This document shows, one piece after another, positions 1 through 64,000 of a stretch of 64,000 nucleotides of DNA. The stretch is taken from NCBI GenBank assembly GCA_965261395.1, contig OZ253462.1, positions 288,001-352,000 of the forward strand. The letters run 5' to 3'. The notes under the pieces were generated by a model. The model had not been told where the DNA came from. It searched no databases and worked only from the letters and a program-made list of their open reading frames with translations. This DNA comes from Candidatus Latescibacterota bacterium. GTDB taxonomy: Bacteria > Latescibacterota > UBA2968 > UBA8231. Both the position numbers and the translations under genes were made by a program. Each line of letters begins with the position of its first letter. The first letter of the stretch is position 1.

Positions 1-1
1 C

Positions 2-523
2 GCACTCGCCGCGCTAGCGATCCTCCTAGTAGGTGCTGTCACTCAGAGGGCAGCCCTCGCTGACATTGCCAACAGCCTACTACACGCGGTGACCTTCAAC
101 GACGAGCCCCTGTCCGATAGCCAACAGCAGGCGTTCGACGACCTTGTTGAGATCACGGAAACCGTAGATGAGAATGGCGATCAGGCCGTCACCGTCAACT
201 TCGGTGGTGCGACCGAGGCCACCGTCGATCAAATTCTCCAAAAACTCGGAGACGAAGACGGTGTCCTGAAAATGGTAATCAGCGACGACTCAAGCACAGT
301 AAGTGTAGTCAACCTCGTTTCGAGCCGTGCCATGCTTGATTTGTTTTCCGCCGTGTCTCCGGACGACATCACCGAGGAAGACGGTGTCCTGAAAGTAGTT
401 CTCGATTCACTACCCGCACTACCTGCCGCGAAGATCGGCTCCCAGTCTCCGGGCGTCGCCGAGGATAAGAGCTGGGGCGACATCAAGAGAGCCGCCGGTT
501 CCACCACCGACCACTCTCACTGA
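2..523 (+). CDS. Secreted hypothetical protein (5'-truncated by window edge) with C-terminal SWGDIK motif
   Basis: Frame is open from base 2 with a hydrophobic signal-like stretch (ALAALAILLVGA). Internal repeat EDGVLK occurs twice. Ends ...KSWGDIKR... Confidence 0.6.
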   Translation, partial: ALAALAILLVGAVTQRAALADIANSLLHAVTFNDEPLSDSQQQAFDDLVEITETVDENGDQAVTVNFGGATEATVDQILQKLGDEDGVLKMVISDDSSTVSVVNLVSSRAMLDLFSAVSPDDITEEDGVLKVVLDSLPALPAAKIGSQSPGVAEDKSWGDIKRAAGSTTDHSH

Positions 524-563
524 TCAAGCGGATCGCTCGGCTTCAAGCCAAGCCTTCAAAGAG

Positions 564-613
564 AACGGGCCCTAGGTCATCATCGACCGGGGGCCGTTTG
601 TCTTTCCTTTCTT
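564..613 (+). terminator. Probable Rho-independent terminator
   Basis: Imperfect GC-rich hairpin AACGGGCCC...GGGGCCGTT followed by TGTCTTTCCTTTCTT, between convergent genes. Confidence 0.5.
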
Positions 614-675
614 GGAGTGTCGATTCAGCGGAACCAAGCACCCCAAGCGATCCCAACGGATAGAATATCCATCGC

Positions 676-1485
676 TTATTGCGTCGCGCTTGCTTGCAGG
701 GATTCAAGCGTTGCGAGTATTTCTTCGAGTGTACGGCGCTGTTGTTCGGTACGATCGATTGTCGCATGACCATCGAAGAGCTGATGTCCGTAGTAACCAA
801 ACTGCGAGTGATTGCCGCCGACGATTTCGATCCATTGCGTGTGTTCTGGAAGATTCCGCTTCGTCGATTCGATCATTTCCACCGTTGCAATACCGTCATT
901 GCTGGCGAAGACCTTCTTTACTGGAACCACAATGTTGGATAGATCGAAGTCCTTTGGATGCGAAGTACCGATCAAAATGAGTGCGCTTACCAATGATCGA
1001 TCAGCGTGGACAAGTTCGGTCGCTATTCTGCCGCCTTTGGAATGTCCAGCGACAACCCACTTATCCACGGCTTCAGTTTGAGTAACGATCTGTTGCGCGC
1101 GGCTAATCGCCTCGCGTCTGTGGGATTTGAACGGAGCAAAGCGATAGGGCAGCTTCACGATTACCGCAATGAAGCCGTTTTCCGCAACAGCACGGATGAG
1201 AGGTGCGTAGGCGCTAGGCTCAACGCCACCACCGTGAAAGAACAGTAAGCCCATCGGACCTTTCGGCTCCGTAGGTGTAAACACAATCGCCTCGTCAGTG
1301 TCGGCGACAGTAATTTGGACGTTGCTTTGGAGTGTTTTCTCGTCGATGCCTCTTGCTCGGAATGAATCGTATAGCCAAAGTGTGAATGCAATACCGGCGG
1401 CGATCCAGACAATCCGAAAGATCCTCCAGATTCGCCGTCCAAGTCGCTTCGGGGGCTTCGAGGGAGTTTCATCAGTACGATTCAT
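676..1485 (-). CDS. Alpha/beta hydrolase (membrane-anchored)
   Basis: GHSKGG nucleophile elbow, ASNDG acid region, GGNHSQFGYYG His motif, N-terminal TM helix. Start codon uncertain (1485 or 1500). Confidence 0.85.
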   Translation of the reverse strand: MNRTDETPSKPPKRLGRRIWRIFRIVWIAAGIAFTLWLYDSFRARGIDEKTLQSNVQITVADTDEAIVFTPTEPKGPMGLLFFHGGGVEPSAYAPLIRAVAENGFIAVIVKLPYRFAPFKSHRREAISRAQQIVTQTEAVDKWVVAGHSKGGRIATELVHADRSLVSALILIGTSHPKDFDLSNIVVPVKKVFASNDGIATVEMIESTKRNLPEHTQWIEIVGGNHSQFGYYGHQLFDGHATIDRTEQQRRTLEEILATLESLQASATQ

Positions 1486-1574
1486 AGCAGCACCATGCAA
1501 TGTTTTGTTGCTTAACTTGTAATTAATAGGACATCCAAATCAGACGCTCCGCACACAGATCCACAGGAAAGACA

Positions 1575-2264
1575 ATGAGCCATTCCGTCCGACGCCATCT
1601 GCGCGTTGAAATCGAGGCGTACGATAAGACCATTCGCGCTTTCATTCCCGCCTACGAAGAAATGCTAGCGCGAGCCGCAGACGCCGTTGCCGAAACCAAG
1701 CCGAAAAAAGTAATCGACCTCGGCGCTGGCACGGGCGCATTGGCGCAAGCCGTATTGCAGCGATGCGAGGGAGCCACGGTCGAGCTAATCGACGCCGACG
1801 CCGAGATGCTCGATCAGGCCCGCGAGCGGCTCGCACCCTTTGCTGCACGAGTGCAGTACACCGTGCGAGCGTTCCAAGGCCCGCTACCTGACTGCGACGC
1901 AGTGGTCGCCTCCCTCGCGTTGCACCACGTTCCCACAATGACCGAAAAACGGACGATCTTCAGCGCGATTCACGCCGCATTGCGCCCGGGCGGCGTGTTC
2001 GTCAACGCGGATGCGACCATGCCCGCCGACCCGTCCGTTCGCCAAGCCGAATACGAGACTTGGGCGGCCCACCTCGTCTCCTGCGGCATCGCCGAAGAAC
2101 GCGCCTATGGCCATTTTGAGGAATGGGCCGACGAAGACACTTACTTTCCCGTGGAAGACGAACTCGCCGCGCTGACAGACGCTGGTTTTGACGCGGCCTG
2201 CCTGTGGCGCGTCGTACCCGTCACAGTCATAAAAGCGGTTAAAGCCGCAGCACAGGGTGAGTGA
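1575..2264 (+). CDS. Class I SAM-dependent methyltransferase
   Basis: VIDLGAGTG motif I, VVASLALHH, LRPGG. Confidence 0.9.
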   Translation: MSHSVRRHLRVEIEAYDKTIRAFIPAYEEMLARAADAVAETKPKKVIDLGAGTGALAQAVLQRCEGATVELIDADAEMLDQARERLAPFAARVQYTVRAFQGPLPDCDAVVASLALHHVPTMTEKRTIFSAIHAALRPGGVFVNADATMPADPSVRQAEYETWAAHLVSCGIAEERAYGHFEEWADEDTYFPVEDELAALTDAGFDAACLWRVVPVTVIKAVKAAAQGE

Positions 2265-2295
2265 CGAGCCGCAGCAGGAGACACCCGTGCGGCCC

Positions 2296-2323
2296 TGTCA
2301 TGCTGAGCGGAGCAAAGCATCTC
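2296..2323. repeat. REP-like short repeat half-site (GTCATGCTGAGCGGAGCAAAGCATCTC type)
   Basis: Resembles the widespread GTCATCCTGAGCGAAGCGAAGGATCT-like extragenic repeat. Lies between convergent genes; single copy in window. Confidence 0.4.
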
Positions 2324-2384
2324 ATACCTAGCAGCGCATAGGCAGGACGATGCAGAACGCTGGCGAGCCGCAGAGGCCGAGCGG

Positions 2385-3323
2385 CTACAGCAGCTTGGGC
2401 AGCAGCAAGGCGAGGGCGATGCTGATGAGGAGACCGGCGAAGATCTTCGCCAAATCGGATAACACCAGCCGCGACACCTCCTGACGGCTGCGGTGCTTCT
2501 CGTTCCAGGCGATGGCGATCTCGCGTCCAGCTAGCAGACCAACGAAGACCCAAGTCGTGCTCATCGGGAGGTGGCTGACCTCCTTGAACAGGAACAGCAC
2601 GATGCCGTAGATCAGGTCCACGAACGTCGCCGAGCGGATGTCGGTAGTGTTCGTCTTCGTCAGCACCACTTTCTGGATGGCACCGCCGTGGGTGTAAAAG
2701 ATGAAGGCGAGCAAGGCCAGCATGACGACGATACTTGCCGCGAACCATCCCGCGGACAGTTCGCGCGGCAGGAAAACATAGATGTTCGCCAAGTCCTGTA
2801 TCAGCCACTGGCTCCAGAGGAAACCGGTCGAACACCACTGAGCCACAATCCACCAAGGGCTCGTCGGCCCCTCCGTCCGGTTGAAGCGGGACTCAAGACC
2901 TCGGGTGACCAGTCTGTAAATGAGAATAGCGGCCACGAAGGCGGTCGCGTACCCCGACAACGACTTGATCAGCATGCTCGGCAGCGCCTTCGGCGCGAAG
3001 ATCGTCAGGGTCAGGAAGGTGGTGCTGACCGGGATGCCCCAGCGGGTCAGCAAGAGCAGGACGAAAGGCGGAACGCAGTAAATCCAGCTAAAGTGCTCCG
3101 GCACCGGGATCGTCTGCAGCCTGCCGTAGGAGACATCGCCGTGGGCCATCCACCCATATACGAGGACCACCGTCATGATACTGCCGGCGAAGAGCCAGAG
3201 CACCCACCACGGACGGTGGTCGTTGGAACTGAGAAAGGTCCCCAAAGTCTGAATTGCGTCGTTGCCGACAATCGAATACGAGCCGAGCAAGAACCCGACG
3301 ACCATCAGTACTTCCTGACTCAT
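2385..3323 (-). CDS. Multi-pass membrane protein, phosphate/sulfate-permease-like
   Basis: About 9-10 TM helices; GNDAIQTLGTF and duplicated PVSTT/PMSTT motifs reminiscent of PiT-like transporters. Confidence 0.65.
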   Translation of the reverse strand: MSQEVLMVVGFLLGSYSIVGNDAIQTLGTFLSSNDHRPWWVLWLFAGSIMTVVLVYGWMAHGDVSYGRLQTIPVPEHFSWIYCVPPFVLLLLTRWGIPVSTTFLTLTIFAPKALPSMLIKSLSGYATAFVAAILIYRLVTRGLESRFNRTEGPTSPWWIVAQWCSTGFLWSQWLIQDLANIYVFLPRELSAGWFAASIVVMLALLAFIFYTHGGAIQKVVLTKTNTTDIRSATFVDLIYGIVLFLFKEVSHLPMSTTWVFVGLLAGREIAIAWNEKHRSRQEVSRLVLSDLAKIFAGLLISIALALLLPKLL

Positions 3324-3515
3324 TTTTAAATACTCCTCGGGGATTTCCGATAATATTCAGGAAATGAAAATCAACCACCTCGGCGAGCGAATGTATCTAC
3401 TCGGCCGCAGCCGAGCAATGGCCGAGCCTCTGCTGTGCTCGGCAAGGAAATTTGGCCTCGCCCCGTTGCGCCATTACTTTCTCAGGCCACCATTCACCGC
3501 AGCCCCGAGCTATTT

Positions 3516-5264
3516 ATGACCGCTAAAATTCTCGCCGTCCTCCTCCTATTCGCCCTACCTATTCAAGCCAAAACTCGGATCGAAGCGGCCTACGCAGCCG
3601 GCGAACTCGACTTGGAGACGGCCCTGATCTACCAAGTCCTCAGCGTGCGCGCTCCCGACCAACTGCCGGCCATTTATCGAGAGTCTGGCGGGCTGGCGGT
3701 TTGCGGGACCCCGCACCTAGTCCAAGCCATGAGCACGGCTCCCAGCCTGAGCGCCGACTTCCAGGCGCGTTTGGGCAAACTTGTGAAAGACCGGCCGGAC
3801 GCCCAGCACAATCTCCTCTCGCCATCGGGACACTTTCGCGTCCACTACGATACCGCAGGAGTCAACGCGGTTTCGTCTAGAGACGACGACGCCAACGACA
3901 TCCCGGACTACATCGACCGCACGCTCTCCATCCTCGACAGCACTTGGGTGCTCGAAATCGAGCAACTCGGCTACAATCCACCCCCTTCGGACAACGGCTT
4001 GGGCGGCGGAGGCGAATACGACGTTCATGTTGTCGAGCTAGGAGTTGGCAGGAGTTTTTATGGGTTCGCCTATCCTGGGACGTCCGGCGCGACCACCTAC
4101 AGCCATCTAGAAATTGACAACAACTTCACCGACCCAGGCTACAAGCAGACCCGCGGACTGGACGCCCTGCGAGTGACCATCGCCCACGAGTTCCACCACG
4201 CCCTTCAGTTTGGCTACTACGCGACATTCGACGGCAGTTGGTGGCAGGAGTCAACCTCGACGTGGATGGAGGAAGTAGCCTATCCGCACATCGACGATTA
4301 TCTCCAGTACTTGACCTACTTCCTCGGCGAACCCCAACGCGCCCTCAACTCCGGCCCTTATCAAAGCCTCCACACCTACGGCAGTGCGATCTTTTCCCTC
4401 TTCCTCGATCAGCGCTACAACCGCGAACTCAACCGCCTGATCTGGGAAGAAGTGGGCCGGCGCAAAAGCGTCGATCTCGATCATTTCGACCGCATCATCC
4501 GCCAAGTCGAGCCGGGAGGACTAGGCATCGTCATGGGCGAATTTGCCGTCTGGAATTATTTCACCGGCACTCGCTACCGCGACGAATACTATGCCGAGGG
4601 GGACAAATACCCGACCGTCCCCACCCGCGACATCGCCGTCGCCGCCGAGACCGTCGTCCGCGACACCAGCCTAGTAGTCGAAGCCACCGGCAGCGCCTAT
4701 CTGCGCCTTGAGCCGCAACTGCGCTCGGGCGGGGTCGATCTGTTTTTTGACGCAAACCAAGGGGCGTGGCGTCGCCACTTGCTCTTAGTCGGCCCAGATA
4801 GCGTCTCCGTGCAGCTAGTTTCTGAACCGACGATCCGCGTCAGTAGCTGGGACCAGTTCGACGAGATCGTCCTCGTCGCTACCTCGGCTAAGCACACGGG
4901 CCTAGCCTACCAGCACCTGTTTACCGCGCAATTCGATCCCGACCTAACCGACGCGCCGACCGCCCTCGCCACCCTGCTCAAACCCAACTACCCCAACCCA
5001 TTCCGCCCCGGCCAACACCCGCACACCCGGTTGGCGTTCGACCTAGCCTTCCCCAGCAGAAAAACCCGCCTCGCGCTCTTTACCGCCAACGGCACGCTCG
5101 TCTGGGAGCAAGACTTAGGCGAACGTGCGGCGCGAGCAGACCACGCCGTGCTGTGGGACGGCCGCAACGACGCCGGCAATCTCGTAGCCAGCGGCATCTA
5201 TCACCTGCTCCTCGAAGCCGACGGCACAGCGGCCAAGCGCACACTAGCCGTGGTGCGCGATTGA
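3516..5264 (+). CDS. Secreted zinc metallopeptidase (MXAN_6640-like) with C-terminal FlgD-Ig-like domain
   Basis: Signal peptide, AHEFHHALQ zinc motif, WWQESTS third-ligand region, C-terminal NYPNPF...WDGRN...SGIY. Confidence 0.8.
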   Translation: MTAKILAVLLLFALPIQAKTRIEAAYAAGELDLETALIYQVLSVRAPDQLPAIYRESGGLAVCGTPHLVQAMSTAPSLSADFQARLGKLVKDRPDAQHNLLSPSGHFRVHYDTAGVNAVSSRDDDANDIPDYIDRTLSILDSTWVLEIEQLGYNPPPSDNGLGGGGEYDVHVVELGVGRSFYGFAYPGTSGATTYSHLEIDNNFTDPGYKQTRGLDALRVTIAHEFHHALQFGYYATFDGSWWQESTSTWMEEVAYPHIDDYLQYLTYFLGEPQRALNSGPYQSLHTYGSAIFSLFLDQRYNRELNRLIWEEVGRRKSVDLDHFDRIIRQVEPGGLGIVMGEFAVWNYFTGTRYRDEYYAEGDKYPTVPTRDIAVAAETVVRDTSLVVEATGSAYLRLEPQLRSGGVDLFFDANQGAWRRHLLLVGPDSVSVQLVSEPTIRVSSWDQFDEIVLVATSAKHTGLAYQHLFTAQFDPDLTDAPTALATLLKPNYPNPFRPGQHPHTRLAFDLAFPSRKTRLALFTANGTLVWEQDLGERAARADHAVLWDGRNDAGNLVASGIYHLLLEADGTAAKRTLAVVRD

Positions 5265-7195
5265 CACCTCCACCTCCGCGCCGCGTCTCCCTCCGCGCCA
5301 TCGCCATCGGGGCCATCGGCTGCCTCGCCATCGCCGCGGGCGAACCGTTTGGCGTCTTGGTGATGCGCAGCTCGCCCATGGCCGCCGACTACTCGACCGG
5401 CGCGGCCCTGTTCTTGTTTTTTCTCGTCACCTTGCTCATCAACCCGCTCGCCAAATTGCTCACCGGCACCAGCCTGCACACCGGCGAGCTGGCCACCGTG
5501 TACATAATGATGGTCGTGGGGGCCGCCATTCCCTCTTGGGGCCTGACCATGAACCTGATCCCGCTCCTCGGCGGGTTCTTTTACTACGCCACCCCGGAAA
5601 ACGACTGGGCCAACATCATCCAGCCCTATATATCGCAGCTCCTCGTGCCGGAGGACAGCGCCGCCATCCAAAAGCTGTTTGAAGGCAACGCCCAAGGCGA
5701 ACGCATCCCTTGGGGGGCTTGGGCGACGCCGCTTATGGCGTGGGGCCTGTTTGTCGTCAACATGTACTTCACCACGCTGTGCGTGCTCGTCGTGCTGCGC
5801 AAGCAGTGGGTCGAGCGCGAGCGGCTCAACTTCCCGCTGGCCACCTTGCCCATCGAAATGAGTGCCCGCGCCAAAGACCAAGTCGTCGCACCTTTTTACC
5901 GCAATTACCTTACTTGGGTCGGCTTTGCCATTCCCGCGCTCATCGGCTCGGTCAACGCCCTGCACCGCTATTTCAACTTCGTCCCACAGATCGACCTCAA
6001 CCTCTGGGTGCCCCTTTTGCGCCGCTCCATCGGGGTCAACTTTCGCCCGCACTTCGAGGTCGTCGGCCTCTCCTACTTGCTCAATCTCGACATCTCCATG
6101 GGCGTGTGGTTTTTTGCCTTCCTCAACATGGTGGCCATAGGCTTGTGCCGTATGACAGGGTGGAATATCGGCCCGGAGCAGCCCTATTCCTCGCCGTCGC
6201 CGCCCAGCGTCGCCCACATCGCCCTCGGTGCGTTGTTTTTTCTCGTGCTGTCCAGCTTGTGGAGCGGGCGTCAGCACTTGCGCCAGGTCTGGCGCAAGGC
6301 TCTGCGCGGCGACGACTCCATCGACGACAGCGGGGAATTGCTCCCGTACCGCGTCGCGGTCTTTGGATTTATCGTCAGCTTTTTGCTCGGCCTGTTCGCG
6401 CTCTATGCTACCAACATGAACCTGCCGACCGCCTTTGTCTTTCAGCTTTCGGCCCTCGTCATATTCGTCGGCTTGGCCCGCATCATCTCGCAGGCCGGGC
6501 TGGCCTATTGCCGCGCTCCGGTGGCTCCGGCCGTGTTTACCGTCAACACGCTCGGGTCGTCGTCGGTGGGTGCCCCGGGCCTGACGGCGCTGGCGCTCAA
6601 CTTCCCTTGGTCGGCCGACATCCGCACCTTCGTCATGGCCTCGGCCGCCACGGGCCTCAAGCTGGCGGAAGTGACGCGCCTCGAATACCGTCGCTTGTTC
6701 TGGGCCATTGCCGTGGCCATTGTCGTCACTATGGCTGGCTCCATCACCGCAGTCATCCACCTCGCGTACACCTATGGGGGCATCAACCTGAGCAGTTGGC
6801 AGTTCGGCTATATGACGACCTATACCGGCAACTGGATTACCAACAACCTCAACAACCTCCAACCCACCCACGCTTGGCATTTGTCCTTTGCCGGCCTCGG
6901 CGCGCTCTTGATGGGCCTGTTGACGTTTATAAAAAACCGCTTCGTCGGCTTTCCCATTCACCCCATCGGCTTGGCCATCGGGCTGCCGCATCCCGTGCAA
7001 CTAATCTGGCCGTCGGTCTTTATGGCTTGGCTGCTTAAGGCGCTCATTCTCAAATACGGCGGTCCCCGGCTCTACACGCGCTTGCGCCCGTTCTTCTTGG
7101 GGCTGGTGCTAGGCGCGTTTGGCACCGCCGGGTTGTGGCTCATCATCGACTTCTGCACCGGCATGACGGGCAACCGGCTGATTAACATCGGCTGA
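5261..7195 (+). CDS. DUF6785/DUF6784-like integral membrane protein (putative peptide transporter)
   Basis: Many TM helices, RKQWVERERLNFPL and FPIHPIG motifs. TTG start overlaps the upstream stop. Confidence 0.7.
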   Translation: MTPPPPRRVSLRAIAIGAIGCLAIAAGEPFGVLVMRSSPMAADYSTGAALFLFFLVTLLINPLAKLLTGTSLHTGELATVYIMMVVGAAIPSWGLTMNLIPLLGGFFYYATPENDWANIIQPYISQLLVPEDSAAIQKLFEGNAQGERIPWGAWATPLMAWGLFVVNMYFTTLCVLVVLRKQWVERERLNFPLATLPIEMSARAKDQVVAPFYRNYLTWVGFAIPALIGSVNALHRYFNFVPQIDLNLWVPLLRRSIGVNFRPHFEVVGLSYLLNLDISMGVWFFAFLNMVAIGLCRMTGWNIGPEQPYSSPSPPSVAHIALGALFFLVLSSLWSGRQHLRQVWRKALRGDDSIDDSGELLPYRVAVFGFIVSFLLGLFALYATNMNLPTAFVFQLSALVIFVGLARIISQAGLAYCRAPVAPAVFTVNTLGSSSVGAPGLTALALNFPWSADIRTFVMASAATGLKLAEVTRLEYRRLFWAIAVAIVVTMAGSITAVIHLAYTYGGINLSSWQFGYMTTYTGNWITNNLNNLQPTHAWHLSFAGLGALLMGLLTFIKNRFVGFPIHPIGLAIGLPHPVQLIWPSVFMAWLLKALILKYGGPRLYTRLRPFFLGLVLGAFGTAGLWLIIDFCTGMTGNRLINIG

Positions 7196-7221
7196 TTACC
7201 AGCTCGTGAGTCGTTTGGCCG

Positions 7222-8256
7222 CTACGCCAGCCCGTGATCGATGCCGAGCTTGATCGAGCGCTCGGGATGCTGGTCGATCTCTTGATAGGCGTCAGCGGCT
7301 GCGGCAAAGGGCACGACCGGGTCGATGAGGTCGTCGGCTTGCAAACGGCCTTCGACCAACAGGGCCAGCGACTCCGCGCGGATGCGGGCGAAATTCCAAC
7401 TCGCCTGCGGCAACGGCTCGCTGCAAGCGCGGCTGGAGATGACCTGAATGCGGTTGCGGTGCCACTCGCCGGCCAAGCGCAAGCCCTGTTCCCCGTGGTA
7501 ATACGCAGTCGAGACCAAGGTGCCGGCGTAGCAGGTCGCGCGCATGGCGTCTTCAAACGCGCGGTAGGAGCCGCTCGTTTCAAAGGCGATATCCGCGCCG
7601 ATCTTGTCGGTGTGTTGCTTGATCTCCAAGCCAGCGTCCATGGCCACCGGGTCCAGCGCCAAGTCGGCGTGGTGGCGCAGAGCCGCAGCGCGGCGGCGTT
7701 CAATGGGATCGACGACCGCCACCCAACGCGCACCGCACAGACGCGCGGCCTGCGCGACCATCAGCCCGATAGCACCGAGTCCAAAGACGGCGACGCGGTC
7801 GCCCAAGCGCACCGCGCCATCGCGCACTGCGCCGACGGCAAAGTCGGCCGGGTCCCAATACATGATGGCTTGCGGCGAAATTCCGTCTGGGGCCTTTTGC
7901 ACGCGCGCCGCCGCTATAGTGTGCGTTTCGCGGATGGGCAAATGCGCGAAGACCCGGTCGCCTTCCCGCAGCGCTGTGACCTCAGCACCCACTTCGACGA
8001 CCGCGCCCAAGCACATGTTGCCGAGGTGTCGAGGGAAGCCAGTGGCCACCGATTCGCCGCGGCGGTGCAGGCGCAGTTCGCCGTCCCAGCGGTCGGATGC
8101 GTCGGGTGTGTCGGCGCGGAAGCCGCGCAGTTCGGTGCCGTGCTTGACCGAACTGAAGAGGCTTTGAACGCGGATTTCGTCCGGGGCTAAGGGCGGTTCT
8201 TGATACGAACTGAGGACAGCATGGCCGGGACGATCGGCAATCAATTCGAGCGGCAT
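7222..8256 (-). CDS. Zinc-binding alcohol dehydrogenase-like (MDR) oxidoreductase
   Basis: GLGAIG Rossmann motif, KHGTE, AGGAG RBS before ATG at 8256. Confidence 0.85.
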   Translation of the reverse strand: MPLELIADRPGHAVLSSYQEPPLAPDEIRVQSLFSSVKHGTELRGFRADTPDASDRWDGELRLHRRGESVATGFPRHLGNMCLGAVVEVGAEVTALREGDRVFAHLPIRETHTIAAARVQKAPDGISPQAIMYWDPADFAVGAVRDGAVRLGDRVAVFGLGAIGLMVAQAARLCGARWVAVVDPIERRRAAALRHHADLALDPVAMDAGLEIKQHTDKIGADIAFETSGSYRAFEDAMRATCYAGTLVSTAYYHGEQGLRLAGEWHRNRIQVISSRACSEPLPQASWNFARIRAESLALLVEGRLQADDLIDPVVPFAAAADAYQEIDQHPERSIKLGIDHGLA

Positions 8257-8288
8257 GAGGTAAACTCCTATGAGAGAGGTTGAGTCGG

Positions 8289-8378
8289 GTTGACATGGAC
8301 GGGCGTTTGCAACCATTGGACGTTGACATGAATGGGCATTTGCAATCATGTTGACATGAATGGACGGGTTGCAATCAG
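8289..8378. repeat. Three imperfect ~28-bp direct repeats (GTTGACATG...TTGCAAYCA)
   Basis: Copies at 8289-8316, 8322-8349 and 8350-8378, read directly from the sequence. Confidence 0.8.
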
Positions 8379-8380
8379 AT

Positions 8381-8408
8381 GTAGGGGCGACCGGCCGGTC
8401 GCCCCTAC
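8381..8408. repeat. GTAG-type REP palindrome GTAGGGGCGACCGGCCGGTCGCCCCTAC
   Basis: Perfect 28-bp palindrome, identical copy at 60874-60901. Confidence 0.8.
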
Positions 8409-8444
8409 AAATATGTATCTGTCAACACAACCTGATTATAATTA

Positions 8445-9554
8445 ATGAACGCATACCAACGCTTCGTCCGCCCCCTCCTGTTCCGCTGTGATCCAGAGCG
8501 CATCCACGAGCAGGCCCTCGCGCTTGGCGAGCGGGTCGGTTCTTCCGCAGCGGGCCGCCATCTGCTCTCCAGCCTCTTTGCCTTTGCGGACGCGCGGTTG
8601 ACGACCCAAGTGGGCGGCTTGCGCTTTGCCAATCCGCTGGGCATGGCGGCGGGGTTCGACAAGAACGGCCGGGTGATCCAAGCGCTTGCGGCCATGGGCT
8701 TTGGGTTTGTGGAGGTGGGGTCGGTATCGGCCCATCCTTCGGCTGGGAATCCGCGGCCCCGCTTGTTCCGCCTGCCATTAGACGAGGCCATTGTGGTCAA
8801 CTATGGAGTGCCCAATGACGGGGCCACAGTCGTGGCGGATCGCGTGGCCCAGCGGCCGACGGCCGTGCCCTTGGGGATCAACCTAGTCGAAACCAATACC
8901 GGGCAGGCCATTGCACCCGATGCGGTCGTGGCGGAGCTAGCCGCGGCCCTAGTGCCCTTTGTCGGGCGGGCCGACTACATCGCGTTCAATCTCAATTGTC
9001 CGAACACGACCGGCGGCGTCAGCCCATTCACCGGCGGGAATCATTTGCGCGACCTGCTGCGCGAATGCGCTGCCATCGACGACCTGCCGCCGATCTTTCT
9101 CAAGCTCACGGCGCACACCGATCCGGCGCGGCTGGACTGGATGCTGGAGTCGGTCGATCCGTTTGCTTTCGTCAAGGGCTTCATCTTCAACCTGCCGCCA
9201 GGAACGAACTATCCGCTCAAGTCGCCAGCCCACCACCTAGCCTCCCTGCCCGGAACCTTGTGCGGCCGGCCCGTTCAGAGCCTGATCGACGAAACCGTGC
9301 GCTTCTGGTACGGGCGGATCGACCACCAGCGGCACGCGATCATCGGCGTGGGGGGGATTTCATCGGCCCGCGACGCATACCGCAAAATTCGCCTTGGGGC
9401 TTCGCTCGTGCAGCTATACTCAGCGCTGGTTTTCAGGGGACCGGGAGTCGTGCGGCAAATCAACGCGGGGTTGGCACACCTGTTGGAGCGCGATGGGTTT
9501 GCCCGAGTGGCAGACGCGGTCGGCATCGACAATCAAGCAAAAGCCGCGGTGTAG
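8445..9554 (+). CDS. pyrD: Quinone-dependent dihydroorotate dehydrogenase
   Basis: DPERIH, NPLGMAAGFDKN, GNPRPRLFRL, IIGVGGI, GASLVQLYS. Confidence 0.9.
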   Translation: MNAYQRFVRPLLFRCDPERIHEQALALGERVGSSAAGRHLLSSLFAFADARLTTQVGGLRFANPLGMAAGFDKNGRVIQALAAMGFGFVEVGSVSAHPSAGNPRPRLFRLPLDEAIVVNYGVPNDGATVVADRVAQRPTAVPLGINLVETNTGQAIAPDAVVAELAAALVPFVGRADYIAFNLNCPNTTGGVSPFTGGNHLRDLLRECAAIDDLPPIFLKLTAHTDPARLDWMLESVDPFAFVKGFIFNLPPGTNYPLKSPAHHLASLPGTLCGRPVQSLIDETVRFWYGRIDHQRHAIIGVGGISSARDAYRKIRLGASLVQLYSALVFRGPGVVRQINAGLAHLLERDGFARVADAVGIDNQAKAAV

Positions 9555-9558
9555 CTAC

Positions 9559-10446
9559 CTACCGAATGCGGGGGTTGATCTGCAAATCCCACGCGCGCCA
9601 GTAGTACTTGAGCGGGTCGTCCGCGTCCCATTTGGCGTAAATGTCCTCCCAATCCGTAAAGTGCATGTGCAGCTCCAGCGAATCTTCGCGGACGGGGTGG
9701 CTCATGGGCTGATAGCGATAGTCGAGCGAGATGCGCAGGAGATCACCGCTTTCGTTGTCTTGGCCCTGATGCGCGGTGAGACTGTGGCATATCAGCACGT
9801 CGCCAGCGCAAAAGTCGCCGCCCGCCCACAGCGTGTCCTCGGGCAGCTCGACGGCGTTACCGCCCGCGCCAGTCGCCTTTTGAACGTCTAGCTTGCCCAG
9901 CTTGTGGCTGCCCGGCGCCACTGCCAAGCTGCCCAGCGTGGCCGGACAGTCACCGGCCGGGATCCAAGCGGTCCACGTCTCGTCAGTGCCGCCGATGTAG
10001 AAATTGTCTTGGTGCGGCGGGGTGGTGTGCGTTAGGGCGTTGGGGAAAATTACCCGGCAGATATTGCGGCTGTGGGGCAGAGCCTCCTCGCCGAAGAGCG
10101 TGGCAAACATCGCCAAGATCGCCGGGTGCAAAGCCAAGGCGTTGAAGGTGCGCAACCGCTGGACATCGGTGTAAAAGGCGATCCACTCGGGCGAGAGGCC
10201 TTCGATGAAAAGCTGTCCGTCGCGGGAGACCCCGTCCATCAAGGGCGCGTCGTCGTCGAGCCAGCCGTGCTTTTGGCATACTTCGAGGATTTGGCGGCGC
10301 AGGTCGAGCACCGACTCTGTATCCAGCAGCGAGCGGAAGAACAAATAGCCCTGCTCGGTCGCGCGCGCGCGCAAGGCGTCGGCCGCGTCGAGCAGGGGGG
10401 TGGAGTCGACGAAATTTTCGATGTTGAGCATGGTTTGCTGGGCCAT
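9559..10446 (-). CDS. Phytanoyl-CoA dioxygenase (PhyH) family protein
   Basis: HQD iron motif, PGSH, distal H, RISLDYRYQ. Confidence 0.9.
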   Translation of the reverse strand: MAQQTMLNIENFVDSTPLLDAADALRARATEQGYLFFRSLLDTESVLDLRRQILEVCQKHGWLDDDAPLMDGVSRDGQLFIEGLSPEWIAFYTDVQRLRTFNALALHPAILAMFATLFGEEALPHSRNICRVIFPNALTHTTPPHQDNFYIGGTDETWTAWIPAGDCPATLGSLAVAPGSHKLGKLDVQKATGAGGNAVELPEDTLWAGGDFCAGDVLICHSLTAHQGQDNESGDLLRISLDYRYQPMSHPVREDSLELHMHFTDWEDIYAKWDADDPLKYYWRAWDLQINPRIR

Positions 10447-10450
10447 TGGA

Positions 10451-10903
10451 TCACTCCTGTTCTTTGTCCCAAAAGGCGCGTAAGGTGTCGATGTACGCGG
10501 CGGAAAGGCCGTGTTCGACAGCTCCCTGGATCACGGCTTTGAGGTATTCTTCCGAGGGCGAATAGTGGTGTCCGGCGTCGAGGCGAGAGAGATACGTCCA
10601 AACTTCGCCGAGCTTAGGTATCGTTATCGTGTCCCGCCGGTACTTGATGCCCTCGCTTTCGTAGTGGTCGAGGCGTCTGAAGTCGTCCGCCGTCATTTCG
10701 TATATGACGCCTTCGACGTAAGCGTCCTCGTTGGGCCGGATGCTGGCTACGCCCATGCCACCGCGCGTGAAGGAAATCATCGGAAAACACAGCTCATAGC
10801 CTTCTACGCGCACCACAGAGTGGAGACGGGCACCCGGGCAGCGGGCCTGCATCTGGTGCTTGAGCAAGTTGGACCCATAGGTGAAGTAGAGCATTTCGGC
10901 CAT
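10451..10903 (-). CDS. Gamma-glutamylcyclotransferase (AIG2-like)
   Basis: YFTYGSNL, VEGVIYEM, LDHYE, PSEEYL. Confidence 0.9.
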   Translation of the reverse strand: MAEMLYFTYGSNLLKHQMQARCPGARLHSVVRVEGYELCFPMISFTRGGMGVASIRPNEDAYVEGVIYEMTADDFRRLDHYESEGIKYRRDTITIPKLGEVWTYLSRLDAGHHYSPSEEYLKAVIQGAVEHGLSAAYIDTLRAFWDKEQE

Positions 10904-10945
10904 TACCCGACCTCTTTCTGTTGGGGGAGAGCCATACCGCGCACG

Positions 10946-12118
10946 CTACCACCCCTTCCACGAGCCGTCGGCGTGCCGGTATTGGCGATAGGCCATCGGC
11001 TGGTAGGGCTGCGCGGCCAGATCGGCTTCCTTGACCTCAACGCCGAGGCCGGGCGCGTCGGAGAGGGCAATATGGCCACCCTCGACGTGCCAATCGTGCT
11101 CGACATAGCGGTCGTAGATCGAAAGCCAGAAGTGGTTGGTCTCCTGGATGAGGAAATTGCCCATCAGCGCATCGGCCTGCAGGGTAGCCGCCGTGCAGAG
11201 CGGGCCGCCGGCATTGTGCGGAGCCATCAGCATCTGTTCGGCTGCGGCAGCGCGGGCGATTTCAAGCAGATGCGCGATGCCGAAACAGTGGGTGAGATCC
11301 GGCTGCAAATAGGCGCAGGCGCGCTCGGCGATTAGGGGACGAAATTGTTCTAACGTAAAGAGCTTCTCGCCGGTGGCGATGGGAATGGGGCTTTTGCGCG
11401 TCACTTCTAAGAGGGCCTCCACCGAGCCGGTTTTGACTGGTTCTTCGAGCAGCAGCGGGCGGCTGGCCGCGGTGCGCCGCGCGAATTCAACGCTCATTTC
11501 GGGGGTGGGACTGCCGTGGGCGTCGAGGAGAATGTCGAACTCGGCACCCACTTCCCGCCGCATCGCTTCGACGCAAGCGACCGAGTGGTCGATAGCCGCG
11601 CCATCCATCGGCCACGTGCGACTCTCCAAGGGATTGCCTTTGACGCCGGCAAAGCCCTGGTCTTGGATCTGGCGCGCGCCCGCAGCGGCTTGTTCCGGCG
11701 CGGCAAAGCTGCCGCCGTTGCTATAGACGCGAATTTTGTCGCGCCGCCGGCCGCCCAGCAGCGTGTGGACCGGCACGCCCCAAGCTTTGCCGGCTAGGTC
11801 GTGCAGCGCGGCGTCAATGGCGGCGATGGCCGTGCCGAAGACCGGGCCGCCCTTCCACGGCAGGCGGTTTTGGATATCCTCGGTTAGCGCGCGGTAGTGG
11901 AGCGGGTCGCGGTCCAAGAGCAGTTCTTGCCACGCGGCGAGCGTGGCCTCGACCGAGGGCACCAGCCACTCGCCGCTGCCTTCGCCCCAGCCGCTGAGAC
12001 CTACATCCGTCTCGATCTTGAAGAAAAGCCACGTCTTGGAAGAACTGGCAATTAGCGCGGCGGTGTCTTGGCCCGTGGGGACGCTGAACTTATAGGTTTT
12101 GGTTGCGGTAATTTTCAC
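10946..12118 (-). CDS. Mandelate racemase/galactonate dehydratase-like enolase-superfamily enzyme
   Basis: GWGE, AIDAALHDLAGK, LDAHG, EEP, ATGEK, APHN, PGLGVE. Confidence 0.88.
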   Translation of the reverse strand: MKITATKTYKFSVPTGQDTAALIASSSKTWLFFKIETDVGLSGWGEGSGEWLVPSVEATLAAWQELLLDRDPLHYRALTEDIQNRLPWKGGPVFGTAIAAIDAALHDLAGKAWGVPVHTLLGGRRRDKIRVYSNGGSFAAPEQAAAGARQIQDQGFAGVKGNPLESRTWPMDGAAIDHSVACVEAMRREVGAEFDILLDAHGSPTPEMSVEFARRTAASRPLLLEEPVKTGSVEALLEVTRKSPIPIATGEKLFTLEQFRPLIAERACAYLQPDLTHCFGIAHLLEIARAAAAEQMLMAPHNAGGPLCTAATLQADALMGNFLIQETNHFWLSIYDRYVEHDWHVEGGHIALSDAPGLGVEVKEADLAAQPYQPMAYRQYRHADGSWKGW

Positions 12119-12206
12119 GGCCGCATCCTTTGGATTTTGATAAAGAGTGCGGATATAGTACCATTCAGGCTCGCCGCACGCAAACCTTCATCTCCTCGGA
12201 GGAATC

Positions 12207-13295
12207 ATGGCCCAACAACGCTTTCAGCGCACCGCGCCCAGCGACCTGCTCCGCGTCGGAGTGATCATCGGCCCCGGCGGCCACACCTTCAATATCTGGG
12301 GCGAAAAGATGAATCCCCCGCCCGGCGCCCTTCGCACGACGGGCATGATGATGACCTGCGCTTGGTGCCTCGATGCGGGGATGAGCCAGCGTTTTACGGA
12401 AAAGTACCCAGAGGTCCGCATGGTCGCCGACCCTCGGGACATGATCGGCCAAATCGACGGGGTCTATATCGACGACATCAACGCGATTTCGCTCTACCCC
12501 CTGTTGGCGCGGCCTTTTCTGGAAGCGGGCATTCCGACTTTTGTCAATCGGCCCTTTGCCACCTCTATGGCCAAGGGAAGGGAGATGGTGGAAACGGCCA
12601 CGCAACACGGCACGGCGCTGTTGACCGCCTCGACGTGGGAATTTTCCGAGAGCGCCGGCGACTTGCGCGCCAAGGCCGCGGACCTGCCCGACATCAAGGG
12701 CTATGTGGCGCACAACTCCATGAGCGACTACTACACTCACGGCCTGCACGGCGTCTGGTACATCCACTCGATTTTGCGCGACGAGATCGCCAAGGGACGG
12801 GGTCGGCTGCGCGCCGCTGCGTACCACACCCCCAATTGGCGGGTCCCCGGCGGGATGATCGCATACGAACACGAGAGTCCGACGCGCCCGTACTACGGGG
12901 CACTGCACATGAGCTCGGGTGCCGACGGCAACGCCTACATGCGGATCTTCGGCGACCACCGAGGCGATGCCGAGGGGCGGATTCCGGGGCGGCCCGGCTA
13001 CTTCATGTACAACGCTTGGAACGCGCTCCAACTCGGCATTCAGGAAATGTTTGAGACCGGCCAGTCGCCGGAGACGGGCGAGCAGCTTTTGGAGAAGCTG
13101 ATGATGTTTCTCCTGCCGTTCTATTCGGCATTGGAGCGCGGCGGCGCGCTAGTGCAGCGAGAGGAATTGGGCGACTGGGAGTTGCCGCCCCCGTCCGCCG
13201 TGCTCATGGAAGACGGCCTGCCGACCGACAGCGCCTTTGCATCTCCCTACACCCAAGCCCAGCTTGAAGAAGCAGCGCAGATGCTGGGTGGGTAA
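12207..13295 (+). CDS. Gfo/Idh/MocA-like oxidoreductase
   Basis: N-terminal RVGVIIG, PFLEAGIPTFVNRPFA, HGLH. Confidence 0.7.
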   Translation: MAQQRFQRTAPSDLLRVGVIIGPGGHTFNIWGEKMNPPPGALRTTGMMMTCAWCLDAGMSQRFTEKYPEVRMVADPRDMIGQIDGVYIDDINAISLYPLLARPFLEAGIPTFVNRPFATSMAKGREMVETATQHGTALLTASTWEFSESAGDLRAKAADLPDIKGYVAHNSMSDYYTHGLHGVWYIHSILRDEIAKGRGRLRAAAYHTPNWRVPGGMIAYEHESPTRPYYGALHMSSGADGNAYMRIFGDHRGDAEGRIPGRPGYFMYNAWNALQLGIQEMFETGQSPETGEQLLEKLMMFLLPFYSALERGGALVQREELGDWELPPPSAVLMEDGLPTDSAFASPYTQAQLEEAAQMLGG

Positions 13296-13315
13296 TTCCA
13301 GCGAAGAATGCATCC

Positions 13316-14863
13316 ATGAACAAGCGCAGACTACCCATCGGCATTCAGACCTTCCGCGAGGTCCGCGAAGATACCTGCTACTACGTCGATAAAACCGCCT
13401 ACATCCGCCGGCTGCTCGACGAGGGTAAGCACTACTTCCTGTCGCGCCCACGGCGCTTTGGCAAGAGCCTATTCTTGGACACGCTCAAGGAAGTGTTCGA
13501 AGGCAACGAACCGCTGTTCGCGGGGCTGGACATTCACGACCGCTGGGATTGGTCGGTGCGTCATCCGGTGCTGCGGCTCGACTTCAGCAGTGGCACCTAC
13601 CAGGGGCCGGACGACTTGCGGAAGGAAGTGGCGGCGCAATTAAACACCTTGGAGGCCGAAGCGGAGATCGTCCCGCGCGACGACGAAGCGCCCGTCCGCT
13701 TCCGCCACTTGATGAAGGTGCTGCACGAGCGCAGCGGTCAGCGCGTTGCGGTGCTGGTCGATGAGTACGACAAGCCGATTCTCGATGCACTGGAAGTACC
13801 GGAGGTCGCCCGCGCCAACCGCGACTTTCTGCGCGGCCTGTATTCGACCGTGAAGTTTGCCGACGCGCACATCCGCTTCACGTTCATCACCGGGGTGAGC
13901 AAGTTTTCCAAGGTCAGCCTGTTTTCCGGCCTCAACAACCTCACCGATATCACCCTCGAACCCGAATACTCGGCCCTCTGCGGCTATACCGACGCCGATC
14001 TAGACGCCGTGTTCGCCCCGGAGTTGCCCGGCTTAGACCGGGACCAGATCCGCGACTGGTACAACGGTTATAGCTGGCTCGGCGACGAGAAGGTGTACAA
14101 CCCTTTTGACATCCTCCTGCTGTTTCGCCGCCGCCGATTCGCCGCCTATTGGTTTGAAACCGGCACTCCGACGTTTCTGATCGAAACGCTGTTCAAGCGC
14201 CGCGTCAGTTCCCTAGCACTCGATGAGATGGTCGGCAGCGACGAACTACTATCGACTTTTGATGTCGATGACATCGCAACCGAGGCACTGCTGTTCCAGA
14301 CCGGCTACCTGACGATAACCGACGAGGAAGACGTTGGCGGCGAGCCCGTCTATCGCTTGGGCTATCCCAACCGGGAGGTACGGCAGAGCCTGAACCGCAG
14401 CCTGCTGCGCTACTTGGTGCGCGATTCAACGCGGCAGATGGCCAACAGCGTGCAACTCTACCGGCTGCTGGAGGCTAACGACTTCGCCGGGCTGGAGACC
14501 CTGTTCCACGCCTTTTTCGCCAGCATTCCCTACGAGTGGTATTCCAACAACGACATCGCTAATTACGAGGGCTACTACGCCAGCGTGTTCTACTCCTATT
14601 TCGCGGGGCTGGGGCTGGACATCACAGTGGAGGACAGCAGCAGCCACGGACGCTTAGACATGGCGGTTCTATTCAATGGCAACATCTATCTATTTGAGTT
14701 CAAGGTGGTCGAGATGGCGTCTGCGGGTGCGGCGATGGCGCAGTTGCAGGAGCGGCGCTACGCGGACAAGTACCGCGCCTTGGGCCAGCCGATTTACCTG
14801 ATTGGCGTGGAGTTCAGCAAGGATGAGCACAACCTAGCGGCGTTTGAGGTGGAACGCGCCTGA
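13316..14863 (+). CDS. AAA-ATPase-like plus PD-(D/E)XK nuclease protein
   Basis: LPIGIQTF, YYVDKT, SRPRRFGKSL Walker A, VLVDEYDKP, C-terminal GRLDM...IYLFEFK. Confidence 0.9.
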   Translation: MNKRRLPIGIQTFREVREDTCYYVDKTAYIRRLLDEGKHYFLSRPRRFGKSLFLDTLKEVFEGNEPLFAGLDIHDRWDWSVRHPVLRLDFSSGTYQGPDDLRKEVAAQLNTLEAEAEIVPRDDEAPVRFRHLMKVLHERSGQRVAVLVDEYDKPILDALEVPEVARANRDFLRGLYSTVKFADAHIRFTFITGVSKFSKVSLFSGLNNLTDITLEPEYSALCGYTDADLDAVFAPELPGLDRDQIRDWYNGYSWLGDEKVYNPFDILLLFRRRRFAAYWFETGTPTFLIETLFKRRVSSLALDEMVGSDELLSTFDVDDIATEALLFQTGYLTITDEEDVGGEPVYRLGYPNREVRQSLNRSLLRYLVRDSTRQMANSVQLYRLLEANDFAGLETLFHAFFASIPYEWYSNNDIANYEGYYASVFYSYFAGLGLDITVEDSSSHGRLDMAVLFNGNIYLFEFKVVEMASAGAAMAQLQERRYADKYRALGQPIYLIGVEFSKDEHNLAAFEVERA

Positions 14864-14870
14864 TATAGAT

Positions 14871-15818
14871 ATGCTGAACGAACTGCGCAAAATCCGCTAC
14901 GCCCGCTTCCGCCTAGAGATGACCGCAGCTAGCCAATTGCGGTTGCCTCCCTACAAGGGATCCACCTTTAGAGGGGCCTTTGGCCATACCTTCAAACAGC
15001 TAGTCTGTGTCAAGCGGGATCTGGACTGTTCCACCTGTCTGATCAGCGACCGGTGCGTGTATTACTATGTCTTCGAGACCCCGTCCAATAGTGAGGGAGA
15101 GAAGGACAGTCGCGGATATACCTTTGCGCCGCATCCTTTTGTGATTGAACCGCCCGAGGAAACGCGGGAAATCTACGAGCCGGGAGCCGAATTGCGGGTC
15201 GGACTGGTTTTGGTGGGGCGTGCCTTGGACTACCTGCCCTACTTCATCTACGCCTTTGAGGAAATGGGGCAGCGAGGGTTAGGGGCCGGGCGCGGCAAAG
15301 CTGCTTTGCAGCGAGTTATTGCCCTCGGTCCTGAGCCTAGCGACGATAGGTGCATCTATCAGACCGGTACTGGGCAACTGGAGCAGGACTATCCGGTCGG
15401 CGTTGGTGCGCCTGACACCGAGGCCGTTGGAACGCGGCTCCGGCTGCGGCTGCACACGCCGCTGCGGCTCAAGAACGAGGGGCGCTATACTCGCCAGCTT
15501 GACTTTTCTCTATTGGTGCGATCCTTGTTGCGGCGCGCTTCGGATCTGGCCCGCTTTCACTGCGGGGCTGAGCTGGACCTAGACTATCGGCAGTGGATTG
15601 AGCGGGCAGCCGGGGTATCGGCGGCGACGACACTGCGCTGGCACGACTGGGAGCGGTATTCGCAACGGCAGGATCGGAGAATGAAGTTAGGTGGCTTGGT
15701 CGGCGAAGTGGAATTCGCTGGTGAGTGGCAACCCTTCATGCCACTGTTGCGGCTGGGCGCGGATCTACACGTGGGCAAGGGGACGGGGTTTGGACTAGGA
15801 CGCTACGAGATTTTGTAA
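14871..15818 (+). CDS. cas6: CRISPR pre-crRNA endoribonuclease Cas6
   Basis: GSTFRGAFG, C-x(5)-CxxC-x(4)-C, WHDWERYSQRQ, C-terminal G-loop HVGKGTGFGLGRY. Confidence 0.92.
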   Translation: MLNELRKIRYARFRLEMTAASQLRLPPYKGSTFRGAFGHTFKQLVCVKRDLDCSTCLISDRCVYYYVFETPSNSEGEKDSRGYTFAPHPFVIEPPEETREIYEPGAELRVGLVLVGRALDYLPYFIYAFEEMGQRGLGAGRGKAALQRVIALGPEPSDDRCIYQTGTGQLEQDYPVGVGAPDTEAVGTRLRLRLHTPLRLKNEGRYTRQLDFSLLVRSLLRRASDLARFHCGAELDLDYRQWIERAAGVSAATTLRWHDWERYSQRQDRRMKLGGLVGEVEFAGEWQPFMPLLRLGADLHVGKGTGFGLGRYEIL

Positions 15819-15835
15819 AGGAGCAGGATGAAGAC

Positions 15836-17524
15836 ATGAAACACAAACTAATCGCTGTGATCGGCAACACACCGCAAGTTATGACAGAGACTTTCTGGGC
15901 ATTGCGTTTCCAACTCCATGTGCCCATTGATGAAGTATTTGTGATGACGACAACTATGGGTAAAGCAACCTGCCAGCAACGCCTTTTGGACGAAGGCCGA
16001 TTTGCAAAGATGTTGTCGGACTACGATATCGACCCCGATACGGCCAAGTTCGACGCCGATCATATCCGTGTATTTAAAGATGCCGAGGGCAATTTTTTAG
16101 ACGATATCCGCACCTCTGATGATAATCGCCTAGCCAGGAATCAACTTTTCCGCTGGATTGAGGATTGGACCCAGAAGGATCATGTCGCTTTACACTGCTC
16201 GCTTGCAGGCGGACGTAAGTCAATGGGATACTTGCTCGGTGCTGCTATTCAATTTTTTGGCCGCCCACAAGATCGCCTGTATCATGCGCTGGTTACACCG
16301 CCAGAGATTGAAATGAATCGCGATTTTTTCTTTCCACCTGTTCGTGAAACGCAAATCCCCACGTCAGACGGGCAACACATTTCTACTGCTGATGTGCGTA
16401 TTGAGTTGGCAGAGTTACCCTATGTATCGGTAAGAGATATATCCGTATTTGGCGATGAAAGCTACGACCGAATTCTACAGAGAACACAAGAAGAGGTGAG
16501 GCGTATTCCACGTCTAAGAGCAGAAAACAAGCGATTGAGAGAAACATCGAGTAATGCCGGTGGATTGATCGGAAACAGTGCTGCTATGCGGAAAACCAAA
16601 GAACAGATTCGGCAAGCTGCTGATGCAGATGATGCAACCGTATTGCTCTTGGGTGAAACGGGAACGGGAAAAGAACGCGCAGGTGAAGAACTGCATGAGC
16701 AGAGCACGAGAAAAGATCGACCATTCATACCGATTAACTGTAGTGCATTCCCGGATACACTTTTAGAGGCAGAGCTATTCGGTGCGACACGAGGTACTTA
16801 TACCGGACAAGCCGGGCCGCGTAAGGGTGCGTTTCGCATGGCCGAAGGCGGTATCCTTTTTCTCGATGAAATAGGAGAATTATCACGTGATGGGCAGGCG
16901 AGGCTGTTGCGCGTATTACAAGAAAAGAAAATGCGCGCGGTTGGCAGCGATGAACCGGAGAAAGACATTGATGTACGCATTGTTGCGGCGACCAATCGCG
17001 ACTTAGAATCCATGGTTCGAGAAGGGGCTTTCCGAGAGGACCTGTTGTATCGCCTCAATGCTTTGACCATTTACATGCCACCGTTGCGAGAACTACGCGA
17101 AGATATACCGGAGCTAATCGACCTGTTTTGTGAACAGTTTAATGAAAAATACAAACGCAATGTTGTGGGCTTTGATGCCTCAGCTATAGACGCTATGTGC
17201 CGCTATACCTGGCCGGGTAACGTGCGCGAGCTTGAAAATGAAGTTCAGCGTATCGTCATTGCCGCGCCTCCGGGTGCATTTCGAGTACACAAGGAAAACT
17301 TAGCCAAGCATATTATTGAATCGACAGATTTAGACACGGGTAGTGGTACGCTCAAAGAACAAGTGGCACAGTTTGAGAAGCAAAAAATTGAGGAAGCGTT
17401 GGCGCAAACTCAGGGCGAAAGAGGATCTGCCGCAGAGATACTGGGTATCGACCCTACAACGCTGGGTAGAAAAGCTGAAAAGTATGGCTTATCTCTAAAA
17501 AAGAGTCATAAGGATCGTGAGTGA
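15836..17524 (+). CDS. CARF (NE0113/Sso2081-like) domain fused to sigma54 enhancer-binding AAA+ domain and Fis-type HTH
   Basis: N-term GNTPQVMTET and CSLAGGRKSMG CARF motifs; coiled-coil LRAENKRLR; GETGTGKE; ELFG..GTYTGQ; LFLDEIGE; AATNRDL; FREDLLYRLN; WPGNVRELEN; AAEILGI HTH. Confidence 0.9.
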   Translation: MKHKLIAVIGNTPQVMTETFWALRFQLHVPIDEVFVMTTTMGKATCQQRLLDEGRFAKMLSDYDIDPDTAKFDADHIRVFKDAEGNFLDDIRTSDDNRLARNQLFRWIEDWTQKDHVALHCSLAGGRKSMGYLLGAAIQFFGRPQDRLYHALVTPPEIEMNRDFFFPPVRETQIPTSDGQHISTADVRIELAELPYVSVRDISVFGDESYDRILQRTQEEVRRIPRLRAENKRLRETSSNAGGLIGNSAAMRKTKEQIRQAADADDATVLLLGETGTGKERAGEELHEQSTRKDRPFIPINCSAFPDTLLEAELFGATRGTYTGQAGPRKGAFRMAEGGILFLDEIGELSRDGQARLLRVLQEKKMRAVGSDEPEKDIDVRIVAATNRDLESMVREGAFREDLLYRLNALTIYMPPLRELREDIPELIDLFCEQFNEKYKRNVVGFDASAIDAMCRYTWPGNVRELENEVQRIVIAAPPGAFRVHKENLAKHIIESTDLDTGSGTLKEQVAQFEKQKIEEALAQTQGERGSAAEILGIDPTTLGRKAEKYGLSLKKSHKDRE

Positions 17525-17528
17525 ATGG

Positions 17529-17562
17529 CTGCAACCTTGCAGGGATTTCTGCAGAATTGCAT
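17529..17562. promoter_or_regulatory. Tandem palindromic upstream activator sequences (TGCA-N4-TGCA x2)
   Basis: CTGCAACCTTGCAG (17529-17542) and CTGCAGAATTGCAT (17549-17562), 20 bp apart, about 130-150 bp upstream of the predicted sigma54 start. Confidence 0.65.
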
Positions 17563-17608
17563 GACTGAACATGTTGTCGTCCATTTCCTGTTTCAGGAAA
17601 ACATCGCA

Positions 17609-17621
17609 CAACCTATTGTTT
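17609..17621. promoter_or_regulatory. IHF-like binding site
   Basis: CAACCTATTGTTT versus consensus YAANNNNTTGATW (one mismatch), between the UAS pair and the promoter. Confidence 0.45.
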
Positions 17622-17660
17622 TTCTTGATCTTTGAGAAAATTCGAAGGTTTTTTTGTGTT

Positions 17661-17675
17661 TGGCACGGGGATTGC
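17661..17675 (+). promoter_or_regulatory. Sigma54 (-24/-12) promoter
   Basis: TGGCACGGGGATTGC = TGGCAC-N5-TTGC with correct GG-N10-GC spacing; directly downstream of a bEBP gene and upstream of a GGAGG RBS. Confidence 0.85.
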
Positions 17676-17740
17676 GACTGTATAAGCAAAAGGTGAACAG
17701 TTTCAGTAAATCCGCAGCAAACATTAAATGGAGGAACAAC

Positions 17741-18091
17741 ATGAACACTCTAATCAATCAGGGGGATGAGCAATATTATTCTCAGGCCGGTTTCTGGAAT
17801 AAGTTGCGCAACTTCGCACGTACCGCGGGTCGGGAAGTCGTCGAGCATGCCCTGTCGCTCTACTACACCGCACAGGATCCTAACACACCGGCCTGGGCCA
17901 AGACGGTTATCTACGGAGTGTTGGGGTACTTCATCCTGCCGGTCGATCTAATTCCCGACCTGATCCCAGTCGTCGGCTTCAGCGACGATTTGGCTGCGTT
18001 TGTCGCCGCACTCGCTACCGTGGGGATCCATGTGACGCCTGAGATTAAAAACCGCGCCAAGAAGAAAGCAGCCGAGTGGTTTGGTAAGTGA
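17741..18091 (+). CDS. DUF1232/YkvA family small membrane protein
   Basis: TPAWAK..IYGVLGYFILPVDLIPDLIPVVGFSDD signature; GGAGG RBS. Confidence 0.9.
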   Translation: MNTLINQGDEQYYSQAGFWNKLRNFARTAGREVVEHALSLYYTAQDPNTPAWAKTVIYGVLGYFILPVDLIPDLIPVVGFSDDLAAFVAALATVGIHVTPEIKNRAKKKAAEWFGK

Positions 18092-18206
18092 GCAATGCAA
18101 GCAGAAGAGTTTTTAAGCATATTTATGAGTTTGGGTTGGCTCTGTACGTGGGCTAAGAGACGGGTTTGGGCTGGGATGCTACGGGATTTTATACAGGAGA
18201 AGGTTG

Positions 18207-20540
18207 ATGGTATCAAGAGACGCCCTAGTTGTCGGGGCCTTGCTGCACGATATAGGCAAATTTGAATTCAGGACATCGGACCGACGTACGCGCCACACCA
18301 CCTACGGGGATTTTTTTGTAGGCAAGTATCTGAGTCGTTTCCGCTGCTTGGAACCGATTCGGGAGGAGGTTCGCCGGTTGGTCGCCCATCACCACGATAG
18401 TGAGTTGGGTGATCCCTTTCTGCGGGAGGCCGACCATCTAGCGGCGGCGGATCGGCAGGTGGACGGCAGTCCCGAGACCCTGCGGTCGCTGGTGAGTATC
18501 CTGACCGCCGTGAACATTGGGAAGGGATCCTCACCACAGGATGTGCATCGGTATGCGCCGGGGCCGGTGGATTTTGCCAACCCCTTTCCCGAACACGTAT
18601 CAGGGGTCACGCCCGTCGAGTGGAAGCCCGACCGGGACCAAGCGCGAGACGAGCACGCCCGCGCTTGGGAGCAATTTTGCGCCGAGATCGGCACAATGCC
18701 CGATGGCGAGTTGGCGAGTTGGATTGAGACGTTCTTGGCGGTGGCTCGCAAGCATCTGAGTCGCGTGGCCTCGGCTGCCTACAAATCGCATCCAGATATT
18801 TCGCTCTACGATCACGCCCGCTCGGTGGCCGCCATTGCGGTGTGCCTACACGAGGCACATCAGCAAGCGGAGCCTTTCCTATTGATTCAGGGGGATATAT
18901 CGGGCGTTCAGTCCTTTCTCTATAAACTGGCTAGCCCAGCCGAAGAGGGAGGGACGAAAAATACCGCCAAGCGTTTACGGGGACGGTCGCTATTTCTAGT
19001 GCTACTAGCCGAGACCGTAGCACGTTATTACTTGCGTAAATTGAATTTGCCTCCGACCAACCTGCTGTACTGTGGCGGGGGGCACTTTTCGATCCTTGCG
19101 CCCCATACTGACGAGCTGAAAACCAAGCTGGCCGAGGCCGAAGAGCAGGTCAACCGCTGGTTGATCGACCAGCACCGGGGCGATCTGGCACTAGTGAGCG
19201 CAGCCACCTCGGCCGATAAGGAGTTGCTGGCCAATTTCCCTCGTTTGATGCAGCAATCGGGCTACGAGCTGGGCCGGGCCAAGCGGCAGAAATTCCGCTC
19301 CGTACTGGATGAGCGACTGTTCGCGTTGCCGGACTATGACCAGACCATGGACGTCTGCCCGGTATGCCAAGCTGATTTCGTCAAAGGCTCCGGGAAGACC
19401 TGTATGACCTGTAAACAACATGTGGAGACCGGGAGCCAAATCGTCCGGGCAGAGTTCTTGGTGCGGTTTGAAGGGGAAAATTTGGACGGGGAATTCGCCC
19501 AATTAGGTTTTGCTTGGGAATTGGCTGCCGACTGGAAAGAGGTTGTCCAGCTAGTAGGGGAAACCCCAGCCGAGCGCGTACATGTGGAACGGCTCAACCG
19601 CAGTGATTTCCTGACTCAGGCCGGCGCGGCCTTGGGTACGCGACATAGCCTCAGCTTCGGGTTCCGGCCACTCGGCCAGTACGCCCCCATTGACGAGCAA
19701 GAGAAGGGGCCGCTGGACTTTGAACACTTGGCCCAAATCAATAGTGAAAAATACCCGCTATTGGGAGTGGTACGCCTCGATGTCGATGCGCTGGGCGCAG
19801 TATTCGCTTCGGGGTTGGGGGAACAGCGATCTCTATCGCGCACAGCCACTTTGAGCCGCGAATTGGAGACCTTCTTCTCTGGCTATGTCAACACCTTGGC
19901 CAAAGATCATTATATGTACATCACCTACGCCGGAGGCGACGACCTGTTCGCCGTAGGCTCTTGGATCAACGCCCTTGAATTCAGTCGCGCCTTGCGGCGG
20001 GACTTTGGTCAGTTCAGCGGTGGCAATCCCAATCTGACCTTTTCCGGCGGTCTGTTTTTTTGCAAGCCGGATTTCCCCATCGGACGGGCTGCCGAAGCCG
20101 CTGGCAAACTGGAGAAGCGGGCCAAGGATTTCCCAGACAAGAATGCCGCCTGCCTGTTTGACGAAGAGGTCTCTTGGGAACGGCTCGACAAGTTGCTCGC
20201 CTTTGGCGACGAACTACTGTACTTGGTGACCGAAGCGGACCCAAACAACCGCTTGCCCCGCTCGTTTGTGCATCGTCTGTTGAGCTTGGGAGCCGAGCGC
20301 CGGTTGGCCCAAGAAGAAGGAAAATTAAAAGCCGAAATAAAAACTCAAATACAGCTCAAATATCTCGTAGCCCGACGCGGGGCCACCAGCAAGGCGATCA
20401 GCGACAATCAGGAGATGGAGGCAGACCGACGCAGAATAGGTGCCTTGGGACGACTGGTCAACGAGCCGGAATTGATGCGCCAGATCGCCGTACCTGCATC
20501 ATACGTACTGTACAAGACGCGAAACCTCAACACAGAGTAG
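18207..20540 (+). CDS. cas10: Type III-A Cas10/Csm1
   Basis: LLHDIGK HD motif, DISLYDH, GDISGVQ, CPVC/CMTC zinc finger, YAGGDDL palm motif (GGDD at 19932-19943). Confidence 0.97.
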   Translation: MVSRDALVVGALLHDIGKFEFRTSDRRTRHTTYGDFFVGKYLSRFRCLEPIREEVRRLVAHHHDSELGDPFLREADHLAAADRQVDGSPETLRSLVSILTAVNIGKGSSPQDVHRYAPGPVDFANPFPEHVSGVTPVEWKPDRDQARDEHARAWEQFCAEIGTMPDGELASWIETFLAVARKHLSRVASAAYKSHPDISLYDHARSVAAIAVCLHEAHQQAEPFLLIQGDISGVQSFLYKLASPAEEGGTKNTAKRLRGRSLFLVLLAETVARYYLRKLNLPPTNLLYCGGGHFSILAPHTDELKTKLAEAEEQVNRWLIDQHRGDLALVSAATSADKELLANFPRLMQQSGYELGRAKRQKFRSVLDERLFALPDYDQTMDVCPVCQADFVKGSGKTCMTCKQHVETGSQIVRAEFLVRFEGENLDGEFAQLGFAWELAADWKEVVQLVGETPAERVHVERLNRSDFLTQAGAALGTRHSLSFGFRPLGQYAPIDEQEKGPLDFEHLAQINSEKYPLLGVVRLDVDALGAVFASGLGEQRSLSRTATLSRELETFFSGYVNTLAKDHYMYITYAGGDDLFAVGSWINALEFSRALRRDFGQFSGGNPNLTFSGGLFFCKPDFPIGRAAEAAGKLEKRAKDFPDKNAACLFDEEVSWERLDKLLAFGDELLYLVTEADPNNRLPRSFVHRLLSLGAERRLAQEEGKLKAEIKTQIQLKYLVARRGATSKAISDNQEMEADRRRIGALGRLVNEPELMRQIAVPASYVLYKTRNLNTE

Positions 20541-20549
20541 GAGACCATC

Positions 20550-21008
20550 ATGGCTAACGAACACAGAGGAAGTGGGGGTGGAGGAGCCGACCGTCGGAGG
20601 GACCAGACCACCAGGGCTAACAAACAGCCCATTAATTTGGGCACCATTACTCCCCAGGAACTGAACCGCCGGGGTGAAGAGTTGGGCAAGGAACTGGCAA
20701 GGAACATTAAGGCCAACCAGATCCGCAATATCTACGGTGCGGTCCAGCACATTCGCGTCCGCGCGAGTCGGCCCCAACCCGATACCGAAGATATCAATCG
20801 CCGCCTGATCTTCCTCAAGCCAAAACTGGCCTATGCCAGTGGTCGGCAAAATAATTTGAGGGGCTTACGGGATGTATTGGTGGAGGCGATTGATAGCGTA
20901 GTACGAAGCGAAGACCCCCAAAAAGCGCAAAAAGCGCGGGATAACTTTTTCATCCTGATGGAATCTATCGTGGCCTACCACAAATTCTACGGCGGCAAAG
21001 ATTCGTAA
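20550..21008 (+). CDS. csm2: Type III-A small subunit Csm2
   Basis: NQIRNIY, LKPKLAYASGR, ESIVAYHKF. Confidence 0.95.
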   Translation: MANEHRGSGGGGADRRRDQTTRANKQPINLGTITPQELNRRGEELGKELARNIKANQIRNIYGAVQHIRVRASRPQPDTEDINRRLIFLKPKLAYASGRQNNLRGLRDVLVEAIDSVVRSEDPQKAQKARDNFFILMESIVAYHKFYGGKDS

Positions 21009-21030
21009 ACCATAGGAGAACAGTACCATT

Positions 21031-21852
21031 ATGGCTCAATTTATTGGCAATATCATTATGCGCGGCAAAATCGAGTGCCTCACCGGTCTGCACATTGGGG
21101 CGGGCAAGGACACTGCCGAGATCGGCGGAGTCGATAGCCCGGTAGTGCGCGACCCCCATAGCCGCCGGCCCTATATCCCTGGCTCTTCCCTCAAAGGCAA
21201 GATGCGTTCCATGCTGGAGTTCGCTACGGGCAAAGTGAAGGATGGCAAGGTGCATACTTGTAACGAGGCCCGCTGCGAGGTGTGTCGGCCTTTTGGGTCG
21301 TCGGCCGCAGATGCGCGCAAATGCGGTCCCACGCGGCTGTTGGTAAGGGACGCCTATCCCGACGAGCAGACCCAAAGCATGTGGGAGAATCTGAGTACCG
21401 ACTTACTCTACGCGGAGATGAAATCGGAAAACTTTTTGGATCGCATCACTTCGGCGGCCAATCCCCGTTTCATCGAGCGGGTGGTCAAGGGATCGTGCTT
21501 CAATTTGGAAATGATCTATGGAGTCTATCAGGTGGACGGCGTCAACGACCTCGACTTTTTCGCCCATGTAGTGACCGCGCTGCGCCTGCTTGAAGACGGC
21601 ACCTTGGGCGGCAACGGCAGCCGAGGCTACGGCCAGATACGCCTGAAGCTGGCCGACCCTGTTTTCTTAAGTGGGCAAGACTACTGCGAAGGTAGCGATG
21701 CCTGGAAACAAGCCCGTCAGTGGCCAGCCGACGAAGCCATTGTGCGGGGCATGGGTGACTTCTCGTTGAACCGAGAGGATGCTACCTGCCAATCATGGGA
21801 TGAGATAATGAAGTCGCCAGAGGACGAGGTGGGCAAAGAGGGGCATGGATGA
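21031..21852 (+). CDS. csm3: Type III-A backbone RAMP Csm3
   Basis: TGLHIG, IGGVDSPVVRDP (catalytic Asp present), PYIPGSSLKGKMRS, LGGNGSRGYG. Confidence 0.95.
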   Translation: MAQFIGNIIMRGKIECLTGLHIGAGKDTAEIGGVDSPVVRDPHSRRPYIPGSSLKGKMRSMLEFATGKVKDGKVHTCNEARCEVCRPFGSSAADARKCGPTRLLVRDAYPDEQTQSMWENLSTDLLYAEMKSENFLDRITSAANPRFIERVVKGSCFNLEMIYGVYQVDGVNDLDFFAHVVTALRLLEDGTLGGNGSRGYGQIRLKLADPVFLSGQDYCEGSDAWKQARQWPADEAIVRGMGDFSLNREDATCQSWDEIMKSPEDEVGKEGHG

Positions 21853-22814
21853 AAGCGATCTATCTGCAATCCCGAGGGGCCTATCGCAACGAGCTGCATT
21901 CGGACACCCTATTCGGACTGATTTGCTGGGCGATCCGTCAGGTCTTTTCGGAGGCGAGGTTGGTGGAGTTGCTAAAAGCCTTTTATGCTGGCCAGCCCCC
22001 CTTCCTGCTTAGCTCAGCTTTCCCCTGCGCCAAAGACGGCACCGCCGTCTGGAAGCCCTTTTTGCCTCGTCCGTTGCTTCCACCTCCGGCGCCTGTGGAA
22101 GATCTGAGCCCCGAAGAAGCTCAGCGGCTCAAACGGTACAAGCGGCTCCGCTATATTCCCGCCGATCACTTCAATCAATTTTTGCAGGGCGACTATTCGG
22201 AGGGTTCGTATTATGAGTCCGATGTCTGGGAAAAAACTACGGTGCCGATTCCCCGGCGTACTGACCGCTTGCATGGCACCATTGATCGATTGAGCGGCAC
22301 TACCGATGGAGAGGGCACACTGTTCTCCGAGCCCGAATACCGGACGGACGGACTCTACTTCTTGCTCGACGGGGAAGAAGCCGAACTAGTGGAAAACGCG
22401 CTCCGTTTTCTGGAGGATTTCGGCTGGGGTGGAGGCAATAGCGTGGGCTATGGCCACTTTGCTGCGACCGTAGGTGAAAGCCCGCTCGCCGTCGCCGTCT
22501 CTGCGCCGGATCGCTTTATCACCCTGTCCCTGTACCATCCTCGATCCGACGAACTCGCGCATTTCAAAACTGGGGAAGCGTGGTACGAGTTGGTGGTTCG
22601 CAAGGGCAAGGTGGGCGGCCACTTCCTCCAAACGGGCGACTTTTGGAAGCGCTCGGTATTGATGTTTGCTCCCGGCTCGACCTTCCCAGCGATGGCGGAA
22701 AAGCAAGTGTACGGACGCAATCCCATTGTAAAGGGGCGGAAGGACGGGCTACCCTTCGACGTGCAGCAATTCGGCTATGCCCTTGCCGTGGGCATGAAAA
22801 CGGCCAGAGAGTAG
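21849..22814 (+). CDS. csm4: Type III-A RAMP Csm4
   Basis: HSDTLFG, LSSAFP, GWGGGNSVGYGHF, TLSLYHP, MFAPGSTF. Confidence 0.93.
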   Translation: MKAIYLQSRGAYRNELHSDTLFGLICWAIRQVFSEARLVELLKAFYAGQPPFLLSSAFPCAKDGTAVWKPFLPRPLLPPPAPVEDLSPEEAQRLKRYKRLRYIPADHFNQFLQGDYSEGSYYESDVWEKTTVPIPRRTDRLHGTIDRLSGTTDGEGTLFSEPEYRTDGLYFLLDGEEAELVENALRFLEDFGWGGGNSVGYGHFAATVGESPLAVAVSAPDRFITLSLYHPRSDELAHFKTGEAWYELVVRKGKVGGHFLQTGDFWKRSVLMFAPGSTFPAMAEKQVYGRNPIVKGRKDGLPFDVQQFGYALAVGMKTARE

Positions 22815-22819
22815 AAATT

Positions 22820-24562
22820 ATGGAACGAAGAGTGCAGTGTCTGTCGCCGGTACACATTGGCACGGGTAAGGAACTAGAACCTTTCGACTATATCGTGGAT
22901 GGCCAACGCTATATTCGCGTCCACTTGGATGCAGTCCTCGAACGGATGACGACCGAACAAGTGGACGATCTGGCTGCCTGGGTGAGCGAGCGGGCTGACC
23001 AGATGGTAGAACTGGGAAGGAAGCAAAGCGATGATATCCGGCGGGAGATGCAGCTATCGAACTTCCCCGGCGCTGATGTCGCGTTACGGGAGGCTCTTCG
23101 AACGGACTCAGCCCTAGCTCGCTACCACGGCAATAAGGGATTTGATCGCAATTTGCAGGTGCGAGAGCAGGTCAAAGATGCCGATGAGACGCCTCTCATT
23201 CCGGGCAGTTCGCTCAAGGGTGCTCTGCGTACGGCCCTCGCTTTTGCCGCTTTGGAGGAAATGGAACTGGCCGAGCGGGAGGCGTTGAGACAGTCGCTTG
23301 AACGACGACTGAACGAGAGAGGCCCTCGTCTGCAAGAACGTATCGGCCAAGAGATAGAACAGGCCGTCTTCCGCTGTGGGAAGGAGCAGAGGGGGCGCAC
23401 TAGCTATGGAGACATCCACTACGACTTGATGAGGGCAGTCTCCGTCTCGGACACGTACGATGCCCAAGCGGAATTGATCGTGCCGCAGATATACACCTTT
23501 GTCGAGTCGCGCACCCGGGAGGGAAATACCAGACTCGCCGCCCAAGCGCCGCTTATCGTCGAAGCGCACGCACCGGGCAATATCTTCAGTCTGCGTCTGC
23601 GGATTGACGGTGGTCTCCTGCGGGCGATTAGTCAGAATGGTCGCAGAGGCGAGTGGATCAACTTTGAGCAACGGGTGCAGCGGGCCTTTGGCTCTGAGGT
23701 GGCGCGGCTGTTGCCGGGAGCATCGGACGAGCAAGTGGAGCAGGCCGTGGTAGGCCGGCTCGAAGCCGCGGCGCGGAGCTTTGCCAAGGCAATCGTGTCG
23801 GCTGAACAGGGCTGGGAGGAAGCACACGGGCACAGTTCCCGCGATCTAAAGGACTTTTACAATCGGCTAGACGACCTGATAGGAAAGGGATTGGTGCCGC
23901 TGCGGTTGGGCTGGGGCAGTCACTTTATGGCCACTACTTTGTTGCTGGCGCTCAAAGAGGATGCGGGCTGGCGTCCTATACTGGAAAGGTGCTTCCGGGC
24001 GTTTGATATAGGCGTTCCTCCAGGACGACATAGAGATAGGGGCAGAGATTCGGAGCGCCAAATTGAGCTCGACGACTTCCCCCGCTCCCGTCGGCTGGTT
24101 GCGGCCGGAAGGAGGCCTGTAGCCCCCTTGGGCTGGATCGCATTAGTGCCTACAGTGGAAGAGTTGCCCGGACCGCTGGTGGAAAAGGAGCGGCTGCTCG
24201 CCCGAACTCAGGAGAGCGAACCTAGGCGAGGGGAAAGGCCACAGGCGGACAGATATAGAGATGGGCGCGGCGGGCGCAGCGAGCCGGGACCGGCTCCACG
24301 CCCCGAACGACCTCTCCCGCAGATCAAGCTTCCGAAGCCTGCCTCGAAACCGCCGCCCCGCCAAGGGTCTCGGCCGGGCGACCGAGTCAATGTGGAAATC
24401 GTGGCCAACGACAACGCTCAGGTTACGGTAAAAGTGCTGGACGGTCAGGGCGAGGAGGTGCGGTTCCGGCAGCCTTACTATCCGGGCCGACCTGGAGAAA
24501 AGAGAAAGATGAAGGTCAGAGCAGTGGACTCCCAAGGCAAGATCACGCAGGTGGCCCCTTGA
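22820..24562 (+). CDS. csm5: Type III-A RAMP Csm5 with C-terminal extension
   Basis: LSPVHIGTG, IPGSSLKGALRTA, LRLGWGS, PLGW; ATG at 22820 (the ORF track start is too far upstream). Confidence 0.92.
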   Translation: MERRVQCLSPVHIGTGKELEPFDYIVDGQRYIRVHLDAVLERMTTEQVDDLAAWVSERADQMVELGRKQSDDIRREMQLSNFPGADVALREALRTDSALARYHGNKGFDRNLQVREQVKDADETPLIPGSSLKGALRTALAFAALEEMELAEREALRQSLERRLNERGPRLQERIGQEIEQAVFRCGKEQRGRTSYGDIHYDLMRAVSVSDTYDAQAELIVPQIYTFVESRTREGNTRLAAQAPLIVEAHAPGNIFSLRLRIDGGLLRAISQNGRRGEWINFEQRVQRAFGSEVARLLPGASDEQVEQAVVGRLEAAARSFAKAIVSAEQGWEEAHGHSSRDLKDFYNRLDDLIGKGLVPLRLGWGSHFMATTLLLALKEDAGWRPILERCFRAFDIGVPPGRHRDRGRDSERQIELDDFPRSRRLVAAGRRPVAPLGWIALVPTVEELPGPLVEKERLLARTQESEPRRGERPQADRYRDGRGGRSEPGPAPRPERPLPQIKLPKPASKPPPRQGSRPGDRVNVEIVANDNAQVTVKVLDGQGEEVRFRQPYYPGRPGEKRKMKVRAVDSQGKITQVAP

Positions 24563-24579
24563 ACGGACAAAGGAAGACA

Positions 24580-24732
24580 ATGGATTATCAGCATATCATC
24601 ACCATTGAACCTGGCAAGCGCAGTGGTACGCCGTGTATTCGCGGCATGAGGATTACCGTCTATGATGTGCTTGACTATCTCGCCTCGGATATGTCCGTCG
24701 AAGAGATGAGGACGTCGGTACCACAACGCTAA
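24580..24732 (+). pseudogene. Truncated DUF433 (antitoxin-like) gene
   Basis: Translates MDYQHIITIEPGKRSGTPCIRGMRITVYDVLDYLASDMSVEEMRTSVPQR*. This is the DUF433 N-terminus without the usual C-terminal helices. AGGA RBS. Confidence 0.75.
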
Positions 24733-24813
24733 TCGAGTATCGGTATCCAACAGCAGACCTGATCGGTAGAGGGTTAAATCGAATATACACCGATCAATGA
24801 TAGGAGACTTATC

Positions 24814-25950
24814 ATGCGTTTCGTTCTGTCAACCGTTGGCACAAGCATCCTGACAAATCTCATTGATAACAGCAATCCTGACGAATCTATCTGGCGGAAT
24901 AGATTGCGGGATTCGGCGAATCTCAAACAGGGCGAACTAGAACCGGAAACTGAGACGGCGATCAATACACTTTCTGACCGGGCACTCGAAAAACTGATGC
25001 AAGATGATGCCGAAATCAACCGCCGAATTAGTGCCGAGTTGAACGGCATTTACGGTATCTACGGAAGTCAATTGCCTAAAAACAGCCCCGATGAGCACTA
25101 TCTCATCTGCACCGACACCGCACAGGGGCAGAAGACGGGCGAACTGATTGAGGATTTCCTTGGAGGGATGGGATTTAGGGTAGGAATCGTCACGCCTCCT
25201 CGGCTTTCGACACAAGATCCAGAATCCTTCACCACAGGCACGAAGGAACTCATTAAGTGGCTGGAGGACAACGTGCCGTGGCGACGTGATAGTGGCTATC
25301 GCGTGATTTTCAATCTGGTTGGCGGCTTCAAAAGTCTGCAAGGTTACATGAATACTTTCGGTGCATTTTACGCTGATGAGGTGATATACATCTTTGAGGC
25401 ACCAACCGCTGACTTAATCAAGATTCCGCGCCTGCCAATTCAGATTGACACCACCGTGGTTGAAAACCATCGGATGCAATTTGCATTGATGGATGCTGGA
25501 AAACTGTATCCGATTGAGGAACTCGAAGGTATCCCAGAAACGCTGCTTGAATTCGTAGAAGATAATGGCGTGAATTATGGGGGATTATCGGCGTGGGGAC
25601 AGTTGATCTGGAACCGAACGAAATCGGATCTATTGATAGATGCGTTATTGCCATTTCCACGATTGACATACGAGCAAGACTTCATCAACGACTGCGAGAC
25701 TTTGCACAACAAGCAACGCATTGATCTTCAAGAGACTTTAGCGAAGATCGCCGCCGTGCTCGAAGATAGCAGCGGCAACATAACACTGCTTAATAAGAGA
25801 ATTTCTGGACTGAACTTTGAAAAACTTCAAAATCTTGATATCTATACATTCCGTATTACTCTTGCCTACCGCGTCAGTTGCAAGGTTTCTAGAGATACAT
25901 TAATCCTTCGGCGCTATGGCGTTCATGACTACGTGTACCAAAATCCATAG
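24814..25950 (+). CDS. CARF (APE2256/Sso1393-like) - RelE-like effector, Cami1-like
   Basis: STVGTSILTN, SAELNG, TDT..G, NLVGGFKS, YIFE CARF motifs; C-terminal FEKLQ..IYTFRIT..YRV..LILRRYGVHD RelE-like domain. Confidence 0.85.
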   Translation: MRFVLSTVGTSILTNLIDNSNPDESIWRNRLRDSANLKQGELEPETETAINTLSDRALEKLMQDDAEINRRISAELNGIYGIYGSQLPKNSPDEHYLICTDTAQGQKTGELIEDFLGGMGFRVGIVTPPRLSTQDPESFTTGTKELIKWLEDNVPWRRDSGYRVIFNLVGGFKSLQGYMNTFGAFYADEVIYIFEAPTADLIKIPRLPIQIDTTVVENHRMQFALMDAGKLYPIEELEGIPETLLEFVEDNGVNYGGLSAWGQLIWNRTKSDLLIDALLPFPRLTYEQDFINDCETLHNKQRIDLQETLAKIAAVLEDSSGNITLLNKRISGLNFEKLQNLDIYTFRITLAYRVSCKVSRDTLILRRYGVHDYVYQNP

Positions 25951-26026
25951 GAAACATGGGTTGAACTCCAGGAGGACGCCCAGCTACGCGCCTATCGGGC
26001 ACTCGAATTTTCCAAGGGGTATCGCC

Positions 26027-27058
26027 ATGCCCACCCTGTACGTCACAGAACCCAGATCGGTCGTCCGGCGTTCGGTCGGCTCCGTCGTGGTAACGCTCAA
26101 CGAGGACCCCGACGGGCCGGGGCCACTGCCCGAACGCCAGCGGCGCTTGCTCGAAGTCGAGCCACATCGGCTGGAACTGATCGCCCTGGTAGGCCGCGTT
26201 CATATCACCGCAGACGCGCTCCAACTTTGCTTGGAGCAGGGCATTGCGGTCGCTTGGTTGCAGGCGAATGGGAATTTTATGGGCCGTCTCGTGCCGGAGT
26301 TGTCGCGCACGGCCGATCTGCGTTTGGCGCAGTTCCGCATGGCCGACGACGAGCCGCAGGCGCTGGCACTGGCTCAGACCTTTGTCGCAGCCAAGCTCCA
26401 CAATGCGGTTGGCCTGCTGACGGCTTTGCGCTCCAATCGCCGCAGCCAGCCTGCTTTGGGACGGGCCATCGGGGAACTCAGGGCCATGGCCGATACCGTG
26501 GCGCAGGCGACTAGCCGGGAGGTGCTACTGGGCTATGAGGGCGATGCGGCCCGGCGCTACTTTGCGGGGCTGCGGCTCGGTTTCACGGGTGCCATCGGCT
26601 TTGACGGCCGTGCTCGTCGGCCACCGCCGGACCCGGCCAATGCCTTGCTGTCGTTCGGCTATGTGTTGCTGGCTAATGTACTGGCGAGTCTGCTGGAGGC
26701 CTGCGGCTTCGATCCCTACTTGGGCTTTATGCACACAGTCCGTTCTGGGCGGCCCAGTTTGGCACTCGACCTTTTGGAGGAATTGCGGCATCCGGTCGTG
26801 GATCGCTTTGTGCTGCGGGTGTGCAATCGGGGACAATTGCGTCCCGAGCATTTTGAGACTGATGCCGAACGGGGCGGTGTGCGCCTCACCCGTGCAGGTA
26901 TGCGAATTTTCTTTCGCACTTGGGAAGCCTTTATGGACGCTCCACTGCCGGGGATTGGCACAGAGATGTCACCAGAAGAATTGCTTCGCCGTCAGGTTGA
27001 TCGTCTAGCGGCCCACGTGCGAGATCAAGCGCCATACCAACCCTTGCTTCTACGCTGA
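26027..27058 (+). CDS. cas1: CRISPR integrase Cas1
   Basis: LLGYEGDAARRYF, RRPPPDPANALLSFGY, DPYLGFMH, SLALDLLEELR. Confidence 0.96.
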   Translation: MPTLYVTEPRSVVRRSVGSVVVTLNEDPDGPGPLPERQRRLLEVEPHRLELIALVGRVHITADALQLCLEQGIAVAWLQANGNFMGRLVPELSRTADLRLAQFRMADDEPQALALAQTFVAAKLHNAVGLLTALRSNRRSQPALGRAIGELRAMADTVAQATSREVLLGYEGDAARRYFAGLRLGFTGAIGFDGRARRPPPDPANALLSFGYVLLANVLASLLEACGFDPYLGFMHTVRSGRPSLALDLLEELRHPVVDRFVLRVCNRGQLRPEHFETDAERGGVRLTRAGMRIFFRTWEAFMDAPLPGIGTEMSPEELLRRQVDRLAAHVRDQAPYQPLLLR

Positions 27059-27070
27059 GGAGGCTTGCCT

Positions 27071-27358
27071 ATGTCCCGCTTTGTTGTGTGCTACGATATA
27101 GCCGACAATAAACGCCGCTATAAGGTGGCCGCCTGCCTAGATGGGTATGGCGACCGCGTACAGGGCAGCGTATTCGAGTTGCGGGTCGAGCGCACCCTTC
27201 TCGACCGATGCTTAGACGAGGTATCCGGCCTGATCGATGCGGCTGAGGACAGCGTGGTCGTCTATCGCCTTTGCGCGGCCTGCGAGAAAGAGCGGGTTTA
27301 TTGGGGCGTAGGCGAACAGGTTGCCCATATTGGCGAGGAAGATGTATTTATCGCATGA
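27071..27358 (+). CDS. cas2: CRISPR-associated Cas2
   Basis: VVCYDIADNKRR, GDRVQGSVFE, DSVVVYRLC. Confidence 0.95.
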   Translation: MSRFVVCYDIADNKRRYKVAACLDGYGDRVQGSVFELRVERTLLDRCLDEVSGLIDAAEDSVVVYRLCAACEKERVYWGVGEQVAHIGEEDVFIA

Positions 27359-27551
27359 ACAGTCGTAACCTCGGATGGCCCGTCAATTTCCTTGGAGTTA
27401 CGAATTTGGCTAACCGATTGAAATTACTGCAATTCGGCATTACCTGCCGGATCGGAGACAGCCGTGATAGGTGTCGTTGGCCGCTCTGGCCATTGGGTTA
27501 CGAAAAGTGTTCCCGCAACCTATTGCAAGACAAGGAAAACTATGGCATACT
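27359..27551 (+). promoter_or_regulatory. CRISPR leader
   Basis: Non-coding region between cas2 and the first repeat, with IHF-like motifs at 27411-27423 and 27516-27528. Confidence 0.7.
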
Positions 27552-30500
27552 GTTTGGAATATTGACCCGATTACTAGGGGATTGAAACCATGAGAACCTG
27601 GACGATTGTCGGATTCATCTTCTTCCGTTTGGAATATTGACCCGATTACTAGGGGATTGAAACTTCACCTCTGACGGAGCATAATCATATGGCATATTGT
27701 GTTTGGAATATTGACCCGATTACTAGGGGATTGAAACTCAGCATCTCCAAGATGCCGGACCCTTCTCCATTCGTGTCGTTTGGAATATTGACCCGATTAC
27801 TAGGGGATTGAAACCGCGAAGGGTCTCAAACCGACGTAAGTCCCACAGGTACTGTTTGGAATATTGACCCGATTACTAGGGGATTGAAACTCGAGAGGAG
27901 AATCGATCTTGTTTTCACGCAGGATTAGACGTTTGGAATATTGACCCGATTACTAGGGGATTGAAACCTACTGCGGTCAAGGACATCATAGCGTGTCTCC
28001 ATATGTCTTAGTTTGGAATATTGACCCGATTACTAGGGGATTGAAACTCAACCCGGACAACAAGATAAGCATCTCGGATATAGCTGTTTGGAATATTGAC
28101 CCGATTACTAGGGGATTGAAACGCTAACAGCACAAGCCTTGGCAATGTCCGTTTCCGTTGTTTGGAATATTGACCCGATTACTAGGGGATTGAAACTAGC
28201 ATTGTCCGATATGACCAAGCTATCGACATAGGTGTGTTTGGAATATTGACCCGATTACTAGGGGATTGAAACAGACCATGCCAAAAAAATGGGAGAGGAA
28301 ATGAATGTCTTGTTTGGAATATTGACCCGATTACTAGGGGATTGAAACCTTCTGGGCGAACTCGACTAAGTTTGCGACTTTTTCTTGGCATGTTTGGAAT
28401 ATTGACCCGATTACTAGGGGATTGAAACCTGGCCGACGGCGAGCACTGGTCCACTCGCCATCCCGGCATGAGTTTGGAATATTGACCCGATTACTAGGGG
28501 ATTGAAACCCTTGTCTTGCTCATTTACTGGAAGCGGACCCTCCCAGCACCATGTTTGGAATATTGACCCGATTACTAGGGGATTGAAACCGCTCCAGCGT
28601 GCCGTTGACCACCCCTTCTCCTTTCTCTTTGGTTTGGAATATTGACCCGATTACTAGGGGATTGAAACCTGTACTCGGTGGATGTGTCGGACGCCTCAAC
28701 AACAGAGATGTTTGGAATATTGACCCGATTACTAGGGGATTGAAACCGCGACTGGCTGTAGGTTCGACCACCACCGGCAGGATGCGTTTGGAATATTGAC
28801 CCGATTACTAGGGGATTGAAACGAAGAGACCCAGTACTGGGTACAGGTGCGGTTTGTCAATGTTTGGAATATTGACCCGATTACTAGGGGATTGAAACTG
28901 GGATCGACAGTTGGCCGGCATACGCGAAGTGGCCCAAACGTTTGGAATATTGACCCGATTACTAGGGGATTGAAACCGAGAAGATCGCCGGTTGGCCCGA
29001 ACGGATCGAGCTGCGCGCCGTTTGGAATATTGACCCGATTACTAGGGGATTGAAACCGCCCTATGTTGGGTTAGGGGAGGACAGGGGACACATGAGAGTT
29101 TGGAATATTGACCCGATTACTAGGGGATTGAAACGGGACATGGTGATGAACGAGCGTGGCAGCCGGCGACGGCGGTTTGGAATATTGACCCGATTACTAG
29201 GGGATTGAAACCTGAGAACTGTTGTTATGCACCTGCGCCAGCAACGATGTTTGGAATATTGACCCGATTACTAGGGGATTGAAACATAGATCAGACATGC
29301 TGCGCGACCTCGTTGAAATAGGGCTGGTTTGGAATATTGACCCGATTACTAGGGGATTGAAACCGTCATCGGCGTAGCCTAGGTGCACCTTGTGAGCCCC
29401 TTGTGTTTGGAATATTGACCCGATTACTAGGGGATTGAAACATCTTTCTTACTCCTCGGGAAAAAAGGCTTGCACTGCAGTTTGGAATATTGACCCGATT
29501 ACTAGGGGATTGAAACGACGGAATCCCTGGGCCGCAAGCCAGTATTCCTTTTCCGCGGTTTGGAATATTGACCCGATTACTAGGGGATTGAAACGCGGGG
29601 TGTGCTGCGGTCTACTTGGTCAATTCGTATCCATGTTTGGAATATTGACCCGATTACTAGGGGATTGAAACCAACGGCAGCTTCAAGAAGTGTGATACCA
29701 TAGAAAATCAGGTTTGGAATATTGACCCGATTACTAGGGGATTGAAACCAACGGCAGCTTCAAGAAGTGTGATACCATAGAAAATCAGGTTTGGAATATT
29801 GACCCGATTACTAGGGGATTGAAACTGGATTAATGCTATGATGGGAGGCGTCAATACCTCCGATCGTTTGGAATATTGACCCGATTACTAGGGGATTGAA
29901 ACGTGAAGAATGTTTCTTGCTCTTATGAAACTTTGGCCTTGATGTTTGGAATATTGACCCGATTACTAGGGGATTGAAACAGCACCTTGACCACCCGATG
30001 GTCCTTGCGGTCCGGGTGGTGTTTGGAATATTGACCCGATTACTAGGGGATTGAAACGGTCGTGAGGTATTGTTCAAACGTGCAGTCCTGCCGGTGTTTG
30101 GAATATTGACCCGATTACTAGGGGATTGAAACGGGAGTACATCTGATCTTGCTTTAGGGTCGTCATTAGAGTTTGGAATATTGACCCGATTACTAGGGGA
30201 TTGAAACATCTGTGCGAGGGCGTGATGACCAAGTTCCGTCATCCGTTGTTTGGAATATTGACCCGATTACTAGGGGATTGAAACTTCAACAGTTGAATGA
30301 GGCTGTCGGCATGGACGCGGGCGTTTGGAATATTGACCCGATTACTAGGGGATTGAAACACATCTTCTTTCTCTTCGCTGTTATACTTGGTCTGTTCGGT
30401 TTGGAATATTGACCCGATTACTAGGGGATTGAAACTAAACGGAGTTATGACTACGGAACAGATAAGCCTTGGTATTGGTTTGGAATATTGACCCGATTAC

Positions 30501-32443
30501 TAGGGGATTGAAACGCCAATTTATTGATATTCTGTACTCGGCCAATCTGCCAAGGTTTGGAATATTGACCCGATTACTAGGGGATTGAAACATGATCGTC
30601 AGATTCTTGTAGATCGACCACTATATCTTCCGTTTGGAATATTGACCCGATTACTAGGGGATTGAAACTCTCTCTCCGCTCTCCTTTCTGCCTTTTTCTT
30701 TTCGCGGTTTGGAATATTGACCCGATTACTAGGGGATTGAAACTTCCATATAGCAACACGATCCTTCAATAATCCTTTATGTTTGGAATATTGACCCGAT
30801 TACTAGGGGATTGAAACTCAGGACCGCGACGACATAAAGGATCAAGACTCTCGCTACGTTTGGAATATTGACCCGATTACTAGGGGATTGAAACCATGTA
30901 GGTCTTGGAGTCGGGGTCTCGATACTCGTCTTCGTTTGGAATATTGACCCGATTACTAGGGGATTGAAACCAATCATGGCGTCCTCCTCACCAGTGATAC
31001 TCGCCCTTGCGTTTGGAATATTGACCCGATTACTAGGGGATTGAAACTCTTCGTGCAGCCGGGCGGCCCGGCGAGCAAGCAGCCCTGTTTGGAATATTGA
31101 CCCGATTACTAGGGGATTGAAACATTATCTCAAAAAGGAATTTTTACCTCGTTTCGAGTCCAGTAGTTTGGAATATTGACCCGATTACTAGGGGATTGAA
31201 ACCGATGGCGCCGTCGCGTATGGACGCTATGAGGTTCTCAGACGTTTGGAATATTGACCCGATTACTAGGGGATTGAAACTGCTATTCAGCAACGACAGG
31301 TAGCTCTCGACATTCTGCTCGGTTTGGAATATTGACCCGATTACTAGGGGATTGAAACCTTTACAAGCGAAATTAAGTCAATTAGTGTCGGTCGTGGCGA
31401 CACTAAGTTTGGAATATTGACCCGATTACTAGGGGATTGAAACAAAGGAAGTTGGCGTATTATCGGAGGATACCGGCTTGTCGTGTTTGGAATATTGACC
31501 CGATTACTAGGGGATTGAAACCCGCCGGCGCGTAAGATGTTCGGCCCCCCACAAGACCGGTTTGGAATATTGACCCGATTACTAGGGGATTGAAACCCTT
31601 TTTAGTGAACATTTGGGCAGCGTATCCCCACCCTACTGTTTGGAATATTGACCCGATTACTAGGGGATTGAAACCCCGACCGCTTACGGGCGTCGAGATG
31701 GCCGCTACGTCGTTTGGAATATTGACCCGATTACTAGGGGATTGAAACGTCAAGCAATGGCTTACAGAGTTCAAACTCAGGATAAGATGTTTGGAATATT
31801 GACCCGATTACTAGGGGATTGAAACTTCTCTTCGTGATCCCTGTCGACGAAGGCGTAGTCTGCGTTTGGAATATTGACCCGATTACTAGGGGATTGAAAC
31901 TTCCACGACTCCTCCGTCGCCATCGAGAAGTTGCAAACCGGCGTTTGGAATATTGACCCGATTACTAGGGGATTGAAACGTGCGACCATTGAAATACCCC
32001 TTGTCCCAAATGTAAGCAAGTTTGGAATATTGACCCGATTACTAGGGGATTGAAACTATCACCAAGCAACGTCGTGTAACGCCCATTAGCCTCCAAGTTT
32101 GGAATATTGACCCGATTACTAGGGGATTGAAACGTCTTGTCGCCCGTCTCTGGTGGATTTAACTGACATATAGTTTGGAATATTGACCCGATTACTAGGG
32201 GATTGAAACGGGTCGGCGATGGTGAACGGCGAGGTGAACGCTACGTTGACGTTTGGAATATTGACCCGATTACTAGGGGATTGAAACCGGCCAGCTCCAG
32301 TAGCCGAGCTTTAATTATCCGGCGATGTTTGGAACTATGACCCGATTGCTAGGGAATTGAAACATTGAGGCGGCGGCGCAAAATGAAGCGAAGTATGCTG
32401 GTTGTAGTTTGGAACTATGACCCGATTGCTAGGGAATTGAAAC
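27552..32443 (+). CRISPR. CRISPR array, 37-bp repeat GTTTGGAATATTGACCCGATTACTAGGGGATTGAAAC; 62 canonical plus 2 degenerate repeats, 63 spacers
   Basis: Repeats counted by hand; spacers about 37-48 nt; 3' ATTGAAAC handle. Degenerate trailer repeats at 32327 and 32407 set the orientation. Confidence 0.98.
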
Positions 32444-32584
32444 ATTGAGGCGGATTGCGGATATCCATAACGACGTATGGATTTTGCTAGAAGCGCTAAT
32501 TATGAGGCGATCATAGACACACTAGCTTGATGCGGTCATAAGTTCACTTAGTTTAGCAGCAAACCAAAACAAAGGAAAACACCC

Positions 32585-33676
32585 GTGAAAGCTTGGCGTT
32601 TCTATGCCTTCGGCGACATGCGGCTCGACGACATTGAGCTAGCGGCCTGCCCACCCGACCACGTGCTAGTCGAGCCGCTGGTAGTCCAGCCCAGCGCGAC
32701 CGAAGCCCAGCTCGCCTTTGGAATTCCGACCTTGGCGTACGACCACATCAAGAGCCGGCTGGAGACAGACGCGCCGCTCCAGCTCTTCGGCCACGAGTTT
32801 TGCGCCCGGATTGTAGAGGTCGGGTCGGCGGTCGCAGGATACGCACCCGGCGACCGCGTGGCGGCCCGCGCCAAGCTGCCCTGCGGCGACTGCTCCATGT
32901 GCCACTCCCAGCGCAGCGACGACTGCCGGCGCGGCCCGATCATCGGCTTCCAACTGCCCGGCTGCTTTGCCGAGCGCGCCCTGCTCCCGGCCATTGCGCT
33001 GGTCAAGGTCGATGACCGCATCTCCGACAGCGAGGCCGCCACCCTGCAATCGCTGAGCGACAGCATCGCCGGAGTCGAGACCGCACAGATCCGACCGGGC
33101 GATTCCGTCGCCGTCTTTGGCCAAGGCAGCATGGGCATCGAAAGTATGCAGGCCGCGCGCGCCTGCGGAGCGGGCCAGCTCATCACCGTGGATGTGCGGC
33201 CCGAGGCTTGCGAGATCTCGCTCGCGCTGGGGGCCGATCACGCAATCAACGCCCGCGAGGACGATCCGGTCGAGGCAATCCGCGACCTGACCGGCGGCGA
33301 GGGTGCAGACGTGGTATTCGAGTGCGCCGGCGGCAGCGTCAAGCAGGGACTAGCCGGCGACCGAGCGCTCAAACAGGCCATGCACGCGGTGCGCTCCGGC
33401 GGCAAGCTGGTGGGCGTTTCTTGGTTTGGAACACCCCTAGAACTGGATGTGGACCTGCTGCGGGAACGCAGCCTGCGCTACCTCTTCCCGGACATCAGCT
33501 CGCAGGCCCATCTAGAGTACACGGTGCGGTTGGTGGCCTCGGGACGCATCAGCATGAAACCCACCATCCGGCACGTCTTAGAGGGAATCGATAAGGTGCC
33601 GGAGGCATTTGAAATCACGGCGCACAAAGCCCAATACCAAGCCATCAATCCCGCGCAGGTCGTGATCGCCACTTAG
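32585..33676 (+). CDS. Zinc-dependent alcohol dehydrogenase family protein
   Basis: GHEF, CGDCSMC..C structural Zn, GQGSMG, VVFECAG. Confidence 0.9.
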   Translation: MKAWRFYAFGDMRLDDIELAACPPDHVLVEPLVVQPSATEAQLAFGIPTLAYDHIKSRLETDAPLQLFGHEFCARIVEVGSAVAGYAPGDRVAARAKLPCGDCSMCHSQRSDDCRRGPIIGFQLPGCFAERALLPAIALVKVDDRISDSEAATLQSLSDSIAGVETAQIRPGDSVAVFGQGSMGIESMQAARACGAGQLITVDVRPEACEISLALGADHAINAREDDPVEAIRDLTGGEGADVVFECAGGSVKQGLAGDRALKQAMHAVRSGGKLVGVSWFGTPLELDVDLLRERSLRYLFPDISSQAHLEYTVRLVASGRISMKPTIRHVLEGIDKVPEAFEITAHKAQYQAINPAQVVIAT

Positions 33677-34527
33677 GGAATATCTGGATAGTTCAACGGC
33701 ATCCCCGTCTTGCCCAGCTCGTAGTGCGCTATGTGCCAACGCCCCAAGTTGGCGCTGAGAAAGAGCGACCGATCCGGGCCGCAGAAGGCGATATTGGTCG
33801 GAGCCGCCATGGCAGTGCCCTCGTAATCGTCGGCCAAAATGTCGAGTTGACCGTCGGCATACCGATAGATGCGGTCCGGGCGATAGCAAGAGCAGTACAG
33901 AGTGCCCCCGTCGTCAAAGGCAAGGCCGTCGGGAACGGTCTGCGGCAGGTCGAACACGGTCTCGGCGGCACCGGCGCGGCCGTCGGCCTCGATTTTGATG
34001 CGGGCTACGCGGGGGTTGATGCTCATGGCCACATAGAGGTATTCGCCCGTCGCATCCAGCGCTGTGCCATTGGGGAAATCTGGCAGGGCGCGGCTCCACA
34101 CCTCGCCTTGGCCTCCTGGGGCGATCCTGCAAATCCAACCGTCGTTTTTGTGCCAGCCTCCGGAATTGGACACATAGAGGTTGCCAGCCGCGTCAAAGAC
34201 CGGGTAGTTGGCCGCGCTCAGTGGCACCTCGCCCACGCGGTCGCAATACGTGCTAACCGCACCGTCCGGCTCGACCCGCTTGACGCCGTTGCTACAGACA
34301 TACAGGCGGTGCTGGGCATCCTGACAGATGCCGCCGACAAAGCCGCCGACTTGGGCGAACTCTTCGAATTCGCGCCGGGCCAAATCGATGCGGTATATCT
34401 GGCCTGCTTCGCCGCCGGCATAGGCATAGCCATCGCAGCCCCAAGCAATGCACTCGGGATGGTCGAGGCCGCTGCCAAAGTCGCCGATAATCGCTGAAAT
34501 TTGGGTGTGGGTATCGAGAAGAGCCAT
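33673..34527 (-). CDS. SMP-30/gluconolactonase family protein
   Basis: LDHPEC, FPNG, VPDGLAFD, APTNIAF. Confidence 0.88.
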   Translation of the reverse strand: MALLDTHTQISAIIGDFGSGLDHPECIAWGCDGYAYAGGEAGQIYRIDLARREFEEFAQVGGFVGGICQDAQHRLYVCSNGVKRVEPDGAVSTYCDRVGEVPLSAANYPVFDAAGNLYVSNSGGWHKNDGWICRIAPGGQGEVWSRALPDFPNGTALDATGEYLYVAMSINPRVARIKIEADGRAGAAETVFDLPQTVPDGLAFDDGGTLYCSCYRPDRIYRYADGQLDILADDYEGTAMAAPTNIAFCGPDRSLFLSANLGRWHIAHYELGKTGMPLNYPDIP

Positions 34528-34664
34528 AACGTTCCTTTCGCAATAGAGGTTGCAAGGTCGGCACCGACGGTAATTCAAAGTCGCCGCGCCGACAAGCCCA
34601 TTATTGACAGCCGCCCACGGGTGCGCTATGGTCTGCTCGCCCAACATTCACCCCGGAAGGCCCC

Positions 34665-35798
34665 GTGAAAGCCACTAAAATCGAACGCTTGGAGCCGATC
34701 CTCTGGCACCGCTGGCTCCTCCTGAAAATCCACTGCGAAGACGGCACTATCGGCATCGGCGAGGGCGGCGTCCACGGCTGGCAGCGGCCCACCAAAACCA
34801 TGCTCGAAACCATGGCCCCGGCCCTCGTTGGCCAGGACCCTGCCCGCATCGAGCACCACTACCAGTGGCTCTACCGCTCATCGCACTTTATGGGATCGGT
34901 CGTCCAAGGAGCGCTCTCGGCCATTGACATCGCCCTGTGGGATATCAAGGGCAAGCGACTCGACGTGCCGATCTATGACTTGATGGGCGGCAAGACCCGC
35001 GACAAGGTCCGCTGCTACATGCACGTCGGCGGCGATTCGCTCGACGCGCTCGTCGCCGATGGCTTGGCCAAGGTGCAGCAGGGCTTTACCGCCCTCCGCT
35101 TCTCGCCCTTTGCGCCCAACTACTACCTGCACAAGTCCTACGCCGAGTGGGCCGACGAAGCCGTGCGCCGCGTCGGCGCGCTGCGCGAAGCCGTTGGCAA
35201 TGGCATCGACCTCTGCGTCGAGATCCACCGCCAGATGAATCCCGCCGAATCGATTTGGCTCGGCCGCCGCCTCGAACAATTTCACCCGTACTTCTACGAA
35301 GACCCCATGCTGCCCGACAGCCCGGCGATCATGGGCGAGGTCCAAGCCCAGTGCAATATCCCCATCGCCACCGGCGAACGCTTTTCCAGCATCTTCGAGT
35401 ACCAACAACTCCTCGATGCTAAGGCCACCTCCTACATCCGGCCGGACGTTTGCCTGTGCAGCGGCTTGACCGGATCCAAGAAGGTCGCGGCCATGGCCGA
35501 AGCCCGCCACGTCAAAGTCATTCCGCACAATCCCCTCAGCCCGGTCAGCACGGCCGCCTGCATCCAGCTCGACGCCTGCATCCCCAATTTCGCCTTGCAG
35601 GAATACACCGGCGAAGCCGAGCCGCCCAAGAGCGAACTGTTGGTCGAGCCGCTGCAATTAGAAAAAGGCTACTTGATCGTGCCCGAGGGACCCGGCCTCG
35701 GGATCGCGCTCAACGAGGAGGCCTTGCGCCTCCATCCAGTCCAAGACAAGGTCCTCGACGCGCCCATCGGCTACGACGGGTCGGTGCAAGACCGCTAA
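34665..35798 (+). CDS. Galactonate dehydratase-like enolase-superfamily enzyme
   Basis: ALSAIDIALWDIKGK, GGKTRDKVR, EIH, YEDP, ATGER, PHNP. Confidence 0.88.
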   Translation: MKATKIERLEPILWHRWLLLKIHCEDGTIGIGEGGVHGWQRPTKTMLETMAPALVGQDPARIEHHYQWLYRSSHFMGSVVQGALSAIDIALWDIKGKRLDVPIYDLMGGKTRDKVRCYMHVGGDSLDALVADGLAKVQQGFTALRFSPFAPNYYLHKSYAEWADEAVRRVGALREAVGNGIDLCVEIHRQMNPAESIWLGRRLEQFHPYFYEDPMLPDSPAIMGEVQAQCNIPIATGERFSSIFEYQQLLDAKATSYIRPDVCLCSGLTGSKKVAAMAEARHVKVIPHNPLSPVSTAACIQLDACIPNFALQEYTGEAEPPKSELLVEPLQLEKGYLIVPEGPGLGIALNEEALRLHPVQDKVLDAPIGYDGSVQDR

Positions 35799-35807
35799 GG
35801 ATACATC

Positions 35808-36659
35808 ATGGATTTTGCAAAATTAGCAGACGAACAACGCGAATTTTTCGACGCCAACGGCTATCTCATCATCCCCAATGCGCTCGATCAGCAGACCATC
35901 GATCAGGTTGCCGCAGCCGCCGACCGCCTGATGGACGACTTTGCCTACGAGGGCTATTACCAGCACCGCCGTGACGGTATCGTCCAAGACCCAACCCTCG
36001 CCAAGCTGGCCATCGCCTCGGCGATCGTCCCGCTCGTCATCCAGGTCCTCGGCACCCATATCCACATCACCAACACGGCCCTGATCTACAAACACCCCCA
36101 GCCCGCCGACGACCCCGTCGACTGCACCTGGCACCGCGACGTGGGTGTCCACCTCGACTTGGGGCACGCCCGTATTCCGCGCGTTGGCCTCAAGGTTGGC
36201 TACTGCCTCACCGACATGGACGGCCCCCATACCGGCGCCACGCTCTTCGCGCCCGGTAGCAATCGCCTCGCCGAACCCCTCGTCATCCCCAAAGACCGGA
36301 TCCATCCCGCAGAGTACCTCGAACCCCGCCTCAAAGCCGGCGACGCCTTTCTCTTTGAAAGCCGCATCTACCACGGCGCGGCGATCAACAGCCAAGACCA
36401 TGTCTCCAAGGTCGCGATGTTTGGCTATCACTACGGCTGGATCCGCCCCGATTACTATATGCGCTACTACGACGGCGAGGCCCAACCGAGCGCGGCCGTG
36501 GTCGCCGACCTCGACGACGTCGGCCGCCAGCTCCTAGGGGCCACCGCCGACGCGCAAGGACGCGAAGACCCCAACGGCATCCACTGGCCCATCGCCGAAT
36601 GGACCGCCGAACACGGGTTGTCTTTGGCAAGAGCACCGCAGCGAATCGACGCGGTGTAA
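35808..36659 (+). CDS. PhyH family dioxygenase
   Basis: FFDANGYL, WHRD, PGSN, IYHG. Confidence 0.88.
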   Translation: MDFAKLADEQREFFDANGYLIIPNALDQQTIDQVAAAADRLMDDFAYEGYYQHRRDGIVQDPTLAKLAIASAIVPLVIQVLGTHIHITNTALIYKHPQPADDPVDCTWHRDVGVHLDLGHARIPRVGLKVGYCLTDMDGPHTGATLFAPGSNRLAEPLVIPKDRIHPAEYLEPRLKAGDAFLFESRIYHGAAINSQDHVSKVAMFGYHYGWIRPDYYMRYYDGEAQPSAAVVADLDDVGRQLLGATADAQGREDPNGIHWPIAEWTAEHGLSLARAPQRIDAV

Positions 36660-36772
36660 GGTTAGGATTGGCACGCGAACGAAACGCACATCGCGGAGGA
36701 AGAAATCTCCGCGTCGAGAGTGTGTCGCGTATTTAAGAAATCGCACCCCAACAGAAAGGCTCTAGTACCACC

Positions 36773-38200
36773 ATGAAAATCCGCCCCTTCAGCACGAGAC
36801 ACCTCTCGCACTGCATCCTAGCCACCCTCATCACCACCATAGCCTCCATGACCCACGCCCAAGCCGATTCCGACCGCATCCAGCCCTATGACGCCAATCC
36901 GCGCTACTGGCAATACAAAGGCCAGCCCGTGCTCCTGCTAGGTGGAACGATCAAAGACTGCCTCTTCCAAATACCCGATCTCAAAGCCCATCTCGACCTG
37001 CTGCAATCGGTCGGCGGCAACTACGTGCGCAATACCATGAGCGACCGGCGCGTCTACGGCTATGAGGTCCCAGCCTTCCACCAAAATGCCGACGGCCAGT
37101 ACGACCTCAACCGCTGGAACCCGACGTATTGGCAGCGCTTTGCCGATTTTCTGCGCTGGACCGCAGAGCGCGACATCATCGTCCAGATAGAAATGTGGGA
37201 TCGCTTTGACCACAGCCAACAATATTGGCAAGAAGGCCCTCTCAATCCGGCCAACAATATCAACTATACCGTCGAGGAATCGGGCCTAGAAACGGACTAT
37301 CCCGTCCACCCTGGCGGCAACCGGCAGCCTTTTTTCTATACCGTCCCCACTTTGCGCAACAACCAAGTCGTGCTGCCTTACCAACAGGCCTTCGTCGATC
37401 AAGTCCTCAAGCATTCCCTCGCCTACGACCACGTGCTCTACTGCATGGACAACGAAACCAGCGGCGACCCTGCGTGGGGTGCCTATTGGAACGACTATAT
37501 CAAGGAGCGGGCGCAGCAGGCGGGCAAGACCGTTGAAACCACGGAAATGTGGGACGAGTGGGACGTGCGCGGGCAGACCCATCGCGCCACCTTCGACCAC
37601 CCAGAGCAGTATTCTTTCATCGACATCTCGCAGAATAGCTGGCAGCGCGAGCAGACCAATTGGGATCGCGCGCAGTGGGTGTGGCAGTACATCGCCGCCC
37701 AGCCTCGGCCGATCAATTCGACCAAGATCTACGGTGCCGAGACCCACCGGGATCAAAGCCGAGGCATCGACGCCCGCCACGCCACCGAGTGCTTTTGGCG
37801 CAACCTCATCGGTGGCTTCGCCTCCAGCCGCTTTCATCGGCCGGATTCCGGCATCGGGCTAAGCCCCCAAGCTCAAGCCCACATTCGCAGCGGTCGTCTG
37901 CTGTCCGAGGTCTTCGACTTTTTCAACGCCGCGCCGGATTCCGACAGCGCCCTGCTGCGCGACCGCGCCGCCAACGAGGCCTATCTCAGCCGCGTCCCCG
38001 GCCGCCAGTACGCGCTCTACTTTACCGACGGCGGCGCTGTGGGTCTTGATCTGACTGGGGCAGAAAGTACCTTCGAGGTCCAATGGCTCGACATTGCCGC
38101 CAGCACCTGGACTGCCACCGCCGACTTAGACGGTGGCAGTGTAGTGCAACTAGCCCCTCCCCGAGGCGGCCCCTCGGTCGCCCTGCTGACGCGGCGATAG
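36773..38200 (+). CDS. Secreted glycoside-hydrolase-like TIM-barrel protein with C-terminal collagen-binding-like domain
   Basis: Signal peptide, NPRYWQYKGQPVLLLG, MDNET, C-terminal YALYF..GG..VQWLD. Confidence 0.65.
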   Translation: MKIRPFSTRHLSHCILATLITTIASMTHAQADSDRIQPYDANPRYWQYKGQPVLLLGGTIKDCLFQIPDLKAHLDLLQSVGGNYVRNTMSDRRVYGYEVPAFHQNADGQYDLNRWNPTYWQRFADFLRWTAERDIIVQIEMWDRFDHSQQYWQEGPLNPANNINYTVEESGLETDYPVHPGGNRQPFFYTVPTLRNNQVVLPYQQAFVDQVLKHSLAYDHVLYCMDNETSGDPAWGAYWNDYIKERAQQAGKTVETTEMWDEWDVRGQTHRATFDHPEQYSFIDISQNSWQREQTNWDRAQWVWQYIAAQPRPINSTKIYGAETHRDQSRGIDARHATECFWRNLIGGFASSRFHRPDSGIGLSPQAQAHIRSGRLLSEVFDFFNAAPDSDSALLRDRAANEAYLSRVPGRQYALYFTDGGAVGLDLTGAESTFEVQWLDIAASTWTATADLDGGSVVQLAPPRGGPSVALLTRR

Positions 38201-38204
38201 CATT

Positions 38205-39143
38205 ATGACCACTAGCGACCGCGTCTTCTTCGGCCAGACCGATCTTCAGGTCTCGCGCTTGTGCCAAGGCACCGCCTTTCGCCACCTGCCCCGCGCCGAC
38301 AACCCCCAATCCCTAGCCGTGCTCCACCACTGCTTGGACCAAGGCGTCAACTTCTTCGACACAGCGCAGGCCTACGGTTGGGGCGGAGCCGAGGAGGTAT
38401 TGGGGCGGGCGATCGCTGGTCGGCGCGACGAGGTCGTTATTTGCACCAAAATTCCTGCTTCGCTGGCCCCCACAAGCGACGGTGATCCCGGCAAGCACGT
38501 CCGCTATACCCGCGCTCATCTCACCGACCGTCTCGAAGAAAGTCTCCGTCGCCTCCGCACCGACCACGTCGATCTCTACCTTTTACACCACCGCGACGCG
38601 GACACGCCGCCGGAGGCCATCGCCGAGGTCATGGAGGATCTGGTGCAGGCCGGCAAGACTCGCTACTGGGGCGTCTCCAACCACCGCGCCGCCGAAGTCG
38701 CAGCCTTTCTCGACCTAGCTCCCATCGCTGGCGTCGAGGACTACTACAATATCGCCGGCAGCCACTGCGACGAAATGGGACGCTCGCGAGTAGAAATCTA
38801 CGAGGAAGAAATGTTGCCCCTGCTGCGGCGCACCGGCCTAGGCTGCCTAGCCTTCAGCCCGATGGACACCGGCCTCCTAGCCCGCCCCAACGACCCAGCC
38901 CTCGCCGCTTTAGTCGCCGCCATCGACCAAGTCGCCGCCGACTTAGGCACCTCCCGCGCTGCCGTCTGCGTCGCTTGGGTCCTACATCAGGGCCTTACCT
39001 GTGTACTCGCTGGTGCCGAAAGCGCCGCGCACGTCGACGCCAATCTCCAAGGCACCTGTCTCCAATTTCCCGCGGACGCCCTCGCCGCCCTCGACCAAGC
39101 GCGCCGCACCTACCGCGCCAGCCAACAGGAGCAACGCCCGTGA
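38205..39143 (+). CDS. Aldo/keto reductase
   Basis: GVNFFDTAQAYG, ICTK, SLRRLRTDHVDLYLLH, WGVSN. Confidence 0.9.
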   Translation: MTTSDRVFFGQTDLQVSRLCQGTAFRHLPRADNPQSLAVLHHCLDQGVNFFDTAQAYGWGGAEEVLGRAIAGRRDEVVICTKIPASLAPTSDGDPGKHVRYTRAHLTDRLEESLRRLRTDHVDLYLLHHRDADTPPEAIAEVMEDLVQAGKTRYWGVSNHRAAEVAAFLDLAPIAGVEDYYNIAGSHCDEMGRSRVEIYEEEMLPLLRRTGLGCLAFSPMDTGLLARPNDPALAALVAAIDQVAADLGTSRAAVCVAWVLHQGLTCVLAGAESAAHVDANLQGTCLQFPADALAALDQARRTYRASQQEQRP

Positions 39144-40021
39144 ACATCGTCGACGCCCATATCCACGTCTGGTCCTCTGACTTCGACCAGTATCCGCTGG
39201 CCCCCGGCTTTACGCCCGCCGACCTGTGGCTGCCCTCTTTTACACCCGTCGATCACTTTGCGTATAGCCGCAAGGCCGGCAAGGTCCGCCTCAACCTAGT
39301 GCAGATGACCTGGTACGGCCTCGACCACCGCTACATCCTCGATCTGATCGCCTCGGATCCTGAGACTTATACGGGCACCGGCATCGTCCCCGGCGTCTCC
39401 GACGTGTCGCTGGCCGATCCGGGCAAGACCATGCTCGCCTTGGCCGAGGGGGGCATTCGCGCCTTCCGCGTGCGCGGCGGCAGCACGGGGCGTCCGACCG
39501 CCTTTGGCCGCCTGGATCGCTGGCTCGACTATCCGGGCTACGAATCGATGTTCCGCACCGGGGCCGAGCACAATCTGGCCCTTAGCTTCCTCATGGGACT
39601 CACAGACCTGCCCGGCCTGATCCGCCTCTGCCGCCGCTTTCCCGCAACCCCCGTGATCCTCGACCATCTCTGCGGGGTGCGCATCCGCGACGGCGTCTGG
39701 CCCGAAGGCGATATCCGCACGCTCTGCAACATGGCCCGCTACCCGCGCGTCATGGTCAAGCTCGGTCCGTTCCAAGCCCTCGGCGATGGCGAGGCTCCTT
39801 ACCTCGACCTCCTGCCCCTCATCGAGCGCGTCGTCGATGCCTTTGGGCCCGAGCGCGTCATGTGGGAAAGCGACAGCGGCGGTCCTGTCCGCATGAAAAA
39901 TCCCGCCAATGACTTTGCCGCGGCGATCGCCCTGATCCGCGACCACGCCGACTTCCTCAGCCCGAGCGACAAGGAGCAGATCCTAGTCAAAACAGCCGAG
40001 AATTTCTTCTTCAATCGCTAG
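39140..40021 (+). CDS. Amidohydrolase family protein
   Basis: IVDAHIHVW, VILDH, FGPERVMWESD; GTG start at 39140. Confidence 0.88.
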   Translation: MNIVDAHIHVWSSDFDQYPLAPGFTPADLWLPSFTPVDHFAYSRKAGKVRLNLVQMTWYGLDHRYILDLIASDPETYTGTGIVPGVSDVSLADPGKTMLALAEGGIRAFRVRGGSTGRPTAFGRLDRWLDYPGYESMFRTGAEHNLALSFLMGLTDLPGLIRLCRRFPATPVILDHLCGVRIRDGVWPEGDIRTLCNMARYPRVMVKLGPFQALGDGEAPYLDLLPLIERVVDAFGPERVMWESDSGGPVRMKNPANDFAAAIALIRDHADFLSPSDKEQILVKTAENFFFNR

Positions 40022-40052
40022 GAATAAACAATCACCAAAACATAGGACCGCC

Positions 40053-40871
40053 ATGGAACTCACCGACGCCCATCTCGACGAATTAGAACAACGAGGTTTT
40101 ATCATCCTGCCCGGCTTCCGCCACGGCGAGGAGCTAAAAGCAATGCAGCAAGCCCAGCGCCGCATCCTGCCATCGTGGGATGAAGTAAAGGACGACCCGC
40201 CCGCCGGCCGCGCCACCCTCACCGAATTCCCGCCCCCCGAAATGGCGCTGCTGCGCGGCATCGTCCACCACCAAGCCTGGGCCTTCGCCAAGAAGTGGTT
40301 TGGCAGCGAGCATATCCACTTCCGCTCCGGTTGCATGATCGCCCGCTATCCAGGTTTCAAAGGCGGCGGTACCGGCTCGGACGCCTCCGCGCTGCATTTC
40401 GACAATGGCAACAACTCGCTGCTGCCGCCCTCCGACTCAGCCCGCGCCTTCGGCCAGCTCGTTTTCTGGCACCACCTCGAAGCAGTCGGTGAGGACCAGG
40501 CACCGCTGCGATTGATCCCCAAAGAACATGGCCGCGATATGAGCAAAGCCGAGCCGCTCGTCTGCGAAGCCGGCACCCTCTGCGTCTTCACCAATTACAC
40601 CATGCACTCCGCCAGCGACTATCTGTGCACCGACGGCCAGCGCTACACCTGGGGTTTCGGCCTCGGCCGCGCCGACCACTGCTGGGAGGGTTTCCGCCAT
40701 TACACCGACAAGGGCAAAAACCCGATCTTCAGCGAATTCATCGGCACCCTCACCGCCGCCGAAAGGGAAGTCTTCCGCTTCCCGCCCGCCGGCCACGCTT
40801 ATTACACACCGCAAACCCTCGCCGCCCTCGAAGAGCAGTACCCCGGCTGGAACGCCCGCAATGAGTACTGA
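40053..40871 (+). CDS. PhyH family dioxygenase
   Basis: RGFIILP, LHFD, TMHSA. Confidence 0.8.
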   Translation: MELTDAHLDELEQRGFIILPGFRHGEELKAMQQAQRRILPSWDEVKDDPPAGRATLTEFPPPEMALLRGIVHHQAWAFAKKWFGSEHIHFRSGCMIARYPGFKGGGTGSDASALHFDNGNNSLLPPSDSARAFGQLVFWHHLEAVGEDQAPLRLIPKEHGRDMSKAEPLVCEAGTLCVFTNYTMHSASDYLCTDGQRYTWGFGLGRADHCWEGFRHYTDKGKNPIFSEFIGTLTAAEREVFRFPPAGHAYYTPQTLAALEEQYPGWNARNEY

Positions 40872-40973
40872 CTCGGTGGAGGGTCTGCCTGCGGGCCTAC
40901 CTTGATCCACCTCTCCCCATTCCGTACACTCCCCCAACTAGCCCACCCCACCGTCCCCAAAGGAGTCCCAACC

Positions 40974-41780
40974 GTGAAAATCGGCCTCTACGCCTCCATG
41001 TTCGGCAAAGACGATCCCCCGACTCTGCAAAGCATCGAAAGCTATATCGACCACGCCTATGACCTCCGTCTCGATTTGATCGACTTCCGCAGCAACCGCG
41101 GCTTCAGCTCTTCAGAGCCGGACTACCTCATCAAAACCAAACTCGCCTGCATCGAAAAGGGCCTTGCCATCGGCTACTTGGCTTCCGGTGGGCACTTTGT
41201 CGGCAGCGACGAGGAGTTGCGCGGCAAGGTCGCCACCGCCAAGGCCGACATGGACATCGCGCTGATACTAGGCGCGCCCATGATCCGCCTGTTCTGCGGC
41301 CAGCCCCTCATCGACCCGGAGGAACGCGCACGCGAAATCCGCTGCTTTCAGGAGGTCGCCGACTACGGCCTCGAAATAGGCATCGCCATGGGCTTGCAAA
41401 ACCACCCCTCCACCGGCGACGACGTCATACGCATCATCGAGGAAACCGACCGGCCCAACTTTAGCTTCCTGCTCGACACCGGCCAGTGGTGCGGCTCGCC
41501 GGGCCGCAACCGAGGCATTCCCGACCCGGACCACGACATCTACGCCTACATGCAGCAGACCGCCCATCTAGCCACCCACGTCCGCGCCAAATTCTATAAG
41601 ATCGACAGCGGCAAAGAGGAGTGGATCGACTACGAGCGCATCGTCCCCATCCTCGCCGAGGCTGGGTACAACGGGCCGCTCTCCGTCGTCTTTGAAGGCC
41701 AAGACATCAACGATTGCGACGACAAGGAAGTCATGCGCTTGGCGGCCGCACAACTGCGGGATTTGGTCTCCCGGCTCTAA
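40974..41780 (+). CDS. Sugar phosphate isomerase/epimerase (xylose-isomerase-like TIM barrel)
   Basis: GAPMIRLF, LQNH, LDTG, GYNGPLSVVFEG. Confidence 0.82.
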   Translation: MKIGLYASMFGKDDPPTLQSIESYIDHAYDLRLDLIDFRSNRGFSSSEPDYLIKTKLACIEKGLAIGYLASGGHFVGSDEELRGKVATAKADMDIALILGAPMIRLFCGQPLIDPEERAREIRCFQEVADYGLEIGIAMGLQNHPSTGDDVIRIIEETDRPNFSFLLDTGQWCGSPGRNRGIPDPDHDIYAYMQQTAHLATHVRAKFYKIDSGKEEWIDYERIVPILAEAGYNGPLSVVFEGQDINDCDDKEVMRLAAAQLRDLVSRL

Positions 41781-41811
41781 CGCCAACCCCTTGCCGAATA
41801 GAGACTAGGCC

Positions 41812-43026
41812 ATGCGTGTCAACCGGGATCAATTTCTAGAAGAAGGCTATGTAATCCTGCGCCACGTCATCCCGCCAGAGATGCTGGATGCAGTGCGTAC
41901 GGCCTGCGAAAAAATGGTCGATCGTCAGCGGGCAATCTGGGCGAGCGAGCAAGCACCAGACGCCCCGGCCGGCGGCGTCTGGGAAACGGCTGCCCAACCT
42001 CGGCTGCACCTACAAACCACGGGGGACCAAGTCGATGCGGAGACCGCCCTAGCGGTGGAAATCTGGCTGCACGAAAACTTGCAGGGAGTTAGCAGCGAGT
42101 TGCTGGGATTAGAGGACGCCGCGGTCACCGAGATGATGATGATGTGCAGCCCGGTGCGCGACCACGGCCCGGCTAAGTGGCACCGCGACTTCTATCCGCC
42201 CTATTGCGCCCCGCTCCAGAGCTACGCCGACGACATCCTCGAAAACGGCCCGCGCTATGTGCAGTGGAATATCCCGCTTTACGACGATAACGTACTGTGG
42301 GTCGTGCCCAAAAGCCACATTCGTCGCAACACCGAAGAAGAAAATCGCCAAATCGCCAAAGACGCTCGCGCCCCACTTCCTAGCGGAGTCCAAACCCACC
42401 TCAACGCCGGCGACGGCGTGGCCTACATCCTGCCGATCCTACACTGGGGCAGCAACTACAGCACCAAGCTGCGCCGCACCATCCACGGCGGCTTTTCCGA
42501 CTTCAGCCACTACCCGGACCTTAGCTACCTCAAACACCTCTCGGCGACAGCTCAAAACACCTTCACCCGCTGGGACCAACGCAGCCAAAAGAAATTGGAC
42601 CAAACCGAGGCCGCGCTCCGTGCGGCTTTGCAAAAGGACGGCGCGGCCTACCGCGCCGCGCTCGACGCCCTGCATCCAGGCCGCGGCCCCAAGGGCCGGT
42701 TGCACTCGACGCTGTTTTTGAGCAAGGCCGCACGCCGCATCCACCACCTCAAACGCCCCGACTTCGCCGCGCTCCCTCCCCACGACCAACGCTACGCCAC
42801 CAGTATGCACCCGATGACCTTGCAATGGGGCCAACCTATCGCCGACCGCTTTTCAACAGCGGAAGCCGCCGCGCTGTGGACACGCTTCGAGTCCGTGGAC
42901 GACGCTCTCCAAGCCCCAGAGCCGCAAAGGGCTCCTGGTTTCCAAGGTGAGGATACCCATTACTACTTCAACGAAGTACCCGCCGACCTCAGCGTCGAAC
43001 GCTTTGTCGCCGGTTGGGGTGCTTAA
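41812..43026 (+). CDS. PhyH family dioxygenase with C-terminal extension
   Basis: FLEEGYVIL, WHRD, VVPKSH, ILHWG. Confidence 0.8.
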   Translation: MRVNRDQFLEEGYVILRHVIPPEMLDAVRTACEKMVDRQRAIWASEQAPDAPAGGVWETAAQPRLHLQTTGDQVDAETALAVEIWLHENLQGVSSELLGLEDAAVTEMMMMCSPVRDHGPAKWHRDFYPPYCAPLQSYADDILENGPRYVQWNIPLYDDNVLWVVPKSHIRRNTEEENRQIAKDARAPLPSGVQTHLNAGDGVAYILPILHWGSNYSTKLRRTIHGGFSDFSHYPDLSYLKHLSATAQNTFTRWDQRSQKKLDQTEAALRAALQKDGAAYRAALDALHPGRGPKGRLHSTLFLSKAARRIHHLKRPDFAALPPHDQRYATSMHPMTLQWGQPIADRFSTAEAAALWTRFESVDDALQAPEPQRAPGFQGEDTHYYFNEVPADLSVERFVAGWGA

Positions 43027-43049
43027 GTTCAGTTTGGGTGTCTCGCCGA

Positions 43050-43451
43050 CTAGCGACCGCCCCGCCCCCCACCGCCCCCACTGCGCCCGCCACCTCGGTT
43101 GCGCAATGCCTCAAAAAGGCTCATCTGTTCCTGGGTCATGATATTCCGCACGGAAGTATCGAGCATCGCTTGGATCTTGCCCATCTCCTCGCCCATCGCC
43201 GTGCGATCGCCGCCCGCGCCCATTCCTTTCATAAGTTCACTGCGCTGATCCCAGGCGTCTTGGTAGGCCAGTTGCAAGGCCCGCAAATTATCGCCCCGGA
43301 CCTTGACCGCAAAACAGATCAACGCCCAGTCCCTTTCGATCGTCAGCGAGGAACCGCCGCCACCGCCACCGCGCCTGCCGGGTTGGGCCTGGGTATAGGC
43401 GGCAAAGGATAATGCGACCAACACTAAAACTACCGCGATCTTTTTCATCAT
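43050..43451 (-). CDS. Small secreted hypothetical protein with Gly-rich termini
   Basis: MMKK signal peptide, helical core, GGAGG RBS. Confidence 0.7.
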   Translation of the reverse strand: MMKKIAVVLVLVALSFAAYTQAQPGRRGGGGGGSSLTIERDWALICFAVKVRGDNLRALQLAYQDAWDQRSELMKGMGAGGDRTAMGEEMGKIQAMLDTSVRNIMTQEQMSLFEALRNRGGGRSGGGGGRGGR

Positions 43452-43959
43452 ATCCTCCTTGGAATAGATTGACAAAAAAACTATAACCAATCGACTACAA
43501 AAAAGATACCTATCACTACTTCACCGATGTGCCCGCCGGACTCAGCGTCGAACGCTGCGTGGATTTTCTCATGGTTTAATCCTCCTATTGTTAGATTGGC
43601 GATTTAAGCGCGAAAAAGGACGACCAAATCGTCCAGCCAATGATCAGTTGTGACTTATAACACCTGAGCACGGCAAGGGTGTCACCGCTATCGTCTATCT
43701 CAATCAACTCTACGATCTCGATCTATTGCGGCAGCACTATCGGCGGGCTCGCAAGGAGCCGTCCCGCTCCTTGCCTTATGACCGGGAGCGGCCTACTTTT
43801 CTTGGGTGTCCGGCCAGACTCCTCCGCTGCGAAGCCGAGCGGGAATTGAACTTTTTTGATGCGTTCGGTCCGATTGCAAATCCGTCAAATAATATCGCCT
43901 TCTTATCTTCCTAGGCAGGGTGCGTGGCCGCAAGCTCATCTTTCACGCGGAGAAATTTT

Positions 43960-44655
43960 ATGAAGATAGCACGTCTGTTAGGGGTAGGTTGGACCTCGCT
44001 CGTCCTGCTCGCCTGCAACGGCCAGGAAGTCAAGACCAGCACCCCGGCCAAAGTGGAGACCGAAGAAGAAAAGGTCCTCTACGCCTTGGGCCTAGTCATA
44101 GCGCAAAACACCCTGGAGCCGTTCAGGGGTCAATTCAGCGACGCGGAAATGGCGGTGGTCATGCAGGGCTTTGCCGACGCCATCAAGGGCGGCGAGACCA
44201 TCGTCCCCCTGCAGGAATTCGGCCCCAAGATCAACCCCATGTTGCAGGAGCGCATGAAAGGAGTTCAAGCCCAAGCCGCGGCAGAGGGCAAGGCCTTCAG
44301 GGAAAAGGCCGCCCAAGAAGAAGGTGCCGTGCAGACGGCTTCCGGCCTCATCTTCAAAGAGCTGAGGGCCGGCACCGGAGTCTCGCCCAGAGCCACCGAC
44401 CGGGTCAAAGTGCACTACCACGGCTCGCTGATTGACGGCACTGTCTTCGACAGTTCGGTGGAGCGCGGCGAGCCTATCACCTTTGCCCTCGACCAAGTGG
44501 TCAAAGGCTGGACTGAGGGACTGCAAATGATGAAAGTGGGTGGCAAGGCCAAGCTGACCATCTCGCCCGAACTGGCCTACGGCCCGGGGGGCCGCGAAGG
44601 AATTCCGCCCAACGCCACCCTGATTTTTGAAGTCGAACTGCTGGGCATTGAGTGA
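43960..44655 (+). CDS. FKBP-type peptidyl-prolyl isomerase (FkpA-like lipoprotein)
   Basis: LLAC lipobox, YALG, VHYHGSLIDGTVFDSS, GWTEGLQMM, IPPNATLIFEVELL. Confidence 0.93.
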   Translation: MKIARLLGVGWTSLVLLACNGQEVKTSTPAKVETEEEKVLYALGLVIAQNTLEPFRGQFSDAEMAVVMQGFADAIKGGETIVPLQEFGPKINPMLQERMKGVQAQAAAEGKAFREKAAQEEGAVQTASGLIFKELRAGTGVSPRATDRVKVHYHGSLIDGTVFDSSVERGEPITFALDQVVKGWTEGLQMMKVGGKAKLTISPELAYGPGGREGIPPNATLIFEVELLGIE

Positions 44656-44704
44656 GGTAGGTCCGAAGGTGCCTGTGCGTGACGGAGCGGGTGCCCTGCC
44701 TTGC

Positions 44705-45721
44705 TCATGTCTCCCACTCCGCATAAATATCCGCAATCACCTCGTCGATCGGCGCCCGGTGCGTCTCCGCGTCGAGCACCGATGCCTGCGCCGAGGCTTC
44801 GGCGAGCAGGGTCGGCAATTTAACCTGTTCCGCGTCAAAGACGTACTCGTGCCAGCCGGCCTCCGTTTTCAGGAGTTCAGCACGGCTCAGGTCAGGTGCC
44901 TCCTCCCCACTCGTCTGCAAGCGCAACCGCCGTCTGTCCCCGAAGTGATTGCGCAGCTCGTCAAACGGTCCGTCAAAGGCGATTCGTCCTCGGTCTATCA
45001 TCACGATCCGACCAGCTAGCTGTTCCAACTCGTCCATGTCGTGGCTGGTGATCATCACCGTTACTCCCTTCTCGCTATTCAGATCCTTGATAAAGTCGAG
45101 GATATTGCGCCTGGCCAGCACATCGACGCCGATCGTCGGCTCGTCCAAGAACAGAATCTCCGGCTCGTGCATGAGCATCAGCCCAAGGTCTGCCCGCATC
45201 TTCTGGCCCAAGCTCAACTGCCGCGCCAGACTATCCATGAACTCATCGAGGCCCAGCAGTTCGCGCACAAAGTCGAGCATCCGCTCGTAGCGCTTCCGCG
45301 GAATATCCCACACGACCCGCTTCCATTCGAAACTCGCCGACACTGGCTGGTCCCACCACAGTTCGGTGCGCTGGCCAAAGACCACGCCAATGCGGCTGAC
45401 ATAGGCCACCCGGTCCCGCATCGGGTCCATTCCCAAGGCCCGCACGCTCCCCGACGTCGGTGCTAGCACGCTCGACAGCAGCTTGACCGTCGTCGACTTG
45501 CCCGCGCCATTGGGGCCAGCGTAGGCGACGATCTCGCCCCGGCGCACAATAAGATCCACATCCTGCAGAGCGCGAATCTCGCGCACCCGGGGCCGAAAGA
45601 GATTCTTGCAGACATCGCGCACATGCGCCGAGCGCTGGCGCTGGTAGAAGGTCTTGTTGACCCCCTGCAACTCAACTGCGATGTCCCCAGCGCAAGTAGC
45701 GCTGCGATCCAGTGCGTCCAT
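44705..45721 (-). CDS. ABC transporter ATP-binding protein
   Basis: GPNGAGKST, LSLGQKMR, LFLDEPT, ITSH. Confidence 0.93.
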   Translation of the reverse strand: MDALDRSATCAGDIAVELQGVNKTFYQRQRSAHVRDVCKNLFRPRVREIRALQDVDLIVRRGEIVAYAGPNGAGKSTTVKLLSSVLAPTSGSVRALGMDPMRDRVAYVSRIGVVFGQRTELWWDQPVSASFEWKRVVWDIPRKRYERMLDFVRELLGLDEFMDSLARQLSLGQKMRADLGLMLMHEPEILFLDEPTIGVDVLARRNILDFIKDLNSEKGVTVMITSHDMDELEQLAGRIVMIDRGRIAFDGPFDELRNHFGDRRRLRLQTSGEEAPDLSRAELLKTEAGWHEYVFDAEQVKLPTLLAEASAQASVLDAETHRAPIDEVIADIYAEWET

Positions 45722-46523
45722 AGTGATTCATTCCTTTCTTGATAGCTATCAGCGCCACAAGGCTCAGGACGCAGGCGAATAGCGGCGTAGTCCACAGCGA
45801 TCCGGCATCTTGGTCAACCCCAAGCAATACCCGGCAGGGATACCAAGCGACAAAACCCACCGGCAACACGCTCAACAAGCCGTTGACCAAGAGCGGATGC
45901 AGCCCATCGAGGGGAAACGACTTCAACTGCCAAGCGAAGCCGATCGCGCGGGAGCTTATTTCCTCGGCACCCACCGGCGACCAGAACGCCATCGCGCTCC
46001 ACAAATAGGAAAAGGCCAAGACCACCACACAGGAAGCCAGCAGGTGGACTCCATAGCACAGCCACCAGCCGGGTTCCAAGGCCATATCCAGCCGCCCCAA
46101 AGACCAAGCGCTGATCCCCAACCCGACGATGAATCCCCAGCAGCCGGAGAAAGGCATAAAGCCCTCGGTGAGCAGGGCCATCCACAACGGCTGCGGCTGC
46201 ACCAGTGTGTGGTCGAGCTGGCCGCGGCCAATGCGGCGGCTGACGGCCAGCACGTTGTAGCTGAAGAACATTTCGAGCAGTCCTTGCACTAGGGCGGCGT
46301 AGCCGAGCATGAAGAGAATCTGGTCCCGGCTCCACGCTCCGATACCAGCGAAGCGCTCGGCTAGGAGGAATACCGCCATCACCCCCGAGAGGCTGAGGAC
46401 TAAATCAGAGACGACGTTGATGAGGAAAAACTTGAAATCCCGGGTCATCCACATGAAGTCGAGATACGCCTGCACTCGCCAGCGCCTGACCACCTGGACT
46501 ATGGGGTTGCGGTTAGCCGCCAT
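45672..46523 (-). CDS. ABC-2 family permease (DUF990-like)
   Basis: GQLDHTLVQPQP, about 6 TM helices. Confidence 0.85.
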   Translation of the reverse strand: MAANRNPIVQVVRRWRVQAYLDFMWMTRDFKFFLINVVSDLVLSLSGVMAVFLLAERFAGIGAWSRDQILFMLGYAALVQGLLEMFFSYNVLAVSRRIGRGQLDHTLVQPQPLWMALLTEGFMPFSGCWGFIVGLGISAWSLGRLDMALEPGWWLCYGVHLLASCVVVLAFSYLWSAMAFWSPVGAEEISSRAIGFAWQLKSFPLDGLHPLLVNGLLSVLPVGFVAWYPCRVLLGVDQDAGSLWTTPLFACVLSLVALIAIKKGMNHYGRTGSQRYLRWGHRS

Positions 46524-47307
46524 GGGACACCAGCCTTTCGCGATTGTGGCGCCAGAGCGCGTGCGCACCCGCCCACAGCACTACAGCCCAAGCTACCTGC
46601 AAAGGGATGAGGTCGTGTGGATTGCCCGTGCCGGTGTAGATTCGCAGTGGTGCCGATGCCAGCGCGGCGAAGGGCAGCAACTCGAAATAGTCCCCAAGGC
46701 CCCAGGGCAAGAGCGCCAGCGGTATCAGCCGGCCCGACAACAGCACCGTCAATGTGGTGCGGATCCGTTGCAGCGCGTACACGCTGTGCTCCAAGAAGAC
46801 CATGCACGCGGCAAAGAACAGATCCAAGGCCGTGCCCACCGCCACGCCCAGCGCCAAACTGAGTAAAAACCACAGCCCGGCCGTCCATGTCGCCGGGGCG
46901 GAGTCAACTCCCAGCAGTGGCGCGATGAGCAACAGCGGCAGCGAAAATAACAGCAGGCCGGGGATCCATCCGCCGACCATTTCGGCCAGCATCTGCCCGT
47001 AGATCCCCATCGGTCGCAAGAAGCGGTTGGCTATATTTCCGCTCCACAGATCGTTGTCGATCTGGGTGCGGCCCGATAGCTGGTCGGCAAAAATTGCGGC
47101 GACCATGGTATAGGTCAGCACCGCCTCCAGGCTCATCCCCGCAACGACGCCCTGGCCCGCCATCACCGTGCGCCAAAGCGAGAGCAAGATCGCCACGTGG
47201 AATAGCCGCAGCGCAAAGTCGCCAATCAGGCCCCAAGGCGTGTCATTGAGCGACTGTGTCGCGACGATGGCGATGGTTTTCCCGTATTTGTGCAGCAGTG
47301 ATATCAT
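46513..47307 (-). CDS. ABC-2 family permease (DUF990-like)
   Basis: SGNIANRFLRP, LSGRLIPL, LPF, C-terminal HGG. Confidence 0.85.
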   Translation of the reverse strand: MISLLHKYGKTIAIVATQSLNDTPWGLIGDFALRLFHVAILLSLWRTVMAGQGVVAGMSLEAVLTYTMVAAIFADQLSGRTQIDNDLWSGNIANRFLRPMGIYGQMLAEMVGGWIPGLLLFSLPLLLIAPLLGVDSAPATWTAGLWFLLSLALGVAVGTALDLFFAACMVFLEHSVYALQRIRTTLTVLLSGRLIPLALLPWGLGDYFELLPFAALASAPLRIYTGTGNPHDLIPLQVAWAVVLWAGAHALWRHNRERLVSHGG

Positions 47308-47319
47308 CGGTTATCCCCC

Positions 47320-47392
47320 AAAAAAAAGACCGCAGACAATAAGCCCGCGGTCTCTAAAAGTCATAAAAAAGCCGGGAACGAGGCTCCCGGCT
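47320..47392 (-). terminator. Two tandem Rho-independent terminators
   Basis: Minus strand reads AGCCGGGA...TCCCGGC-T6 and then AGACCGC...GCGGTC-T8. Confidence 0.75.
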
Positions 47393-47395
47393 AAA

Positions 47396-48832
47396 TCATC
47401 TCAAACCCGTCGGCAAGGGATGGTACTTCACCTCGACTTCTACATCTGTGACTCTCAGCGAACTCACCAAATCGTCCGGCCGTCCCACCAGCGCAATTTC
47501 CAAGCGGTTCGCCCCCTGCTGCGGCCGCACCCGCTGCAAGTCGAAAACCAGCCACATGCTCTGGTACGGAGCGACCTTATAGCCGTACTCGCGCCGGCAT
47601 ATCTCTTCTTGCAGCGACTGGCCGTTGAGCGCGATCTCCAAGCGGTCGTCCGAGACCAGATCGACGATCTTGATCCGCAAGAGCACCTGACTAACGCGGC
47701 CTTCTTGCACATCGTCGGCCAAGTAAAAGGGAATGGTATGCTGCGCTCGGTCGTCAACTGCGATCTCTACCGGCAGCGCCACCGGGTACTGATTTTCCTC
47801 ATCCACGGACCGCCGCGCCAGCACGTAGTGCTTGTCCTTCTCCTTCATCAGGTCTCGGTCGCCCAACTCGCTCAGCGCGCTGCGTTCCCGGTCTTCTAAG
47901 GGCCAGCGCATAAACCACGCGTACAGCCCGTCGCAGCCCCGGTCCAACAGGCTCGTCGCCGCCGCCCGAAGGTGGGCAGGAGCGGGCCAAACCCGCTCGG
48001 CCCCAACCGATTCATCGGATACGTAGGGCTGCAAGGACCCATACACCGCCGCGTCGGCCGCGTGCGCTGCCTCGACCAGCCAATCTATCGGCATGTCCCC
48101 GTCGAGGATCATATAGCCGTAGCGCATCGGCACCAAGAAATCCACCAACCCGCGCTCTAGCCAAGCCCGCACATCCAAGCCCTGCGCCCGGTTCATCTCC
48201 TCGGTGGGCAAAACCCGCGCTCCGACCACGCCCGACCGCTGCCCGCGCACCCGCTCGGCGATCTGCTCCACGTAGTCTGTCAAAATGGGCGTCACCGCCT
48301 CCACATCCTCCGCCCGCAGGATGCGCGGTGCCCCGCCCGGCAGGGCAAAGTCCAGCTCGATGCCATCGGTTTCGTATTCGGTCGCCAGCTCCTCGACGAC
48401 TTGCAATATGTGCGCTCGCACCTCCGCGTGCGCCAGCCCGCCACCGCCGTCGGCCAGCTTGTGGGCCGGATCCATATTCCCGTAAGCGACCATCCGCAAG
48501 CTAGCCCAGAAGTCCATGTTGTGGTCGTGTGCCCGGTCGATGAGCACCGTCAGCGGGTCGAGGCCGCGTTCGATCAGACTCTGCATGTTGTGCCAAGTGC
48601 GCCAATAGGCCGCCTGCTCAAAGGGCTGAATATCCGCTCCGAACATCATCCCCACTCGCGATGGATAAAAAAGCCCGTCGCCGCGCTCGACCCCGTAGGC
48701 AAAAGTATCCACCCCTGTGCCTGAGACTTCGTCTATGGGCACCCAAGCGTCTTCGAGCGCCATCGGCGGCTCAAAGGCAAAAAGGTAGTAGTGCCGAGCA
48801 TCGTTAAAGTAGATGGTGCGCTGCTGTCGCAT
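47396..48832 (-). CDS. Glycoside hydrolase-like (GHL10/DUF187-like TIM barrel) protein
   Basis: IYFNDA, FWASLRM, DGIELDF, DGLY. Confidence 0.65.
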   Translation of the reverse strand: MRQQRTIYFNDARHYYLFAFEPPMALEDAWVPIDEVSGTGVDTFAYGVERGDGLFYPSRVGMMFGADIQPFEQAAYWRTWHNMQSLIERGLDPLTVLIDRAHDHNMDFWASLRMVAYGNMDPAHKLADGGGGLAHAEVRAHILQVVEELATEYETDGIELDFALPGGAPRILRAEDVEAVTPILTDYVEQIAERVRGQRSGVVGARVLPTEEMNRAQGLDVRAWLERGLVDFLVPMRYGYMILDGDMPIDWLVEAAHAADAAVYGSLQPYVSDESVGAERVWPAPAHLRAAATSLLDRGCDGLYAWFMRWPLEDRERSALSELGDRDLMKEKDKHYVLARRSVDEENQYPVALPVEIAVDDRAQHTIPFYLADDVQEGRVSQVLLRIKIVDLVSDDRLEIALNGQSLQEEICRREYGYKVAPYQSMWLVFDLQRVRPQQGANRLEIALVGRPDDLVSSLRVTDVEVEVKYHPLPTGLR

Positions 48833-49039
48833 GGCGTATCCTCCTCGTTCTTAAGGGAAATTATATACCTGAGTGCCCAAAAACCCTGTTCGCGGCTAAT
48901 AAGCATTAATTATCAACTATTGACAATTGTGAGGAGTAAAAAGAAAACCTTGACGATGTGAAGGGGCTGTACGTTAATGAGAATGCCCCTCGCACTTCCC
49001 CTGCGGAGGCGGATCGCCTCCGGCTTCTAACGTTCATTA

Positions 49040-49188
49040 TCATAAAGATAATTGGAGACCCGCACGCAGAGGCCTTCTACCTCGCGATCGGGGCAAGACG
49101 TGTGGGCGAAACTCCCTCTACCAGCACCCGAGGAAGGATGCTGCCGGTCTTCGTCGTCGACTTGAGGTCCAAAGCGCAAGAATCCTAG
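49040..49188 (+). pseudogene. GNAT acetyltransferase C-terminal fragment
   Basis: IIGDPHAEAFYLAIGARRVGETPS...GRMLPVF resembles a GNAT C-terminus; N-terminus is missing. Confidence 0.6.
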
Positions 49189-49210
49189 GAAGGCGGGGAA
49201 GCGCACGACC

Positions 49211-49301
49211 GGCTAACACGTTCACTTGCGCTGCGTCGTTTGCGCTCCTTGGCCTGACGGCAACCCGCTTCGCGGGTTCGCAAGTAGCGGGAACGTTATA
49301 G
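49211..49301 (+). mobile_element. Integron attC-like recombination site
   Basis: GGCTAAC ... GTTATAG ends; inner inverted repeat ACTTGCG/CGCAAGT; internal hairpin AACCCGC-TTC-GCGGGTT; sits between two short co-oriented ORFs. Confidence 0.6.
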
Positions 49302-49326
49302 GAAATGCAAGCAAACACTGGAGGAC

Positions 49327-49914
49327 GTGATGTTGACAACCACGATGCTTCCACCGCAGGCAAGAAGGGCCTTCCACCTGCTCAAACAATTTGAGCGACC
49401 TTGGTTTGTTGCAGGTGGTTGGGCACTAGACCTGTTCTTGGGGCGAATTACACGCGATCACAGCGATTTCGAAATTGCCCTCTTCCGGGAGGATCAATTG
49501 GAACTGCAGCGCATCCTAAAGGGGTGGAGGCTTGAGCTAGCCACACAGGAGGGCCGAAGAATATGGATGCCCAACGAGTGGCTAGAGTTACCATTTCATG
49601 AGCTTCATACGTATGACAGCGAGAACAATCATGTAGAATTCTTACTCAATGAGAAGAACAACTCAGACTGGATTTTCCGCAGGAACAAGGCTATCAAACG
49701 GAAAATCTCCGCTTTGTCTATGTACACCGATGAAGGTATTCCCTTCCTCGGACCAGAGATCGTCTTGCTTTACAAGGCTAAGGAAGGTCGTGACCATGAC
49801 GAACTGGATATGAGGCAGGCAAGGGATCACTTAGTCGGTTCTCGACGCCAATGGCTGTGTCACGCTTTAAGAGTTCATTTGCCAGACCATCCATGGATCT
49901 CTCAACTTCGATGA
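49327..49914 (+). CDS. Nucleotidyltransferase (aminoglycoside-2''-adenylyltransferase-like fold)
   Basis: WFVAGGWALDLFLG..TRDHSDFEI, PEIVLLYKAK, HPW. Confidence 0.82.
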   Translation: MMLTTTMLPPQARRAFHLLKQFERPWFVAGGWALDLFLGRITRDHSDFEIALFREDQLELQRILKGWRLELATQEGRRIWMPNEWLELPFHELHTYDSENNHVEFLLNEKNNSDWIFRRNKAIKRKISALSMYTDEGIPFLGPEIVLLYKAKEGRDHDELDMRQARDHLVGSRRQWLCHALRVHLPDHPWISQLR

Positions 49915-49948
49915 TGATTGTAGGAGTATCAGTAAAGGAATATGGACC

Positions 49949-50188
49949 ATGATTACAGTACGTTCCATTGATCAGAGTGAATTCCCCCGAGTATTAAGTT
50001 TTTATCAAGAGACAGAGTACAGCGGAGGTCTAACAGAGTCTGATCAGGTGGTGATAGCAGAACGTCACGGTAAACTTCTCGCTGCCGTGCGACTATGTGA
50101 GGAAGCTGGAGAGTTAGTCCTGAGAGGTATGCGGGTCTCGACATCTATGCAGCGGCAAGGTATTTGGAGGCCAACAATTGACAAGTAG
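49949..50188 (+). pseudogene. Truncated GNAT acetyltransferase
   Basis: LVLRGMRV..MQRQGI acetyl-CoA motif A, after which similarity is lost. Confidence 0.65.
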
Positions 50189-51089
50189 GTCGCGTGCGCT
50201 TGTCGAGGTCCATGTTGCGGCCCTCCTGTATGGATTCATCGGCCCCTTCGGAAAGGCAGTCGATCTCAACCCACACCAAATCGTCTTTTGGAGGACGTCT
50301 CTGGCAGCAGTCGTTCTACTGGTTATTGCGAGGCGGCTCAAGAGCCACACTCTAGTCAAGAACTGGGCCGACCTGGCTACTTTTACGGCGATCGCTGGAT
50401 TGCTTGCTGTTCATTGGGTGCTCTTCTTCAAGTCGATAAAGGTCTCAACAGTCGCAATTGGCCTAGTGACGACCTACACCTATCCAGTACTCATGGTATT
50501 TCTCGAGAGCTAGTTTTTCAACCTCAGGCTCCGAGCTCTCGATTTCGTAAGTGCCGTTGCGGTCTTGGTGGGTATTTACTATCTGACACCCGAGTTTAAT
50601 TTGTCGGATGCGACTTTCCAAGGGGTTATCTACGGGGTTGCCGCTGGATCAATGATCCCATTCATCGTTCTAATACGGAAGAAGCGAATCATCGACAAGT
50701 ATAATAGCTGGGACATCTCAGCTTATGAAATGGGCATTGCTGGCCTGATTCTTCTCCCGTTCATGCTTTACGATGGAAGTCTCTTCCATATGCCAAGTTT
50801 TAGGGATCTCTTGCTCCTAGTGGTGCTTGGAGTGGTACTAACTGGTTTCGCAAGGGTACTTTTTGTCAACAGCCAGCGACACCTCTCCGGCAAAGTTGTT
50901 GGGATAACCTTGGTACTCGAGGTAGTTTATGGTGTGATTCTCGCACTGATTTTCTTGGCTGCTGTTCCATCGAAGAGGGAAATCATCGGCGGCCTGATCA
51001 TAGTGTCCGTCGCTTTGTTTGAGAGTCTAAGGTCTCGAAGGAATGAAACTGCAGGCCAGGATATCGGTGAGTCAGGGAGCGAGGTTTGA
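50178..51089 (+). pseudogene. EamA/DMT transporter interrupted by an in-frame TAG (50511-50513)
   Basis: ORFs 50178-50513 and 50565-51089 share a frame; IVFWR, HWVLFFKSIK, TYP and LEVVYG motifs. Confidence 0.8.
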
Positions 51090-51213
51090 GCCCATCCACA
51101 CCGAGAGGCTGGCATATCCTATAACACCGTGTCCCCGACTGCGGCGCATTCGCGCCTCCGCCCCAACCTAGCTTCACCACAAATTTCGATAGCCCACGAC
51201 GATCGGAGAATCA

Positions 51214-52611
51214 ATGGAACGTACATCAATAGCGTCTTTCTGGCCTAAAACTTGGCAGTTGTCACTTCACGTAGTGTTAGCTCTGCTCTGCCTACGGGCC
51301 GTCCCCGCCTTCTCGGCCATCGATACCCTCGTCGTCCTGCACACGAACGACTTTCACGGATATATCTCGCCCGACGATGATCGAGCCGCCGGACTGGCCC
51401 GCATCGCCACGTACTTCAACAGCGAGCGCACCCGCCGCTCGAAGGTGCTGGCTCTGGATGCCGGAGACTGCGTATCCGGCACGCCCGTCTCAACCCTCTT
51501 TCAGGGGCGGCCGATTTTTACCGTGATGACAGCCGTCGGCTACGACGCCGTCGCGCTCGGCAACCACGAGTTTGACTATGGTTGGCGCGAGATCCTCGCC
51601 TACCGCGATATCGCCGACTTTCCTCTACTGAGCGCGAACGCGCGCGGTCCTGAAGGCGAACTGATCGCCGACGCGCCCTTCGCGACGCTGAACTTGGAAG
51701 ACCTGCGCGTCGGCATCGTCGGCGTCACAACGCAGAAAACCAGAGAAATCACCACCGCGAATGGCAACGAAGGGGTGACGTTCGACGGGGAAATCGAATC
51801 CGTCCGTTCGGCCGTTGACTCGATCAAAGCCCACGTCGATATCGTCATCCTCCTGTCCCACGCCGGCCACAGTGCTGATAGCACCTTGGCTGAAGCGGTA
51901 GACGACATTGACCTCATTGTCAGCGGTCACAGCCACACAGTCCTCGATCAGCCTCAGATCGTGAAAGGCACTCCGATCGTTCGCGCCGGTGCTTACACAT
52001 CGCACGTCGGCCACGTCCAACTGCTCTACGACCATGATGCGGGACAGGTGACGGAAGTCGAGGGGTTTGTCGTGCCCGCTGCTCAACTTCCGCCGCCGGA
52101 CCCCAAGGTAACTGCCATCGTATCAAAATGGGAGGACCGCGTCTCCCAACTTGTCGACGTCACGATCGGACACACGGAGCGAAACTGGAGTGAGGAGGAG
52201 ATGTACGTGCTCGTAGAGCACATCTTGGCGACCCAGTCCGGCTCGGACATTGGCTTCTACAACAAAGGAGGCGTGAGGAATCGCTTGTATCAGGGCAAAA
52301 TTACAGCCCGCCACATCTGGAACATCCATCCCTTCGGCAATCAACTCGCCATCGTGCAGATTCTTGGGAAGGACATCGGCGGCAAACTGTCGGAACGACT
52401 AACCGCTACGGGCACGGAGATTGATCCCGATAATCTCTATACGGTGGCGACGAATTCCTTTGTCGTCGAGCCACCTCGGCGCGAGTTATTAATCGGGACT
52501 GCCAAGTCGGTGCAGATTGAAGAGGTCCTGATCCGCAACGTAGTTATTAACTACATCAAAGAGGGCGGCCCCATCGACGCGCTGTTGACGCCGACCACAG
52601 TGGAAGAGTGA
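51214..52611 (+). CDS. 5'-nucleotidase/UDP-sugar hydrolase family metallophosphoesterase
   Basis: LHTNDFHG, DAGD, LGNHEFD, SHAG, SGHSH, HPFGN. Confidence 0.92.
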   Translation: MERTSIASFWPKTWQLSLHVVLALLCLRAVPAFSAIDTLVVLHTNDFHGYISPDDDRAAGLARIATYFNSERTRRSKVLALDAGDCVSGTPVSTLFQGRPIFTVMTAVGYDAVALGNHEFDYGWREILAYRDIADFPLLSANARGPEGELIADAPFATLNLEDLRVGIVGVTTQKTREITTANGNEGVTFDGEIESVRSAVDSIKAHVDIVILLSHAGHSADSTLAEAVDDIDLIVSGHSHTVLDQPQIVKGTPIVRAGAYTSHVGHVQLLYDHDAGQVTEVEGFVVPAAQLPPPDPKVTAIVSKWEDRVSQLVDVTIGHTERNWSEEEMYVLVEHILATQSGSDIGFYNKGGVRNRLYQGKITARHIWNIHPFGNQLAIVQILGKDIGGKLSERLTATGTEIDPDNLYTVATNSFVVEPPRRELLIGTAKSVQIEEVLIRNVVINYIKEGGPIDALLTPTTVEE

Positions 52612-52642
52612 TATGGGCCGTCGAGACAGAAGCGCCTAGAAC

Positions 52643-53530
52643 TCAAGCCCCACTTAACCCTTCGTGGGCGTAGTGCCAGTCCTCCAAGTGATTGAGCAAC
52701 ACCCCTGAAGTCCAAGTCGGGGGGCGCTGCAAGGTGGCGTGTATCTCAGCCTGCTTGGCGGCGATGTGCTCGCGTTCAAGCAGGAGTTGGTTGAAGGCCG
52801 CCACCGTTTCTTTTTCGATTTCGATAGTACCTTCCCGCCGCACCCAGTCCTCAAATGCGAGATAGGTCGGCATCTCCTCGCGGAGAAACGCAAGGGCTGC
52901 GTCCTGATCCACCTGTAAGATCTGCAAGCAGCGCTGGTCGAGGCTGCCCTCGGCGCAGTCGGGGTAGTCGAGATGCAGCCAGCCCCTGGCGCGCAGGCAG
53001 GTCTTGAGCCAAGTGCGAGGTAGCTGGCAGATGCCCAACGGGCCTTGGTCAATGCTACTGAGGGTAGGGGCCACAGGCCCAGGCAGGCCCGGGGCACCGG
53101 GAGCGAAGACGCGGCGGTGAAAAAGGTGCCAGTCCTGTAGGCAGTTGAGCAGCACGGCCGATCCTTCGGTCGCCTCCTCCTGCGACCAGCCTATATCCCC
53201 ATAGGTTTCGTCGATTTTGGCCGGGACATAATGGGTGCGCGACACCAGCGACTTGTTCCAGCGCGCGATGCGGGTGTCCTCGTGGGTACCTTCGGCGGTC
53301 ACCCACTCCTCGAACTGTAGGTAGGTAGGCCGCTGATCCCACAAAAAATTCAAGGCGCGGTCTTGGTCGAGGTGCAGCACCTCCAGCACGTATTTGTCGA
53401 GACCGCCGCTGCAAAAGGGATAGTCCGCGTCGAGTTGCCCGGCTTGGTGGAGGAGGTTTTTCCACCACAGACGCGGTAGCTGGGCCACGCCCAGCGGGCC
53501 TTGACAGAGAGTGCTGACCAATGGAATCAC
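52643..53530 (-). CDS. Hypothetical protein with two tandem DUF5069-like domains
   Basis: GPLG..QLPR.W.K...DYP and VLLN.L.DWH..H each occur twice. Confidence 0.65.
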   Translation of the reverse strand: MIPLVSTLCQGPLGVAQLPRLWWKNLLHQAGQLDADYPFCSGGLDKYVLEVLHLDQDRALNFLWDQRPTYLQFEEWVTAEGTHEDTRIARWNKSLVSRTHYVPAKIDETYGDIGWSQEEATEGSAVLLNCLQDWHLFHRRVFAPGAPGLPGPVAPTLSSIDQGPLGICQLPRTWLKTCLRARGWLHLDYPDCAEGSLDQRCLQILQVDQDAALAFLREEMPTYLAFEDWVRREGTIEIEKETVAAFNQLLLEREHIAAKQAEIHATLQRPPTWTSGVLLNHLEDWHYAHEGLSGA

Positions 53531-53542
53531 AATTTGCTCCTT

Positions 53543-54397
53543 TCAGGTGGCCGCCAACTCAAACAGCGGTGCGTTCCCCTCGGCGCGCACCCGCAAGTCC
53601 TCCACTTCGGCGGCCGTGATAGGCGCGAGGCGGTCGGCCATGTCCAAGGCCATTTCAAAGAGGGGGGCTTCACCGGGCGGCAGGGCGGCAGTGATGGGCT
53701 GCGATAGGGCGAAGCGCAGGGCTAGCTCGGCTAGTTCCGGCTCGTCAATGGGATCGTACCAGCATTTGGCGTAGCGTTTGGGTGCCCCTTGGGGTAGGCG
53801 CGAGCGGGCCATGGCTTTGAGGGCTAGACAGGCGGTGCCGCACTCTTGGGCCTTGGCTACGACTTGAGGGCCGAAGTCGGCCTGGAAGTAATTGACCCAG
53901 TTGACGGGAAAGAGCACCGAGTCAAAGGGAAAATGGTCCAGCAATTTCAAGGCGATTTCAGCCGAGTGGGCCGAAAAACCTATGTAGCGCACCAATCCTT
54001 GATCGCGGGCCTCCACAAACGCCGCCAAGGCTCCGTCGGGAGCAGTGGCCGCGGCGAAATCCTCATCCGTGGTCATGGCGTGCAATTGGTACAGGTCGAA
54101 GTGGTCGGTGCGCATGATTTTGAGCGATTGGCGCAACTCGGCGGCGGCCCCGGCCCGCGTGCGCTGGGTCGTCTTGCAGGCCAAGAATACATCGTTGCGA
54201 TACGGTTCCAAAGCTGGCCCTAGACGCTCTTCGGCGTTGCCATAGGACGGAGCCACGTCAAAGTAATTGACGCCGCGCTCGACAACTCGTCCCACCAAGC
54301 GGGCGGCCTCAGCCGCTTCCACTTGGCTGACGACGATGCCGCCAAAGCCGATTACGGAGAGGTGTTCACCCGTGGTGCCGTAGGGACGTCGCTGCAT
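53543..54397 (-). CDS. Aldo/keto reductase
   Basis: GVNYFDVAPSYG, LACKT, DLYQLH, IGFSAH. Confidence 0.9.
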   Translation of the reverse strand: MQRRPYGTTGEHLSVIGFGGIVVSQVEAAEAARLVGRVVERGVNYFDVAPSYGNAEERLGPALEPYRNDVFLACKTTQRTRAGAAAELRQSLKIMRTDHFDLYQLHAMTTDEDFAAATAPDGALAAFVEARDQGLVRYIGFSAHSAEIALKLLDHFPFDSVLFPVNWVNYFQADFGPQVVAKAQECGTACLALKAMARSRLPQGAPKRYAKCWYDPIDEPELAELALRFALSQPITAALPPGEAPLFEMALDMADRLAPITAAEVEDLRVRAEGNAPLFELAAT

Positions 54398-54445
54398 AGA
54401 TATTCTCCTATTTTCCGGTGGAACAGATGCGTTATCGTCGGGAAT

Positions 54446-55594
54446 CTACTCAAACGCCGTTTCGCCGCACTTGTGCCCCTCAATGTAATCCCAATCCATC
54501 TCCACGCCCAAACCCGGCCCCTGCGGCACAGGCACATGGCCTTGGGCATCGACGTTTTCCAGCTCGTCGGTGAATTCGGGGGGATAGACGGGCGGCTTGG
54601 TGTTTTTGACTAGGGGATGGAGCAGGCCCAATTCGTAGTAGTTGGTGTTGCGGATGGCGGCAATGCAATGGCGGTGCGCCAAGCCGCCGCCGTGGAACTC
54701 GCAGTCGAGACCAAAGCCCTCGGCGGCGTGGGCGACCTTCATCGCGCCAGTGATGCCGCCGTCCTCAAACGTGCCGACGCGGACGAAGTCCGTGCCGCCG
54801 TGGGCAATGAAGTCCACGTGCTGCTCGAGACCAAAGATGTGCTCGGTCTGCAAAAGCGGCGTCTTGAGCAATTCGCGGAGCTTCTTGTGGGCGAAGATGG
54901 AGACGCCGCCATCCTGATAGGGATCCTCGAGCCAGAAGTAGCCCGCCTCGTCGCAGGCGCGGCCTACGCGCAGAGCGTCCGCCCACGTCTCGTATTCGCA
55001 GGCCGGGTCAATCATCAGGTCCATGCGCTCGCCCACGCGGTCGCCGACGGCAAGGACATTGGCTACTTCGCGGGCGATGGGGGCGTTGCCCCAGCCGTGA
55101 ATCTTGAACGCGGGATAGCCGATCGCCGCGCACTGCTCGGCGAAGTCGGCAAAGGCTTCCGGCGTGCTCAGGCCGCCGTTCTCGTCGCCGTGATAAGTCG
55201 AAGCATAGGCGGGGATAGTCTTTCTCCAGCCGCCCAAAAGCTGCCAGATAGGCGCGCCGTACACCTTACCGGCGAAATCCCAGAGTGCCACGTCAACAGC
55301 GCAGATGTCGGTGCGAGCCGAGTGGCGCAGACCGCGCTTGATATCGTTGTACATTCGCTCGCGGGCAAACGGGTCGCGGCCGAGCAGGTAGCGGGCGACG
55401 TTTTCGGGCACTGGGCGGCCGAGGCATTCGCCGGTGATGCCCATGCTGGTGTGGATGCGTACCACGCAGGGCGTCATCGGCAGCGTCGCGCCCTGCTGGT
55501 AAACTTGATTAAAACCGTTGTAGTCGGTGCCCATGTTTTCGATCTGATGGGCAAAGTAAATATTTTCGATCTTGGTGATTTTGGGGTCGGACAT
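54446..55594 (-). CDS. Mandelate racemase family protein
   Basis: VDVALWD, AYAST, FKIH, WLEDP, PGLGVE. Confidence 0.88.
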   Translation of the reverse strand: MSDPKITKIENIYFAHQIENMGTDYNGFNQVYQQGATLPMTPCVVRIHTSMGITGECLGRPVPENVARYLLGRDPFARERMYNDIKRGLRHSARTDICAVDVALWDFAGKVYGAPIWQLLGGWRKTIPAYASTYHGDENGGLSTPEAFADFAEQCAAIGYPAFKIHGWGNAPIAREVANVLAVGDRVGERMDLMIDPACEYETWADALRVGRACDEAGYFWLEDPYQDGGVSIFAHKKLRELLKTPLLQTEHIFGLEQHVDFIAHGGTDFVRVGTFEDGGITGAMKVAHAAEGFGLDCEFHGGGLAHRHCIAAIRNTNYYELGLLHPLVKNTKPPVYPPEFTDELENVDAQGHVPVPQGPGLGVEMDWDYIEGHKCGETAFE

Positions 55595-55623
55595 GAGGTT
55601 CCGTTCCTTTCGGGAAAAGGGGA

Positions 55624-56340
55624 TCAGCAAAAGGGTTTTGGCATTTGATCCCACGTTTTGTTGTCCAGCGTCCGGCCCGTCTTTTTCTTGAATACGCCAC
55701 CCCATTGTTTGAAGAAGAACGGCACATCGCTCCGCAAACAGTGATCGCGGATGGCTCGCACCCAGTCGACTTCCATCGGCCGGGCACCCGGCCCAGATTC
55801 ACCGCCGACGATAACCCAGCCAATTCCCGTCAAGTCCATATCAGACAAAGGGCCGAGCAGAGGTTCGAGAGACAGAAACTTCGTCTTTGCCCCAGTCTCT
55901 TTGAGCCGTGTCATCCGACCCAACCATCTTGAAGATTCAATGCTTGTGCCGAGCCAGATGTTCGGCGTCCAGTTCAGCCTTCCATCGAGCTGCGCAACGC
56001 GATCTGGACGTTTGGTAAGCACTTGGAACGTGTGCTGAGACGCCTCGTTCATGGTTGCAAATACCGATTCTATAAAGGCCGAGGGAACGGACTTATGGAA
56101 CAGATCGGACATGGAATTGACGAATACTATGCTAGGCTTCTTCCAGCGAATCGGCTCGCGCAAGGCTTCTGGGTGGACCGTAACCGCAAATCCGTATTTG
56201 TATTTTTTGGCTCCCATCGCTTGCAGCCTTTGCGACATCCTTTCGGCATAGCAATGCTTGCAGCCATGGCTGATCTTCGTGCAACCGGTCACCGGATTCC
56301 ACGTAGTCTCGGTCCATTCGATTTTGGAGCGCGTGGACAT
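55624..56340 (-). CDS. DUF5131 / phage Gp37-Gp68 family three-Cys-motif protein
   Basis: [57 protein letters not shown]. Confidence 0.93.
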
Positions 56341-56342
56341 AT

Positions 56343-56450
56343 TTACAAGTCCTTTAGGATATGCTCCGCTATACCCATTGCGGGGCCGATTCCCTTCGGG
56401 TTCCCAACACAGAATAGAAATTCAAACAACGCTGAATTCCTTGAGTTCCG
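56343..56450 (-). pseudogene. C-terminal remnant of three-Cys-motif partner protein (TcmP-like)
   Basis: Hand translation [35 protein letters not shown] ends 2 nt before the DUF5131 start. Confidence 0.6.
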
Positions 56451-56451
56451 C

Positions 56452-58827
56452 TCAAGAGCGGCCTAAGATTATATTTTCCCTTACTCTTTGGAGATATTTT
56501 TCATTTTCAACATCGTTTTGGTTCGGATAGCCTTCTTTAATCAATTCTTCTATCGCCCGATCAACTAAATCTGCGGGTAGATTCGTTGCATTATATGTAT
56601 CGGCCAAGGCAGCCTTGACGTTCCTATACACACTACCGGTATTAGTAAACCCCATTTCTTCGGTTCTTTCCTTTAGAGCCTTTATTCTCAATTCTCTAAT
56701 TGACCTCCCTGGACGCTTGCGCTTCTCCTCTCCGATATAGTTGCATATGAATCTTAAATCTTCGTTTGCTCTATCTTGTGTATTCATTGATCCGCGTTTA
56801 GTCGTACCTCTTCTCTTTGGCGGCGATGGATTTTTATACGTCTTACGCAACTCTTCTATCTCAGGCTCCAAAAATTCAGCGTTGACATAAGTGCGAAAAG
56901 CTTCTGTTGCCGTGAAGCACCGATATCCAGCCGCGCTGGCCCTTGAGAGCACTTCAGCCGGTTCGTTCAGCAGAACCGCCACCGGAACGCTCAGTTCGGA
57001 TTGAAGACCGTCGGGCCAAGCAAGGTCGAGTACGGCGAGTTGGGTGCCGGTGGCTTCATCAGACAAGTCGAAACTGATCTGGCCCCGTGGCAGCCCTTGT
57101 CTTTCTACCCAGTCGTTAATAGCCTCAATCTCTCCTTCTTCTGCTTCAGTGGAGATGCCGTCGGGCGGGACTTCAGCGGCGGCGACTGTGTCAGCCTCAG
57201 CTAGGTCCGCCGAAGTTGCCACCGCTGAAGTATCTAGCCACTCAGTATCGCCGTGTAGAAGTTGCGCAAACTGATGGTTTGCCTCTCTGGCCAAAAGCTC
57301 CCTTCGCGCCTCAAGGAAGTAGAAATAATTCTCGATTTTCCATAAATTCCGGTCGCTTGGAATCCACTGCGATGCTAATGCACCCGGATGTTGCTCCTCG
57401 ATCTCGGCGAAATACTCTTCGGGCAGGCGGTCGCGAATAGAAAGATTTGTGCCCTTCGTCAGGAAACAGTAATTGGCCAGTGAGTGGACATGAGATAGTC
57501 GGAGTCCACACTTGTACAGTCGGGCTTTGGGAAAGATGTGATGTACTTCAAGCTGACTCATCTTGCCGAGAAGATTCGCACGCAACGGAAGTCCATTTCC
57601 CCAGTCCCGAGACTCGCCTATGCGCGTCAGCATGTAGAGCACAGGGTAAAACCGCGTTCCAAGTCCCCAAGGTGTGAAGTGTTCGGGCTCGATGCGAAGC
57701 TCGCCATGCCATGACTTCATTTCCTCCAACAGTGCGTCAAGGTTACCCCCAGACTCTTCAAGTACTGCTAAATCTCGGTCAAGTTTGGACTCCGTTGCTC
57801 CAGAGTAACGACCCCACATCCCCGCCTGGGCAAACCAGAACAACAGTTTGTCACGCTCTTTTTCACTGAGCATTCCTTGTTTCCGGTCCAAGTAACGCAC
57901 TATGACCGGTACGGCTAGAGGTGCGAAAAAGACCCGTTTGTGATCGAGTCCAAGCCGCCCGGCGATCATGTTCAAGCAGTCATCGATATATTTGGTGGCG
58001 CGCCGCAGACAGTCCTGGATGTCCAGCGAGTCTTGATTGTGCAGATAACTGAACTGTGCTTCACCAGTGAGCAGTGTGTTGACTGAACGCAGCAGCCAGT
58101 TGAGCGTGAACTCGTACCCGGCTTCCTCCCACTTGTTCAGCTTGGCCTTCATAATGCCTCGGGCGTCGGGCCATTCGGCACAAACTTTGGCAAGGGCCAG
58201 ATCGCCCTTGGACAGTTTGGTCCCACCGCTATTGACGCGATTGAAAATGTCCACGACGACATCAAGGGTCTTGTCCGTGCCAGTGACTTCGTCAAGATGC
58301 AGGTCGATCTCGGCAATACCGAGGATCCTGTTCAGGCGACCGATGTAGGCACTCATTTTTTCTGCATGTTCGGGACTTGTGTTGAGCTTCGCGATGAATC
58401 CACCAAGACCGTCGATACCCTTCTGCATCAGATCGGTCACGTCCACCCATAGCGGATCGTCCTTCATCGACGTCTTGTAGAACCCGAAGATTTCTTCCTC
58501 TAAGTGAAACCGAAGTCCAGTGAAAGTCGACTCGTTGCCGTCGAAGAACTTCGGTGGACGGCCACGCATCACGCCGTACAGCGAGGTTACTCGCTGCTGG
58601 CCATCAAGCAACATATTAACGGTTCCAACCGCTATCGGGCCTTCGCCCCGATGCGCCGCTCCCTTCGCTTCGGTCACCCAGACCAGCAAGCCGCCTACCG
58701 GATGCCGTCGGTAGAGCGAGTCAAAGAATTCGCGCACTTGTTTGCGGCTCCAGACATAGCCGCGCTGAAATTCGGGCAAGGCGATATGACCAGAGTCGAT
58801 GTGGTCGAGAATGGTCGAGATTTTCAT
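56452..58827 (-). CDS. DUF262/GmrSD-like restriction protein with HNH-like region and extended C-terminus
   Basis: LPEFQRGYVW, LLDGQQR, IFNRVNSGG, LEVHHIFPK, ANYCFL, LDLAWP. Confidence 0.85.
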   Translation of the reverse strand: MKISTILDHIDSGHIALPEFQRGYVWSRKQVREFFDSLYRRHPVGGLLVWVTEAKGAAHRGEGPIAVGTVNMLLDGQQRVTSLYGVMRGRPPKFFDGNESTFTGLRFHLEEEIFGFYKTSMKDDPLWVDVTDLMQKGIDGLGGFIAKLNTSPEHAEKMSAYIGRLNRILGIAEIDLHLDEVTGTDKTLDVVVDIFNRVNSGGTKLSKGDLALAKVCAEWPDARGIMKAKLNKWEEAGYEFTLNWLLRSVNTLLTGEAQFSYLHNQDSLDIQDCLRRATKYIDDCLNMIAGRLGLDHKRVFFAPLAVPVIVRYLDRKQGMLSEKERDKLLFWFAQAGMWGRYSGATESKLDRDLAVLEESGGNLDALLEEMKSWHGELRIEPEHFTPWGLGTRFYPVLYMLTRIGESRDWGNGLPLRANLLGKMSQLEVHHIFPKARLYKCGLRLSHVHSLANYCFLTKGTNLSIRDRLPEEYFAEIEEQHPGALASQWIPSDRNLWKIENYFYFLEARRELLAREANHQFAQLLHGDTEWLDTSAVATSADLAEADTVAAAEVPPDGISTEAEEGEIEAINDWVERQGLPRGQISFDLSDEATGTQLAVLDLAWPDGLQSELSVPVAVLLNEPAEVLSRASAAGYRCFTATEAFRTYVNAEFLEPEIEELRKTYKNPSPPKRRGTTKRGSMNTQDRANEDLRFICNYIGEEKRKRPGRSIRELRIKALKERTEEMGFTNTGSVYRNVKAALADTYNATNLPADLVDRAIEELIKEGYPNQNDVENEKYLQRVRENIILGRS

Positions 58828-58978
58828 ATTAGCTCCTCAAATTATTTCGCTCCCACTATCTTCTGAAAAATTCGTCCAAACAGTAAATGCCGTACAGCGT
58901 ACATATCCTTACAGACTCTTCAATTCATAGAGGTGGGTGCAGGCGGCGCGGCGGTTTTCGGTTCCCTACCGTCTTCTC

Positions 58979-59818
58979 TCAAGCAAAAACTGTCAGTCGT
59001 GCAGGATTGGCGGGATTGACGGCCCACAGTTCCGCTGGATCGTAACCGCGCACGGCCTGCGGGGGCTGCGCTGGTAGTGCCCACTCCGGGTTGAAGCGCT
59101 CGATTAGCGCGGCGAGGTTTTTGTAGGCAATGCGGTCCTTGAGGTCGTCGTCAACTGGAGCTTCCTCAATGACCTTCTGCAATATCCGATAGTCGTAATA
59201 GGGCAGATCGGCACCAAAAATCAGCCGCTCGCGGCCCACCTTGTCGGCAAACCACGCAAAATCCCACTCAGAGCCTGATCCATCCGGGTACTGGACAACC
59301 TCGAAAAACACATTGTCGTGCCGGGCCAGATGCTCGGCGGCCCAAGTACTGGCATGGGCGATGAACGTGCAGTGCGGGAACATTGCGGCGATGCGGTCCA
59401 TGAGCGGGTTGTGCATATGCAGGTTGACCAAGCCCTCCCGGGCGGCGGCAGCCTCGACGAAGGGGATGCACCACTCGGCGATGGGCGGATGGCCGACGAT
59501 GCCGACCAAGCCCAATTCGCTCATCGCCCTTTCGGCCTCTTCAATGCCCAGTTTGCCAAAGCGCGCCTCAATCAAGGCCAAACCAATGGGAAAGACGCCG
59601 GGAAAATCGCGGCAGGCGCGGGCGATGACCTCGTTCTGACGACGGATATCTACTATACCGCGGGTAATCGGGCTGCCGACAGCGGTGGGCATGGATATCG
59701 CGGCGTGGATGTGGGTCTCGGCGAAGCGCGTGAGGCACATGGCGGTGTTTTGGCCAACCGGTGGCACGCGGTCGATGGTGCGGCCGATGTGGTTGTGGCA
59801 GTCGATATAGGGACGCAT
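58979..59818 (-). CDS. Amidohydrolase family protein
   Basis: IDCHNH, LHMH, IAH, LIFGADLP. Confidence 0.85.
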   Translation of the reverse strand: MRPYIDCHNHIGRTIDRVPPVGQNTAMCLTRFAETHIHAAISMPTAVGSPITRGIVDIRRQNEVIARACRDFPGVFPIGLALIEARFGKLGIEEAERAMSELGLVGIVGHPPIAEWCIPFVEAAAAREGLVNLHMHNPLMDRIAAMFPHCTFIAHASTWAAEHLARHDNVFFEVVQYPDGSGSEWDFAWFADKVGRERLIFGADLPYYDYRILQKVIEEAPVDDDLKDRIAYKNLAALIERFNPEWALPAQPPQAVRGYDPAELWAVNPANPARLTVFA

Positions 59819-60865
59819 TCAAAGCTCCGTTAGGTCAATGGCGCGGCGCGCTTGGGTAGCACGGCGCGCCGCCTCAATGATGCTGAGGTTGTGATAGGCT
59901 CCCGCGCCGGTAATCGGCGGAGGATCCCCCGCGGCTAGGGCGGCGAACGTGGCGGTGAGATAGTCGGCGTGGCCGGTGACATTGCGCTCCGTGACGTCGA
60001 GCGGAATCTCGGACCAAGTGCTCGTCGCGCGCGCGAAGCGATGCAGCGCTCGACCGCGACCGACGACGCGCAGGCAGTCGCCGCGAGTGTGTACTTCGCA
60101 GAGACCGCCTAGCTCGCCGGCCCCCGCGCCGACCATACCCCAGGAGGTGGAGACCGTAGAGATGGCTCCGTTTTCGTGTTCGAGGAGCAAGAGCGCCACA
60201 TCGTCGACGTCGATGTCGAAAAAGTGCGTCTGCACTCGCGCCTCGACATAGCGCACCGGCGAGCACATCAAGGTTTCGAGCGAATAGATTTCGTGGTACC
60301 CCGTATCGCCGATGCAGCCGCCGCCCGCCGATTTGGAAGCCCGCCAGATTCTGGCCGAGCTAGCGCGGTGATGAGCTTCGGTCATGGGAAAGAGCGATTT
60401 GGCACGGCCGACTTGCGGGATGGGCAGCTCGCCCTCGTGCAAAAGCGCGATGGCGTGGAGGGTGCCGGGGGTAAAGACGGCGTTGTGGACGACTGTATAA
60501 ATGACGTCGTGGCGCGCGACAGCGTCTAGCACGGCCGAGGCGTCCTCCAGCGAAGTAGCCATCGGCTTTTCACTAATGACGGCACAGCCAGCTTCAGCCG
60601 CGGCAATGACTTGCTCGGCGTGCAGGTGGTGCGGCGTGGCAATGAGGACGGCATCGAGGGCGGCTTGCTCCAGCATGTCGCGGTAGTCGGCGTAGCGCTG
60701 GGCGGGCGGGACGCCGGTCGTCGCGCCGACGTTGGCCAAGTTGTCGTCGGCCGGGTCAGCTAGCGCGGCAATGCGCACCGTATCGAGCGCAAGCAACGTC
60801 GGCAGGTGCTGCTGCTGGACGATGCCGCCGCAGCCGATTAGTCCGAGGCGAATGGGGGTTTGCAT
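59819..60865 (-). CDS. Gfo/Idh/MocA oxidoreductase
   Basis: GLIGCGGI, IATPHHLH, SEKP, GGGCIGDTGYH. Confidence 0.9.
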   Translation of the reverse strand: MQTPIRLGLIGCGGIVQQQHLPTLLALDTVRIAALADPADDNLANVGATTGVPPAQRYADYRDMLEQAALDAVLIATPHHLHAEQVIAAAEAGCAVISEKPMATSLEDASAVLDAVARHDVIYTVVHNAVFTPGTLHAIALLHEGELPIPQVGRAKSLFPMTEAHHRASSARIWRASKSAGGGCIGDTGYHEIYSLETLMCSPVRYVEARVQTHFFDIDVDDVALLLLEHENGAISTVSTSWGMVGAGAGELGGLCEVHTRGDCLRVVGRGRALHRFARATSTWSEIPLDVTERNVTGHADYLTATFAALAAGDPPPITGAGAYHNLSIIEAARRATQARRAIDLTEL

Positions 60866-60873
60866 AGGCTTAG

Positions 60874-60901
60874 GTAGGGGCGACCGGCCGGTCGCCCCTA
60901 C
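60874..60901. repeat. Second copy of the GTAG-type REP palindrome
   Basis: Identical to 8381-8408. Confidence 0.8.
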
Positions 60902-60905
60902 CTTC

Positions 60906-62258
60906 TTAATACGGCGTATGCTTGGTAGTAACGGGACACCAGCGGGCGGCGAACAAATAGTCGAACAAGATCTCCGTCGCCTCCGGCGTACCAATGCGCT
61001 CCAAGGTCTTGGCTGCCTTGGCGCTGACATAGCGATTTGGATCGTCTAGAGCGGCCACCACGGCTGGCTGCACAGCCTCGGCAGCCGACCCCAGCCGCGC
61101 CAAGCCCAAGGCGGCATTGCGCCGCACCCATTCGTCGTCGTCGCCCAAAACTGCGGCCAGTTCCTCTAGCACCGCTGAGGGCAATGCACCCATGGCACCC
61201 AAGGCTTCGGCGGCGTGGCCCCGCACCTGGTCCGACGCATCGCCCAGCGCCCGCTGTAATGCCGGCACTGCCGGGGCACTCGCCCGACCCATATCGCCCA
61301 AACTATCGACCGCGGCTAGCCGCACGTCCGGATCGTCGTCAGCGCAGGCTTGCGCTAGCGCCTCGACTGCGGCCGGACCGGCCGCGGCCAAACCGTAGCC
61401 GGCGTTGCGCCGCACGTGTTCTGATCCTTGGCGCAAGCAATCGATGAGCGGCCCCACGGCTGGCTCGCCAGCGCGACCAAGGACATAGGCCGCCGCTTGA
61501 CTGGCCGCCTCGGAATCGCCCGCTAGCGCCTGCAGCAGCGCCGACCGCTCGCCGGTATCAGCGGCAAGGCCTTCGGACTGGCCGCCGTACCATTCCCATA
61601 TACTGTGCCACATGGGTGCCTCGGCATGTCCGTTCCCAGCCCAAGGTTTTCCAGTTGCGTCCCAATTAGGCCCGTCCGGCTCTTCGAGGCGGACGAAGAG
61701 GAACTTGACCATATAGCGATCCTGCTCGGTGCTATTAGGCGTGGCCCGGTGCCACAGATCGTAGTGGACAATGGCGACCGTCCCAGCCTCCCCAGTAAGC
61801 GCGACTTCTCGCTCCTCGTCCCCTTGATCGAGGCGGTTGTGGTAGTGGCTGCCGGGGACAACGCCGGTGGGGCCGCGCTCGACTGGCGTGTCCTGCGGAT
61901 AGTAAAAGGCCATCGCCCAGCGCAGCCGGTGGTGTCGCCGGCTCCAGCTATCCTTGTGCAGCCCCTGCCCTTCCGAACCCGGCTTGTTGAAATGGCAGAA
62001 ACGATGCGGATGCAAATAGTACCCCGGCCCCAAGATACTGGTCAGGGCTCCCGTCACTTGGGGTTGGTCGAACACCTGCTGCAAGTCGGGGATGCGGGGC
62101 AATAGGTTATTGCCTGGATTGCCCTCGGCAGTCAAGACCTCCTCTATTTGCCCATAAATGGACTGGTGAAAATCCACAGGCAAATCCGTTTTGACCACGG
62201 TATAGCCGTCGGCGATGAAAGACTGCATGCGGCTATCGTCCAACAGGATCGAGTCCAT
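60906..62258 (-). CDS. PhyH-like dioxygenase fused to HEAT repeats
   Basis: LHKD, VVPGSH and LWHR in the N-terminal part; repeated VR..AA..LG HEAT units in the C-terminal part. Confidence 0.85.
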   Translation of the reverse strand: MDSILLDDSRMQSFIADGYTVVKTDLPVDFHQSIYGQIEEVLTAEGNPGNNLLPRIPDLQQVFDQPQVTGALTSILGPGYYLHPHRFCHFNKPGSEGQGLHKDSWSRRHHRLRWAMAFYYPQDTPVERGPTGVVPGSHYHNRLDQGDEEREVALTGEAGTVAIVHYDLWHRATPNSTEQDRYMVKFLFVRLEEPDGPNWDATGKPWAGNGHAEAPMWHSIWEWYGGQSEGLAADTGERSALLQALAGDSEAASQAAAYVLGRAGEPAVGPLIDCLRQGSEHVRRNAGYGLAAAGPAAVEALAQACADDDPDVRLAAVDSLGDMGRASAPAVPALQRALGDASDQVRGHAAEALGAMGALPSAVLEELAAVLGDDDEWVRRNAALGLARLGSAAEAVQPAVVAALDDPNRYVSAKAAKTLERIGTPEATEILFDYLFAARWCPVTTKHTPY

Positions 62259-62272
62259 AGCAAGCTCCTCGT

Positions 62273-63115
62273 TTAGTGGATGAGAGCCTCGCCCGGCATC
62301 CGGTTCCAAGACACGGGTGCGACGGTGCCCTCATAGGTGGGCAAAAGATCGGCAACCCGTGCTCTGGCCTCGTCGTCCCAGCCGACCCATTCGCGGGGGC
62401 GGGCGATGGCGGCGCGGAGGCCGTCGGAGAGCAGATCGAAGTACGGGAAATACCACAGAGTAATGACGGTGCGGCGCTGGGAAGACTTATTGGCATGAGC
62501 CGAGTGCAGCAGCCGCGAGTCGCCGATAACCACATCGCCCGCCGCCACAGGTACATCCACCTCTTCGGGAATCGACCGATAGGCCTGATGATCGGGGTCG
62601 GCCACGCGGCGGAGTTCGTCGGTGTGGGCGTCGGGCACCTCGTCGTGCATACGGTGGCGCTGCAGATGCGAGCCGCGCAACAGGCGCAGGCAGCCGTTGT
62701 GAGGTGTGGTATCAATAAGGTAGTACATCAAGAAAAGCTGCTGGGGCAGGGGCGTATAACTCGAAGGATCGTCCCAGCCCCACCAGTCCTGATGCCAAAA
62801 GAGCGCCGGGCTGTTAGGCGGTTTGCTGATGACGTAGCCAGACATCCACCGAGGGCGCAGAAAGCCCAAGGTTTTGAGCGCGGCGCGGGCGGGCGGATAG
62901 GCGACGAGTTCGGCGAAGATGGGATGGGCACCGACATCAATCATGCTGCCGGTGGAACGTTGTTGGTCGCGCTTTTCTTGGCTTTGGGCGTCGAGGAGTT
63001 GGTCGGTGACTTGGCGCAGACGCTGGAGAATATCGGCGTCGAGAACGTCTCCGATCAAGCAGTAACCGTCGCGGATGAGCTGGTCGAAGTTTGCTTTGGG
63101 GTCTTGTTGGGACAT
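62273..63115 (-). CDS. PhyH family dioxygenase
   Basis: FWHQD, NGCLRLLRGSH, RLLHSA, RRTVIT. Confidence 0.9.
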   Translation of the reverse strand: MSQQDPKANFDQLIRDGYCLIGDVLDADILQRLRQVTDQLLDAQSQEKRDQQRSTGSMIDVGAHPIFAELVAYPPARAALKTLGFLRPRWMSGYVISKPPNSPALFWHQDWWGWDDPSSYTPLPQQLFLMYYLIDTTPHNGCLRLLRGSHLQRHRMHDEVPDAHTDELRRVADPDHQAYRSIPEEVDVPVAAGDVVIGDSRLLHSAHANKSSQRRTVITLWYFPYFDLLSDGLRAAIARPREWVGWDDEARARVADLLPTYEGTVAPVSWNRMPGEALIH

Positions 63116-63209
63116 CAGCGGCGTTCCTATCGGTCTATCGGTTCTCGCTATTAGGCAACGTAAGATATCGGTCAGGCATTGTCCACAAAGAAGCCGATAT
63201 ACAACCCCC

Positions 63210-64000
63210 TCAGCCAATGGCGAAAACTACATTGCCCATCTTACCGGTGAAATAATCGATCACCACCCAGAGCCCGTTGCACAGCGCCTCGCCCATGATC
63301 AGCCCTAGAAAAAAAGTCTCGCTGGCGCGATAGACGGAGGCCCCACCGAAGCGCAAAATGGCTTTTTTGACCGACCAAGCGATAAAAACGCTAAACCAGA
63401 TGTGGTTCATCAGCATGTTGGCCCCAATGGGAAATCCGACCGGGTGAAAAGGCCACCACAACAGCCGCTGGCGCACCCAAGTCAACAGCAGCATCACCAC
63501 CCCGCCCCCGGCAAAAAAGCCCAAGCCCTGCCAATACACCCCCGACGGCTCTAAATTGTGCACGGCCCGATCGAAAATGGTCGACGGCCCACTCTTAAAG
63601 CGCCAGCCATCCAAGTTGATGCCGCCGTGGATATGCACCAAGTGGAAGACCATCCAACACGAACCCACCGCGCCGATCAATAGGGCTAGGATAATACCCC
63701 AAAAGACATAGCGCCGACTTTTGCGGTCCATCTCCTCGATTAGCTTGAGCCCGTTGGCTAACACCGCCATGACGAAGATGCGGATATCGGCGCACCAGAT
63801 ATAGGCCAGCGACAAATTGAATACCCCGCTGGCTCCCACTAGCTGCGAACCCAGCCCTTGCACGACCAAGTCCGGAGCAATCATAGGGGACCGCACTGCG
63901 GCCAGACCAGCCTCGGCCACCACCCGGGTGATACCGACAAAGATCAGCAGGGCGAGCCCCACAAAGAGCAGCGCTACCCACAACTTGGTGCCCATGATCC
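63210..64000 (-). CDS. DUF6785/DUF6784-like membrane protein (5'-truncated by window edge)
   Basis: ADIR, GGINL and WWPFHPVG shared with the 5261-7195 paralog. Confidence 0.75.
   Translation of the reverse strand, partial: IMGTKLWVALLFVGLALLIFVGITRVVAEAGLAAVRSPMIAPDLVVQGLGSQLVGASGVFNLSLAYIWCADIRIFVMAVLANGLKLIEEMDRKSRRYVFWGIILALLIGAVGSCWMVFHLVHIHGGINLDGWRFKSGPSTIFDRAVHNLEPSGVYWQGLGFFAGGGVVMLLLTWVRQRLLWWPFHPVGFPIGANMLMNHIWFSVFIAWSVKKAILRFGGASVYRASETFFLGLIMGEALCNGLWVVIDYFTGKMGNVVFAIG

Follow-up and report, generated by a model that had tools for sequence, protein, structure and literature searches.

A DUF1232/YkvA gene as predicted output of a CARF-sigma54 activator in a type III-A CRISPR locus

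The type III-A locus and the DUF1232 protein

The window, i.e., the whole 64-kb stretch of DNA analysed here, contains an intact type III-A CRISPR locus in which a small gene of the DUF1232/YkvA family lies between the gene of a CARF-sigma54 activator and cas10. The features of this locus are the following:

14844..15818, forward strand: cas6 (Pfam CRISPR_Cas6, E 2.5e-21), upstream of the activator gene and outside the sigma-54 unit
15836..17524, forward strand: CARF-sigma54 enhancer-binding activator, 562 aa, ATG at 15836 with AAGGAG before the start
17530..17541, forward strand: predicted upstream activator site 1, the perfect palindrome TGCAACCTTGCA, at -131 from TGGCAC
17550..17561, forward strand: predicted upstream activator site 2, TGCAGAATTGCA, at -111 from TGGCAC
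17661..17675, forward strand: sigma-54 promoter core TGGCACGGGGATTGC, an exact match to the consensus TGGCAC-N5-TTGC
17687..17740, forward strand: predicted 5' UTR with GGAGG at 17730-17734, conserved together with DUF1232 in the alignment
17741..18091, forward strand: DUF1232/YkvA gene
18092..18206, forward strand: spacer between DUF1232 and cas10 (fold z 0.2)
18207..20540, forward strand: cas10/csm1 (TIGR02578, E 1.2e-164), with an HD motif (H13 D14) and GGDD at residue 576
20550..21008, forward strand: csm2 (Pfam matches of csm2 to csm5: Csm2_III-A, RAMPs and Csm4_C)
21031..21852, forward strand: csm3
21849..22814, forward strand: csm4
22580..24562, forward strand: open reading frame of csm5, true start uncertain
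24814..25950, forward strand: CARF-RelE (Cami1-like) ancillary effector (PADLOC CARF7--CARF_RelE, E 5.8e-128; Pfam Cas_APE2256)
25916..27058, forward strand: cas1
27065..27358, forward strand: cas2
27627..32057, forward strand: CRISPR array with the 37-nt repeat GTTTGGAATATTGACCCGATTACTAGGGGATTGAAAC

The CARF-RelE protein is the second CARF sensor of the locus. Its RRYGVH motif had suggested a Csm6/HEPN protein, an assignment that was dropped because PADLOC identifies CARF-RelE.

Translation of the DUF1232 reading frame gives a protein of 116 aa, of which residues 53-88 match Pfam PF06803 (E 2.3e-13; 50.1 bits vs. a cut-off of 23), and the GGAGG motif lies 6 nt 5' of its ATG. PF06803 is the sole domain found in the protein, which carries no sensor domain, and neither PADLOC nor NCBIfam has a model that matches it. 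These results bear out the sequence-only reading of this DNA, which had described a 116-aa DUF1232 protein with a strong ribosome-binding site about 55 nt past the predicted transcription start and with no cyclic oligoadenylate (cOA) sensor of its own. Nine orthologues are each exactly 116 codons long and align with zero gaps, with a median dN/dS of 0.20 and a maximum of 0.48 (36 pairs), and DUF1232 is therefore a real gene under selection.

Helices are predicted at residues 15-45, 51-65, 79-93 and 100-114. The first is a long, conserved N-terminal helix (pLDDT 84-97) that is placed in the cytosol, while the two that follow are hydrophobic and form part of a 49-residue hydrophobic core (residues 51-99), behind which comes a basic C-terminal tail (six K/R among the last 20 residues). 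The family core P-x-D-x-I-P-D-x-x-P-x-x-G-x-x-D-D lies between the two hydrophobic helices, and among 60 sequences D69, D73, G79, D82 and D83 are invariant and P67, I71, P72 and P76 at least 90% conserved. Judging from hydropathy and from the source annotation of relatives ("uncharacterized membrane protein YkvA"), DUF1232 may be a membrane protein. Since the hydrophobic helices have only about 15 residues each and the protein has four invariant aspartates, a full membrane span is uncertain. A Foldseek search of the PDB with the DUF1232 model returned nothing at E <= 0.001. The best match of a wide VIA-align search (Z 7.4, rmsd 7.6 over 109 residues, VcINDY 4f35) is below the noise level of this tool for helical models, as are those to other DASS transporters (Z 6.2-6.9).

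The predicted sigma-54 switch

The promoter core TGGCACGGGGATTGC is the only exact TGGCAC-N5-TTGC match in the window. A count alone proves nothing, because the number of one-mismatch matches in the window (5) equals the chance expectation (5.6). On both strands of the 6.55-Mb genome there are 23 exact sites, which by simple arithmetic gives a chance of about 4e-4 of finding one in the right orientation in the 216-nt spacer. Among these 23 sites, only that at 17661-17675 has upstream activator sites, and the pair TGCAACCTTGCA/TGCAGAATTGCA is unique in the genome. The activator is predicted to bind these two palindromes, which lie within the range of about 100-150 nt upstream that is expected of activator sites. 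The -12 element (GC at 17674-17675) sets the predicted start of transcription near 17687 and the length of the 5' UTR at about 54 nt; the RNA of this leader is unstructured (fold z +1.2). The genome encodes one RpoN (PF04552, E 3.5e-60).

Downstream of DUF1232, no terminator-like or sigma-70-like site was found in the spacer 18092-18206, which makes read-through from DUF1232 into cas10 likely. The only RNA-library contig, of 710 nt and from a relative (about 95% identical), spans 17550-18240, in a single library available as assembled contigs only. It begins upstream of the predicted start, may derive from DNA or from read-through and shows neither a transcription start nor induction.

The activator combines Cas_NE0113 (PF09623, E 7.4e-36), Sigma54_activat (PF00158, E 2e-61), AAA_lid_14 and HTH_8 (PF02954, E 2e-11) domains. 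PADLOC assigns its residues 1-227 to CARF5 (E 4.1e-71) and its residues 222-552 to RtcR_PspF2 (E 1.4e-99), and the match to TIGR02584 reaches 176.6 bits (cut-off 80.65). The Walker motifs of the AAA+ domain (GETGTGKE for Walker A, and FLDE) and the C-terminal, Fis-type HTH are as expected of an enhancer-binding protein of the NtrC/PspF class. The L1 loop, which contacts sigma-54, reads GTYTGQ vs. the canonical GAFTGA, and in relatives GAYTGQ, GAYSGQ or GAFTDA. This departure weighs against the proposed switch; F-to-Y variants of the loop can stay active. The model of the CARF domain gave 30 Foldseek matches at E <= 0.001, led by the Cad1 CARF domain with cA4 or cA6 (TM 0.67-0.70, target-normalised) and by cA4 ring nucleases; the ring nucleases Sso2081 and Sis0455 are among its matches. 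A profile of the domain searched against the sequences of solved structures produced hits at E 0.08-0.28, every one of them a CARF protein. These cA4- and cA6-bound fold neighbours, together with the GGDD that Cas10 retains, make cOA the predicted ligand of the activator's CARF domain.

Related loci and relatives outside CRISPR

The comparison covers 12 CARF-activator loci, all from Latescibacterota, of which 11 are complete and 11 are assessable for DUF1232. They belong to two families of one class and the arrangement of DUF1232 splits by family: the loci in which it is the first gene are all of family f1 and those in which it follows Cas6 are all of family f4, so that the 12 loci are not independent samples. 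One or more cas genes occur at every activator locus, and type III effector genes at 10 of the 12. The TGGCAC-N5-TTGC core is present in all 11 complete loci, 137-279 nt past the activator stop codon. DUF1232 occurs in nine of the 11 assessable loci, and these nine proteins (68-92% identical to that of the window) branch together as a single clade (support 92/90). An exact sigma-54 core lies 48-81 nt before DUF1232 in eight of the nine, and in seven the DUF1232-proximal promoter has activator sites at about -132 and -111 (site 1 is kept at -132 in L005, L007, L010, L011, L012 and L031).

The place of DUF1232 under the promoter varies. The sequence-only reading had made it the first gene under the promoter, which holds for the window, L005 and L009 and does not for the other six of the nine loci, in which DUF1232 comes after Cas6. 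Five of these (L007, L010, L011, L012 and L031) have a second, private enhancer-promoter cassette between Cas6 and DUF1232. In the after-Cas6 loci DUF1232 is followed by a long spacer with hairpin-plus-T runs (228-816 nt in the four loci free of an insertion element), and co-transcription of DUF1232 with the effector genes is thus not general. The cassette precedes at least three different sets of effector genes: Csm lies behind it in the window and Cmr in L007 and L031, and in L005 and L009-L013 the set has a Cas10 that is short (511-547 aa), in some cases along with a CSD-RAMP protein of 845-875 aa.

Two further loci have the activator and the promoter and lack DUF1232: in L006 Cas6 is followed by cas10, and L003 has genes for an FGE-sulfatase, an ankyrin protein, a kinase, a DUF4407 protein and an FHA protein. 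DUF1232 is therefore dispensable, and the cargo of the promoter partly swappable. To the question raised earlier of whether the gene behind the promoter is conserved or exchangeable, the loci thus give a mixed answer. The proposal of a portable module is supported in that DUF1232 of one clade recurs with at least three type III sets: activator, promoter and DUF1232 behave as a conserved, movable unit. Soft support comes from nine DUF1232 clusters (at least 71% identity) whose longest contig has the same size as that of a CARF-activator cluster (e.g., 144831, 20634, 38165, 31181, 174538). A scan of metagenome contigs with the nine CRISPR-linked proteins gave only two distant hits (39% and 49% identical), on short contigs that added no gene context.

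Outside CRISPR, the DUF1232/YkvA family is widespread, ranging over bacteria, archaea and eukaryotic RING ligases, with homologues in Proteobacteria and Cyanobacteria that are 50-59% identical over the whole protein. Within the same genus, DUF1232 genes 59-67% identical to that of the window are part of a metabolic operon, in which their translation is coupled to that of a PhyH dioxygenase gene and which has no cas genes within 10 kb. Defence is therefore not an intrinsic property of the family and, as such close relatives are ordinary chromosomal genes, DUF1232 on its own is probably not toxic, which bears on the putative effector role (membrane perturbation, dormancy or exclusion) of the sequence-only reading. 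The source genome has a different gene in this place of its orthologous PhyH operon, and a single DUF1232 gene overall. Other paralogues (32-56% identical, in nine places) have neither a cas gene nearby nor a sigma-54 core directly upstream. As far as gene neighbourhoods tell, the association with CRISPR and sigma-54 is specific to the clade described here.

Phages contain DUF1232 relatives in 6 of 50,697 records, at 26-40% identity, and because of this rarity DUF1232 is not a typical lysis protein. Its size, two hydrophobic helices and basic tail fit those of holins; its helices are short and contain acidic residues, and its rarity in the phage records does not suit a gene of lysis cassettes.

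A putative transcriptional output and its alternatives

In the reading preferred here, to which as a whole chain we give a probability of roughly one half, DUF1232 serves a CRISPR alarm switch as its dedicated transcriptional output and acts at the membrane. Binding of target RNA would make Cas10, which keeps its cyclase motif, produce cOA, which would be bound by the CARF domain of the activator; the AAA+ ring would then assemble on the sites at -131 and -111 and open the sigma-54 closed complex, giving a burst of DUF1232 mRNA. In the genome of the window the transcript would probably run on into cas10 and csm2-5, providing a feed-forward boost, and the csm genes would probably owe their basal expression to transcripts that read through from cas6 and the activator gene. 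The product would insert into the membrane as a sensor-less helical hairpin. A sigma-54 promoter is silent without its activator, and such a tight, all-or-none promoter would take the place of the ligand sensor of known CRISPR membrane effectors. The last step is the weakest: the protein would most likely alter the state of the membrane (its permeability or potential) and thereby slow down the infected cell. The parts of this chain differ in strength. That DUF1232 is a conserved, activator-controlled output gene is highly probable from the comparison of loci, while its role as a membrane-perturbing effector can be proposed only tentatively. A more far-reaching version, in which cOA, the CARF-sigma54 activator and a two-helix protein that depolarises or permeabilises the cell constitute a purely transcriptional abortive-infection arm, portable before any type III set, is rather doubtful.

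To our knowledge, no CARF-sigma54 activator other than RtcR has been studied. Makarova et al. (2014; PMC4012209) predicted CARF activators of the RtcR/PspF-like type next to restriction-modification genes. These, and RtcR with its rtcBA operon, share with the present system the fusion of a CARF sensor to an NtrC/PspF-type AAA+ motor and an HTH, and a position shortly before a sigma-54 promoter from which the adjacent genes are transcribed. The CARF domain here is of the CARF5/Cas_NE0113 kind (TIGR02584) and not of the divergent RtcR kind, and the predicted targets are DUF1232 and type III cas genes, not genes of restriction or RNA repair. Most of the known outputs of type III systems are proteins to which the second messenger binds directly; on the transcriptional side, Csa3 and CalpL/T/S are the routes known. 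The transcription factor Csa3 (CARF-wHTH), which binds cA4 (PMC8699464), likewise couples the type III second messenger to the transcription of CRISPR genes, as predicted here. However, Csa3 is a simple DNA-binding protein that works at ordinary promoters, whereas the present system would use an ATP-driven activator and a sigma-54 promoter whose first product is not a cas gene. In CalpL-CalpT-CalpS, a cA4-activated protease frees an ECF sigma factor (passages of PMC11229360), which similarly makes a transcriptional arm of type III signalling out of an alternative sigma factor. That route relies on proteolytic sigma release and has no enhancer-binding ATPase, and those passages define no target gene of CalpS, whereas here the sequence itself shows the target promoter and the first gene behind it. 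One of the supplements to PMC11229360 contains none of the terms DUF1232, PF06803, YkvA, sigma54 and Sigma54_activat.

The type III membrane effectors described in PMC10808066, PMC11014256, PMC10600005 and PMC11229360 are Cam1, Csx23 and CorA, with Cam2 and Cam3 as candidates. Like these proteins, which are thought to act on membrane potential, DUF1232 is a small, helical, predicted membrane protein in a type III locus. Each of them has a sensor of its own (a CARF domain, a SAM-AMP sensor or a soluble domain that binds cA4) and is switched after translation; DUF1232 lacks the fused sensor domain that defines this class of ligand-gated effectors and would be controlled by transcription only, although at the membrane it may work as they do. 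An important aspect of the present locus is that the whole path (sensor, motor, enhancer sites, promoter and first product) is readable from sequence and recurs with different effector sets, and it is therefore directly testable in E. coli, which has sigma-54. Such a test would show whether cOA can drive sigma-54 transcription, could yield a compact, tightly off, ligand-inducible promoter system and would provide a first handle on DUF1232/YkvA, for which an abortive-infection arm, if true, would be the first function of the family.

Several alternatives have to be weighed against this alarm-switch reading. The one that survives best, though unlikely, is that DUF1232 is a protective or adaptive membrane protein that keeps the membrane working during the arrest caused by CARF-RelE and the Cas10 HD domain, in the manner of the phage-shock genes controlled by PspF and sigma-54. 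The phage-shock operon is sigma-54-dependent and its products are induced on infection stress, and the present locus resembles it in its PspF-like AAA+ activator (the AAA+-HTH half is closest to the PspF-like PADLOC profiles mentioned above), its sigma-54 promoter and its small, predicted membrane-associated product. A benign function would also suit the relatives in metabolic operons, the wide distribution of the family outside defence and its rarity in phages. Nevertheless, the locus departs from the phage-shock system in that its activator carries the sensor, a CARF domain, within the same protein and in that homologues of PspA, PspB and PspC are absent; neither a PspA-like gene nor any other stress gene stands alongside DUF1232 in any locus examined, a protective protein has no obvious need for the tightest class of promoter or for a private cassette, and a full-text literature search found no functional account of DUF1232/YkvA.

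Less probable still is a real switch whose input is not cOA, in which the CARF domain senses RNA ends or proteins and DUF1232 answers general RNA damage. RtcR is reportedly controlled by the binding of RtcAB to its CARF domain (PMC9650030), and the CARF-RelE RNase of the locus would yield cut RNA. However, the CARF domain belongs to the CARF5/NE0113 group, with the RtcR profiles matching the AAA-HTH half only, its model best matches cA4- and cA6-binding CARF domains, and cas genes accompany every activator.

There is also little to recommend DUF1232 as a partner of the machinery, either as a membrane anchor of the type III complex or, as PspA does with PspF, as an activator-binding off-feedback: it stays with the activator through swaps of effector genes and its N-terminal helix could bind a partner, but the variety of effector sets behind it speaks against contact with one complex, and in L006 and L003 the circuit exists without it. 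Finally, DUF1232 is hardly likely to be a passenger without a defence role (a chromosomal YkvA gene captured by the promoter, or a mere translated leader), as might be thought from a family that is not defence-specific and has no PADLOC or NCBIfam model, from the two loci that lack it and from the phylogenetically narrow sample, since it is under purifying selection, its CRISPR-linked copies form one group, the genome has no other DUF1232 gene and holds a different gene in the PhyH operon, it has been conserved along with its promoter, UTR and ribosome-binding site, and after-Cas6 loci keep a second cassette serving DUF1232 alone.

The DUF1232 gene and its sigma-54 promoter in the window

The locus centers on a CARF-sigma-54 activator and the DUF1232 gene that lies behind it, and comprises the following features.

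14844-15818, + strand: cas6, the neighbor upstream of the activator
15836-17524, + strand: activator of 562 aa with Cas_NE0113 CARF, Sigma54_activat, AAA_lid and HTH_8 domains
17661-17675, + strand: sigma-54 core TGGCACGGGGATTGC, an exact TGGCAC-N5-TTGC
17741-18091, + strand: DUF1232/YkvA ORF of 116 codons (Pfam PF06803)
24814-25950: CARF-RelE (Cami1-like) ancillary effector (PADLOC CARF7--CARF_RelE, E 5.8e-128)

The sequence-only reading had described a 116-aa DUF1232 gene with a ribosome-binding site shortly after a predicted transcription start, and this description is confirmed. The ORF matches PF06803 with an E value of 2.3e-13 (50.1 bits against a cut-off of 23), GGAGG is found 6 nt 5' of the ATG, and with the predicted +1 near 17687 the 5' UTR would be about 54 nt long; it is open in an RNA fold computation. 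The exact TGGCAC-N5-TTGC occurs only once in the 64-kb window and 23 times in the whole genome (6.55 Mb). Because five one-mismatch sites were found in the window against 5.6 expected, site count alone is uninformative; the computed chance of an exact site in this 216-nt spacer on the same strand is about 4e-4. Upstream of the promoter, at -131 and -111, lies a pair of putative activator sites that occurs nowhere else in the genome, which contains one rpoN and, as its single DUF1232 gene, the CRISPR-linked copy. DUF1232 is followed by Cas10/Csm1 with HD and GGDD motifs, csm2 to csm5, the CARF-RelE protein, cas1, cas2 and the CRISPR array. No terminator-like or sigma-70-like site was found in the spacer between DUF1232 and cas10, the structure of which is not unusual. 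In contigs from the metagenome runs X6, X7 and X10 (a kind is on record for X10 only, as 'DNA?'), 124 nt from enhancer to leader (window 17593-17718) are swapped for 108 other letters; this variant is an alternative control region in relatives that resembles the one of L009, a related locus of another Latescibacterota genome.

Control regions and cargo of related loci

Using the CARF part of the activator as query, a protein search returned 215 proteins, and 101 of the 120 listed carry both CARF and sigma-54 domains. Scanning one genome per species with a CARF alignment produced 30 loci, 12 of which are close (60-89% identity) and all of these from Latescibacterota genomes; the others comprise CARF proteins from other phyla that stand alone, and short N-terminal pieces. 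TGGCAC-N5-TTGC is present 137-279 nt past the activator stop codon in all 11 complete loci, one of the close loci (L008) being cut by the contig end. Pfam annotation of 144 neighboring ORFs gave the gene content behind this promoter.

Table. Genes after the promoter in the window and in related loci (L numbers)
Window: DUF1232, then csm genes
L005: DUF1232, then CSD-RAMP protein and short Cas10
L009: DUF1232, EcsC, then CSD-RAMP protein and short Cas10
L007, L031: Cas6, DUF1232, then cmr genes
L010, L011, L012, L013: Cas6, DUF1232, then other type III sets
L006: Cas6, then cas10; without DUF1232
L003: FGE-sulfatase, ankyrin, kinase, DUF4407 and FHA genes; without cas effector genes and without DUF1232

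DUF1232 is thus neither always first nor always present. It occurs in 9 of the 11 assessable loci (L004, in which the sequence ends 275 nt after Cas6, was left out of this count), as the first gene in three, as the sequence-only reading had it, and as the second, behind Cas6, in six. The proposal of a portable module of sensor, promoter and output has good support inside one bacterial class, where the cassette of paired sites, promoter and leader is kept with DUF1232; on the question of conserved or swappable cargo, DUF1232 is widely retained but dispensable, as seen in L006 and L003.

Alignment of the DNA upstream of the nine CRISPR-linked DUF1232 genes revealed that the Cas6-first loci contain a second complete control region inside the 225-260-nt spacer between Cas6 and DUF1232. 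Its 5' part consists of the palindromes GTGCAAAATTGCAC and GTGCAGAATTGCAC followed by an AT-rich stretch, and its 3' part of TTGGCACGCGGATTGCAT followed by a conserved leader with the end AATGGAGGAACAACATG. In a pattern scan, an exact sigma-54 core was located 48-81 nt 5' of the DUF1232 ATG in eight of the nine loci, the exception being L013, in which DUF1232 abuts Cas6 and the cassette copy has decayed. Paired sites lie at -132 and -111/-112 in seven of the nine DUF1232-proximal promoters, the type to which the single promoter of the window belongs, and L009 has a single activator site, at -102.

In loci with DUF1232 after Cas6, the spacers 3' of DUF1232 (94-819 nt) share a short hairpin and T-run around ...CGCGTACCCTATTGCGCTATTTT..., a possible partial terminator separating DUF1232 from the effector genes.

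Table. Spacers 3' of DUF1232
L007:13627-13889
L010:13483-13896
L011:13740-13970
L012:13791-13884
L031:13422-14240

Several further features of these loci were observed. In L012, a transposase gene of the IS4/IS5 type (13882-14748) has been inserted downstream of DUF1232, ahead of cas10, and an EcsC-family gene lies between DUF1232 and the effector genes in L009 (12437-13066). Large proteins of 845-875 aa, in which an N-terminal cold-shock domain precedes RAMP-like sequence (L005:12346-14964, L009:13088-15715, L011:13968-16505), lie ahead of a short Cas10-like protein (531-547 aa), the two together forming an unusual type III effector set. L003 keeps Cas6 and an AAA-ATPase/PDDEXK gene upstream, and its genes for FGE-sulfatase, ankyrin-repeat, double FGE-sulfatase, protein kinase, DUF4407 and FHA proteins (11945-20387) may be a different defense or conflict cargo under the same activator-promoter switch. 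Finally, short N-terminal pieces of the activator (23-56 residues, with identity of up to 96%) were seen in three other Latescibacterota genomes, at L028 (10001-10174), L029 and L030 (both 10001-10069), in the latter two ahead of unrelated ORFs of about 544 aa; they may be remnants or recombination scars.

The DUF1232 family and its spread

The nine CRISPR-linked DUF1232 proteins share a length of 116 aa and a gap-free alignment, with 68-92% identity to that of the window; their median pairwise dN/dS is 0.20 (maximum 0.48). A tree that includes ten further DUF1232 proteins of Latescibacterota places the nine in a single group (support 92/90), the two sub-groups of which coincide with the two gene orders and with the host families f1 and f4. 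The two activator sequence groups cut across this split (e.g., L009 has a group-B activator, yet its DUF1232 is 92% identical to the window's), and the parts have therefore been reshuffled.

DUF1232 is present in 80 of 168 genomes of the phylum, 16 of 75 of the window's family and 9 of 30 of its genus. No cas genes lie within 10 kb of DUF1232 in the five activator-free genomes of the same genus that were inspected; in four of them the DUF1232 gene (59-67% identical) overlaps the end of a PhyH dioxygenase gene, with a GH99-like gene just 5' of PhyH in three (L033, L034 and L037), and in the fifth it stands alone. The window's genome keeps this GH99-like/PhyH operon (88% identity) with another ORF, of 334 aa, in the DUF1232 position (G000:C1:1016600-1018000, outside the window). 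At nine further paralogue places (32-56% identical), neither a cas gene nor a sigma-54 core directly upstream was seen. A database search returned 438 relatives, about 30 clusters of which are at least 71% identical; nine of these close clusters have a longest contig of the same length as that of an activator cluster, which suggests further co-occurrence but is not proof. Many other relatives, under the source name YkvA, are about 50-59% identical over the whole protein and belong to other phyla. Few phage records contain a relative (6 of 50,697), and plasmid occurrences are scattered (81 of 72,556 records).

The AlphaFold2 model of DUF1232 (60 sequences; mean pLDDT 79.8) predicts helices at residues 15-45, 51-65, 79-93 and 100-114, with a low-confidence loop (66-78) carrying the conserved P-D-IPD-P-G-DD motif. 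Residues 51-99 form the hydrophobic stretch, and the tail contains six K/R in 20 residues. No convincing likeness was found among the solved structures searched with this model.

Proposed switch and its setting

These comparisons show the parts of the switch, their order and their conservation. In the proposed mechanism, target recognition would lead Cas10 to make cyclic oligoadenylate, which would be bound by the CARF domain of the activator; this protein would then assemble on its two sites and open the sigma-54 promoter, producing a burst of DUF1232 and, in the window's genome, a transcript that probably runs on into csm. As this would put the csm genes behind a switch that needs their own product, some basal transcription would be required, most simply supplied by read-through from the activator gene. 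A relative's RNA library includes one contig that extends across the promoter region, which is not proof. The CARF model (pLDDT 75.4) has 30 structure matches at E <= 0.001, the best being the CARF domain of Cad1 with cA4 or cA6 and the cA4 ring nucleases Sso2081 and Sis0455, and PADLOC assigns this domain to CARF5. RtcR/PspF-like PADLOC profiles match only the AAA-HTH half of the activator, in which the sigma-54 contact loop reads GTYTGQ, not GAFTGA.

An effector role of DUF1232 is plausible. For its action at the membrane, a product that is harmful when made, as proposed in the sequence-only reading, would fit the private, tightly silent promoter and is ranked first. That DUF1232 is benign or protective ranks second, a role with which its closeness to ordinary chromosomal YkvA genes agrees.

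CARF-sigma-54 activators are known from RtcR, and similar ones have been computationally predicted beside restriction-modification genes (PMC4012209), where NE0113 is named only as a CARF protein without effector domain. Regulators were explicitly set aside in a survey of type III loci from 2024 (PMC11229360), a supplement to which has no mention of DUF1232. The papers on DUF1232 or YkvA found by full-text search say nothing on CRISPR or function, and neither they nor those found on CARF with sigma-54 or NtrC describe the cassette; its novelty is claimed within the reach of these searches. The locus combines a transcriptional output of type III signaling with a CRISPR-linked membrane protein, both of kinds already known, and the interest of the cassette is that it is directly testable.

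As the ancillary effector is CARF-RelE, a Csm6/HEPN identity being ruled out by the PADLOC match, the window locus has two CARF sensors. Directly 5' of cas6 lies a gene for a predicted AAA-ATPase_like and PD-(D/E)XK (PDDEXK_9) protein (window 13316-14863, L003:7171-9018, L009:6592-8466), without a match in PADLOC; these three loci have in common the layout with Cas6 before the activator. In the CRISPR array, a 77-nt repeat-spacer unit occurs 2.5 times with 100% matches (window 29635-29825), so that two adjacent spacers are identical.
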